A DNA stretch of 64,000 bases from Eledone cirrhosa (Eukaryota): NCBI GenBank assembly GCA_964016885.1, contig OZ024741.1, forward strand, positions 227,602,001 through 227,666,000, in the 5' to 3' direction. Numbering within the stretch: the first letter of the stretch is position 1; each line of letters opens with the position of its first letter. Both the position numbers and the translations under genes were made by a program. The notes under the pieces are model-generated. The model saw nothing but the letters and a program-made list of their open reading frames with translations, did not search any database and was not told the DNA's origin. Positions 1 through 64,000 of the stretch are shown here, one piece after another.

Positions 1-300
1 ATATATATTTCGATGATAGCCATTGAATGGCTATGACCTCACCAGGCAGTTAGTCAGATATGCTAACTCTGTGTCTATGTGTTTATGGTATCAGTACCTT
101 GGACATATGAGCTTGTTAGGAATAATTTAATGTTGTCAGCAGGAATAATCTTAATTCTCATTGGTCAGTTTGTAGATGCGAGTAGGGTTGGTATTTGACC
201 TCAAAGAGGCTGGTGGTGTTGTAAAGTTCAAACCGTCAGGGAAGGTGACAATAGTTCCATATGACTGATTTCCTCAAAAAGCATTCCTGGTCAGATATAT
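1..300 (-). mobile_element. HHR-bearing pLTR-like repeat (same family as 49370-49690); HHR at 1-50 has a mutated core CTGGTGA
   Basis: Reverse complement matches 49370-49678; stem II atagcca/tggctat followed by GAAA-tatatat. Confidence 0.7.
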
Positions 301-348
301 ATTAAATTGATGTTTATAGTATGAAATTCGATATTACAGGTCATTCTT

Positions 349-467
349 AAATTGAGGAATTTATGTGGGGTGGTACTACTGAAAATTATGGTTAGAGTAG
401 AATACTAGAAAATTTACATATAAAAAGACTTATGTTGGTTGACTTGCACATACACTCACACCCACCC

Positions 468-531
<64 letters not shown>

Positions 532-720
532 CCACACATACAAATTGAGGAATTTATGTGGGGAGGTAATACTGAAAATTATGGTTAGAGTCAAATATTT
601 AGAAAGTTTAGAAATTTTAGAAATAAAAAGACTTATGTTGGTTGACTTGTACATACACTCACACCTACCCCTCAGACACACACATGTACACAAACAAATC
701 CATACAGGTGTGTGTATATA
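349..720. repeat. Two direct copies of a ~190 bp unit, each ending in (CA)-rich sequence
   Basis: aaattgaggaatttatgtgggg...aaaagacttatgttggttgacttg at ~349 and ~542. Confidence 0.75.
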
Positions 721-1223
721 TATATATGTACGCACAAGTGCATATATATATATACAACAGAGGCCCCCAAATCCAAGTATAAGGCAGACATAAAACTAGG
801 TGGGTGTTATTTTTAAAGAAAAGTAAAGGGGTGTTTGGAAAAGTTATTGTTTAGACTAGACAAAAGTAGAGTGTGATATATATCTTCACAGCAATAGCTT
901 GGGGGCTTTGGAGCTTAGGCGAATACCTTAGTACAGACGTATATACCCACCCACACTTTTATACCTCTGGATGCGCGTGTATGTCTATATACACATGTGC
1001 ACTCATACAAGAGAGCATATACAAATATACTCTTAAGCATACACTCGAACATCTATCAATCCAACCTGGGGTATTAGTATTTCGTTGCGTTCACATGAGT
1101 GTGTACATTTACGTAATCCCAATATACACACACAATGCACGGTTGCGGGCACTCATTCATGCGTATAGGGTTAGTACCTTCGAATATAACATCAGTGATC
1201 TCAGTAGACAGGAGGGAGTAGTT

Positions 1224-1268
1224 AGCCTTGATAAGCATCAATAAATGCGAAACAAGGCCTTGTCGGCT
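1224..1268 (+). ncRNA. Type I hammerhead ribozyme, U3-A8 core variant, in a pLTR-like repeat (~1190-1400) related to 16645-17175
   Basis: agcc-TTGATAA-gcat(caataa)atgc-GAAA-caaggccttg-TC-ggct; all three stems pair; GUC cleavage triplet. Confidence 0.75.
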
Positions 1269-1489
1269 TATCTCCCCTTGTTTGCTGAGATTAAAGTAAG
1301 TGAGTTTGTCACTACTCTAAAACAATAGCATACGGTCTTCAAAATGCTTTTAATTAAGCATAAAGTGTATTGCAAAATACATTATATATACATTCATATA
1401 TATGTATATATATGAGATTTTGCATATCCGGAAAGTTTAACGGTTCAACCTCGTCATCCGAATATAACAAACATCAGCACTATTATCAT

Positions 1490-1860
1490 GGCGACCACCA
1501 CCTCCACCACCAACAGCAACAACAACAACACTACTATTGACGTAGATATAGATTTCTCTCGCCTTTGAACTATCGCCATCTTCTTCGACACCATCGCTAC
1601 AATCAACTTAACCACCACCACCACTACCACCACCACAACCACCATCACCACCATCATCACAATCATCACCATTATAATAATCTTCCTGTTCATCAAGCTC
1701 ATGATAAACATCATCAACACTATCATCATCATTCATCAAAACGACCACCTACTCCACCACCACCACCACCACCACCACCACCACCACCACCACAACTACT
1801 ACTACCATGAACATCACTAATACATCACTAACATCATTGCCATCTCTACCACTATCATGA
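1490..1860. repeat. Degenerate (ACC)/(ATC) trinucleotide tract
   Basis: Visible triplet repeats. Confidence 0.9.
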
Positions 1861-1924
1861 TCAGTAAATGAGGGGTCACGACGTTGAGATACCGCATGTT
1901 AACTAGCGACATACTCTCACATTT

Positions 1925-2110
1925 GGTGGATTGGCAGTATCGGTAGAGGGTCGGACGCCATGCTTTGACGCATAGAGTTACGGCCCTTGCCATTCTGAGT
2001 TCAAATCCCGCCGAGGTTAACTTTGCCTTTCATCCTTACGGTGTCGATAAAATAAATTACCAGTAATACACTGGAATCATTGCTGGCCTTGTGCCAAAAG
2101 TAGAAACAAT
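1925..2110 (+). mobile_element. tRNA-derived SINE with Nin/Deu-like central domain (family A)
   Basis: A-box-like tggcagtatcggtag, B box gagttcaaatcc, core tttgcctttcatcc...gtcgataaaataaa.taccag; multicopy in window. Confidence 0.85.
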
Positions 2111-2210
2111 TTTATATCTTTATCTCATATCTTTTATCTGGAATTCTAATCATCAATATCGTCAACATTCTTATCCCTATCATCAGCATTATCATTACTA
2201 CCATCAAAAC

Positions 2211-2246
<36 letters not shown>

Positions 2247-2341
2247 ATTATTTTTATAACACCGCCACTGCATCATTTCCGCTACTACCAACAATCCCAC
2301 TACAAGTACATTCACTCCCATATAATACCAGCCACATGCTA

Positions 2342-2376
<35 letters not shown>

Positions 2377-2377
<1 letters not shown>

Positions 2378-2995
2378 TGTTATACTTTGAGAGGGTCATG
2401 TTGCCAATAAGAAACACACGCACCAGTTGCTTTCACTCCAATTTATTATAAATGAAATTTATAAATTTAAGAATTTATAAATTTCCGGTTGGCTGGTTGG
2501 TTCATACAATGTCAAAGTTCTTTCTTCACACATTCTGTGACCTCTTCAGTGACTGGGGATTCTTCTCTTTGTTTTGTGCCTCTCTTTTGTTCTGTCCTAC
2601 GCCATCTTGTTTTTGTGTGTGTTGTGTGCTTAGTTTGCGCATGTGTTACATCCGAGTGTCTGTGTGTGTTTTTATTTGTTTATTTATTTGTTTATTTACA
2701 TATTACTGGTTGGTTGTTTGTTCCATGTGCGTGTGTTTTCATTTTGTCCTTAATTGTAAGTTGTGATGTTGCTATTCCATTCATGTTTTCTATTTAATTT
2801 TGGTTGGAGTTCATTTATGTTTATTGCCTCTGTGATTTGTCTAAACATTGCGTCTTTTCTGTGTGTAGATTTAATTTTTATTTCTATGTTCTCTAATTTG
2901 CTCTTATGTTCTATTTTAACATATTGGTGGAGTACTGATGAATATTTTCTATCTTGAAGCTCTCGCCAGTGTTCATTTAATCGTTCTCCTATGCT
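2377..2995 (+). mobile_element. pLTR/UTR-like repeat fragment with degenerate HHR-like motif near 2930-2962
   Basis: 2377-2550 is similar to 38665-38840 and 62428-62540; starts at a (TA)n tract. Confidence 0.5.
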
Positions 2996-2999
2996 ACGA

Positions 3000-5400
3000 A
3001 CTGTCCTATGTACACTATATTCTTATCTTTACATTGTCCTTCAGTACATCTTATGCTATATACTATGTTTCTAGTTTTACAGTTAATATGGGGGTTTAGT
3101 TTACAGATTATGCATTTCTTATCTATACAGGGGGGTCTTTGAAAAGGGTATGTATTACTAATAAGTGTGTTTATGGAGGTACCTGATCTTTCTACTATCT
3201 TAATATTTAGTTTAAGTTTATCTAGGGCCCTTCTAAATTTGTAAGCTAATTCACCTCTAGGGGTTGTATTGATGAAGATTACACTCTGGTATTTATTGCT
3301 ATCATACCATGAGTTTATTCTATTAGCCTTATTCCTAGTTCTTTCTATTCTATTCCAAAATGTGCTCCTATACAATGGGCAGGTCCCATTTGTATCATTA
3401 TTTACCATTTCTTCCCATTTGGTTGTGGCTCCTCTATGTACTATGATTTTATCTCTCTGATTGTAACCAGAGAACTGCATACGGTGGATGAAGTGTTGTA
3501 TCTGTCTCTCTAGTTCTTTGGGGTTGCACATGCGGGACACGTTTCTCATCACCCGTACTAAATCCGCAATCAGTATGTTGATTTTGGTGTGATCCGAAAC
3601 AGCTGAGTTTCGGTGGATCAGATATTTGGAAGTCATGCGTTTGGCATAATGGGAATGGGGGATTTGTTTTTTGTTATTAATGGTTTCTAACCAGAGCTCT
3701 GTGTCTAGTACAGGTAATCAATGATTGGGGTGTTTTCTTGGGTAGTCTATAGTCACTTTAATACTCTGGTGGATGTTTTTCTCTAATTCCTGAACGTTCT
3801 CTAGTGGGGGTGATTTTACTACCCTGTTTATATCATCAACGTAGCGAGAGTACATTATCAGGGTTAAGCGGTTGCTGTCTTCTAATTGTTCTTTTAGTTT
3901 ATTGTCCCACCATACCATGAATAGGTTAGCTATGTCACCTGTAATGCTAACACCAATGGCTGCTCCCTCCTCTTGAGCATATGTTTTTCCATTCAATTTG
4001 AAAATATGATTCTTAAGGGTTAGTTTTATACTGGCCCCCACCGCATGTGCAATCATTTTCTTCAGTTCATCATGGTTTTCAGTGGTCCGTATGGCTGTGG
4101 TCCACTCGTTCAATCTTTCTGTGTGGGTTTTCTTGGCCATTGAGGTAATGGTAGGTGGTCTGCCTCTTTCTGGCCTTATGGGGCAGAGGTTGCTAAGGTC
4201 ATACGTATCTAGATAATCATTACTATAAGTAAGTTTAAGTAGGGGTCCCAGCTCACTGGTATCAATCCCATGGAATTCAATATTGCTCTCACTGATCATT
4301 TCTACGCATTTCACCAGGGCAAAATCCACGCCAATGGATGGGTATAGGGACACAACATCCATTCTACCTATTATACAGTCTGTTAGGTCCCTAGATCGGT
4401 TATTTTCGCTGATTCTGCTGAGGAGGTCCTCCGTGCTGTCACATATATCCGGGGACATTTCAATGATGGGGCTTACGATCAGGGAGAGGAAGTAGGACAG
4501 TCTGTAGTTACTAGAAATGTTAGCTCCACTGACTGGCCGTGTTGGCGGTCCTGATACTGGGTCACTGTTCGTCTTATGGTCTTTTCGAAGCCCATACATC
4601 GCTGGCACGTCATTGTTCCAGGCCTGGAGGTTGTGGCAGTCCGTTTATAGGGCTGCATTATGTTTGTCCACATCATCATATGAGCGTTGAGGGTTTTCTT
4701 CCTATACTCATGCTCCTGTGGTGTTACTTCTCTTGTGTTAGTGATGTGGGGCTGTATTGCCTGGATGTAGTTTGACAGACTGTCAACCGACATTCTGCCA
4801 GACTTGTCTGTTTGAAAGCATGCAATCTCTCCATTACGCGAGCGCTACATGAGCTTACGCAAGCCATTTGCAGATTTTTCTCCCAGTTGCTGGGCTTCCA
4901 TTCTATTTTGCTTCTTGCTATACTGTTCTATAATATTTCTAAGTTTAGATCTAGCTATATTAAATTGTGCTTCCGTTTGTTCATCGACCTGCGACGGCAA
5001 TTGCGTGCGTTTGTTAAAAGCTAAAGTTGTGGCGTGGACTCGTCGTAGGTCGAAGGACATATCGGAAGGATTATAAAATGTAGAATTCCAGGCTGCTGCG
5101 TTATGTGTTCTATTGCTATTGTTATTGTTAGTTGTGTGGTTGTTTCCATTTCTATTTCCACCAACAGCCTCATGGTTGTTTCTATGTCTCTCATTATGAC
5201 TCCTGTCTCTTTCCTCTGGCTCATTGTTATTATCTACTCTATTTTGTGTGTCTGTGTGTTGCTCCTTGTTATTTTCTCTGTCAGTATCGATAGTCTGCCT
5301 TCTTTCAATCTTTCCCTTACTTCTGTGTTACTGTCATTAACTGTTTTCTGTGTGTGTGTGTCTTTTAAGATTGTGATGGTGGTGAGAGACATGGCATTAT
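3000..5400 (-). pseudogene. Penelope-like element ORF (RT plus start of GIY-YIG endonuclease), frameshifted and truncated just after the YIG motif
   Basis: DKSG-like motif, MYGLRKDHK..RPV, DVVSLYPSI, QEEGAAIG, YSRYVDDI, then CxxxxCxxC..CKTRNIVYSIRC..VYIGQ. Confidence 0.9.
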
Positions 5401-5410
5401 ATGGGAGTGA

Positions 5411-5463
<53 letters not shown>

Positions 5464-5489
5464 AAAATCTGTTTTAAGCCAGAAGGATC

Positions 5490-5748
5490 ATTTGGCCGGT
5501 TCTTATCCGGTTATTTGGTTTTTCATGGAGTAAAGTGACTGCTGAGAGTATAAGACTCCCCCTGGACAGGACACCAGTCAATCGCAGGGTTAAACCCCGA
5601 GCTATTGCTGGTACTCATTTTCAGCTGAGTATACTGGAGCAACGTGAAATGAAGTGTTTTGCTCAAGGACACAACACGCAACCCAGGAATCGAACCCGAC
5701 ATTATGAACGTATGTCCAACACCCTTACCACTAGACCACGTGCCTCCA
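5490..5748 (-). mobile_element. tRNA-derived SINE (family B) with CORE-like and V-domain-like segments
   Basis: A box tggtctagtgg, B box ggttcgattcc, gtgtccttgagcaaaacactt, ccctgcgattgactggtgtcctgtccaggg. Confidence 0.8.
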
Positions 5749-5751
5749 CAC

Positions 5752-5809
<58 letters not shown>

Positions 5810-6705
5810 GTATACATATACACACATACACACACCCATGTGCCTTCATCAGCAATTCCTAGTGCAGAACCTTGTAACTATACATATGTTTATGGCCTCG
5901 TAGTTAACTCAAACCAAACTGTCGCATAAACCAAATGTAAAATTTGAATATGGACCTCTTTGTGTACATCTTCATTTCATATAGTTCTATTTATTTTGGA
6001 TTCCAGAAATGCAAAATAGAAATTATATAACAATAACTATTTACGAAATGCATGAACAGTATATTTTGATATTCACCTCGGACACTATACTTCCGTTCGC
6101 TGTCAATTTTGCTCTTCCGAACATTCAACGGGGTACTTGAGTATGTTTGCATTGGTTCTGCATCAGGGCTTTACCCATTCGAGACTAATCCCCGAGAAAT
6201 AATTCATTCTTTTTTTGGTGAACTTCCAGCCCACCTGGACTGGAGTCTCCACTTCAGTTCTTCTAATACTCCTGCTTACACACTATGTTTATCTGCAATG
6301 CGTGTTTACGCCTATGAAACGTCAAAATGAGAATCCCATATATGTGTATTTACGTGTACGCATGTGAACCAATAAATCTACACATGCGTACACATTGTGA
6401 ATGCATTTGTGTGTGCATCCTTGACTAAATCCGAATTATCTACACAGTGTCTGTGTAGATATGTCGGTTTTGTGGCTTATATTATCACTGAGTTTGCGTG
6501 TTCAGTTTCCGTATATATGTATTTACATATGCGAAATTAACTGTACATGTGTTTATTTGCCTGCATGCTCACACTAACGTCCTTGACGTCATACTTATCT
6601 CTCCTTTCACCACACTTACTTCCTCTTTACAAATGCTATGATTTAAAACAAGTCCAAACATGTCTGCATTTTCTTGCTTCCATTTTTTTCTGAATTTGTT
6701 TCTCT

Positions 6706-6740
6706 ATTTTCTGAAGAAGAGTGTAGCCCAAAACGTAATG
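6706..6740 (+). ncRNA. Degenerate minimal HHR relic of a Neptune-type pLTR
   Basis: CTGAAGA-agagtgtagccc-AAAACGTA; GAAA is mutated. Confidence 0.4.
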
Positions 6741-6832
6741 CACTAATGCTTACATACCTCCTGGGCTATCATTTTCAGGTTTGGTCATTTTCCGTCGAGT
6801 CCTCGTTTTTTGTTGTTTTTTTATTTCGTTCA

Positions 6833-6920
6833 CTACGAGGGTCGGCTGAAAAGTTAATATGCTGACCAAAATACTTTCATGGAATGACTAGACGAGATTT
6901 ATTTTTTTAACATAGTCCCT
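6833..6920 (+). mobile_element. Possible Tc1/mariner terminal inverted repeat fragment
   Basis: TA-CGAGGGTCGGCTGAAAAGTT resembles mariner termini; no partner end seen. Confidence 0.4.
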
Positions 6921-7034
6921 GGAAAGAAGCAATGCAGCAGTTATCATTAAGAATTGAAATTAATGCATCCAAGATTTCACAGATCTATATTCAAGATTCA
7001 CAGCTCTATATCCAAGATGGCCGACTGAATACGC

Positions 7035-8212
<1,178 letters not shown>

Positions 8213-8213
8213 T

Positions 8214-8470
8214 ATTAAAGAGTTAAACAAGATTCAATGAGTACATCAAAGAATGAGTTTTCAGTAGATTGGAAGCACTCTACAAAAAAATAATTTTCTA
8301 GAGTTATTAATATTAAAATACAAATATTAATAAAATAGATATTCTTTTGATCAATTAAATTTTATTATACATATTTAAGAGGTACAACAGTACGTCCTCA
8401 TCAGACAAAATATAATGATACATGACACCTTGAGATGTTAAATGGTTAAGATTTAATCAAGGTAGTGATT
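8214..8470 (-). mobile_element. HHR-bearing terminal repeat (family H1) abutting (TA)n; HHR at 8360-8410 with damaged GAAA
   Basis: Homologous to 16067-16290; minus strand reads ttttgtCTGATGAggacgtac. Confidence 0.7.
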
Positions 8471-9149
8471 AATCTAAGAGAAAACTCAACATTTATACCC
8501 TAATAATGAGAAAATGCGAAAACGTAATAAATTCAATAGAGGATGTATGAGTAAGAAAAACGTTGCTTAATGTGACAGCTATAGAGATTTTAAAATGTGG
8601 GATACTACAAGTTATGGTTATCTAGGAAAACATCTCTTGAATTATAACTGCTTATGGAGGCAACTGATAGAAGATTTAAAGGGAGGGATAGATAAAGGGG
8701 AGTAATATATGCAGAACATTTTTTTTTTCCTTGAAGGCTAAACGGTTAAGTTTCAAAATATTTAATTTATGTTATTTTAAGGGTGAAGAATCCAAATTTT
8801 AAGTTTTTTTAAAAGTTATTTATATTTATTAATTTTATAAATTCTATAAATGTGTTAATATTTCTAAAATTCTGAATTTTATGAGGACAAAATTTAAAGA
8901 ATTTACTTGGCCAACGAAAGGAAAATTTACACTGTTGAATATTTTCCTAAATGTAATCTTTAACGAAAATTACCTATAAGAATGTCAACATTTTCGGTAT
9001 GTAAAGCTTATGAAGTACTTATTGTTAGAAATATCTACAAATTATTTGTCAAGTAGTTAGTGTAATGATTAACGCAGATTTTACTAAAGTTAAATACATA
9101 CATATATATAGAAGGAGTGTAAACGCATGGATGATTCACAGTTCGAAGG

Positions 9150-11720
9150 CTAAAGGAATAGGGGTGGGGAGTTCAGGTCGGGGGGTGAGTGGGTCTGGTG
9201 GGTGAAGATGGTGCGTTGTTCGACCGTGAGGTGGTTGGCGGGGGTTCCATGGCATTGCAGTAGGCCACAGACTATGAGGTGGAGGGCGGAATGTCCAGCG
9301 GAAGGCGTGCTGGACAGAGAGAGAGTGGCCGTTGAGAACATGGATGGTGATGTTTGTGATGTGGGGGCAGGTGTGGCAACGAGGCCTGGAGAAGGGAAGT
9401 GAACCGGCGGGGGCGGGATTGGAGGGTAGGGAACTGTGGACGAGGAGGGTGCGGAGATTGCGTGCGCGTTTGAAGGAGGGGAGGGGTGGGGATGGGAAGT
9501 TTGGGGAAGTTGAGAGGTCGGACTGGAGGAGGAGGATGTTGCGGTGGAGGGGTAGGGGGAGGAGTGGAGGTGATGGGGAAGGGGAGACGGTGGGTGTGCG
9601 GTGGCGTGGGGTGGGGCGGTGGAACGATGGACAGCACGGGCGCGAGTGAGGGCGGTGTGGACGAGAGAGGGGGGTAACCTCGCTGGATGAAATGGCTGAC
9701 TAGGGAAAGGGCTTGGGACTCAAAGTCAGCATCTCGGCTGCAGAAGCGGCGGATCCGGAGGAGTTGGGAGTAGGGAATAGAGTGTTTAGTGTGTGTAGGG
9801 TGGGAGGAGGCGAAGTCGAGGTAGGAGTGGGAGTCAGTGGGTTTTAAGAAGGCGGAGGTGACGAGGGAGCGGTGGGAGAGGTCGAAGGCGCTGGAGATGT
9901 CTAAGAAGTGGATGTGGGTGGTGGAGGTAGAGGTGGTGAAGTGGAGGGAGGGGTGGAAGGAGCAGAAGAAGGAGAGAAAGGAGTCGAGCTGTTCTCGTGC
10001 GAGGGTCGTGGCTCCGATGTAATCGTCGATGTAACGACCGTACAGTTCTAGCGTGGGGCCGGTGTTCTGGGCAAAGATTTGGGCCTCAATATTTCCAACG
10101 AAAAAATTGGCATAGTTTGGGCCCATTATTGTGCCCATGGCTACCCCCCTGAGCTGTTGGTAAAACACACCCGAGAAGGAGAAGCAGTTGAGGGTGAGGA
10201 CCAGCTCGGCGAGGCGAAGGAGGTGGGTGGGGGGGGGGGGGGTGGAGGAGAGGCGAAGGCCGAGGTAGTGCCGGAGGGCACGTAGGCCGTTGTAGTGGGG
10301 GATGACAGTCTAGAGGACTGGATATCTAGGGTAAAGAGGAGGGGATGTGGGCCGGGTAGGAAAGTGAAGGAGTCGAACAGGCGAAGGGCGTGGTTGGTGT
10401 CGGGATGAAGACGAAGATGGAGTGGGCGAGGAGGCGGTGGCATGAGGAGTTAAGGTGGGAAGGGTTGGGGTGAGTTTGTAGTCAAGGTTGCGGATGGTGG
10501 AGAGGGAGGAGCGGATGGAATTGCGTATTAGGAAGCGCGAGGATCGGGTGAGGATATGTTGGGTGGAGAGGGAAGCGGAGGGGGAGGTGTGGTAGTTTAG
10601 TCGGAAGCCAAGGGGGATGTGGTGGAGGTGGAGGCAGCGGCTGAGGAAATGCATGTGGTTGGAATGCCGGGTTTTGGCGAAGAGAAGGTAGGAGAGTTGG
10701 AGGGCCGAGGGGAGATTGCAGAGTGGGAGAAGGCTGTGTGGAGTTGGTGGATAAAATATCTCAGGCTGGGCATGGTGGGCGAGGAGTAAAAGCGGGAGGA
10801 GGTTGATGCGGGGTGGGGGGCACGGAGGGGTAAGGGCGAAGGGGTAGACAGAGACGGGGGAGGGAAAATCAAACATAAAAAAAACAAAAAAAATATCGTG
10901 AGGGGAAAGTATTCACAGGAAAGCAGGGACAAAAAAAAAACAAAAGCAAAAAAATCGTAATCAGAGATGAACACAGGATATCATGGAAAAAACATAAACT
11001 AAAATTCAAAAGCAGAAAAAATACAGTAATAAATAAATAAATAATGCAAATAGGAAAAAAGGAAAAAATAGGAAAAAGTAACAAGCAAAGAAAATGTTGT
11101 GGGGGACTATGGGGAAGTTCAGAGGGTGGTCACGGCGGATTAAATCGGGGTTGAGCCGGTAGTAAAGGTGGTATCCAAGGTGGTGTGGAAGCCGTGTAAG
11201 CGTGTATTGTATAGTGCAAATTTAGACGGGAACACAACAGAGAGGCAGACAAATAAAGGTTTATTAAGTTCACGCTCTTGAGAGTGTGTGTGTGGGGAGG
11301 GGGGGTGATGTTTCGGACATAAGCCCTTCTTCAGGAGTAAATAGGTTAGGAAGAGAGTTCCGAGGGTGTATGGAAATACATTTAGAGAAAAGGGGGGAAG
11401 GAGAACAAATAAAAATAAAAATAAACGTAAAAATAAACATAAGAATAAACTATAAGATGAACAAGTGGTGGAAGGGTGGTGGCGGGTAAGGGTGGTGGCG
11501 GGTGGAGTTGAGAGAGGGAGGCGGGGGGTCGAAGCGGGGAAGGCTGAAGGTGGTGTTTGTGTATGTGTGTAGGTGTACGTGAGTGTGTGTACGTGTGTAT
11601 GTGAGAGGAAGAACGATATATATATATATATATATGAATAACAGTGACAGTAACAGGAGACAAGCCAGCTATTTAACTGCAACTACCACCAAACCACCGA
11701 GGAAGGGATAAACGAAAATG
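9150..11720 (-). mobile_element. Neptune-type Penelope-like element, internally deleted; pLTR/5' region ~10870-11720, RT ~9650-10450, GIY-YIG C-terminal remnant ~9150-9300
   Basis: LFTLDIQS, FYQQLRGVAMGTIMGPNYAN, YGRYIDD, FLDI, KPTDSHSYLDFASSHP, SIPYSQLLRIRRFCS, EQRTIF..PPDLN. Confidence 0.9.
11305..11340 (-). ncRNA. Minimal HHR motif in Neptune pLTR (second copy at 19395-19425, + strand)
   Basis: ctcCTGAAGA-agggcttatgtcc-GAAAC. Confidence 0.65.
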
Positions 11721-11812
11721 TTAGTTTTATATATATATGTAAACTATGTTCAATAACCCCTTCTAATTAATATACACCTTAATTTTATTATAAACTTTTT
11801 ATCATATTTCCA

Positions 11813-11858
11813 CTAGTATGAAGAAGTCGAAACATTTATCGGCAGAAACCGGTACTAT
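11813..11858 (+). ncRNA. HHR-like motif with A at core position 3 (second copy at 18866-18911, - strand)
   Basis: tagt-ATGAAGA-agtcga..tcggc(t/a)-GAA-ACCGGT-A-cta; palindromic stem III typical of PLE minimal HHRs. Confidence 0.55.
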
Positions 11859-11929
11859 AAATTAATTTAAAAGAATGTTTTGCTGTTATTCTATGAGAAA
11901 ATCCTATCAGCATTTTCTACAGCTTTTCG

Positions 11930-12102
<173 letters not shown>

Positions 12103-12212
12103 AATTAGTATATCTACCAACATATATATACAGATGCATACCTATGCTAGCAAATATATAGGTTTTGTCTTAGTAACTTTGTGGTTCAATGCAAGGGGAT
12201 GCAGAACAATAA

Positions 12213-13011
<799 letters not shown>

Positions 13012-13485
13012 GTATAAAAGAGAAAACACAGGTAAATATTAAGAGAAGGATTTTATCCAGGTATTTACGACCGTTTCATTGGTAAGTGCAACTTTATATT
13101 CCTATACTGCAAATATCAGCCACTCAATTATAATTGTTGTTCACAGTCCAAATTTTCAAAATAGTAAGTTGCTCTTGAAATAATTCTTAATATATAGAGA
13201 AAAACATTTATTTGGAATTGTATTTACTAGTATAGAGAGAGAGGAATCAGAAGGTGAGGGGACAGACGGAATAGTATAGAGAGAGAAGAAGGGGGAAGAG
13301 GTAGCAGGTAGAGTGACAGACTGAGATGGAGGGAGGGGTAGAGGTGCAAGGATTCTCTGGTCAGTTTTGATAGCAGACTTCATGTCGTGGAATGTAGTGA
13401 GTTAAAGAGAATTAAATTGATCATAGTGGGAGGGATGGATAGAGAGGGAGAGAGAGGGAGAGAGAGAGGAGGGAGATATAAAGAG

Positions 13486-13547
<62 letters not shown>

Positions 13548-13622
13548 AAGATAAAATAATAATGACAAAAATAAAAGCAAAGAAGGGGGTGAGAAAGAAG
13601 AAAAGAAAAGATAACCAAGAAA

Positions 13623-14330
13623 GTTACTCTACTACGCTTAACATAGCATACCACATAGCTAGTAGCAATAAAAGAAAAATTAATTCTTACTTCCAACAAA
13701 CTAAATCACAACAGGCGATAAACCTTCATAATAACATTATATCAATTAACCCTAATAACAATAGTAATAATAGTAATAGCACTAGTGTAAGTAATAACGC
13801 TGGGAACATCAACCCCCATAACTATAATCCTATAGCTACCATCCGGATTTCTACACAACATAATATCCGGCAGACTAACCCAGAATAATTGTAACTGTAG
13901 ATAAAATAGAACCTGCCCTTTAGATAAAAAAATGCTTAATCAAGGATATAATATACTCATGCACGGTCACAACTAGCAACTCTTCTGAAATCTATATAGG
14001 CTCTACTTCAAACTGCTTCAAAACTAGATACAATTCGCACCTCCACTCTTTCAAAAAACACAGTTTAGCCAACTCCACTTCACTATCTAGCTACATAAAC
14101 TATCTAAAAACTAAAAATAAATCTTATACACTTAAATGGGAAGTGATAGGTAACGCGACATCGTACAAACCACCTAATACATTTTGTAACCTCTGTCTAC
14201 TAGAGACCCATACTATTATCTTCTCAAACCGTAACCTCCTTAATAAAAAATCAGAAGTGTTCGCGTCTTGCCAGCACCGCTTCCGACTCTCCTTCCAAAA
14301 CTTTAAACCCAATATATAACAATGTCAGAC
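13623..14330 (+). pseudogene. Naiad-type PLE 3' fragment: linker plus GIY-YIG endonuclease
   Basis: SYSTTLNI..; IYSCTVTTSNSSEIYIGSTSNCFKTRYNSH..STSLSSY..LKWEVI..CNLCLLE..LLNKKSEVFASCQH. Confidence 0.85.
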
Positions 14331-16024
14331 TTGAAACCGTCACCACCTCTAGCAACAAACCTCAAGAGCACACCTTACACCACATCTCCACACTCAATGA
14401 TCCACATTAACACAAATAGTGAATTCCTTCTAGAACCTTTTACCCTAGAGATATCCCCATGTACATCTGCTTTTGGTATAATTGCCTTCAATTACTTAGA
14501 CTACATTACACCACTATATAATTAATGTAAACTTTAAACACTGAATGGGTTGTGCTAATGTTGTTCTGTGTATGGAGTGCCATCATTGGATAAATGGAAG
14601 ATTAATTAATTTATTAACATAAAGAACTATATAAGCTTTATGCTGGGTACAATGAATTATGTGCAAGTGATATATGAGTTGTACATACATGTATGACTTG
14701 ATGGTCAGATTGGTGACATTGTAAGTGAGAATTAATCTCTGGTCTACCCTAGTGATATTTACCTTTGCCATGCAATCTGACATGCACTGACCCAGAGCTT
14801 ACCGGGAGTTATATATAGAAGTGATTATAATAAAACCCTGCCAGGTTCTGCGGGTAGACTACACTTACAAAAATCATTGATTTGGGAATCTGACTCTTCA
14901 TGTAGAATATTCAGTTGTGGCACTCTATGATAGAGGGTAATCATCCTAATATGAACACCTTTAGTACTTCTTCATAGACTAGACTGTAATTTAAAGATAG
15001 GATACTTATACTTAGAAACTGTTTATAACCTATATGATAGAGACTCATGTGTGATACCATTTAATGTACATTAGGATAATATATTTTAGTTATAGAAATC
15101 AGCTAGTTACCTCCCCTCACGCATTAACTCCCCTTAATCACACACACACATTTCCGGAAAATAATACGATGTTAAGCCTCGCAACAAAAACAACCTGCTC
15201 TATAATATTGGATTAAAGAACATCAAGCTGTAATATTCCAACCTAATTCATCAAGCATCCAATATTGAATCATCGTAGATTATGTGAAGAACATATAATC
15301 TATATATTACGTTTCCTGGATTGTGAAAATGGTGGTGTATACGAAAAACCATAACACTGTTTTGCTTCTCATAACTTAATATTTTAAATATTTCTCTGCA
15401 CACAAGCTTCTATATCATACATATAAAATACTATACAACCCCCATAATACTCTTGATTGCCCGCTTAAAGTGCTTATATTCCATATAACACCTTACCGCA
15501 CTATAATCTTATATAAATAGGACACACGTGCATGCCCCACGTGTAACTAACTACTTCTAACTATCCTCCTGCATCATCTTCGTAAACTGCCAATGTTGTA
15601 TTATAACTTTAATTTTGTTGTAATGTTCTTTTAATATGACTTTAATCTTTAAATGTAAACTGCCATGCTTAAATATTATAATGGATGTTAACCCACTGTG
15701 CATCAATATATACATATGTTTCTGTATGTCTCTTGTGTTGAAAAGGAGGTCAAGTATGTAAACAATCATTGAAAAATTGCTCCGAAGACTTCAAATCTCG
15801 GTTTGGAAGAAACAATTGTAAGCGAATAAATGATTTGAACAGAACTTTGATTCATGTAATTTCTATATAACTGCTCTGTAGAACAATTGATGTTATTACA
15901 TTGAGCTATTTATCTTACTGGTATTAAGGTAGTAATAAATTACTGTCTTTCACTGTTTAGGGCTTAAAATATATATAACTATAAAAGGTTTTAGTATATA
16001 CATAACCATAAATAGTATCCTTAA

Positions 16025-16066
<42 letters not shown>

Positions 16067-16072
<6 letters not shown>

Positions 16073-16290
16073 GAGTTAAACAAGATTCAATGAGTTTTAG
16101 AAAGAATGAGTTTTACAGTAGATTGGAAGCACTCTACCTTGATTAAATCTTAACCATTTAACATCTCAGGTTATATCATGTATCATTATATTTTGTCTGA
16201 TGAGGACGTACTGTTGTACATCCGAAATATGTATAATAAAATGTAATTGATCAAAAGAACATCTATTTTATTAATATTTGTATTTTAATA
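16067..16290. mobile_element. Family H1 terminal repeat with internal inversion, flanked by (TA)n
   Basis: 16067-16137 is direct to 8214-8283; 16138-16290 is inverted relative to 8310-8465. Confidence 0.8.
16191..16241 (+). ncRNA. Type I minimal hammerhead ribozyme
   Basis: ttttgt-CTGATGA-ggacgtac(tgtt)gtacatcc-GAAA-tatgta-TA-ataaaa; stems I and II pair. Confidence 0.8.
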
Positions 16291-16342
16291 CATATATACA
16301 TGATATATATATATATATACATGATATATATATATATTATAT

Positions 16343-16538
16343 ATAGGAACCAGTAAGACCCCGACGGCTGAGCTCAAGCCGTTTCGACGGCTAATTCTAG
16401 AGTCCAGAATTAGCCGTCGAAACGGCTTGAGCTCAGCCGTCGGGGTCTTACTGGTTCCTATTACCCACTCTACTACCTCAAGTATTGAGTACTTTGGTGC
16501 GTTATGGTCCACCTGGTTCCTTACCACATTTCCTTCGT
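16343..16538 (+). mobile_element. Palindromic half-HHR element, family P copy A (56 bp arms plus ~77 bp tail) in (TA)n
   Basis: Perfect inverted repeat 16343-16398/16406-16461; homologous to 48304 and 48866 copies. Confidence 0.9.
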
Positions 16539-16591
<53 letters not shown>

Positions 16592-16608
16592 TATATATAT
16601 AAATACAC

Positions 16609-16644
<36 letters not shown>

Positions 16645-16646
<2 letters not shown>

Positions 16647-17170
16647 GAATGTAGATATGGTGTATTCGGTAATACACTGTATGCTTAATTAAAAGCATTT
16701 TGAAGACCTTACGCTATTGTTATAAAGTAGTGACTATGTCACTTACTTCTTTTTTCAACATTCAAAGGGAGCTCAGCTGACAGATCTCTGTTTCATACTG
16801 TTGGTATTCCTCAGAGCTTAGCACTCTTTTTGTTTGTTGAAAATTATGAATGTTGGATTCTTATAGAATTCCAGTAATAATGAGGAACTGATTATACAGA
16901 GCGGTTGCCGGTCCAGCAAAAATTGAAAACTAGAATTGGTGCTTTGAAATAGCGGTATATATGAAGGTATATATAGTGTATTTGGTAATACACTGTATGC
17001 TTAATTAAAAGCATTGCTCCTTTTGTTTGTTAAAAAAAGAAGTAAGTGACATAGTCACTACTTTAAAACAATAGCGTAAGGTCTTAAAAATGCTTTTAAT
17101 TAAGCATACAGTGTATTACCAAATACACCATATATACATTCATATATACATCGCTATTTCAGAGGACCAA

Positions 17171-17175
<5 letters not shown>
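16645..17175. mobile_element. pLTR-like repeat with direct and inverted partial copies, flanked by (TA)n
   Basis: 16645-16770 is inverted versus 17015-17145; 16950-17015 directly repeats 16645-16700; related to 1290-1400. Confidence 0.75.
16771..16822 (-). ncRNA. Type I hammerhead ribozyme, canonical core
   Basis: agct-CTGAGGA-atac(caaca)gtat-GAAA-cagagatctg-TC-agct; GUC triplet. Confidence 0.85.
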
Positions 17176-17248
<73 letters not shown>

Positions 17249-17444
17249 AACCATAGACTCAAAGAGAAGTTTTCGCACTACAAATCAAACCCTTAACCTC
17301 TTACTACCAACTGACAAAATACATATACTTAAACTTTATACCCTCTTGTATCTAAACCCTTTTAATTACCCACAAAACCAATGCATATATCCCTCGCTTC
17401 TCCCTCTTCTATTTCTTCGTTTTCTTCCTTCCTTCCCTCCCCTT

Positions 17445-17961
17445 CTTGGCTATCTTTTCTTTTCTTCTTTCTCACCCCCTTCTTTGCATTTATTTTTGTC
17501 ATTATTATATCTCCCTCCTCTCTCTCTCCCTCTCTATCCATCCCGGCCACTATGATCAATTTAATTCTCTTTATCTCACTACATTCCACGACATGAAGTC
17601 TGCTATCAAAACTGACCAGAGAATCCTTGCACCTCTACCCCTCCCTACATCTCAGTCTGTCACTCTACCTGCTACCTCTTCCCCCTTCTTCTCTCTCTAT
17701 ACTATTCCGTCTGTCCCCTCACCTTCTGATTCCTCTCTCTCTATACTAGTAAATACAATTCCAAATAAATGTTTTTCTCTATATATTAAGAATTATTTCA
17801 AGAGCAACTTACTATTTTGAAAATTTGGACTGTGAACAACAATTATAATTGAGTGGCTGCTATTTGCAGTATAGGAATATAAAGTTGCACTTACCAATGA
17901 AACGGTCGTAAATACCTGGATAAAATCCTTCTCTTAATGCTTACCTGTGTTTTCTCTTTTA

Positions 17962-18005
<44 letters not shown>

Positions 18006-19073
18006 GACGTAAAATAAGAAAATTATGAAAATTAACTTACTTACTAAAATGTCACTCCAACTAATTAGTTTCTGAAAGGGAATAAACATGGTTTCCAAAT
18101 GGAACAACTATGGAGAAATCCTTTCGTCATCAGGGAAGTCTATTCTCAGCTAAGTTCCCAGGCAATGCGTGGACACAGGGAACTTATACAAAAATAATTC
18201 AGTGGATGGAAAAAAGTAAAGCGTGGACTAAGTTCCAAGACATTGAAAAAATCACTGCCTACTTGGTCGGTGGCAAATTCAAAAGAATCAATCACGTGAC
18301 ATCGAGGTTAATCAGTGAGGAGTGGTGTGTTAATAATCCTCACTGATTAACCTCAATGTCACGTGATTGATTCTTTTGAATTTGTCACCGACCAAATAGG
18401 CAGTGATTTTTTCAATGTCTTGGAACTTAGTCCACGCTTTGCTTTTTTCCATCCACTGAATTATTTTTGTATAAGTTCCCTGTGTCCACGCATTGCCTGG
18501 GAACTTAGCTGAGAATAGACTTCCCTGATGACGAAAGGATTTCTCCATAGTTGTTCCATTCGGAAACCATGTTTATTCCCTTTCAGAAACTAATTAGTTG
18601 GAGTGAAATTTTAGTAAGTTAATTTTTATAATTTTCTTATTTTACGTCTTTCATATTATTGTTCTGCATCCCCTTGCATTGAACCACAAAGTTACTAAGA
18701 CAAAACCTATATATTTGCTAGCATAGGTATGCATCTGTATATATATGTTGGTAGATATACTAATTCTTTATATATATATATATATTAGAAAATACGAAAA
18801 GCAGTAGAAAATGATGATAGGATTTTCTCATAGAATAACAGCAAAACATTCTTTTAAATTAATTTATAGTACCGGTTTCAGCCGATAAACATTTCGACTT
18901 CTTCATACTAGAGGAAATATGATAAAAAGTTTATAATAAAATTAAGGTGTATATTAATTAGAAGGGGTTATTGAACATAGTTTACATATATATATAAAAC
19001 TAACATTTTCGTTTCTCCCTTCCTTGGTGGTTTGGTGGTAGTTGCAGTTAAATAGCTGTTACTGTCACTGTTA

Positions 19074-19110
<37 letters not shown>

Positions 19111-20161
19111 TTCTTCCTCTCACATACACACGTACACACACTCACGTACACCTACACACATACACAAACACCACCTTCAGCCTTCCCCGCTTCGACCCCC
19201 CGCCTCCCTCTCCCAACTCCACCCGCCACCACCCTTACACGCCTCACACCCTTACACGCCTCACACCACTTGTTCATCTTATAGTTTATTCTTATGTTTA
19301 TTTTTACGTTTATTTTTATTTTTATTTGTTCTCCTTCCCCCCTTTTCTCTAAATGTATTTCCATACACCCTCGGAACTCTCTTCCTAACCTATTTACTCC
19401 TGAAGAAGGGCTTATGTCTGAAACACCCCCCCCCCACACTCTCAAGAGCGTGAACTTAATAAACCTTTATTTGTTTGTCTCTCTGTTGTGTTCCCGTCTA
19501 AATTTGCACTATACAATACACGCTTACACGGCTTCCACACCACCTTGGATACCACCTTTACTACCGGCTCTCAACCCCGATTTAATCCGCCGTGACCACC
19601 CTCTGAACTTCCCCATACTCCCCCACAACATTTTCTTTGCTTGTTACTTTTTCCTATTTTTTCCTTTTTTCCTATTTGCATTATTTATTTATTTATTACT
19701 GTATTTTTTCTGCTTTTGAATTTTAGTTTATGTTTTTTCCATGATATCCTGTGTTCATCTCTGATTACGATTTTTTTGCTTTTGTTTTTTTTTGTCCCTG
19801 CTTTCCTGTGAATACTTTCCCCTCACGCTATTTTTTTTATTTTTTTTTTATGTTTGATTTTCCCTCCCCCGTTTCTATCTACCCCTTCTCCCTTACCTCC
19901 GTGCCCCCACCCCGCATCACCCCCTCCCGCTTTTACTCCTCGCCCACCATGCCCAGCCTGAGATATTTTCTCCACCAACTCCACACAGCCTCAAAATCCC
20001 CCCCTCCTCCCAAACTGCAATATCCCCTCGGCCATCCAACTCTTCTACCTTCTCTTCGCCAAAACCCGGCATTCCAACCACATGCATTTCCTCAGCCGCT
20101 GGCTCCACCTCCACCACACCCCCCTTGGCTTCCGACTAAACTACCACACCCTCTCCACCCA
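17445..20161. repeat. Right arm of inverted duplication; ends abruptly inside the Neptune ORF N-terminus
   Basis: Reverse complement of 10560-13622 with small indels. Confidence 0.9.
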
Positions 20162-20677
20162 GTAGCGTGAATAGGGTTATCGACAACTAGAAACAGCAGT
20201 CAAGTCCTTTCAACAGAGTTAGCTCTACAATTAAGGAGCCGTATTTATATATCTATATCTAAAATTAAGATAAATCAAATGAATTTAATCCAAATCAAAA
20301 TTATGGGTGTCATGCCAGAAAGACATGCGCCATATCACCTGCAAAATAAGCTCTAAGATTCTAACGAGTAGGTCAGAGCATTTTATAATTACTAGAAATT
20401 GATTAACATATAAATAAACATGAATAATCACAGGAGATAATTTTTACAAGTGTGCAACCACACATAGCTAGGTAGGTAACTAAATAAAGTTGACCAGAAC
20501 TTCAAAAATAGATACCTTATAATATGATTAATCTTCCCTGTATATATTCCATTAAAGAAATATATTTCACCAATTAATCAGATGGTAAACCACGGATGCC
20601 GATACTTTGATTTTCAACAAGGAAGAAGTTCCAGCGATCCGTGTTTACACTTCAAGTTCAAATCAGCGACTGGCCAC

Positions 20678-23600
20678 TGGTGTTTGTGGTGGTGGGGGTG
20701 GTGTTGATGGTTGTGGTGTCGTTGGTGGTGTTGGTGGTATAGGTGGTATAGGTGGTGGGGCTAGTGTTGGTGGTGTCGGTGTTGGCGGTGTTGGTGGTGG
20801 TGGTGTTGGTGGTGGTGGTGTTGGTGGTGATGTTTGTGGTGGTGCTGCTGGTTGTGGTGGTGGTGGTTGTTGTGGTGGTGGTGGTGTTGGTTGTGGTGTT
20901 GGTGGTGTTGGTGTATTTGTGGTATTGGTGGCGGTGGTGTCTGTGTGGGTGGTGTTGGTAGTGGTGGTGTTGGTTGTGGTAATGTTGGTGTTGCTGTTGG
21001 CGGTGGGGTATTTGGGGTGGTATTAGTGGTGGTATTGGTGGTGGGGGTGGTGTTGGAGGTTGTGTGGTGGTGGTGGTGGTGGTGTTAGTGGTGGTGTTGG
21101 TGTTGGAGTTATTGGTGGTGGTTGTGGTGTTGCTGCTGCTGGTGGTGGTGGTGGTGGTGGTATTGGTGGTAGTAGTGTTGCTGGTGGTGAAGTAGGTGGT
21201 GGCGGTGGTGGTGCTGGTGGTGTTGGTGGTGATGTTGGTGGGGATGGTGTTGGTGGTGGGGCTGTTGGTGGTGGTGGTAGTGGTGGTTGTGGTGGTGTTA
21301 GTGGTGGTGGTGTTAGTGGTGGTGAGGGTGGTGGTGGTGGTGGTATCGTTGGTGGTGCTGGTGTTGGTGGTGGTGTTGATGGGGGTGGTGGAGGTGGTAG
21401 TGTTGATGGTGGTGTTGGTGGTGGTGGTGTTGGTGTTGGTGTGGTGGTGCTTGTGATGGTGGTGGTGTTGATGGTGGGGTGGTGCTGTTGTTTGTGGCGA
21501 TGTTGGGCGTGCTGTTGTTAGTGGTGGTGTTGCTGGTGGTAGTATTAGTGGTGGTATTGGTGGTAGTGGTATTGGTGGTGGTTGTGGTGGTGCTGGAGGT
21601 TGTGGTGGGGGTGAGGATGCTCGTGGTGGTATTGGTGGTGGTGGTTGTTGTGGTGGTGATGTTGGTAGTGGTGGTGTTGGTGGTGGTGGTGGAATTGGTT
21701 GTGGTGGTGGTGTTGTTGTTGTTGGTGGTGGTGGAGGTGGTGTTGTTGTTGTTGGTGGTGGTGTTGTTGTTGTTGATGGTGGTGGTGGTGGTGTTGGTGG
21801 TGATGATGGTGGGGCTGTTGGTGGTGGTGTTGGGCGGTGTTTGTTTTGGTGCTGAAGTTGGTGGCGGTTGTGGTGGTGGTGGTGGTGGAGGTGGTGTTGG
21901 TGGTGGTTGTCTTGGTGGTAGTGTTGGTGGTGGTGGTGTTGGTGGTGGTATTTGGTGGTGGTGGTGGTGTTGGTGGTGGTGGTGGTGGTGTTGGTGTTGG
22001 TGGTGGTGGTGGTGTCGTTGTTGGTGTTTGTGGTGGTGGTACAGGTGGTGGTGCTGGTGGTGTTGGTGGTGGTGGTGTTGGTGGTGCTGTTGGTTGTGGT
22101 GGTGGTGGTGGTGGTGGTGTATTGGTGGTGTTGGAGGTGGTGGTGTTGGTGGTGGTGTTGTAGGTGGCAGTGTTGGCGATTGTGGTGTTGGTGTCATTGT
22201 AGGTGGTGAGGGTGTTGGTGGTGCTTGTGATGGTGGTGTTGTGGTGGTGGTGGTAATGGTGTTGGTGGTGTTGGGGGGGGGGGGGGGGCTTGGAGGTTGT
22301 GTGGTGGTGGTGGTGTTGGTGGTGGTGGTGTTAGTGGTGGTGTTGGTGTTGGAGGTATTGGTGGTGGTTGTGGTGTTGCTGGTGTTGTTGGTGGTAGTTG
22401 TGTTGGAGTTGGTGGTGATGGTGGTGTTGGTGGTGGTGGTGTTGGTGGTAGTGGTGGTGGTGCTGGTGGTGGTGGTATTGGTAGTGACTGTGGTGGTGGT
22501 GGTGTTGGTGGTAGTGGTGGTGGTGGTGTTGGTGTTGGTGTTGGTGGTTTTGTAGGTGGTGTTGGTGGTGATGGTGGTGGTGGGGTCGGTCGTGGTGTTG
22601 CTGGTGGTGGTGGTCGTGTTGTTGCTGGTGTTGGTGGTGGTGGTATTGGTGGTGGTTGTGGTGGTGTTGTTGTTGTTGTTGGTGATGGTGGTGTTGGTGG
22701 TGGTGGTGTTGGTGGTGGTGTTGGTGGTGGGGGTATTGGTGGTGGTTGTGGTGGTGGTGGTGGTGGTATTGGTGGTGGTTGTGGTGTTGGTGGTGGTGTT
22801 GGTAGTGGTGTTGCTAGTGGTGGTGGTGGTGTTGTTGCTTGTGTTGGTAGTGGTGGTATTGGTGGTGGTGTTGGTGTTGGTGGTGGTGGTGTTGGCGGTG
22901 GTGGTGTTGGTGGTGGTGATGGTGGTGTTGGTGGTGGTGGTATTGGTGGTGAGTGTGGTGGTGGTGGTTTTGGTGGTGGTTGACTTAGTTGTGGTTGTGG
23001 TATTGGAGGTGGTGATGGTGCTGGTGGTACTGCTGGTGGTGCTGGTGTTGGTGTTGGTGGTGGTGATGGTGGTGGTGTCGTTGGTGGTGTAGGTGGTGGT
23101 GGTAATGGTGGTAGCGCTGGTGTTGGTGGTGTCGGTGTTGGCGGTGTTGGTGGTGGTGGTGGTGGTGGTGGTGGTGGTGGTGGTGGTGTTGGTGGTGGTT
23201 GTTCTGGTGGGGGTGGTTTCGGTTGTGGTGGTGTATTGGTGGTGTTGGTGGTGGTTGTGGCGGTGGTGTTGGTGGTGGTGGTGGTATTGGAGGTTGTGGT
23301 GGTGGTGGTGGTGTTTGTATGGGTGGTGGAGGAGGTGTTGTTGGTGGTGATCGTGATGGTGTTCGTGTTGGTGTTGGTGGCTGGGGTAATGGTGATGGTG
23401 GTGGTGGTGGTGTTGGTTGTGGTGGTGGTTGGGGTGGTGATGTATTGGTGGTGTAGGTGGCGGTGGTGTTGGTTGTGGTATTGTGGGTGTTGCTGTTGGC
23501 AGTGGGGATATTTTATTGTGGTTGTGTAGGTGGTGGTATTAGTGGTGGTGTAGGTGGTAGTGTTATTGGTAGTGGTTGTGGTGGTGGTGGTTGTGCTGTT

Positions 23601-26092
23601 GTTGTTGGTGGTGGTGTTGGTGGTGGTGGTGTTGGTGGTGATGGTGGAGTTGGTGGTGTTTGTGTTGGTGATATTGTGCTGGTGGTTTATTGTGATGATG
23701 TTGGTAGTGGGGGTTTTGATGGCGGTGGTGGTGGTGTTGGTGGTTGTGGTGGTTGTGTTGGTACTGTGGTGTTAGTGCTGGTGTTGGTGGTGGTTTTCGT
23801 GCTGCTGGTGTTGGTGGTGCTGGTGGTGTTGTTTGTGGTGGTGGTTGTGGTGGTGTTGGTGGAGGTATTGGTGGTGGTGGTGTTGCTGGTGGTTGGGGTG
23901 GTGGTTGTGGTGGTGTTGGTGGTGGTATTGGTGGTGGTGGTGTTGCTGGTGGTTGGGGTGGTGGTGTTGGTGGTAGTGTTCGTGGTGGTGGTGTTTTTGG
24001 TGGTTGTGGTGGAGGTGATGTTTGTGGCGGTGGTTGTGGTGTTGGTGTTGATGCTGGTGGTGGTGGTGGTATTGGTGTTGTTGTTGTTGTTGGTGGTGGC
24101 GGTGGTGGTGGTCATGGTGTATTGGTGGGGTTGGTTGTGGCGGTGGTGTCGGTGTGGGTGGTGTTGGTAGTGGTGGTGGTGGTAGTGGTGGTGTTGGTTG
24201 TGGTAGTGTTGGTGTGGCTGTTGGCGGTGGGGGTATTTGTGATGGTTGTGGAGGTGGTGGTATTTGTGGTGGTATTGGTGCTAGTTTTGTTGGTGGTGGT
24301 GTTGGTGGTGGTGGTGTTGGTGGTGATGGTGGTGTTGGTGGTGTTGTTGTTGGTGGTATTAAGGGTGGTTGGGGTGCCGGTGTTGGTGGTGGTGGTGGTG
24401 GTGATGGTGGTGGAGTTTGTGGTAGTGGTGCTGCTGATTTTGTTGTTGGTGGTGGTGGTGTTGGTGGTGGTGGTGGTGGTGATCTTGTTGCTGCAGGTGT
24501 TGGTGGTGGTTGCTGGTGGTGGTGGTGTTGGTGATGGTGGTGTTGGTGGTGTTGGTATTGGTGGTGGTGCTGGTGGTGATGGTGTTTTTGGTGGTGGTTG
24601 TGTTGGTGGTGGTGGTGGTGGTGTTGTTTGTGTTGTTGTTGTTGTTGGTGGTGGTGTTGGTGTTTGCCGTGGTGGTGCAGGTGGTGGTGCTGGTGTTGTT
24701 CTTGGTTGTGTTGTGTTGGTGGTGGTTTGGTCGTGGTGGTGTTGTTGTTGGTGGTGTTGTTTTTGTTGGTGGTGATGGTGTTGGTGGTGGTGCTGGTGGT
24801 GTTGTTGATTATGTTGGTGGTGCTGGTGGTGGAGTTGGTGTTTTTGTTGTGTATGGTGGTGGTGGTGTTGCTCGTGGTGGTGGTGCTCGTCGTGGTGGTA
24901 GTGGTGTTGGTGGTGGTGGTGGTGGTGGTGGTGTTGGTGGTGCTGTTGGTTGTGGTGGTAGAATTGGTGGTGGTGTTGGTGTTGGTGGTGGTGGTGTTGG
25001 CGGTGCTGGTGTTGGTGGTGTTGAAGATGGTGTTGGTGGTGGTGGTGTTGGTGGTTATGGTGGTGGTGGTGTTGGTGGTTGTGTTGGTGTTGGTGGTTGT
25101 GGTGGTGTTGGTGGTTGTGTTGGTGTTGGTGGTTGTGATGGTGTTGGTGGTATTGGTGGTGGTTGTTGTGGTGGAAGTGGTGGTGGTGGTGCTTGTGGTG
25201 GTGGTGTTGGTGGTGGTGGTGGTGGTGGTGGTGTTGGTGCTGGTGGTATTGGTGCTGGTGTTGGTGGTGGTGGCGTTGGTAGTGATGTTGTTAGTGGTTT
25301 AGGTGTCGGATGTGTTGTTAGTGGTTGTTATTGTTGTTGTTGTTGTTGTGGTGGTGGTTGTGTTGGTGGTGGTGGTGTTGGTGGTGTGGTATTGGTGGTG
25401 TTGGTGGTGGTGGTGTTGGTGGTGTTGTTGTTGTGTGGTGGCGGTGTTGGTTTTGGTGGTGGTGGCGGTGGTGGTGGTTCTGGTGATGGTCGTGTTAGTG
25501 GTGGGGATGTTGGTGGTGGTGTTGGTGGTGGTGTTGGTGGTGGTGTTGGTGGTGGTGCTGGTGTTGTTGGTGGTGGTATTGGTGCTGGTTGTGGTGGTGT
25601 TGCTGTCGGTGGTGGTGGTGTTGTTGTATCTGGTGATGGTGGTACTGGTGGTCGTGGTGTTGTTGATGGTGGTGGTGGTGGTTTAGATTGTGGTGGTGTT
25701 GGTGGTGGCGGTGGTGGTTGTGGTGGTGGTTTCCTTGATGGTGGTCGCGATGGTTGTTGTGGTCGTGGTGTTGTTGGTGGTTGTGGTGGTGGTGGTGTTG
25801 GTGGTGGTGTTATTGCTGGTGGTTGTGGTGTTGGTGGTGGTGGTGTTCTTGATGGTGATGATAGTGATGGTGTTGGTGGTGCTGGTGTTGCTGGTGGTGG
25901 TGTTGGTGGTGGTTGTGTTGGTAGCGGTGGTGTTGGTGGTGGTTTTGTTGTTGCTGGTGTTTGTGGTGGTGGCGTTGTTGATGGTTTTGTTTGTGGTGGT
26001 GGTGTTGGTGGTGGCGTTGTTGTTGTTGTGTGATGGGGTTGGTGTTACTGGTGGTGGTGTTGGTGGTGGTGGTATTGTTGGTGGTTGTGGTG

Positions 26093-26124
<32 letters not shown>

Positions 26125-26590
26125 GTTGGTGGTGGTGGTGTTGGTGGTGATGTTGGTGGTGGGGGTATTGGTGGTGTTTGTATTGGTGGTGTTGGTGGCG
26201 GTGCTGGTGTTGTTGTTCGTGGTGGTGGTGTCGTTGCTGTAAGTGGTGGTGGTGTTGGTGATGTTGTTGTTGTTGTTAATGTTTGTGGTGGTGGTGTTGC
26301 TGGTGGTGGTGGTGGTGGTGTTGGTGGTTGTGGTGTTGGTGTTGGTGTTGGCGGTGGTGGTTGTGTGTTGTTGGGGGTGGTGGTGGTGGTGTTGGCAGCG
26401 TTGTTGTTGTTGGTGGTGGTGATTGTGTTTGTGGCGGTGGTGAACGTGGTGTGGTGACGGCGGAAATAGTAGTGATGGTGTTGGTGCCGGTTGTGGTGTT
26501 GGTGTTGGTGGAGTGTACCACTCGTGGGGTCGTTGTTTGGATTGATAGTGGCTAGTGTTGCTGCTACTGCTGCTGCTGCTGCTGCTGCAA
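20678..26590. repeat. ~5.9 kb degenerate (GGT)/(GTT) trinucleotide array
   Basis: Direct reading; source of the spurious poly-V/G/W ORFs. Confidence 0.97.
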
Positions 26591-26659
26591 GTGGTCGTGT
26601 ATATTAGCGCACATTGTTGTGGGGTTTTTTTCATCTTCATCTCATCTCTGATCACGTAA

Positions 26660-26810
26660 ACCTATAATCGAAGGCGTTCCAGGCATGACCATTCCGTCTT
26701 TCTACAATATCAAAGACAACATTATTCAATCTATTTCCTCTTTGAAGACGTTAGGTTGTGATTTGAAGGAATTTAGCCCCTATTTCTAGCAGTTCGAGCG
26801 CCTGCATGTA
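26660..26810 (-). mobile_element. Short interspersed repeat family C (also 27620-27805, 49910-50110, 50670-50850 on +)
   Basis: Shared ctagaaatagcaaccaaatc..ggaatg(c/t)ctttg..ggctaaacaac motifs; (AAC)-like tail. Confidence 0.55.
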
Positions 26811-26842
26811 AGTTCCTTTGTATGATCGATTTAATAATGGTT

Positions 26843-27058
26843 TCTTATATAGGCACAAGGCCAGCAATTTTATTGGGGAAGGGAAAGTCGATTAAATCAA
26901 CCCCAATGCATGACTAGTACTCTATTTTATCGACACCGTAAGGATGAAAGGCCAAGTTAAACTCGGCCGGATTTGAACTCAGATCATAAAGGACCGTAAC
27001 TCTATGCTACAGAGCATGGCGTCCGACCCTCCACCGATTCTGCCAATCTACCGCCCTT
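26843..27058 (-). mobile_element. SINE family A (long subfamily)
   Basis: Reverse complement of the 1925 consensus plus an extra gatttaatcgact segment. Confidence 0.85.
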
Positions 27059-27213
27059 ATGATTGATTTAATGATCATATCTTTTAGTATGTATCTCTTT
27101 CATTTATTTTCCTTCATCTAAGATATATTTCCTTATCTTCGGCTTATTCTAACGAGAAATTGCCTGGAATAGTGTGCGGTATTCAAAAGACTTCAAAAGC
27201 GCCATCGCTTCTA

Positions 27214-27450
27214 TCACCACCACCACCACCACCACCACCACCACCACTACTATTTCCGTCGTCACCGACGCCACCACCACAACCACCATCACCACCATCA
27301 CCACCACCACAACCACCATCACCCCCCCTCCATCACCCCCACCGGCACCACCATCACCACCACCACCACCACCACCACCATCACCACAAACCACCACCAC
27401 TACCCCCCCCAACAACAATAACAATAACAACCAGCAGCAGCAACAATTTT
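27214..27450. repeat. (ACC)n/(AAC)n tract
   Basis: Direct reading. Confidence 0.9.
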
Positions 27451-27805
27451 AACAATTATTAAAATAACAACAAAAATAATGTATACAGCTAAAACAGTAA
27501 CATCAATGATATCGATAATACCCTCCCCACACACACGCGCACAAAAAGGGGGAATAAATATAGCAATCCCAACAACAACAACATGATAAGCACCAACTCC
27601 AATGAGTATGCCTCTATATAGTTGCCCTTCATTCTAGAAATAGCAACCAAATCACCCATAAATCATGTTCTACCGTTTTTAAAAAGGAAATCTTTGTTGT
27701 TCTGAGTTCCCTGTGCGTAGAAAAATGACTGGATGATCACAGATGGAATGTCTTTGGTTATGGGTTTGTTCGATAAGGGCTGGCCTAGGATTAAACAACA
27801 ACAAA

Positions 27806-27857
<52 letters not shown>

Positions 27858-27870
27858 GTAGTAGTAGTAG

Positions 27871-27904
<34 letters not shown>

Positions 27905-27907
27905 ATT

Positions 27908-27949
<42 letters not shown>

Positions 27950-28000
27950 GTAGTAGTAGTAGTAGTGGTAGTAGTAGTAGTTGACGGTGGTGGTGGTGAT
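27806..28000. repeat. (CTA)n/(TAG)n/(CTG)n compound microsatellite with strand switches
   Basis: actactagtagt junctions at ~27857 and ~27948. Confidence 0.9.
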
Positions 28001-28132
28001 GCTGCTACAGGAAAAATGAACCCCTACGTGATCGTTGAACCTAGAAGTGAAATTTCACTCAAACTCCACCTAACGCTTTTAAAAATAAAAGACATTGGAC
28101 AATATGATCTTAGTTAAACTATTCATAAATAT

Positions 28133-28243
28133 AATTGTTTCTACTTTTGGCACAAACCCAGCAATTAATCAGTGCATTACTGGTACTTTATTTTAACGAC
28201 CCCGTAAGGAAAAGTTAACCTCGGCTGGATTTGAACTCAGATC
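28133..28243 (-). mobile_element. SINE family A, partial
   Basis: gttaacctcggctggatttgaactcag. Confidence 0.75.
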
Positions 28244-28269
28244 ATTAGGGCTGGATTTAGATCTTGGTT

Positions 28270-29420
28270 GGCCTGGCTCATACACAAAAAATTAGAATAC
28301 ACAGCAAACCCCCAATTTTTCATATCAAAGTCGGCTTGGCGCCAGTAATTGGAATTGAAAGGTTACACATACATGCAGGTATTGAATTCCAAAAATTCAA
28401 CCATCCCCATTTTATGTCCTATTTCCACACTGGCATGTGTTGGACAGGTTGTCACAGTCCGAGACCAGAAATATCGGAGTGACCTCATCTTGCTCATACA
28501 TTACATATTTGGCATGGTTTCTTTGGCTGGATGACCTTCATAACATAACCATTTTAGAATCTTTACTGGGTGCATTGTTTCTACAATATCAGCACAGCCA
28601 TTCTACACTGTTGACTTGGTACATTCTACCAAGGCACCAACACTAACAATTTACAGGATGTATTAAAGAGGTCATCACATGCTCTGCCAGATTAAAGCGT
28701 TCCCTTAAACAAAATATTGTCCCCATTAGATTGCCAAATCTCTCACCACACTTACCTTTAGCGTCTCACTGCTTCTACTAATGATCATGTCTATTGTGTG
28801 ATGGCATATCATCAATTTGCTTTGCCCTGTGTCATCTCCTTTGTCTGGATCAGTTTTTATATGTCATTCTTTACAACGTATTTTTTATTAGACTATTTTG
28901 GTGACAACAATCTAATGTCTCTAAAGTTAAGAAAATTTTATGAATTTTGGCACAGTGAGGACATTAAATATCTTATGTTTAAAATATAGTTCTCGTTGTC
29001 AAAGGGATAAAACTAAAAATCCCAGAATGGCCTGCACTACTCACTAAACTCCCAATCCTTAGACAAAACAACACTAAAGTTTCAAAAACCACAATAACCT
29101 AAACATATAACTTAACTCTACTAAGGATGGTAAACGTATGCAGAATAAAAAACCACATCCTCAATTTGGTATACCACGAATTCAGTACTATATGAATACG
29201 CTCAGTGGATCACTTTTTTTACTTATAGCTATACTTCCTTTCCACAATGTATACACACAGTCCCAGCGTATATGCAAATGACATACCACTCTTATCCTCT
29301 CCAGCATTCTTTGAAGGCAGCTGCATAACAACACGCACCTAGTGTGATTCACCTAAAAACTCTGCTTCCAAATCGCATACTTACGTAAGCAACCGCTAAA
29401 TTCAGTCTCCCATCTTATCG
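28270..29420 (-). mobile_element. Possible highly decayed LTR-retrotransposon pol (integrase-like) relic
   Basis: Only faint peptide resemblance on the minus strand; no intact motif. Confidence 0.2.
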
Positions 29421-29477
29421 CAACAAGAGAACATCAAATACAATTAACTATCACATTCAACGACATAAAAATAAATC

Positions 29478-29611
<134 letters not shown>

Positions 29612-29967
29612 TAGATGAAAATACTATGAGTTGCATAACTCTTCTTTACAAAATTCACAACACATGAGATATAGCAAAGAAAGTAAAGCGGTTCACGAAT
29701 ATACTTAGAGTACTAACAGGTATCGCATCTGGCTAACAGAATAAAAGATCAGAGGTGACAAAAAATACATTGAATCTATCAATAAATATTCTGTCCGCCG
29801 AGACCGTGGGGCGGCCAGCTCGTGGACACATTTTTGCTCATAGTAGTAAGAGTTGAGGAGAGCGGGAGAGACGGAGGCAATGACAGTGGGAGTTTGGTTC
29901 CTTTGTGTTTGGACCTGGTGTATATGTATATATTCATTTACTGCACCACAAACACATTCATTCTTAG

Positions 29968-30147
29968 AATTGGCAGTATCGGTAGAGGGTCGGACGCCAT
30001 GCTTTCCAGCATAGTTACGTCCCTTTACGATCTGAGTTCAAATCCCGCCGAGGTTGACTTTGCCTTTCATCCTTACGGGGTCGATAAAATAAAGTACCAG
30101 TAATGCACTGGGTAATTGCTGGCCTTGTGCCTAAAGTAGAAACAATT
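29968..30147 (+). mobile_element. SINE family A (short subfamily)
   Basis: Near-identical to 58271-58457. Confidence 0.9.
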
Positions 30148-31164
30148 CTTAGTAAAAGGATAGTTGATTTGTGACTGATTGATAACAGCTTCCCCTAGTT
30201 ATAACAGTTATATATGTACATATAGTGAATCTAAGTCATGACAGAACACATCCCACAGTTAACCCTGTTATTATGTATTACTCTATTGTAAAAAACTAGG
30301 TTTCTCATTTAGTCAAGAAGGCAAATATAAAACACATGCACCCAGAATTAGCTGTAGCACCAATAGTTACACTGGATGTAAAAAAAAAAATTATAAATAG
30401 AATATAAAAGGAATTTCGTCAGTTTCGACGATGAATATTCCAGTTGTTCCGTCAACTGAATGGCCTACTCATTAAATCAATGTATAAGTGACGGAGTATT
30501 CTACAAATGCGGGTATCCTTAACACAAATTTTGGAGGGATTCTGCATAACAGAATGAGTGACTAGGCTGCACCTTCGAAATACAAGTACACTTCACCCAA
30601 CGGGTTTCCATCTACATAACTTCACACACAAAGCTTAGGTCAATTCAAGGCCATGGCAAATGATATGTGCCCAAAATGCCACGCTTTGAGACCGAAAAAT
30701 TGTGAAGCACACTTCTTAATTGCTCTGTCATGCTGAGTCCATACTGTACATATATATCACAGACAGTAAGTATAGAATACCAGTTAATGTTGCTCATTTA
30801 TGGAATTCACCTTGCCTACCTCCACCATGATCACCCACAGAATCTACAGACATACAGACGAGATAACAGCGACGCGTAGCCCTTTCTACTAGACTTCATA
30901 AATACAATAGATAGTAGAGAGAATACATTACACCTCATATAAGTGACCCCTGAATAATAAGAGTGATAAGTTTGATTTTCTTTTGAACTGGAGTTTTAGA
31001 CTAACAGAAACAAAAGATTCGGTTGTTTTCTTTTCTAGCAAATCGACTAGGTTGTGGAAATATATATTCTCAGGTCCCAAATCAGCGGGGTGGGGGTGGA
31101 TCAGTAATTTTTCTAGGTTGCCTCCCTTGATTAAAAAACCCCCAGAATTAGTCGATTAGTTTAC

Positions 31165-31400
31165 ATATGGCCATCGTCCGTTGGAATGCTTTTGCCGTCT
31201 TGTCCACGGGGCGCAGCACTCCTTCCCCCTTACCCTAGGCCCAAAGACCAATCACCCCCCGCCTCACCACCTCTCTTATGCGACACCAGAGCTCTTGCCA
31301 TCCCCTCCCCGTCCTGCTCTTTTCCTTCTTTCTTTCTCTCTTTTTTTTTCTTTTCTCTATTTCCCTATTCTTTCTTTCCTTGTGTTTCCCTTTTTTTGAA
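31165..31400 (+). mobile_element. 3' end fragment of a CRE-like non-LTR element
   Basis: AIVRWNAFAVL is similar to 63780-63930 (AIFSGNAFAAL). Confidence 0.55.
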
Positions 31401-31724
31401 TTTTTTCTTACTAAATAAGGTTTGCTTCTTTTGCATTCATTTGATTAAAATCATTTGTATTGATTAATTTACATATTGAGACCCCATCCTATCCTATTTA
31501 TTGTAACGTATGGAATTTCTGATAAAGTGCTTTTTTGTTATGTATAATGATTTTTGCTTTAATATCTAAAGAAAATTAATTATTTCGGTAGAAACAGATT
31601 AACAAAATTTAATAAGCAGATGAGTTGGAATAACAGCGGTGGATTGGAAAAAAATCCGAACAATTGATAAGCGTGTCGGGAGACGATTATTGAAGACCCG
31701 AGAGTGGGTTATAAAAATTAGTTA

Positions 31725-32580
31725 ATATATTAACGGCTGAGCAGCCTAATTTGCATATCGAGTGAGCCGTTAAAATGCATAAGGAAAGTATATACTTTCA
31801 GACGTTCAACCACCTGGCAGGAAGGTATACGTTGATGACGATAGCTAATAAGCTTGAAACTAGTTCAGCGTTCCTTTGTCAGTGTTGAACAAATGAGCAA
31901 CGATGGTTGCTAGACACTGTACGGCTTAATTCGGGATGTTTGTTTACAAACACACCGAGCATTATAATAAATGTTCGGTGAATCCATACGTACATATATA
32001 TATATAAATGTGTACATGTATGTATATATATATACATACTACTGTACGTCTATATACATATATGTATGTACGTATACATACTTATAATTAAGTCACAGCC
32101 GTACTAAGAGTGAGAAATGAAATTTCGTTTCATTTTTTCCGTTTATCGTTTTCGGTACCCCGGCCGATTAACTCACTCGATATGCAAATTAGGCTGCTCA
32201 GCCGTTAATATGAATAAGGAAAGAATATACTTTCAGACGTTCAACCATCTGGCAGGAAGGTATACGTTGCTGACGATAGCTAATAAGCTTGAAACTGGTA
32301 CAGCGTTCCTTTGTCAGTGTTGAACAAATGAGCAACGATGGTTGCTAGATACTGTACGGCTTAATTCGGGATGTTTGTTTACAAACACACCGAGTATTAT
32401 AATAAATGTTCGGTGAATCCATACGTACATATATATATATGTGTGCATGTATGTATATATATATACATACTACTGTACGTCTGTATACATATATGTATGT
32501 ACGTATACATACTTATATTTAAGTAACAGCCGTACTAAGAGAGAGAAATGAAATTTCGTTTCATTTTTTTCCGTAAAAAC
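31725..32580 (+). mobile_element. Tandem ~435 bp HHR-containing non-coding units (retrozyme/pLTR-like); related partial copy at 62540-62780
   Basis: 31765-32142 repeats at 32200-32575; each unit has an HHR; short 5' inversion at 31728-31766. Confidence 0.8.
32265..32305 (+). ncRNA. Type I minimal hammerhead ribozyme (mutated twin at 31830-31870)
   Basis: cgttg-CTGACGA-tagc(taataa)gctt-GAAA-ctgg-TA-cagcg; stem I pairs fully. Confidence 0.85.
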
Positions 32581-32779
32581 ACAAGTCTTTAGTTAAAAAT
32601 ACTCTCTTACTTCAAGCTCAAGAAAACTTCATACTAATTAAACCAACAGTGGGCCTTTGTGTAAGTAATGGTTCATTTTTAAAAATTTCAATACGTACCT
32701 GTATACATAGACATAAACACACACACACACACGCACACACACACACATATATATATACGTACATATATACATACAATAA

Positions 32780-32810
<31 letters not shown>

Positions 32811-32852
32811 CGATATTAACAAATGGAAACTATATTTATAAAACCATATTTA

Positions 32853-32912
32853 ATTTTATTATACATATTTCAAGGATACCAAGTTAAATTATGGTATGCC
32901 TTCATCAGTGCT
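32853..32912 (-). ncRNA. HHR motif in terminal fragment 32810-32970 (related to 47140-47250)
   Basis: CTGATGA-aggcatacca..tggtatcctt-GAAA-tatgtata; stem I is poorly paired. Confidence 0.6.
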
Positions 32913-32969
32913 TTATATCAGTTATAAAAATATTTGCTTGTTGTATCCCAACAATTTAAATAGAACTTT

Positions 32970-32999
<30 letters not shown>

Positions 33000-33004
<5 letters not shown>

Positions 33005-36000
33005 TAAAATAACAGATTAAAGTTTAAGCAAAGAATCGTTGCTTTCACCCTTAACGGGATCTTCTGAAACTAATAAAGTCAATCTGTAAACGCAGAAGTG
33101 GATATTTCAAAAAACGTTGAAACCTGAGGAAGACAGGAAGACGATACTTTGGTTCGTGGAAACGTTCCCTGGCAAAGAACGGGAAAAAACGAATATAATA
33201 CGCCATTAATAGGAGCGGTGAAAAACAATTACGCGCAAAGACAGAACCACGTTTATGGTATAAAAGAAGTCGTAGACTAATGTTCTCTTAGGTGGTTCAT
33301 AGAGACGTTCTCTGGCAATGAACAAAAAAACGAAGATAATACGTCATATGTGGAGCGTGGAGGACAATTGCACGCAAAGACAAAACCACGTAAATGGTAT
33401 AGCTGAAGTAGACTAAAATTCTAACTAGGAAACCGAATGAATCTCCGATTCAGAGTTAAGAATAAAGTAAAAAATGCAATAGAGAGGTAATAGAAATTAA
33501 ATAAATACATACACGCATGCAAAACCGTACATACACAAGCATACGCAAAAACACTTGCCATAGGTATACAAAACCACGCACATATAAATATGTGTGTTTG
33601 TGTATACAAATAAATAAATAATTAAATAAACGTATATAAATAAATAAATACGTACATAACAAGCGCACACACATACCTACATGTAAATACACAAATGTTC
33701 GGAGACGTACGTCAACCAAAACATGACTACACATATACACACACGCTACATACGTACGAACCTGCATACTCACACAGACGCAAAACTCCCGTATACACAT
33801 AACCAAACCATATGTACCAGAAATAAAATTATACGCCATAACATATACAATCAAATATACGTACGAGAAAGTATACGTACTTTCACAAAACATGCAGGTA
33901 ATATATACTTACCTAAGCGAATAAGTAATGGTATAAAAAAAACATATACTTAGCTACCACATCAACACGTAAATTATCCACGTATAGATCGTACTATCCG
34001 TTAGGGTATAACGTGGGGCTGTAATACAGGAAAGTTTTGTGCAATTTATGTTTACAAGCCGAAATTGCCTCAGATTTTTTGTTTAAGATGTGGTCTGTGG
34101 CGTAGAGTATTTCCAGGGCCTCAGCGGCGCAGAGGTCACGTGGTCTTTTATTTCCGTTATACGATCTAGCCCTAGCTAGGATATCCCAGTGTAACTTATA
34201 TTGGGGTGGTTATCTTTTAGACTCCAGATATAAGCTGAGAGTGACGTCATATTCCTTCTTAGAGGGTAACGAAAAGAATGGGTATGCATGTAAAGACGCT
34301 GCTTGAATCTATTGGCGGTTAACCCTTTGTAGGCCCTACATAGGGTTTCAACCTTACATTTGTAGACAATGTTACTAGAGAGGCATTTCCCGGATAGGGG
34401 GCAATCAACCCGATTCCTACAATTACAGTTAGTACTACCTACAGGGTTGCACGTGTTCCTACGGCTAGGTAGTTTAGCTAAATTTGAAGCTGTGATGTTA
34501 TGTGCAAGGTTAAGAGTCGTAGAGTAAGAAATTTTAATAGTATTTCTATTAAAAATGTTACTATATTTATGTGTAGGGGGAAAATGCTTCGTAATAAGGG
34601 AAAGAAAGATCTTAGCTAATGGTGTGGCCACCTCCATATTATATGGTGGGTTTTACCAACAAATGCGCCCGGATCTATTTCTTCTAGGTCTATTTTCGTA
34701 CTCTGTATATGCTACCTTATCGACAAATCCACTCCGAGCAAGAGCTTCATTGTAATAAGTGGAATGGTCGTTGAAAATATGCTCGTTAGTAGATAGACGG
34801 GAAAGCCTCAACGAAACATTTCTTACCAGGTTCTTGGTTATGCTGGCAGGATGGTTGGAATGCTTACTTATGTAATTAAGCGTATCATTCGGCTTTCTAT
34901 ACGGGTAATACAACCTATTCGATAAATTGAGGGTAACGTCGAGGTAATTAACGACCGAGAGATTGGCCTCAACCTGTATAGAGAGGTTGAAGCCTTTAAA
35001 GAGGGCTGTGAGTTCTTTTCTGAACTTGTCGCAAGCACGAGGCGAGGGTCTGCACTTAGTCATGGTCAAAAGACCATCATCACGGTACAAGTCACCGCCC
35101 GCGTTGGGGAATTCATCCTTCATAGAGAAAAGAAGGAAAAGGCCGATAAGATCAGTAACCTCCGCAGAATCGCTGGCGCCCATACTCACGTCGAATGGGG
35201 TACTATTGGATTTTTTAATCCAAATAGAGTCGTCGAAATTAATCACCGACTTACGGGCATTGAGGATGACATGAACTTCGAAATCCTTAACCACTGTGAG
35301 TGTTTTAGCGAAATTGATAGCTCTAAGGAGAAGTGGTAAAGTGATGGAGGAGTAGTAATTGTTGATGTCGAATTGGATAAAATGGCAATGTTCCTTGTTG
35401 CATATGCCGTTGAACTAATCAATCACCGCGAAAGAATTGTTCCACAGTGCAAGAGGGACCAAACTTCTAATTTTAGGTATAATTCTATCAAGAATCCTTT
35501 TACTAAGTCTACCTAAATCGGACTTCGCAGGGTTAATAAGCCAAATAGAGGGGTTGTTCGGAAAATTGGATTTGTGATCCTTCAGGGTAAAGTGGGGAGA
35601 AATAGGGTCCAGAGGTTCGGTCCGGTCCAGGATGTTGAGATCAGAGGTGATTTTAAATCCAGCTTCGTTGATTTCATTGATGACGCACCGATTAGTTTTA
35701 CAGTAATCCTTAGTTACAGAATTATGTAGTAGTTGATGGTAAGTACTGCGATCCACTTGATATAAGTTGCCAGTTTTGTCGGAATGGACGTGCACGGCAT
35801 TAGAATCCTTAATAGAACGAATTCTATTCTTCAGGTCCTGCTGGAAGGAATTGCTCCTATTCCGAAATGTGATACTCCGTATGAGTTTCAAGACATCATT
35901 TTCGAAGGGTAGCAATGCTGGGTTACACGGGGGTTATTATAGGTTTTAAACCCAAATTTATCCGTTTTGTTGTCTGCTTTTCGCGGATTATCGAAATAAA

Positions 36001-36447
36001 AGGCACGCCAACGCAGCCTTTTAATGAACGCGTCTGTTTTCTGTATCAGGAGTTTTAGGTATGTATTCCTGCTTGGTACGGGTATGTTCTTTGTAGAAAT
36101 ATTCAGATGTTGTTTCTGCATGATGAATATAAGTCAATAGAGTGCTCAACCGAGGGAGCCAAATAGTAATAATAATAAATTTGAAGACTAAAATCCAAAG
36201 ACGGCTCGATAAGGATAAATATATATCAAATATATAAGAACCGTTGAGCAAATATTTATTAAAATAACAGATTAAAGTTTAAGCAAAGAATCGCTGCTTT
36301 CACCCTTAACGGGATCTTCTGAAACTAACAAAGTCAATCTGTAAACGCAGAAGTGGATATTTAAAAAAACGTTGCAACCGGAGGAAGACAGGAAGACGAT
36401 ACTTTGGTTCGTGGAAACGTTCCCTGGCAAAGAACGGCAAAAAACGA
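33000..36447 (-). mobile_element. Near full-length Naiad-type Penelope-like element with pLTRs at ~33000-33420 and ~36165-36447
   Basis: Direct terminal repeats flank an RT-EN ORF; 3' end abuts (TA)n. Confidence 0.92.
33994..36121 (-). pseudogene. Naiad-type RT/GIY-YIG ORF with about two frameshifts and two stops (TAG 35415, TAA 34653)
   Basis: STKNIPVPS, IKRLRWRA, FGFKT, SDKTGNLY, LKDHK, INPAKSDLG, FDINNYYSSI, FDVSMGASDSAEV, LYRDDGL, YLDVTL, PYRKPND, SNHP, CNCR..CPLSGKC, IVYKC, FKQR. Confidence 0.93.
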
Positions 36448-38540
36448 TCAACCTCTCTATACAGGTTGAGGCCAATCTCTCGGTCGTTAATTACCTCGAC
36501 GTTACCCTCAATTTATCGAATGGGTTGTATTACCCGTATAGAAAGCCGAATGATACGCTTAATTACATAAGTAAGCATTCCAACCATCCTGCCAGCATAA
36601 CCAAGAACCTGGTAAGAAATGTTTCGTTGAGGCTTTCCCGTCTATCTACTAATGAGCATATTTTCAACGACTATTCCACTTATTACAATGAAGCCCTTGC
36701 TCGGAGTGGATTTGTCGATAAGGTAGCATATACAGAGTACGAAAATAGACCTAGAAGAAATAGATCCCGTCGCATTTGTTGGTATAACCCACCATATAAT
36801 ATGGAGGTGGCCACACTATTAGCTAAGATCTTTCTTTCCCTTATTACGAAGCATTTCCCCCCTACACATAAACATAGTAAAATTTTTAATAGAAATACTA
36901 TTAACATTTCTTACTCTATGACTCCTAACCTTGCACATAACATCACAGCTTCAAATTTAGCTAAACTACCTAGCCGTAGGAACACGTGCAACCCTGTAGG
37001 TAGTACTAACTGTAATTGTAGGAAACGGGTTGATTGCCCCTATCCGGGAAATGCCTCTCTAGTAACATTGTCTATAAATGTAAGGTTGAAACCCTATGTA
37101 GGGCCTACATAGGGTTAACCGCCAATAGATTCAAGCAGCGTCTTTACATGCATACCCATTCTTTTCGTTACCCTCTAAGAAGGAATATGACGTCACTCTC
37201 AGCTTATATCTGGAGTCTAAAAGATAACCACACCCAATATAAGTTACACTGGGATATCCTAGCTAGGGCTAGATCGTATAACGGAAATAAAAGACCACAT
37301 GACCTCTGCGCCGCTGAGGCCCTGGAAATACTCTACGCCACAGACCACACCTTAAACAAAAAATCTGAGGCAATTTCGGCTTGTAAACATAAATTGCACA
37401 AAACTTTCCTGTATTACAGCCCCACGTTATACCCTAACGGATAGTACGATCTATACGTGGATAATTTACGTGTTGATGTGGTAGCTAAGTATATGTTTTT
37501 TTATACCATTACTTATTCGCTTAGGTAAGTATATATTACCTGCATGTTTTGTGAAAGTACGTATACTTTCTCGTACGTATATTTGATTGTATATGTTATG
37601 GCGTATAATTTTATTTCTGGTACATATGTTTTGGTTATGTGTATACGGGAGTTTTGCGTCTGTGTGAGTATGCAGGTTCGTACGTATGTAGCGTGTGTGT
37701 ATATGTGTAGTCATGTTTTGGTTGACGTACGTCTCCGAACATTTGTGTATTTACATGTAGGTATGTGTGTGCGCTTGTTATGTACGTATTTATTTATTTA
37801 TTTATATACGTTTATTTAATTATTTATTTATTTGTATACACACACACACACACACACACATTATTTATATGTGCGTGATTTTGTATACCTATGGCAAGTG
37901 TTTTCGTGTATGCTTGTGTATGTACGGTTTTGCATGCGTGTATGTATTTATTTAATTTCTATTACCTTTCTATTGTATTTTTACTTTATTCTTAACTCTG
38001 AAGCGGAGATTCATTCGGTTTCCTAGTTAGAATTTTAGTCTACGACTTCAGCTATACCATTTACGTGGTTTTGTCTTTGCGTGCAATTGTCCTCCACGCT
38101 CCACATATGACGTATTATCTTCGTTTTTTCCGTTCATTGCCGGAGAACGTCTCTATGAACCACCTAAGAGAACATTAGTCTACGACTTCTTTTATACCAT
38201 AAACGTGGTTCTGTCTTTGCGTGTAATTGTTTTTCACCGCTCCTATTAATGGCGTATTATATTCGTTTTTTCCCGTTCTTTGCCAGGGAACGTTTCCACG
38301 AACCAAAGTATCGTCTTCCTGTCTTCCTCCGGTTGCAACGTTTTTTAAATATCCACTTCTGCGTTTACAGATTGACTTTGTTAGTTTTAGAAGATTCCGT
38401 TAAGGGTGAAAGCAGCGATTCTTTGCTTAAACTTTAATCTGTTATTTTAATAAATATTTGCTCTACGGTTCTTATATATTTGATATATATTTAGCCTTAT
38501 CGAGCCCTCTTTGGATTTTAGTCTTTCAATTTATTATTAT

Positions 38541-38545
<5 letters not shown>
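36448..38545 (+). mobile_element. Inverted 5'-truncated copy of the same Naiad element (RT C-terminus, GIY-YIG, 3' UTR, full pLTR with ~140 bp subrepeats)
   Basis: Reverse complement of 33000-34990; RAYIGLT intact; ends at (TA)n. Confidence 0.93.
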
Positions 38546-38604
<59 letters not shown>

Positions 38605-38608
<4 letters not shown>

Positions 38609-39420
38609 CGTTTTTGTATTTGTTTCGCAAGATTTTTATCTGAAAACTTGTGTTGAAACAGATATTGTTATATATTGGGGGAGTCATACTACCAATAAAA
38701 AGACATGCACCTGTTGGGTTTCGCTTTAATTTATTATTATATATAGTTCCTCAGTCGGTTAGTTTAACGACCGGATGGTTGTTTATTTGTTAATTGTCAA
38801 ACCTCTTTCGTCACACATTCTGTGACCTCTTCAGTGACTACTTTTGTTGTAATTTTCTGTAGTGTAGCTTGTTATGTACACACTCCCATATAACCTTCTA
38901 TAATCCTGTTACTCCTAGAATATTCAAAAATTGAGTTAAGAATATTAGCAAGTGGATCTCTAGCCTCTCTTCTAACTAAACCATTGTCGATAGGACAGTC
39001 TCATACAGACTGAAGTTTGTCCATTGAGTCAATATCACGAAAAGGAATTGCGGCAATACGTTGGTATGTCAGAGAGCTGGTTTAAATCGCTTCCTTAATC
39101 ACGAAACGACTTTCAAATTCCTAAATAAAAGAAACACCACAAAATTGGTAAATAGAATATGGCAACTCAAATACAAGAACATGGACTTCGTCAAAGTACT
39201 GGAAAATTCTCGACCATATTTAAATAGGCTCTTTGCCTGCAGATTATGCAATGACGAGAAATGGTGGATATTGAATACTCTTCACAACAATATCAAACTG
39301 CTTAACACATGTACAGAGTTCACACAGCGATATTCACACGTTTCTAGGTGCTTTCTAAACAACTGGCCTCGTTAATATTGTTTTACATCGATTTCTTTCT
39401 AGTACCCTCATAATTATTAA
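38605..39420 (+). mobile_element. Old Naiad-type remnant (pLTR-like part plus GIY-YIG C-terminus)
   Basis: NTTKLVNRIWQLK..ACRLCNDEKWWIL..LLN; 38605-38840 is similar to 2377-2550 and 62370-62540. Confidence 0.65.
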
Positions 39421-39484
39421 CTGATTTTATGTTTGTTCAAATCATTTCAGTACTTGGGGACTATTCCCCCAATGACCCTTCCAG

Positions 39485-39582
39485 GAAGAAGAAGAAGAAG
39501 AAGAAGAAGAAGAAGAAGAAGAAGAAGAAGAAGAAGAAGAAGAAGAAGAAGAAGAAGAAGAAGAAGAAGAAGAAGAAGAAGA
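39485..39582. repeat. Pure (GAA)n tract, about 32 units
   Basis: Direct reading. Confidence 0.97.
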
Positions 39583-42500
39583 CAAGCATGGGTCCCGATC
39601 GGAAAGTCTTCCTAAAAAGAGTAGCTAGTTGATTTTCGTCGACGCCCAGACTCTCCCCAAGAACGTCGTCGTTTCGTTTTTATCCGCCAAGGTGGACGTC
39701 GTTTCGTTTTGAACGCCAAGGTGGACGGAGTTTCCACCGATCTTTCTACCCAGCTGGCTGAGGGATGTGAGCGCTTGAAGACATTTCTGCTTCCAAGCGC
39801 TCCCTCTTGGACCCAGGAGTGCCGCTATGTCAAAGAGACAAGCTGTGGAAATACGACGGGTATGGAGCTGTTAACCTTCCACTGTAGGGTATACAGGTGC
39901 CCCAACTCCTCATCATGTAACTATACCACAAAATATAAAACAGGTTTATGACTACCGGAAAGTAAAACGACGCCATGAAATCTGAGGCAGAAGGAAAAGA
40001 AGCAAAGAAGATAATAAAAGTGCAATCATTGTCACATACTTGCAAAAGAGAGAGGAGCACGTAGTATGGGTGAACAGATGCTTTAGCATTGGAAAAGGTT
40101 TGGATTGTTTGAAATCTGTGCGAACATTTTGATGGGACAGATAACGAAAATTAGTCGGAGTAATTGGCTCATCAATGTTTAATTAGAGGTCGTGGAAGTT
40201 GAAGTTCAAAGAAGGAATGTTAGTGCTGAAGGTATCTTAAATGATGCGAATGTGGAAAGTGGGAAACATAGAAATCACAATGAAAATGAATCAACTGAGG
40301 AAGAATTAGCCTACCAGAATACTGATTAGGGAAAAAATGATGGACTACTAAACGTGGAGAGAATGGAAAATGAAGTGACTGATGATATGGACATTAAAAG
40401 TTTGAATGAAAATGAAGAGAAGGAAAGAAAAAGATTGATTATCAAAAGATTAAAATATCTGTTTAATGATCCTGGATTCAATAAGACACCGCTGAATCTT
40501 CGGAATATAGAGAGAAGTCGTTTAGCTACTGCAAACAGCCAAAGTAAACCAATAGTATCACCGACTTAAGAAAGTTAATTGCGGTGCTGGGTGAGTGAGC
40601 GATTGGGTATTAAGCAAACTGAAAGGAAGAAATGTAAGGAACCCTGGTAGAAGATATGATTGGAGAGGGATATAACGCAGCTCAGAAAAGATCTAGGTAA
40701 ATGGATGCATACCACAGAGGGAAATGGAATAAGGCCAGAGTAGGGGAGAAACGACGCATGGACACTAGGTATAAAATAAAGTTGAAAGGTTTGAATGTAG
40801 TGATGGAAGAAGTGAAGCAGCGAATTAAGGCAAAATCTAATCGGGTTAGGCGTTATACAAATAGGGAAAAATAATAACAGAATAGAATGTTCTCTGCAAA
40901 TCATAATGTTCTTTCGAACATTGTCAGTGGACAATGGTGTAGAAGTTGCATCTAATGCTGAAGAATCCACAACATTTTGATCAAATCTTGAGAATTGCAA
41001 AAGAGCATAACAAAAATGAAATTGAGCATAAAAGTTATCTAATGAACCAAAACAGAGATGGGAAAGAATTTCAAAGGAAGACGTTCAAGAGCAATTTAGG
41101 AAATTGTCAAATTGGAAATCTTCTGGACCGGATGGGATCCAAGGATTCTGGTTGAAAAGATTTTAAAATGTTCATGCAAGCCCAGGGAAGCACCTAAATG
41201 ATTGTGTAGTACAAGAAATTACAAGGTAGATGGTTGAAGGAAAGACAACTTTGATAATGAAGGCTAAAACGAAATGCCCGTTAGTTAGAAATTAAAACGC
41301 TATTACTTGCTTGAATTTGTTTTGGATGCTGTTGACTGGATTCTTTGCTGCAAAAGCGTATGGTCACTTGCTTTAGAATGAGATGCTACCTGTCGAGCAG
41401 AAGGGGTGTAGGAAAATTTCCCATGGAATCAAACACCATCTTGCTGTTGATAATGCGATCATGGATAGCTGCAAAAGATGTCTAAAGAATGTATGCCTGG
41501 CTTGGATAGACTTTAAAAACGCATTTGACATGTGCCCACGTTCATGGGTACTGAAATATTTGAGAATGTTTGAGATAAGAGATTGTGTTATTAATGTAAT
41601 GGAGTCTAGCATGGCTTTGTGGAAGGCAAACCTGTATTCAGGAAATAAACACATAGGTGTGGTCAATACATGGAGAGGAATATTTCAAGGATATTCTTTC
41701 ACACCATTGCTCTTTGTTGTTGCCATGATTCCACTATCAATGGTCTTACAGGATACAGATATTGGCTATCAGATGGAAAATAGAGGATCTAAGATCAATA
41801 ATCTAGTTTTCAAGGATGATCTGAAGCTCTTTGGCAAGAATGAATCTGAGGTTGACTCACTGGTAAAAACTGTTCACTGGTGTTGCGAGGTCATTGCAAT
41901 GGAGTTCGGTATTGCAATGTGAGCCATCCTGTCTCTGAAGGGAGGTATACTTCTACATAGTGGTGGGACTGAGTTATCTGATGGAGAATCAGTTGGTGGC
42001 CCTGGGGATAGTAGGTAAAAACATCTGAGTATTTTAGAGCTTGACAAAGTTCTAAATGAGAAAATTAAAGGAAATGTTAGGAGTGCTACTGAAAATAAAA
42101 TTTATGGTAAGAACTTAATTGTCACTGTCAATGTCTGGGCAGTGCCAGCTATTAGATATAGTACGTCTAGAAGAAATAGAGAAGTTGGATAGGCTAACGC
42201 GTAAGAAAATGGTTGATTATGGTGCATTGCACCCAAAGGCAAATGTCATAAGATTATGTACACCGCAGAGCGTAGGAGGTCGAGGACTTGTAAATGTGTA
42301 AGACTACAAGTCCTTAAGTTCGTACTTGGCGAGTAGTAAAGAAGAACCTGCCAAAAGCAGAGATCTATGCATTGAAAGCATTGAAAGTAAAAAGAAATTA
42401 CAAACAGGGGCTGCTGGCTGAGAAATTGAACACAAGAGAGAATACGGAATTATATGGTCAATTTGAAAGAGAAACAAAGGAAGTAAAAGTAGGATCTTCA

Positions 42501-43320
42501 TGGAATTGGTTGACAAAAAGTGTTCTTAAGAGAAATACATAATTGTTTCTACTTTAGGCACAAGGCCAGCAATTACCCAGTGCATTACTGGTACTTTATT
42601 TTATCGACCCCGTAAGGATGAAAGGCAAAGTCAACCTCAGCGGGATTTTTTGTTAATAACTTCTCAAGATCAAGCACTAAATACAAACACGATAAGGAAT
42701 AGGAATAACCCAGATGAAAGACATAAATGTAGGGTATGTGGGAGGAAGGTGGAATGTGTGACAAACATCGTGAGTGCCAGTGGCATGCTGGCACAGAGGG
42801 AATATAAAAGTCGTCACGATAAAGTGTGCTGACACCTCCATTGGTCTTTATGCATGTTTGCATATATGTTTGCAGCCACTGAGAACTTCTATCATCACAA
42901 ACCGGAGAAGGTCCTAGAAAATCAGTTAGTTAAACTTTTTGAGACTTTACAACCCAGAAAGATACATTTATTGAGAATAAAAGACCAGACATAACTTTGG
43001 TAGAGAATAGTACTGAAAGGAGATGTCTGTTGATCGATGTAGCTTTCCCAAGAGACCATTACGTTAACGTTAAAGAAAACAAGAAAGTTGTAAAGTATGC
43101 AAACTTTAGAATAGATGTCGAGAGAATGTGGAATACAAAAACAAGAGTAGTACAAATTGTGATTGGAGTATTTGGATTGTTTCCAGAAAACCTCCAAAAA
43201 ACCTTGGTAGAGTTGGAATCACTTCCAGCATTACAAAAGCTACACTTTGTAAAAAAACTACACTTTGGTGAACAATAAATATCCCGCGGAAAGTACTGTC
43301 TATCTGGGGTTACATAACTT
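39583..43320 (+). mobile_element. Degraded R4/Dong-clade non-LTR retrotransposon (RT plus restriction-like endonuclease)
   Basis: SGPDGIQGFWLK, EQKGCRK, AWIDFKNAFD, GIFQG..PLLF, FKDDLKLF, ALHPKANV, QDQAL, CRVC..RHD, RPDI; many stops. Confidence 0.88.
42541..42646 (-). mobile_element. 5'-truncated SINE family A inserted in the R4 element
   Basis: Interrupts R4 coding sequence just before QDQAL. Confidence 0.85.
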
Positions 43321-43399
43321 GGTAGGGAATCAATTAAACAATCAAAGCCAGCAATTTGGGGGGAGAGGTGAGTCGATTAAATCAACCCTAATGCATTAA

Positions 43400-43850
43400 T
43401 TGGGATTTCCCTGTGAATACTGACAGAACAATCAACGCCAACAGACCTGATATAATTGTGAAGGACCATCAAGAGAAAACATGTTTTTAATTGACATGAG
43501 CATTCCATCAGATCGTAACATCTCGAAAGAGTTCGGAAAGCTCAGTAAGTATAAAGATCTGTCACTTGAATTTGAGATAATGTGGCATCTTAAGGCATGT
43601 ACAAAACCAATAGTCAGCGCACTTGGAATGATAAAAAAGGGTACTGAAAAATATTTGGACCAGATACTTGGAAAGCCATCGCTGCAAGAGATAGACAAAA
43701 TAGTGCTGACTGCCCAATTTAAACACTTTGTAAGGACATTTACTGTTGTTTGTGCCCTTGTGGCTTCATTTGTGTGACAAATTTTCCTTCGGGTGCCAGG
43801 TTGACACTCAGCATGATTTGGAAAGAAGCAGAATTCAAAGGAAGCTTCAA
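43400..43850 (+). mobile_element. 3' fragment of a second R4-like element (RLE domain)
   Basis: RPDIIVK, FLIDMSIPSDRNI..KLSKYKDL..EI..MW..ALGMIKKG. Confidence 0.8.
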
Positions 43851-44046
43851 ATTATTGTAATAAAAGAAATGGTACATTTCTAAAACTCTAGCATGAAATG
43901 TAAGAAGCGACTGAAATATTTAAGTACTAATTAAAGATCACATGCAAATTTTCTGTCAATATTGAGTCCTTTCTATATCTTATATGATCTATTTAACGTT
44001 CAATATATATATATAATATAATATGCATATATAATATGCATAAATA

Positions 44047-44119
44047 ATTGTTTCTACTTTTGGCACAAGGCCAGCAATTACCCAGTACATTACTGGTACT
44101 TTATTTTATCGACCCCGTT
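44047..44119 (-). mobile_element. SINE family A 3' stub
   Basis: ggcacaaggccagcaattacccagt..tcgaccccgt. Confidence 0.8.
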
Positions 44120-44834
44120 AATACAAATATATATATATAATATATACATGTATATACAGTTTTACTGTATTTGCTTTTCTTTTCTTTTTTGCTGGACATC
44201 AGTAGAAATTCTCTAATCGAGTCAAATAAATAAGTCATTGTGAAAGAAAGAGTAAATATGGTGGGGGAAGAGTAGGGTAAACTTTTGAGTGGGAAATGTG
44301 TGGTGTGGTGTGGTGGGCTGTAGTATGTATGGGGGTGGGGTGGGGGCACGTGCTAGGGTGTGTATATTTCGAACTATGAAACGCAATGCGTCAGAATAAT
44401 AACACAAACATGAACATAAATGAAGAGATAACATTATCGAAGATAATGATTGGAGATGGTTGTAGTTTTGGTGTTGTTATTGTTGATGTTGGTGGTCGTG
44501 GTTGTGATGGTGATGGTGGTGGTGGTGGTGGTCATCGTCGTCGTCGTCATCGTGGCTGGGGAGGGTACATAAGAAGGAAGGAGTGTGAATAAACGATGTG
44601 TGAGCCCGAGAATGTCATGTGTTTTCGCAATGAAAATAGAGAGTCCCTCTGCTGCAGTTTTTGTTTGTATACATGCATTCATACACACACACACAAACAC
44701 AAACACACACACCAACATACATACATATATAAATATATATATATATAAATATATATATATATAAATATATATTTATAAATATATATATAGTAATAATAAT
44801 AAATTTGAAGACTAAAATAAATATATAAATATAA

Positions 44835-44908
<74 letters not shown>

Positions 44909-44909
44909 T

Positions 44910-46642
44910 TTTCCTCTACTACAATCTTCCCAGCCTTCTATTTTTCACTCCCACCCTAGTACCTTCAATATGCCCAATCTCAAATATTTTCTCCCCTGCT
45001 TCATTCTACTCTCCCCCTATATTTATCCACTCCTCCCTGCATCTCTCCAACCTCATCTTCACCAAAACACGATACAACAGTCACATCACATTTTTAAGTC
45101 GCTGTCTCCACAACCACCTCATTCCGCGCGGTTTCTGCCTCATGTTTCACCCCACCTCTCACTCTGCCCCCCCCCCCCCCACTGAGCCCATCCTTACCCG
45201 CTCCTCTCGCCAGCTAATGCGGGCGACCATTCGATCAACTCTCGCCCAAATCCGTTCTCTCGACCGAGATCTCCCCAAGGCCTACCTCCATCTCTCCTCC
45301 ACTTGCCTCCCTTTCCTCGCCCAATCCCTTATCCGTGGTTTGCGTTTTATACCAACCACATCTACCTGCGACGAGTTCCGCACACGTGCCGAGATTGAAG
45401 GGTTCTTCCGTCGATTAGAGCTGAAAGCCTCTTTTCACGACACGCCATCATCAACACAGACGGATGACTTCACTCGTCTCAGTCGCCGGCAATCACTTTG
45501 GACGCCGAGCTCTGGCCAGTTCAGCACCCTCGACTGTGAATCGGTTCCGTTTCCACCAGCATTCTCGTCGCTCTAACATCACGCGGACTGAGCTCTCCGC
45601 TCTTCGCAACATTTGGTGTCACGATGACATTGTCATCAAACCCGCTGACAAAGGTGGCGCTGTGGTGGTTTGGAGCGCCGACCTCTATAGGGCTGAGGCA
45701 CTCCATAGCCTATTCCCAATTACTCCGTCTTCGCCGAATCTGTAGCCAGGACGACGATTTCGAAGCCCCTTCCCTTTGCATGTCTTCCTGCTTCATCCAG
45801 CGTGGATATCCCCCCACCTTGATTCAAGCTGCTCTCACCAGCGCCCGTGAAACAGACCGCACCACAGCCCTCTCACCTTACCCTCGCCCTCCCAACACCC
45901 GTGTTCCTTTCCCTCTCATCTACCACCCCATCACCTTATCACTCCGGCGACATATCCTCCGTTCCGTCCGTATCCTCTCTTCTGACCCCGTCACTTCTCG
46001 CTTTTTTCCAACCCCACCCATTACTGCCTTTAAGCGCGCCGAAACCTCCGCGACCTCCTGGTTCGCAGTTCTTTTTCGTCCTCTCCCATAACTCCACCCG
46101 GCTCTCATCCTTGTTCCCGTTCCCGCTGCAACACTTGTCCCTTTATTTCTACCCTCACTACTCTTGCAGGCCCTAACGGATCTTTCCGTATACACCATTC
46201 CTTCACCTGCACATCCACCCACGTTGTCTATGCCGTCCGGTATTCCCTTTGCAGGTCTTTATATATCGGACAAACAGGACGCCATATAGCGGACCGTTTT
46301 GCCGAACATTTGAGGGACATACGACTCGGTTTGGATACTCCGGTCGCCCGTCATTTCTGTTCTCCTGGTCATTCTTTCCTATATGTTTCAGTCCTGGGTG
46401 TCCTTTTACATCATGGATCTCAGGCCTCGCACATCAGGACTGAACAAAGTCTGATTCTCCTCTTGGACACAATTCACCTCCCCAATTTCTCTAATACTCC
46501 GTCCATTATCACACCCCTAGATTCCTATCACCTTCTCTTTGCTCATAGCTTCGTACTTACATGCACACACACACTTTTACTCACATATACACACACATTT
46601 CTTCTTAGCTTCGTACGGACCTATAATAACACACACACACAC

Positions 46643-46674
<32 letters not shown>

Positions 46675-47051
46675 TCATGCTTACACACGTGCTCAAGTAT
46701 AGCTCTTTTTACAAAACGTTTTTTTTTCCATTTCATCATCCACTTTTCTAAAAAAACAAATCATACACAAAACGCTAGCACCAACAACAGTTTTGCAAGA
46801 GATGTCAATATGAATGGACCTGTTATTTTTATCTAAAGACATTTTTTCCAATTCCATCCCACTCGTCTCCTTAATCTATTTTATTTCTCATTCTTTCTTC
46901 TGATGAAAGACTAGCGTCCGAAACGTTAAGACCCTCAATCTACATCTAAAAAATAGACTAAGAACAGAATCATTAGGAAAAGAATATCAAGCGTTAACGT
47001 AATATATACCTTCCATATACTGTACCGATTGTGTTGTTATTTCTGTTTACC

Positions 47052-47060
<9 letters not shown>
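44910..47060 (+). mobile_element. Neptune-type PLE with the whole RT core deleted; retains N-terminus, thumb, GIY-YIG and 3' pLTR
   Basis: RGLRFIPT, FFRRLELKA, IVIKPADKGGAVVVW joined to HSIAYSQLLRLRRICS; VVYAV..LYIGQTGR..DRFAEH; PVARHF. Confidence 0.88.
46896..46931 (+). ncRNA. Minimal HHR in Neptune 3' pLTR
   Basis: tctt-CTGATGA-aagactagcgtcc-GAAACGTT-aaga. Confidence 0.75.
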
Positions 47061-47144
<84 letters not shown>

Positions 47145-47184
47145 GATATTAAATAAATGGAAACTATATTTATAAAACCATATT

Positions 47185-47245
47185 TATTCTATTATATATA
47201 TTTCAAGGGTACCAAAACTTTGGTACGTTCTCATCAGATAAAATA
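47185..47245 (-). ncRNA. Type I minimal HHR (H1-like)
   Basis: ttttat-CTGATGA-..gtacca(aagttt)tggtac..-GAAA-tatata-TA-atagaa. Confidence 0.75.
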
Positions 47246-47479
47246 CAAAGTTTGTTTTATAAATATTGACATAACCAGGAAGAAGATTTTAACGGTTCAA
47301 GTTTTTCCTGGATAGTAAAGGAAAGAAGAAAAGTCAAATATTTCAAATTATTAAGATGAGTATGCAAATGAGGTTGAGGTATAGGGCTGAAAAAAAACCG
47401 TTATTTGTATACGTTAGGTAGATTTAAATAATTATTAGGATATATGTATGTATGTGTAGGAAGAAGAAAGAGAAAGAAA

Positions 47480-48260
47480 GAAGAGCTTGTATTTACGTTA
47501 ATTTAAAAATAATTAACAGTTTGTAGGAACGGTGGAATATGATTCCAGAATTAAAAAAAAATTATTTAACTATATTATGAGTTATAATATTGTAAATATA
47601 ATCAATTAGATTATATGAAGAATTATGGTTGTAAGTACATTTTATCTTATTACATTACAACAGGTTGTAAGTATATAAATATCTATATAGATTAATAATT
47701 GTGCAAGTATAAGTATTATTAGTGATTTTATAGAAATAAACCACACTTATTAATTGTTTATATTTCTCTTATGAGTTACAAAGGATGTTGATTTTACATT
47801 TGACATAAATATTTATGAAAAAGACGTAGTTCAAGTTGTAAGAGGAGAACAATTTGTAGATTCAAATATTTTGTTCCAACATTGAAAATGTTTTCAGAAT
47901 ATTAATTTAGCGAAGTTATATAGTTTATCATACAAGTTATCGTGTCTATGTTTGCTCAATTGTAAAGGAAAAGATAACTCCAATCTTATTTGCTAACCAT
48001 TAAATTTGTTGAATGATTTACTCAGAAAGTATGTAGAGAAAATTATATATTATTTCGTGTGAGATTATTTTTTTCAAGGATGAGAATTTCAATTACATAT
48101 TATTTACGTCGAAAGATGTGTGAAAAGTTTGAAGATTAAAAGATCGTAAAGAGGATATCTTTCAGAATGTCAATTAAAGATTATCAATCTACATCTAAAA
48201 AATAGATTAAGAAGAGTATCATTAGGAAAAGAATATCAAATGGTAAAAATACTAAATTTA
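47480..48260 (-). mobile_element. Highly decayed CR1/L2-like RT C-terminal relic
   Basis: Fragments RLE, ELR, FYKITNN, FWNHIP, FK in the expected order. Confidence 0.4.
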
Positions 48261-48265
48261 AGAAG

Positions 48266-48303
<38 letters not shown>

Positions 48304-48307
<4 letters not shown>

Positions 48308-48492
48308 AAGTATGAACCCGACGGCAGAGCTCAAGCCGTTTCGACGGCTATTTGAGTCCAGAAATAGCCGTCGAAACGGCTTGAGCTCTGCCGTCGGGTT
48401 CATACTTTTTCCTATTTCCCACTCTACTACCCTAAGTATTGAGTACTCTGGTGCGTTATGGTCCATCTGGTTCCTTACCACATTTCCTTTGT

Positions 48493-48495
<3 letters not shown>
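48304..48495 (+). mobile_element. Palindromic half-HHR element, family P copy B, in (TA)n
   Basis: 50 bp perfect arms 48304-48353/48362-48411 plus shared tail. Confidence 0.9.
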
Positions 48496-48564
<69 letters not shown>

Positions 48565-48865
48565 CAGATATGTGCATATATGTATGTATGTATATTTTTA
48601 TATGTATATATATATGTGTGCGTATGTGTGTGTATGTGTGTATTTCCTTTTCGCACTAGTCAGTTCTTTCGTTGCTACAGATCAAGCGGCTAAATTAGCG
48701 GTCGCTATTTTCAATTTGCAAAAGCCTTTAAACTGTATGCTATTACTCTGAGGTTTATTCCTTGTCGAGTGCTTGGCTCCACTGCTGAAGGCATTCGTTG
48801 GCTTGGCTGCTGATCGAACTTCGAATATGCTGTACTATTGTATATATATATATATATATATATAT

Positions 48866-49105
48866 AGCGAGGGAAAAGTGGTAAGGAACCAGGTGGACCA
48901 TAACGCACCAAAGTACTCAATACTTAGGGTAGTAGAGTGGGTAATAGGAGTAAGTAAGACCCCGACGGCTGAGCTCAAGCCGTTTCGACGGCTAATTCTG
49001 TCAATTCACAGAATTCTGTCAATTCACAGAATTCTGTCAATTCACAGAATTCACAGAATTAGCCGTCGAAACGGCTTGAGCTCAGCCGTCGGGGTCTTAC
49101 TTACT

Positions 49106-49110
<5 letters not shown>
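48866..49110 (-). mobile_element. Palindromic half-HHR element, family P copy C; loop expanded by an 18 bp tandem repeat
   Basis: Arms 48944-49001/49053-49110; tail 48866-48943. Confidence 0.9.
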
Positions 49111-49160
<50 letters not shown>

Positions 49161-49301
49161 CAAGTAAGTATGTTTTGAAACAGTGAGCAGGTTTGAAATT
49201 AGAAAATAGAATAGCTTTCACCGTATTTTTGACTAAAGAAATTTTAACCTAATAATGGGGTTTAGAACCCTCAGATAAATGGAAAAAGATGAGTATTGAC
49301 G

Positions 49302-49364
49302 TACATGGGAGTCGAACCCACATCTTTGGTTATCCAGACCACTGTGCTACCATTACACCAACTT
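49302..49364 (-). other. tRNA-like Pol III head (SINE head or tRNA pseudogene)
   Basis: A box tggtgtaatgg, B box ggttcgactcc; acceptor stem does not pair. Confidence 0.55.
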
Positions 49365-49627
49365 GAATATATATCTGACCAGGAATGCTTTTTGTAAAAA
49401 TCAGTCATATGGAACTATTGTCATCTTGCCTGACGGTTTGAAATTTACAACACGACTTGCCTCTTTGAGGTCAAATACCAACCCTACTAGCATCTACAAA
49501 CTGACCAATGAGAATTAAGACTATTCCTGCTGACAACATTAAATTATTCCTAACAAGCTCATATGTCCCAAGGCTCTGATACCATCAACACTATAAACAC
49601 AGAGCTGGCATATCTAAGAACTGACTA

Positions 49628-49683
49628 ACTGCCTGACGAGGTCATAGCCATTCAATGGCTATCATCGAAATATATATAGCAGT
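49628..49683 (+). ncRNA. Type I hammerhead ribozyme in repeat 49370-49715
   Basis: actgc-CTGACGA-ggtcatagcca(ttcaa)tggctatcatc-GAAA-tatata-TA-gcagt. Confidence 0.85.
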
Positions 49684-49717
49684 AAATACAGGATTATGCA
49701 ATTGACTTATGTTTCGT

Positions 49718-49768
<51 letters not shown>

Positions 49769-49977
49769 CACACACTTTATATATATCTATATTGACTGAT
49801 TTATCAGTTGTTTGTTTCTGAATATATTCGAGATAATTCGTGTCGATGTCATAACGCAACAATGGTAATTTACAATAGTTTTACCAGCCAGCTATGGTGT
49901 ATCTGTGTGGCTGCTCAAACATCTAGAAATAGCAATCAAACCTCACTGAAATCACCATACATACCCCTTAAAAACAA

Positions 49978-50037
49978 AGATAAAGTGGTCCTGATGTCCG
50001 TTTCTCTAGAGAAACGGACATCAGGACCACTTTATCT
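49978..50037. repeat. Perfect 60 bp spacerless palindrome
   Basis: agataaagtggtcctgatgtccgtttctct|agagaaacggacatcaggaccactttatct. Confidence 0.95.
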
Positions 50038-50109
50038 AACGCGCCCATCTTCGTTTAGACGGTCTGGTATCGGCCAAAAATGTTTATATAATGGTTTCTG
50101 ATTTAGGCT

Positions 50110-50290
50110 CAAGCCCAGCAATTTTGTGGGTGCGGAAAGTCGATTAAATTGACACCAGTGCATGACTGGTACTTTATTTTATCAACCCCGTAATGATGAA
50201 AAGCAAAGCTAACCTCGGTGGAATTTGAACTCAGAACGTAAAGAGACGTAACTATATACCGCACAGGATGTTGTCTACGCTCTACCGATA
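50110..50290 (-). mobile_element. SINE family A (long subfamily, diverged)
   Basis: Similarity to 26843-27058. Confidence 0.75.
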
Positions 50291-50975
50291 CCACGGACCA
50301 CCATAACCACAACCATGGCCACACTACCACCATGCCCACACTACCACCACGGCCCCACCACTATGACAGTCCCACCACCAAATAATTACCCGCCTCCGAC
50401 TTCACCACCGTATCACAATCGTCACCCCCTCCATCACTACCATCCTCATAACCATCAACAACAACATCGAATTATCAACAACAATACAAACATCAATATC
50501 ATTATCACCATAATCCTCCCCTAGCCTGCCCTGAATGCTTATGTAATAGGATCGCTTGAGCGGAGCTGATACGAGGCCCAACCTGAACGATAACAATAAC
50601 CTTGTGTTGTTAACGTGGCAAATATTGACATTAGAACAAACTTACTGAACCAATAATTGACGTAATGGCTTGATCTACTAGTTATAGCATCCAAAAACGA
50701 CTCCAATCATGCCACACCGCTCTGAAAACGAAGGGACACACTGGACAATTTAGTTAACGATATATAAACAAATAGAAGAACCATAGCTGCAATGCCTTTG
50801 TTCATAGGTCAGCTCAATTGTGGATGACCTAGGGCTAAACAACAGCGACATTATTTTGTCAGTAGAAACAAGAAAATCAACAACAAAACTTTCACCTCAA
50901 GTCCCAAGATAGAAGAACAATCGATTGTATTGTTAGACATATATAAATGAATTCTGATAATAGTGAAAGTAGGAT

Positions 50976-53010
50976 ATGGTGGTGGTGGTGGTGGTCTTGG
51001 TGGTGGTGGTGGTGGTGGTGGTGATGGTGATGGTGGTGGTGGTGGTGCTGGTGGTGGTGGTGGTGGTGGTGGTGGTGGTGGTGGTGGTGGTGATTGTGGT
51101 GGTAGTGGTGGTGGTGGTGCTGGTGGTGGTGGTGATGGTGGTGGTGGTGGTGATGGTGGTGATGGTAGTGGTGTTGGTGGTGATGGTGATGGTGGTGGTG
51201 GTGATTGTGGTGGTGGTGGTGGTGATGGTGGTAGTGGTGGTGGTGGTGGTGGTAGTGGTGGTAGTGGTGGTGGTGGTGTTGGTGGTGGTTGTGGTGGTGG
51301 AGGTGATGGCGGAGGTGGTGGTGGTGGTAGTGGTGGTGGTAAAGTGGTGGTGGTGGTGGTAGCGGTCGTGGTGGTGGTGATGGTGGTGGTGGTGGTGGTT
51401 GTATGGTGATGGTGGTGGTGGTGTTGGTGGTGGTTGTGGTGGTGGTGGTGGTGGTAGTGGTGGTGATGGTGGCGGTGGTGGTTGTTGTGGTGGTGGTTGT
51501 TGTTGTGGTGGTTGTTGTGGTTGTTGTGGTAGTGGTGGTTGTGGTGATGGTGGTGGTAGTGGTGGTGGTGCTGGTTGTGGTGGTGGTGGTGGCGGTGGTG
51601 TTAGTGGTGGTGGTGATGGTGTTGTTGGGGGTGGTGGCGTTGGTGTTGGTGGTGGTTGGTATTGGTGGTAGTCGTCGTGGTGTTGGTGTTGTTGTTGGTG
51701 GTGTTGGTGTTGGTGTTGGTGGTGACGGTGGCGGTGGTGGTAGTGGTGGCGGTAGTGGTATCGGTGTTGCTTGTCGTGGTGGTGGTGGTAGTGGTGGTGG
51801 TAGTGATAGTGGTGCTGATGGAGGCGGTAGTGGTGGTGGTGATGGTGGTAGTGGTGGCAGTGGTGGTGGTGGTGATTGTGGAGGTAGTGGTGGTGGTGGT
51901 GGTTGTGGTGGTTGTGGTTGTGGTTGTGGTGGTGGTTGTGGTGGTGGAGGTGGTGGTTGTGGTAGTGGTGGTGGTGGTGGTGGTAGTGGTGGTGGTTGTG
52001 ATTTTGGTGGTGGTTATGGTGGTGGTGGTGGTGTTAGTTGTGGTGGTTGTGGTTGTGGTGGTGATGGTGATGGTGGTGGTGGTAGTCGTGGTGATGGTGG
52101 TGGTAGTGGTGGTGGTGATGGTGGCCGTGGTGGTAGTGTTATCGTGGTGGTGTAATGGTGGTGGTAGGGATGGTGTTGGTTGTGGTGGTGGTTGCGGTGG
52201 TGGTGGTGGTAGTGGTGGTGGTGGTAGTAGTGGTAGTGGTGGTGTTGGTGGTGATTTTTGTGGTGGTAGTGGTAGTGGTGGTAGTGGTGTTGGTGGTGTT
52301 GGTGGTGTTGGTGGCAGTGTTGGTGGTATTGATGGTAGTGGTGTTGGTGGTGGTGGTGGTGGTGGTATTCGTGGTAGTGGTGTTGGTGTTGGGGGCTGTG
52401 GTGTTGGTGTTGGTGGCGGTGTTGTTGGTGGTGGTGTTGGTGTTGGTGTTGGTGTTGGTGTTGTGTGTTGTGGTGTTGGTGGTGGTCTTGGTGTTGTTGG
52501 TGGTGGTGTTGGTGGTGGTGACGGTGGTGGTGGTTGTGTCGGTGGTGGTGATGGTGGTGTCGGTTGTGGTGGTGGTGGTGGTGGTGATGTTGGTGATGTT
52601 GGTGTTGGTGGTGATGGTGGTGACGGTGGTGGTGGTGGTGTCGGTGGTGGTGATGGTGGTGTTGGTTGTGGTGGTGGTGGTGGTGATGTTGGTGATGTTG
52701 GTGATGGTGGTGATGGTGGTGATGGTGCTGGTGGTAGTGCTAGTGGTGGTGGTAGTGGTGGTAGTGGTGGTGTTGGTTGTGGTGGTGATGGTGGTGGTGG
52801 TGATGTTGGTGGTGGTGGTGATGGTGGTGGCATTGTTCGTCGTGGTGGTGTTGGTGTTAGTGGTGATGGTGTTGATGATGATGCTGTTGGTGCTGCCGTT
52901 GTTATTGTAGTGGTGGTGGTGGTGTTGGTGGTGGTGGTGGTGGTGGTAGTGGTTGTGGTGTTGGTGGTGGTGGTGTTGGTCATTGTTTAGGTGGAGGTGT
53001 TCTAGTGGTG
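50976..53010. repeat. ~2 kb degenerate (GGT)n array
   Basis: Direct reading. Confidence 0.97.
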
Positions 53011-53545
53011 CACAGTAGAAATACCTGCCAAAAAATCCTAATATTAACTATCTCCTCCTCCTCCTCAAGAACAACACAACAGTTATGAATAATGAAGAGT
53101 TATTAAGTATAGAGTAAATGTTATGTTTAGTTCTATAGACGAACGATGATGATCAGGGGAGACAATATCCCTATACAAGTGTTAACGTCTGAGTCAGACA
53201 CGCTATACACAGGAAATTTGTTGGCAGCTTTCAGGATAATATGTATTCTAAAGAAAATTATTCAAAAAATAAATGCACAGAAACACGATAATGAATATGA
53301 TTTTTGTCGATCAGGACGGATCACATCTCTCACTTGCAAACTCGTTTTCATATCCTGGTATCGAATAAAATAATAAACAAAGAATTGTTTTCCTTTTCAT
53401 CATGATACACACTACAAACACCAAGGAAGGCTGTCTAGTTGAAGAGTTTAACAAACGTTATTATGGCAGTGATGTAGTACTGGGCAATCCAGAATACACA
53501 GTTTCAAATGAGGATAAATAGCAAATACACATAACAATAATAATG

Positions 53546-53762
53546 ATTTCTTCTATAAGCACAAGGCTAGCAATTTTGGGGGAGTGGCAAGTCGATTAAA
53601 TCGACCCCTGTGAGTGACTATTACTTTATTTTATCGACCTCGTAAGGATGAAAGGCAAAGTTAACCTCGGCGGGATTTGAACTCAGATCAGGAAGGGCCA
53701 TAACTCTATGCTGCAAAGCATGGTGTCCGACGCTCTACCGTTACTGCCAATCCACCGCCCTT
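53546..53762 (-). mobile_element. SINE family A (long subfamily)
   Basis: Full head and core. Confidence 0.88.
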
Positions 53763-53999
53763 AAATAGATATCAATAATAGCAATAAGAGAATAGAACAA
53801 TATAACATGAAAGGTTTTCCAAGTGAGAACGATAAACTTAGGATGCATCCCTGGATTACTCGGATATGTTAATTACAAATTACTTATTCCAGTTCTTGCC
53901 GCTAATTTATAGTCGCATACCTAATGTAATCTTATTCAGCCACCAGATCACCACTGTTGCCTATTCCTCATGAAATTTACTCGGGTTGAGGTGGCTGTT

Positions 54000-54600
54000 T
54001 CCATAGGTAAATTTGTTGTTGATTTTACCCTGGAAATCTCAGATCATATCGGGATATTTGTTTTTCCGACACTAGTCATGGTTGTTGTGGTGGCCGCAGT
54101 GGAGATTGGCAGTGGTGGTAGTGGTGGTGCTGGTGGTTCTGGTAGTGGTGCTGGTGTTGCTGCTATTGTTGTATGGCTTGTTGTTTCAAGTATGCAATCT
54201 CTGTATCCTTTCATTGGCTTGCTATTGGTTGCTACTGCTTCCACTGTTGCTGCTGCTGTGGTTGCACGATGTTTGTGATGTGACCACTGCATTTATGGTA
54301 TCAGTATTATTGAGAGGCCTTCTTTCTTTCGTCACTTACTGTGGATAGAAAGCCCTAAGTGGGTTAAGCACCACATATGTGGCATGTTGGTCTTCTACCA
54401 TCTACCATTCTTGATTGGTTTAGATGAGAATCTCCACACCTATCCCTGACCAGTTCTCTCTGCATATCCTGTAAATCTCTATGACTGTGACATCATTTTC
54501 CATTTTGGCCAAGACGGCAGCCACCAATTAAGGAATATTTATTTCAGGTGATATATTTCTACGAAACAGGTGTTTGTGAGGCACACTAAGATAGCTGAGG
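54000..54600 (-). mobile_element. Possible decayed L1/Tx1-like ORF1 (zinc knuckle plus Pro/Thr-rich tail)
   Basis: GRRPTCHICGA at ~54370-54402, followed by a PAPLPEPP low-complexity stretch. Confidence 0.35.
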
Positions 54601-56032
54601 ATTAGAACCAGTTCCTTATTCATTAATAGTGTAGTTGAATGCATTCCTGACTCGGCGACGTTAATCTCTGCGGGATTTGAACTTAGAACATAAGAGCCAG
54701 TACAAAGACTGCGAAGAATTTGTCTGACGCTTTATCGACTCTTCCAATCAATAGCCTGGCCGCAAGGAAATAAAATTCTTTCTGATTAGAGTGTCAATCC
54801 CAATAGACAATAATGTATCGACCCTGGAAAAATTATCCAAATAAAAAGATCTGGAAATGCTGAAGTATAACTACATAAATATTACTTTCAAAGTTTATTG
54901 ATCTTTACCTCATTTAATTAATGTACTGCAAATGTTCGCATTGACTGGCGATTATATAGTACATGAGTATCATAAACAGTATAATAGCCCTTTTCCCCTA
55001 CACACACGTATTAAAAGTGATAACTAAAACAACACAACAACAAAAAAAAACATATCATTCAGCCTAATGGCAAATGGGGAATGTGTGTTTCGAATTGATG
55101 GAAAAGGTTTAAAAAAATAGAGCGTGCAAACTTCACATTATCAGAAACAAATAAACGGGTACCCAACAGAAATGGTAATAATCTAGATAAAAATGAACCT
55201 GAATCCTCAAGTCTCGCAAATCAAACAGAAAAGATATAAGAGGACGCTAGTGGAATACGTTTCTATATTATATCCCTATTTCACTACTACACTCTTTCCG
55301 CGAAAGGAAGCTACAATATTCTCGCATAAAATTTGGAAAGAAAATATCCCTGACTTAAACGTAACGTTGGAATGCAACCGAGGAGTAAATTTAAGAAGAT
55401 ATATTCGCAAAACAAAAGAAATATCGGAAATCGAAATAGAACACTTAAAAAAGAATACAAAACAAAAATCGTGGTATGACTTTTCAGGAAAGACTAGTAT
55501 TACCTGTGCAAGAATGTGTGTGTCGGTATTTGTCTTATCTAGATATGTCTGCATAAAATGTACAATTAACAAAAGCAAATAGCACAGTGTGATCATCACA
55601 ACGAAGTATGAACGGAAGACGTAAACAAAGACAATGCTATGTAATACGCTAATCATGACCAACAATGCAAACAGCCATAAAATAGTTTATGAAGAATGGA
55701 TGTAGCGTGAGTTGAAAACTGCATGCTGCTACAAAGCTGTTTAACAGAAGCGTGAGAAGCGGCACACTGTCTAAAAACTAATACTACCCTCAACAAAAAT
55801 CCAATCCCAGTTGCGTACTGCTAGCATCCATCAAAATAAAGCGAACACCACATGAGAACTATTGACCAAATGATAATACATTGAAATGCTACACACGTAC
55901 TGCAAGGCAATATTACAGCATTACATTAACATACATAACCACCATTAAAATATGATGTATTATATTTTGAAAAGCAGAAAGAGATACAAGGTAGAAGTTG
56001 AACACAAATATCATTAGAAGTAACAATAATGA

Positions 56033-56234
56033 TTTCTACTATAGACACAAGGCCAGTAATTTTTTGTGGGAAAACGATTAAATCGACCCCAGTGCATTAC
56101 TTGTGCATATTTTATCGACCCCGTAAGGATGAAAGGCAAAGTTAACCTCGGCGGGATTTGAACTCAGTTAATAAAAGCCGTATCTCTATGCTTCAAAGCA
56201 TGGCGTCCGACTCTCTACCGATACTTCCAATCCA
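56033..56234 (-). mobile_element. SINE family A (long subfamily)
   Basis: Full head and core. Confidence 0.85.
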
Positions 56235-56954
56235 ATATTGATGATAACGTTGATGATGATAATGATGATACTGATAAGGATGGTGATGGTGAGGATGACC
56301 AACAGTAAATTTAAACAGTGCTATTTTAACAGGAAACATTTTTCAATACGCAGACTAACAAAACGCCGCACAATTATTTATTCATATATGGAACCTGAGA
56401 AGTCTTAAGGTGAATTAAATGGAAAAACTTAGAGCAATGCAGACCTTACACCTATTGATATAAGAAATGTCAGCAGAAAAATGAAAAATCATAAAATATT
56501 TTCCTCAACACCAGACTAACTTCTTTAACATGTCTCCTCTCACAAAGAAGTTACTTGTAAAGCAATGAAAGTTCTCTCCTGCGTCAGGATAGAACCTAAT
56601 CTCCATAGGAGCTTTTGCAAGCCAAATCTTGCCCAAACAAAGACAATCTTTTTACATTCTGTTGTTGCCAGTCACTAAAAACAATAGAACTATTCACGTA
56701 GCATTTTCTTATACATAGCCACATCCACAACTATGACATGGCCAGGCACACCTACCGCACGTTTGTACTTAGTTGCCATCCTATCTATATCTATATACAG
56801 TTTTTACACGTTCAGTATGTTGGTGTGGGAGAGGTGCACGTGTATATGTGTATCTAATGGCTGACTGAATAAACACGTGCTTTTTCTCAAAACATTTTCC
56901 CGTTCATTCCTCTTCTCACTCTATCTCTTTTTCATCTTTTATTTCTTATTCGAT

Positions 56955-56990
56955 CTTTTGATGAAAGACTATTTTACGAAACGTAATGAT
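56955..56990 (+). ncRNA. Degenerate minimal HHR relic
   Basis: TTGATGA-aagactattttac-GAAACGTA. Confidence 0.4.
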
Positions 56991-57402
56991 TCTTTTCCAA
57001 CTGTATCAAGCATTAAACTAATATGTTTCTTCATAGTAATGTGTTGTTTGATTTGTTGTTTCTTTTACTTTTTGCATACATAAATATGTGAGTGTATGTG
57101 TGTACAGAGTTATTTACACACTGTCTCCTAAATAGACATTCCGTTTAAACCCCGAAAATTTCGAAAGCAAACCATTCTACCTCAGTAAGGAGGGGGGGGG
57201 GGGGTATTTTGAACGGCAGCGTAACATGGTTATTTCTTATATTAATAAATCAACAACTATATGGATTGTGTTACTGTTATCATTGTGTAGTCCCGAATCA
57301 ACTACGATAGGGCTGATGCATGACACGTAGATAGAGAATCCACAGATCGACTAGCCCCACCACAAATATATCATCTCCACTTATCTGAGGACGATATTTT
57401 AT

Positions 57403-57593
57403 AATTGTTTCTACATTTTGGCACAAGGCCAGCAATTACCCAGTGCATTACTGGTACTTTATTTTATCGACCCCGTAAGGATGAAAGGCAAAGTTAACCT
57501 CGGCAGGATTTGAACTCAGACCGCAAAGGGGCGTAACTCTATGCTGCAAAGCATGGCGTCCGACCCTCTACCGATACTGCCAATCCACCTACC
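57403..57593 (-). mobile_element. SINE family A (short subfamily) with 12 bp TSD
   Basis: atattttataat at 57394-57405 and 57594-57605. Confidence 0.92.
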
Positions 57594-57734
57594 ATATTTT
57601 ATAATGAAGTTTGGCAAGATAGACTCAGTCGGAGGGCAGAGGCTTTTGTACTTGTTTACTTACAATTTGATACACACATCTTGAGCACTGTTTGGGAGCT
57701 AATGATACTACAATATCGTTGTTATTGTGGGTTG

Positions 57735-57938
57735 ACAGAATTGATAGACCACCGAATAAAATGCAATTAGAGTACTTATTATGGTACTTTAAGTTTAAGT
57801 TAAAGTCCGGCTGAGGTCAATTTGGACTTTCTTTCTTCCGGGATTGATAAAATAAAATACCAGTCAAGTATTGGTGTTGATTTAATCAACGCTGCACTTC
57901 ACCTAAAATTTACTAGCCTTGTGCTTAAATTAGAAATC
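57735..57938 (+). mobile_element. Old diverged SINE family A copy
   Basis: gataaaataaaataccagt..tagccttgtgcttaaattagaaa. Confidence 0.6.
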
Positions 57939-58270
57939 AATATTGTTGATTTGGACTGAGCTGAAAAGGTAATAGTTAAGAGTGGTATATAGGTGAGTTG
58001 TAGAGTGATGTTCAGATATTTTGTATATATTTCCGTTTCGATCGGAGTGATTGACTAGTAGTGTGAACATGCCCGGTTTAACTATTAAGCAGAATAAGTA
58101 CCTACTACGGCCACAAAATGGATGAAGACAGTACTGGATTTACAATGTTAGAAACGGGGCTGCTGAAATAGGGACCCGGAAAATGGGATGAAATTTTATG
58201 TTTTTCCTGTTGCCATAATAATAAATACATAATTTAGTTACATTCCTTACTGATATTATTTGTTATATAA

Positions 58271-58457
58271 GGGCGGTGGATTGGCAGTATCAGTAGAGGG
58301 TCGGACGCCATGCTTTCCAGCATAGTTACGTCCCTTTACGATCTGAGTTCAAATCCTGCCGAGGTTGACTTTGCCTTTCATCCTTACGGGGTCGATAAAA
58401 TAAAGTACCAGTAATGCACTGGGTATTTGCTGGCCTTGTGCCTAAAGTAGAAACAAT
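58271..58457 (+). mobile_element. SINE family A (short subfamily) with 16 bp TSD
   Basis: attatttgttatataa at 58255-58270 and 58456-58471. Confidence 0.92.
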
Positions 58458-58475
58458 TATTTGTTATATAAATGA

Positions 58476-58792
58476 ACACATACACACATGCACATAGAGA
58501 CATACAGACAGACAGACACATACACACACAGAGAGACACACATACAGACAGACAGACGCACACACACACAGACAGACAGACACATACACACACAGAGAGA
58601 CACACATACAGACAGACAGACGCACAGACACACATACAGACAGACAGACACACACACAGACACACACAGACACACACACAGACAGACACACACGCACACC
58701 CACGCACACAGATACACACAGACAGATAGACACACACACACGCATACAAATACACACAGACAGACACACACAGATAGACAGACACACCCACA

Positions 58793-58848
<56 letters not shown>
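58476..58848. repeat. Compound (CAGA)/(CA) microsatellite
   Basis: Direct reading. Confidence 0.95.
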
Positions 58849-58850
<2 letters not shown>

Positions 58851-59844
58851 GCAAGGGTGTTGCCTTAAAAAAGAACTGAATTTTAAAATCTATTATTGAA
58901 AGTTGAGAATTTCATGTTTCAAAATCTTGTCAGTTAGAAATGTGCCAAAGAGGTGTTCAAATAGTATCCTCTAGCTATATTTTAACCTCCTAGCTATATG
59001 AGCAATTTAAATTTAAATTTATTCAAATTTTGGAGATATGGGCCCCTTCTTTTTCCCAAAATTTAATTAGCAATTAATTATTGAGTATATATTTCCTTCT
59101 CTCCATTGCGAGAGTAATTTAATTTAATAAAGTAAGGAGTGCGGGACTGCGTCCAGAATATATATATTTTTTCCGATTTGTAAAATAAGTTAGATTACTT
59201 TGAATATATAATGAATGAATATTACATAATTTATCTACTAAATTTTGTTATTCTTGATTAAATATAAATAATTTTGTTGCTTATTTTAAGATTCACTTCT
59301 TTAAAATTTTCAAATGTCAACACTTCCGGTTAGCAATCGCTTAAATAAACATTCATATATTTCCATCACTAATTTTCTCCTAATGCAGTTTATATATAAT
59401 ATCGCCTTTTTTAATGTATCATGGATTACGTTACTGATTACATAAGAGAGTGTAATGCAGTCTTCGTTCAATTTCTGTTTATATTGTCAATTACGATGTT
59501 ATTTGATGAATCATATCTACATGTATATATACTTGCGTATAATATCAATATGCACACTACACATGCTAGCAGAAAACCACACGAAGGGTGGTTTTTCTGC
59601 TGTTTTAGCAGAAAAACCACCCTTTAATTGAAATACATGTATATTCAAGTGCCTTACGATATGTTCCTCGTATTATATATGTAAATATGTAACTGTTTCC
59701 CTTTCGCCCTGTGTTTTCATATATATATATATATATGTGTATATATATATTCGTCTGTCCGTTTTCTTTTTCAATGTCTTTGTCCTGTGAGGTCCCTATT
59801 TTGAATATATATATATATATATGTATACATACATAGTTACATAC

Positions 59845-59909
<65 letters not shown>

Positions 59910-59911
<2 letters not shown>

Positions 59912-60525
59912 ACATATGGTGGCTGCCACCTCGTTTTCGAGTACGGCCACTACTTTATATCCATGTAGGAGAACCCCTACCGATGCGCTGAACGAGTGTG
60001 ACTTTTTAGTCCAGCCAGCGACTTGAAAACTCTGGCACAAACACTACACTTGTGACAATTATTGACACATAGTGCTGGGCCCATGGTACCATGTGACGAC
60101 AAGTGCAGAGAGATCTCCAGATATAAAGCAATGCATGTGCCGTGAATCTTTTATAGTGAGCAAAGGCACTGCACAAAGCCAGTCCCACTCTCTTAACCAA
60201 GATGATATTTAATAAAAAGAAGAACAAGTCAACATCATTGGATACCATCAGGGTTGCAGGTGTTATATCAGAGTTTTCCTTCTCCTAGAATTCTGCCTTG
60301 ACAAAGGCTAAGGGGTCATCTCTCCCGGTGATTTTGGATGGTCATTGACGCTTAAGAGCTCCTTTGCCCTTTGACAGGTTTTGTTTTTAGTCCTGCAGGA
60401 TGTCCAAAGTCACCCTCCTCACCAAGAAACCTTGGTGGGGTTGCCAGTTTAGTCGCCAACGACCCGACCATGTGACAGGTTGCATTGGGATACATGTTAC
60501 CAGTAGCACCAACTGGTGACCTGAC
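59910..60525 (-). mobile_element. Probable 5' UTR fragment of an RTE-clade LINE
   Basis: ctaggagaaggaaaactctga and ggcgactaaactggcaacccc resemble RTE 5' UTRs (recognised from memory, no search run). Confidence 0.4.
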
Positions 60526-60559
60526 ATACAACATATACATACATACAAACATATGTATA

Positions 60560-60609
<50 letters not shown>

Positions 60610-60650
60610 CAACTGCCGATCTAGGTTCTACATATCTGCTTGTCAGCCTG

Positions 60651-60787
<137 letters not shown>

Positions 60788-61015
60788 CCCCTCAATTGCC
60801 TTAACTAGAACGTAAACAAATCTACACCAAACCTATGCTATCCACGAATTCAAGAGGGGGCAAACCTTAATTCTACAATCAACCTTACCCCACCAGACTC
60901 AAGACAGAAATCAAATTCAAACAGCTCCTTTATCGGACCCCAGCCGTGACAATAAAACCAAAACCAGTCTGCACTAATTATTGGTCGACATCATCTGACT
61001 GCATCCGTCGTATAC

Positions 61016-61019
<4 letters not shown>

Positions 61020-61080
<61 letters not shown>

Positions 61081-61480
61081 CACATACGTACGTACATACA
61101 TATACACATACAGACTCTCAGGCAAAAAGTATGTATGTATGTATATGTATGTATGTATGTATATATGTAGGTATGTATGTATATATGTATGTATGCATGC
61201 ATGTATGTATGTGTGTATGTATGTATATATGCATGTGTGTAAGTACATATATATCTATGCATGCATCTATGTATGTATATGTATGCATGTATGTATGTGT
61301 GTATGTATATATGCATGTATTTATATATGTATGCATGTATGTATGTATATATGTATATATGTATGTATGAATGAATGTATGCTTGCATGTATGCATACAT
61401 TCATACATACATTCATACATCCATACATTCATACATACATACATACTACATACATACATACATACATACATAAATATATA
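61020..61480. repeat. (GA)n, then (TATG)n switching to (CATA)n
   Basis: Strand switch at gtatgcatac ~61389-61398. Confidence 0.9.
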
Positions 61481-61874
61481 CGCAACATCACGCACGCAGA
61501 AAAACATGCAAACATACAATCATTAAGACACATACACACACTCACATACACATATATACACACACACCTTGAACATGTCCACATATCAGCCTTATATAGA
61601 GACAGTTATGTGCGGCAACGGTGTGGTGAGTCACCCTAAAATAATCTACACAGTATCAATGGCACAGTTACCGATTAGAAATCCTGATATCAAACGTAAC
61701 TCACCTGTATGTTTATAGATGTAGATTTGCATATGAATACACACAAACACACACATACACACACACACACACGCATACCACACGCACACACACTCACGCA
61801 CACATATCACTACACAGAACAAATACTTTATGGCTAAACGAGGTATATATAGATATATTCATATACACATAGGC

Positions 61875-61908
<34 letters not shown>

Positions 61909-62085
61909 GTGGGGGGGGGGGGTGTATGTGTGTGTGCGCGTGTTGAAACTGTTTACAGATGATATTTCAAACGTGGTTCAAATATATATATATATATATA
62001 TGCACACACACATACACATATGTGTATATTCATATATATATATATATATATACATACATACATATATATATATGTATATATATAT

Positions 62086-62350
62086 ATATTATTCAAAATG
62101 TTAACGAATGAAAAATATTCACATAATCAAAATATATACTTTATTATACATATTTCAAAGGTACTTAAACAACATAGTACATTTGAAATATGTATAAAAA
62201 AGTATATATTTTGACAATGTGAATAATTTTCATTTGTTAACATTTTGAATAATATTAAAAACTCCAGGAAAACCCCTACCTGTTGAGTGTTTCTAATCTA
62301 TTGTAAAATTGTATTCGTTGAGTAATCAACGAACCATACTAATCTTTGGT
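62086..62350 (+). mobile_element. Palindromic half-HHR element of the H1-like family (~80 bp imperfect arms plus tail) in (TA)n
   Basis: Arms 62086-62165/62176-62255; tail gagtgtttctaatctattgtaaaa matches H1 tail gagtgcttccaatctactgtaaaa. Confidence 0.8.
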
Positions 62351-62369
62351 CATATGTATATATATATAT

Positions 62370-62785
62370 TTCGTTTCTGAATTTGTTTAGCAAGATTCTT
62401 TATCTGAAAACGTGTGTTGAAACCGATATTGTTATACTTTGGGAGGATCATGTTGCCAATAAGAAACACACGCACCAGTGATTTCACTCCAATTTATTAT
62501 AAATTAAATTTATAAATTTAAGAAATTTGTAAATTTCCGGTGTTGAACAAAAGGGCAACGATGGTTGCCGAACACTGTACGGCTAATAATAAGGGCTGTT
62601 TGTTTACAAACAAACCGAGGATTATAATAAATGTTCGGTAAACCCATACGTACATATATATATGTATGCATGTATGTATATACATACTACTGTACGTCTG
62701 TATACATATATGTATGTACGTATACATACTTATATTTAAGTATCAGCCGTACTAAGAGTGAGAAAAGATTCATATTTTCCATTTA
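62370..62785 (+). mobile_element. Chimeric pLTR-like fragment: 38605-type segment fused to 31880-type segment
   Basis: 62370-62540 is similar to 38605-38760 and 2377-2490; 62540-62780 is similar to 32318-32570. Confidence 0.65.
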
Positions 62786-62805
62786 TATATATATATATAC
62801 GTATG

Positions 62806-62885
<80 letters not shown>

Positions 62886-63111
62886 AATAATGGAGCTGCG
62901 GCGCTGCAAATGGGTTACATATGAAAAAGTTTGTCCTCATCAGTGGCCATTCAACCGTCGTAGGCATTTCGTCGCATTAAAGGCCATATACCTCAGGTTG
63001 GTGCGTGCAACGGCTAAAAAAAAGTCGTTGGGACACGTAAATAAAGGGGACGCTAGGGTAAACAAACAAAATGGTTTAAGCAGCAGAAAGAGAGGAAGAA
63101 GGAAACAAGTC

Positions 63112-63145
<34 letters not shown>

Positions 63146-63509
63146 TGTATATATATATGTGTGTGCGTATGTATATATACGTGTCTGTCTCGTGCGGCTG
63201 CACGGACGTGTATCGGTGAGATACGTTCAAACAAAATAGATGAATTAAATAAAAAGTACTTTGCACTATTTGAACCGAGTTATTTCCCTTTTGACCAGCT
63301 TCACTTTGATATTTTGTTGTTTGGTAGATCGATACAAGTAGTGGAATCGACTGAACCATTTGAAACTAACGCTGAAGCATGTCCGCAGTCAAACTACTGG
63401 GACAAGTAAAATAATAATAATAACAGCTATGTTGTTAGACATAAATATAGTGATAAAAACAAGAAATATATTAATGATATCTGTTTGTTATAGATATTTA
63501 ATTGAGAGA

Positions 63510-63930
63510 TCCCCCATCTGGGGTACTACATGTGACACGTTCTCCGCCTCCAACTTAGTCGACCACAAACCCCTGTACTGCGGCCCGCAATGCCGAGGAA
63601 AGGATGACAAAGAAATATCGGGGATTGTCCGGCCGCTTCCTCTTCGCACCTGTTGATGTTGAGACCTCAGGCATAATTGGACCCCGTATGCCAAGCTCCT
63701 TCGCAAGATCGGGACGCCAGCGGCCTGTCTGAGGAAGTATCTACGCGAGGTGGTGTGGCTGTTACAGCGGGTGTCGCTGGCCATTTTCAGCGGGAATGCT
63801 TTTGCGGCCTTGTCCCGGGGCGCAGCCCCAATACCGCCGAAGCCTAGGCCCAGAGCCTATCACCCTTCCATTCCCCCGCCCATTCTTCGGTGACACTAGA
63901 GCCCTTGCCTTTTCCTTCCTTTTCTATTTT
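63510..63930 (+). mobile_element. 3' fragment of a CRE-clade non-LTR element (RLE domain)
   Basis: W.TTCDTFSAS, AARNAEE..KKY, FAPVDVETSG, LLQRVSLAIFSGNA. Confidence 0.75.
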
Positions 63931-64000
63931 CATAACAACAAAAGACACTTGAATATTCAATGTAACTCTAGTTTGTGTAGTGAGTACTGTGTTTATATAC

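What the first reader, a model, noticed from the sequence alone, without database searches (positions are those of the whole stretch)
16343..16538. Family P: palindromic inserts mirrored through hammerhead stem II (3 copies)
Seen: the right arm reads agaattagccgtc-GAAA-cggct(tgagctc)agccg-TC-gggg, which is the stem II 3' strand, GAAA, a full stem III and a GUC site of a type I HHR. The CUGANGA half is absent and replaced by the exact reverse complement, so the axis lies in the stem II loop. Copies at 16343, 48304 and 48866 all lie in (TA)n, end at the same cctat position and share a ~77 bp unpaired tail. Copy-specific variants (ggaaccagtaagacc / gaaaaagtatgaacc / ggagtaagtaagacc; ggcTgagc vs ggcAgagc) are mirrored in both arms. 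Known: PLE pLTRs carry type I HHRs and PLEs often make inverted 5'-truncated copies. Inference: cDNA stops just past stem II, snaps back on the ribozyme helix and self-primes, creating each palindrome anew. This would make the ribozyme helix a priming hairpin, which I do not know to be described.
Basis: partly seen in the sequence, partly recalled or inferred. Interest (0 to 1): 0.85.

Follow-up and report, generated by a model that had tools for sequence, protein, structure and literature searches.

The report
Penelope palindromes from twin run-off cDNAs
These palindromes are stumps of a Penelope-like jumping gene found about 15,000 times in this genome; their two mirror halves were likely copied separately up to the likely capped start of the element's RNA and then joined, rather than made by folding back on the ribozyme.

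Summary
The three palindromes are real. They are short insertions of a Hydra-clade Penelope-like element (PLE) into (TA)n: 36,652 exact tail matches and 14,931 short palindromes. Parents exist, with an intact RT–GIY-YIG ORF and a U3-A8 hammerhead core (5,683 matches against 10 for the canonical core). The product that model predicts has 1 match genome-wide, and that one is not clean. The tail-less arm is often the longer one. Instead both arms stop at a sharp wall about 60 nt from their start, at the A of an initiator-like (T/C)AGT. They often carry an extra untemplated base of the kind a copied mRNA cap leaves, frequently on both arms. Other PLE families here show their own walls, some upstream of the whole ribozyme. 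Best reading: both cut strands prime reverse transcription at the two known internal start sites, each cDNA runs off the RNA 5' end, and the two are end-joined head to head. The element type is known. This mechanistic footprint was not found in print and argues against the published self-priming model. No RNA data were available.

The parts
16344..16398 (-). c1 tail-less arm: inferred cDNA from internal start site 2 (CCTA|T at the base of HHR stem I), 55 nt, joined to (TA)n
16399..16400 (+). c1 junction: 2 untemplated bases; the G at 16400 sits directly 5' of the +1 A (cap-like; 0 of 53 parent arms have G there)
16401..16460 (+). c1 tailed arm from inferred +1 A (16401): stem II 3' strand, GAAA 16419-16422, stem III, GUC site after 16441, stem I 3' strand with bulge, site 2
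16461..16538 (+). c1 78-nt PLE tail (between start sites 2 and 1); in full elements it continues into the 5' leader of the ORF
48301..48353 (-). c2 tail-less arm (53 nt)
48354..48414 (+). c2 cap-like G (48354) and tailed arm from +1 A (48355); GAAA 48373-48376; cleavage site after 48395
48415..48492 (+). c2 tail
48867..49001 (-). c3 tailed arm (49001-48945) and tail (48944-48867)
49002..49052 (.). c3 junction: 51 nt of reiterated junction-derived units (templated insertion)
49053..49109 (+). c3 tail-less arm (57 nt)
33001..38546 (.). long head-to-head insertion of a related PLE family (F2, 53% amino-acid identity); not part of the finding but the independent replicate used for the wall test

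Best explanation
The palindromes are stump insertions of a Hydra-clade Penelope-like retrotransposon, likely made when both strands of a cut (TA)n target prime reverse transcription on the element's sense RNA and the two cDNAs, each likely running off the RNA's capped 5' end, are joined head to head. Steps: (1) shown: parent = pLTR with U3-A8 hammerhead + tail + RT/GIY-YIG ORF, target (TA)n. (2) Shown as a genomic footprint, and biochemically shown for another PLE: one arm starts at CCTA|T and the other at the tail end 78 nt further on, one of each per insert. (3) Shown: both arms stop at a wall about 60 nt from CCTA|, at the A of (T/C)AGT in loop II. (4) Inferred: the wall is the transcription start of the pLTR promoter, and the extra G is the copied cap. 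(5) Inferred: the two cDNA ends are joined by end-joining with 0-4 nt microhomology, trimming and templated insertions. (6) Inferred: long inserts come from templates that lack this 5' end (3' pLTR, read-through or circular RNA).
For: Parent: L110 holds inverted arm + pLTR + tail + 718-aa ORF + 3' pLTR ending at CCTA|(TA)n. Ends: 32,649 tail-less ends against 36,652 tails; 134 of 138 palindromes have exactly one tail. Wall: in one subfamily 83 of 95 arms end at 53-64 nt (modes 59, 60), 0 at 65-120 and 12 at 121 or more. Both arms end at +1 with a non-A next base in 660 inserts, against 15 for the same test three bases earlier. Extra base after +1, counted by eye: C in the cDNA in 69 of 100 arm ends, G 30, T 1 (script check on 15 loci: C 21, G 8, T 1), against C 11 of 30 at the control position (Fisher p=0.002). 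Parents have T or C at -1, never G (45/8/0 of 53). Independent families: F2 arms stop at TT|AGTTTC (35 of 38 at or before +1; next base C 7 of 12) and F6 at C|AGATTC (14 of 16; C 4 of 6). F3 palindromes contain the whole ribozyme on both arms. Long arms pair with long or tail-only arms, and with an arm at the wall in 1 of 13 inserts not picked as pairs (my reading). Literature: PAc extends both target strands from two internal sites and is predicted to be a dimer (PMC11167929); Penelope has an internal pLTR promoter (PMC2377424); untemplated G marks a copied cap in L1/SVA (PMC4859970).
Against: No RNA evidence places a transcription start here. The extra-C signal is not unique to +1: at position 59 the inserted base is G 75 and C 25 of 100, and the absolute number of C inserts there (about 57 of 227) matches that after +1 (about 57 of 106). 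A second start at +2, or realignment on repeated motifs, could account for some extra bases. Where an arm is joined straight to (TA)n, G at -1 is rare (5 of 100, against T 87, C 7, A 1), although TA microhomology dominates there. Some arms run 1-4 parent-matching bases past +1 (11 of 95). The initiator consensus is recalled, and a short Y|A motif is common. Whether one RNA or two RNAs of the same source serve as template is not resolved.
Confidence: 0.75

Rival explanations
1. Two separately primed cDNAs are joined as above, but the wall is a road-block (bound ORF protein, the loop II sub-hairpin, or an uncapped endonucleolytic 5' end) rather than a capped transcription start.
For: The wall lies in the 3' strand of a predicted small hairpin in loop II. 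Extra bases also occur at position 59. PAc protein binds and refolds its hammerhead region (PMC11167929).
Against: RT first passes the longer stems III and II. No arm ends at 65-120 (0 of 95), whereas a pause would leak. Walls in F2 and F6 fall at Y|A in unrelated sequence contexts, and in F3 the axis is upstream of the whole ribozyme. C is enriched after +1 on both arms.
Confidence: 0.13
2. First reader's model, or the published self-priming model: one cDNA (or an antisense RNA) folds back and primes copying of itself, on stem II or elsewhere.
For: Arms are mirror images from one template. Some junctions (arm at +1, C, partner at 56) are compatible with a 1-nt fold-back. Self-priming is the interpretation in PMC3846280.
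Against: The stem-II product has 1 unclean match against 14,931. The tail-less arm is longer in about half of inserts and reaches 59 nt or more in 28 of 51, which a copy of the tailed arm with a loop of 3 nt or more cannot do. Zero-loop joins occur (L301, L311, L341, L343). Both arms end C-x-G around a single base in about 15 of 50 listed inserts. Nothing explains a precise stop at CCTA in 32,649 ends.
Confidence: 0.05
3. A non-autonomous palindromic element (MITE- or SINE-like) that is copied as a unit.
For: Very high copy number; some junctions recur.
Against: 84 different loops in 138 palindromes (the set includes loci picked by junction pattern, so frequencies are not representative). Identical loops recur in up to 5 subfamilies. 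Arm lengths form a continuum up to 3.5 kb with the same two outer ends. The sequence is the pLTR of an RT/EN element.
Confidence: 0.03
4. Longer perfect palindromes were inserted and later trimmed by central deletions.
For: Trimmed and internally deleted arms are frequent.
Against: Deletion would not give a one-sided wall at a fixed base with extra untemplated bases, and long head-to-head inserts with arms up to 3.5 kb persist.
Confidence: 0.04

Closest known systems
Hydra clade of C-terminal-EN Penelope-like elements (Craig et al. 2021, PMC8557442; passages and section 11 read)
   Same: Short ORF, RT then GIY-YIG, RW(K/R), DKT, CxCX5C linker, CxxC and CxH, (TA)n targets, inverted 5'-truncated copy and tail.
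   Different: The hammerhead core is U3-A8 (C3-A8 in one subfamily), not canonical; the tail is 78 nt; the dominant product is a ~190-bp palindrome with a sharp wall, not seen in the passages read.
Head-to-head PLE palindromes of Adineta vaga (Arkhipova et al. 2013, PMC3846280; passages read)
   Same: Palindrome at the inverted junction, optional tail on one arm, Inr-like motif in the pLTR.
   Different: They proposed self-priming, probably on an antisense template; the junctions here point to two sense-templated cDNAs joined end to end.
PAc Poseidon in vitro (Frangieh et al. 2024, PMC11167929; main text read, parts 1-2 of 4)
   Same: Two internal RT start sites bounding the tail, cleavage and extension of both target strands, AT-rich targets, ribozyme cleavage dispensable.
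   Different: That work does not address how the inverted arm forms or where cDNAs stop; here site 2 is at the base of HHR stem I, upstream of the ORF.
L1 twin priming and untemplated cap G (reviewed in PMC4859970; passages read)
   Same: Two primers from one target give an inversion; a 5' G marks the cap.
   Different: Recalled: L1 twin priming inverts without duplicating; here the same region is copied twice, from two fixed internal sites, near the RNA 5' end.
Cercyon-type PLE hammerheads (Cervera and de la Pena 2014, PMC4209133; parts 1-2 of 4 read)
   Same: U3-A8 core variant, long helix II with an unpaired 5' base, short helix I, opposite-strand pairs of motifs 100-700 bp apart.
   Different: Full 5-bp helix III here rather than a minimal one; the short inserts hold only the 3' half of the ribozyme.

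Membership tests
Penelope-like element (EN+) | Single ORF with RT and C-terminal GIY-YIG endonuclease | tested here: met
   L110 718-aa ORF with FDI..YRDDGL RT motifs and YIG..CxxC EN read directly; Atlas look-alikes carry GIY-YIG and RVT_1; 2054 homologues at E<=1e-20 among 8000 scored. The Pfam scan of the protein itself gave 0 families.
Penelope-like element (EN+) | pLTR tandems, adjacent inverted 5'-truncated copy, tail on one end | tested here: met
Hydra clade PLE | RWK-like motif, DKT, CxCX5C linker, CxxC and CxH, short ORF, (TA)n target | tested here: met
   RWR, DKT, CNCPDRSIC, CNLC and CKH in the L110 ORF against section 11 of PMC8557442
Hydra clade PLE | Phylogenetic placement with Hydra reference RTs | not tested
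   No named reference sequences were at hand
Hydra clade PLE | Canonical hammerhead core | tested here: not met
   10 canonical CTGANGA against 5,683 YTGANAA matches; the U3-A8 variant is described in other PLEs
Type I hammerhead ribozyme (parent) | Three helices around the core with 3-8 pair, free N7, G10.1-C11.1, GAAA and NUH | tested here: met
   MFE fold of L110 gives the three-helix form, although z=-0.21; N7 takes all four bases, and U3-A8 occurs in 42 of 53 parent arms, C3-A8 in 10; 90% of cells paired
Type I hammerhead ribozyme (parent) | Covariation support | tested here: inconclusive
   Stems nearly invariant; 2 pairs with double changes, each in one sequence; Rfam listed no hammerhead in the window
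Type I hammerhead ribozyme (parent) | Self-cleavage | not testable with these tools
   Needs an in vitro assay
DNA-transposon MITE | Fixed internal sequence between TIRs, copied as a unit | tested here: not met
   Variable loops, one-sided tail, arm-length continuum into an RT ORF
Non-LTR retrozyme | Tandem monomers, each with a complete type I HHR | tested here: not met
   Short inserts are single inverted pairs lacking the 5' half of the core

The most novel reading that the evidence does not exclude
PLEs build their hallmark inverted repeat by double strong-stop synthesis. An RT/EN dimer primes both target strands at two fixed sites near the capped 5' end of its own mRNA. The promoter sits inside hammerhead loop II, so the 5' copy of the ribozyme is incomplete and cannot cut off the priming sites. 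When no strand transfer or circular template follows, the two cap-terminated cDNAs are ligated into a palindrome. Every PLE family would then record its transcription start and cap in thousands of genomic palindromes.
Probability: 0.5. Interest if true: 0.75.

Novelty: new variant of a known kind. Interest (0 to 1): 0.55.

Why it matters
How PLEs form tandem and inverted pLTR structures is named as open in PMC8557442 and PMC3846280. Thousands of independent junctions in one genome discriminate between the models. They reject self-priming for this family and support two target-primed cDNAs ending at a discrete RNA 5' end, which links the in vitro two-site initiation to the genomic inverted repeat. 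It also gives a DNA-only way to map PLE transcription starts, and explains a source of tens of thousands of perfect hairpins in a genome.

Tried and rejected
DNA similarity search of the genome with the right arm returned nothing because common words are skipped. A canonical CTGANGA parent within 34 nt gave 43 mostly chance or left-arm matches (the spacing was too short), and 10 matches at the true spacing. Rfam listed no hammerhead. Pfam gave 0 families for the ORF. No RNA holder was listed, and laying contigs of runs X4 and X1 could not show starts; neither is evidence either way. The test for a cap G at arms joined directly to (TA)n was uninformative or weak. Wall scripts for families F3, F4 and F6b found no usable parents, so those walls are read by eye only. 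Naiad was considered and rejected, because the EN is C-terminal. Ribozyme cleavage as the source of the wall was rejected: the site is 19 nt from CCTA|, not 60. A few tailed arms do end at 18-26 nt; this was not followed up. Literature searches found no paper describing cap-terminated double cDNAs in PLEs. The library lacks most subscription papers, and the supplements of PMC8557442 and PMC11167929 were not read and may bear on this.

Full report
Observation. The family is huge. A tail 30-mer matches exactly 36,652 times, with 0 for the reversed control. Tail-less ends at CCTA|TATATA match 32,649 times. Palindromes with both arms stopping within 30 nt of each other just 5' of stem II match 14,931 times. 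These exact-match counts are lower bounds.

Parent. Five of the first 30 tail loci ran on into a longer element. Locus L110 holds a full unit: an inverted arm with tail, a pLTR, the tail, a 718-aa ORF and a 3' pLTR ending at CCTA|(TA)n. The ORF has RT then GIY-YIG, with RWR, DKT, CxCX5C, CxxC and CxH. These are the motifs listed for the Hydra clade, whose members target (TA)n (PMC8557442 section 11); placement by tree was not tested. The parent hammerhead reads stem I, YUGANAA, G, a long stem II, a ~31-nt loop II, GAAA, stem III, GUC, then stem I with a bulge. This core matches 5,683 times against 10 for the canonical one. U3-A8 is a described PLE variant (PMC4209133). One subfamily has C3-A8 (10 of 53 parent arms) and may be inactive (inference). 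The stems barely vary, so covariation is inconclusive.

Made anew, from one template. Among 138 short palindromes (all that the script found in loci held, some picked by junction pattern), 134 have exactly one tail. In 106 the stem I bulge is identical on both arms (19% expected by chance), and the other 32 differ mostly by point changes or parsing offsets. There are 84 different loops, and the same loop recurs in up to five subfamilies. Within subfamilies, 76 variants are unmirrored and 5 mirrored.

Snap-back on stem II must leave loop II and the parent's own 5' strand of stem II in the product. That pattern matches once, and the locus continues into unrelated DNA. For fold-back in general I took one subfamily with a known parent, using 95 distinct arms from the first 100 listed. 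Of these, 83 end 53-64 nt from CCTA|, none at 65-120, and 12 at 121 or more. Of 51 short tail-less arms, 28 reach 59 nt or more. Of 48 with a parsed partner, the tail-less arm is longer in 26, equal in 7 and shorter in 15 (one or two are mis-parsed through point mutations). Joins are blunt in 13, have 1-4 nt microhomology in 20 and carry insertions in 15. A copy of the tailed cDNA cannot be longer than its template, cannot reach the wall with a loop of 3 nt or more, and cannot have a zero-nt loop. A cDNA started at site 2 has no tail to copy. Two cDNAs are therefore needed.

What the wall is. The modal stop is at or one base short of the A of (T/C)AGTCC, which resembles an initiator (consensus recalled; an Inr-like TCACT is noted in a rotifer pLTR). 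Inserts with both arms ending at this A followed by a non-parent base number 660, against 15 three bases earlier. The next cDNA base is C in 69, G in 30 and T in 1 of 100 listed ends (counted by eye; script on 15 loci gave 21/8/1), against C in 11 of 30 at the control (p=0.002). Parents never have G at -1 (0 of 53). Copies c1 and c2 both carry this G. Single-base inserts after +1 are C 54, G 42, T 4 of 100 listed and C 76 of 86 (these can also be read as G on the partner). An untemplated G marks a copied cap in L1 and SVA (PMC4859970). Against: at position 59 inserts are G 75, C 25 of 100, with as many C inserts in absolute number as after +1. Realignment on repeated GTC or GAGT motifs can template some extra bases, as in the reiterated loop of c3. 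Arms joined directly to (TA)n show G in only 5 of 100. No RNA run was available. The cap reading is therefore likely, not shown.

Replication in other families. Fifty other (TA)n-flanked palindromic inserts turned up in the loci, many with the same palindrome-plus-tail form. Family F2, whose ORF lies in the window at 33001-38546, has 1,532 short palindromes. In it, 35 of 38 arms stop at or before the A of TT|AGTTTC, and the next base is C in 7 of 12. In F6 the wall is at C|AGATTC, at the 5' end of stem I (14 of 16; C in 4 of 6). In F3, which is PLE-linked, both arms contain a complete canonical ribozyme. The axis is thus independent of stem II.

Long inserts. These are head-to-head pairs, mostly with one tail, with junctions scattered from about -100 to -3,500. 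Among 13 inserts not picked as pairs, a long arm meets an arm ending at the wall once (my reading). The two arms seem to use the same class of template: capped 5' sites give short-short products, and 3' pLTR, read-through or circular RNA gives long-long products (inference). Tailed arms are cut short far more often than tail-less arms (partner under 50 nt: 15 of 48, about three of them mis-parsed, against 1 of 29). This fits a second RT running into the first cDNA on one RNA, but is not proof.

Comparison and verdict. The element is a PLE with the known inverted-copy-plus-tail architecture (PMC8557442). Two internal start sites and extension of both strands are shown in vitro for PAc (PMC11167929). 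An internal pLTR promoter is known for Penelope (PMC2377424, passages). Self-priming is the published reading of head-to-head palindromes (PMC3846280, passages). Ten searches found no account of cap-terminated twin cDNAs in PLEs, but most subscription papers and the supplements were not seen. PMC9977147 (passages) and bioRxiv 10.64898/2026.07.22.740005 (part 1 of 5) added nothing decisive. Two earlier AI notes on other genomes reached the PLE-stump identity, one calling it fold-back; they are leads, not support. The ribozyme-primer idea is rejected. What remains is a known kind of element whose junctions speak directly to an open mechanistic question.

Noticed in passing
window 33001-38546: Long head-to-head insertion of a second PLE family (F2), 53% amino-acid identity to the parent ORF; its short palindromes number 1,532 genome-wide.
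   Followed up: yes
window 16197 (+), 32908 (-), 47237 (-), 49633 (+), 8311-8488: Canonical CTGANGA hammerheads with a minimal stem III, belonging to other probable PLE families (F3-like).
   Followed up: partly
window 10586-20150: Giant nested inverted repeat containing inner palindromes 12216-12868 and 18001-18653 and a PLE endonuclease fragment at 13930-14310; copy c1 lies inside it.
   Followed up: no
window 16931-17175, 49978-50037, 62089-62252: Further palindromes, probably stumps of other families; the one at 62089 has hammerhead-like GAAATATGTATAA ends.
   Followed up: no
window 49002-49052; G000:C1:10452571: Reiterated junction-derived units, suggesting repeated realignment at the template end (telomerase-like RT slippage or host polymerase theta).
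   Followed up: partly
L005, L046, L049, L056: Arms joined at about +1 to inverted duplications of neighbouring or other-family sequence, i.e. chimeric insertions.
   Followed up: no
L077, L078, L155, L164, L165: An abundant subfamily has C3-A8 in the ribozyme core (a mismatch), hinting that cleavage is dispensable.
   Followed up: partly
window 49305-49360 (-): tRNA-like match (Rfam tRNA 37 bits), probably the head of a tRNA-derived SINE.
   Followed up: no
window about 20580-26000: Several-kb strongly skewed G/T-rich short-period repeat array.
   Followed up: no
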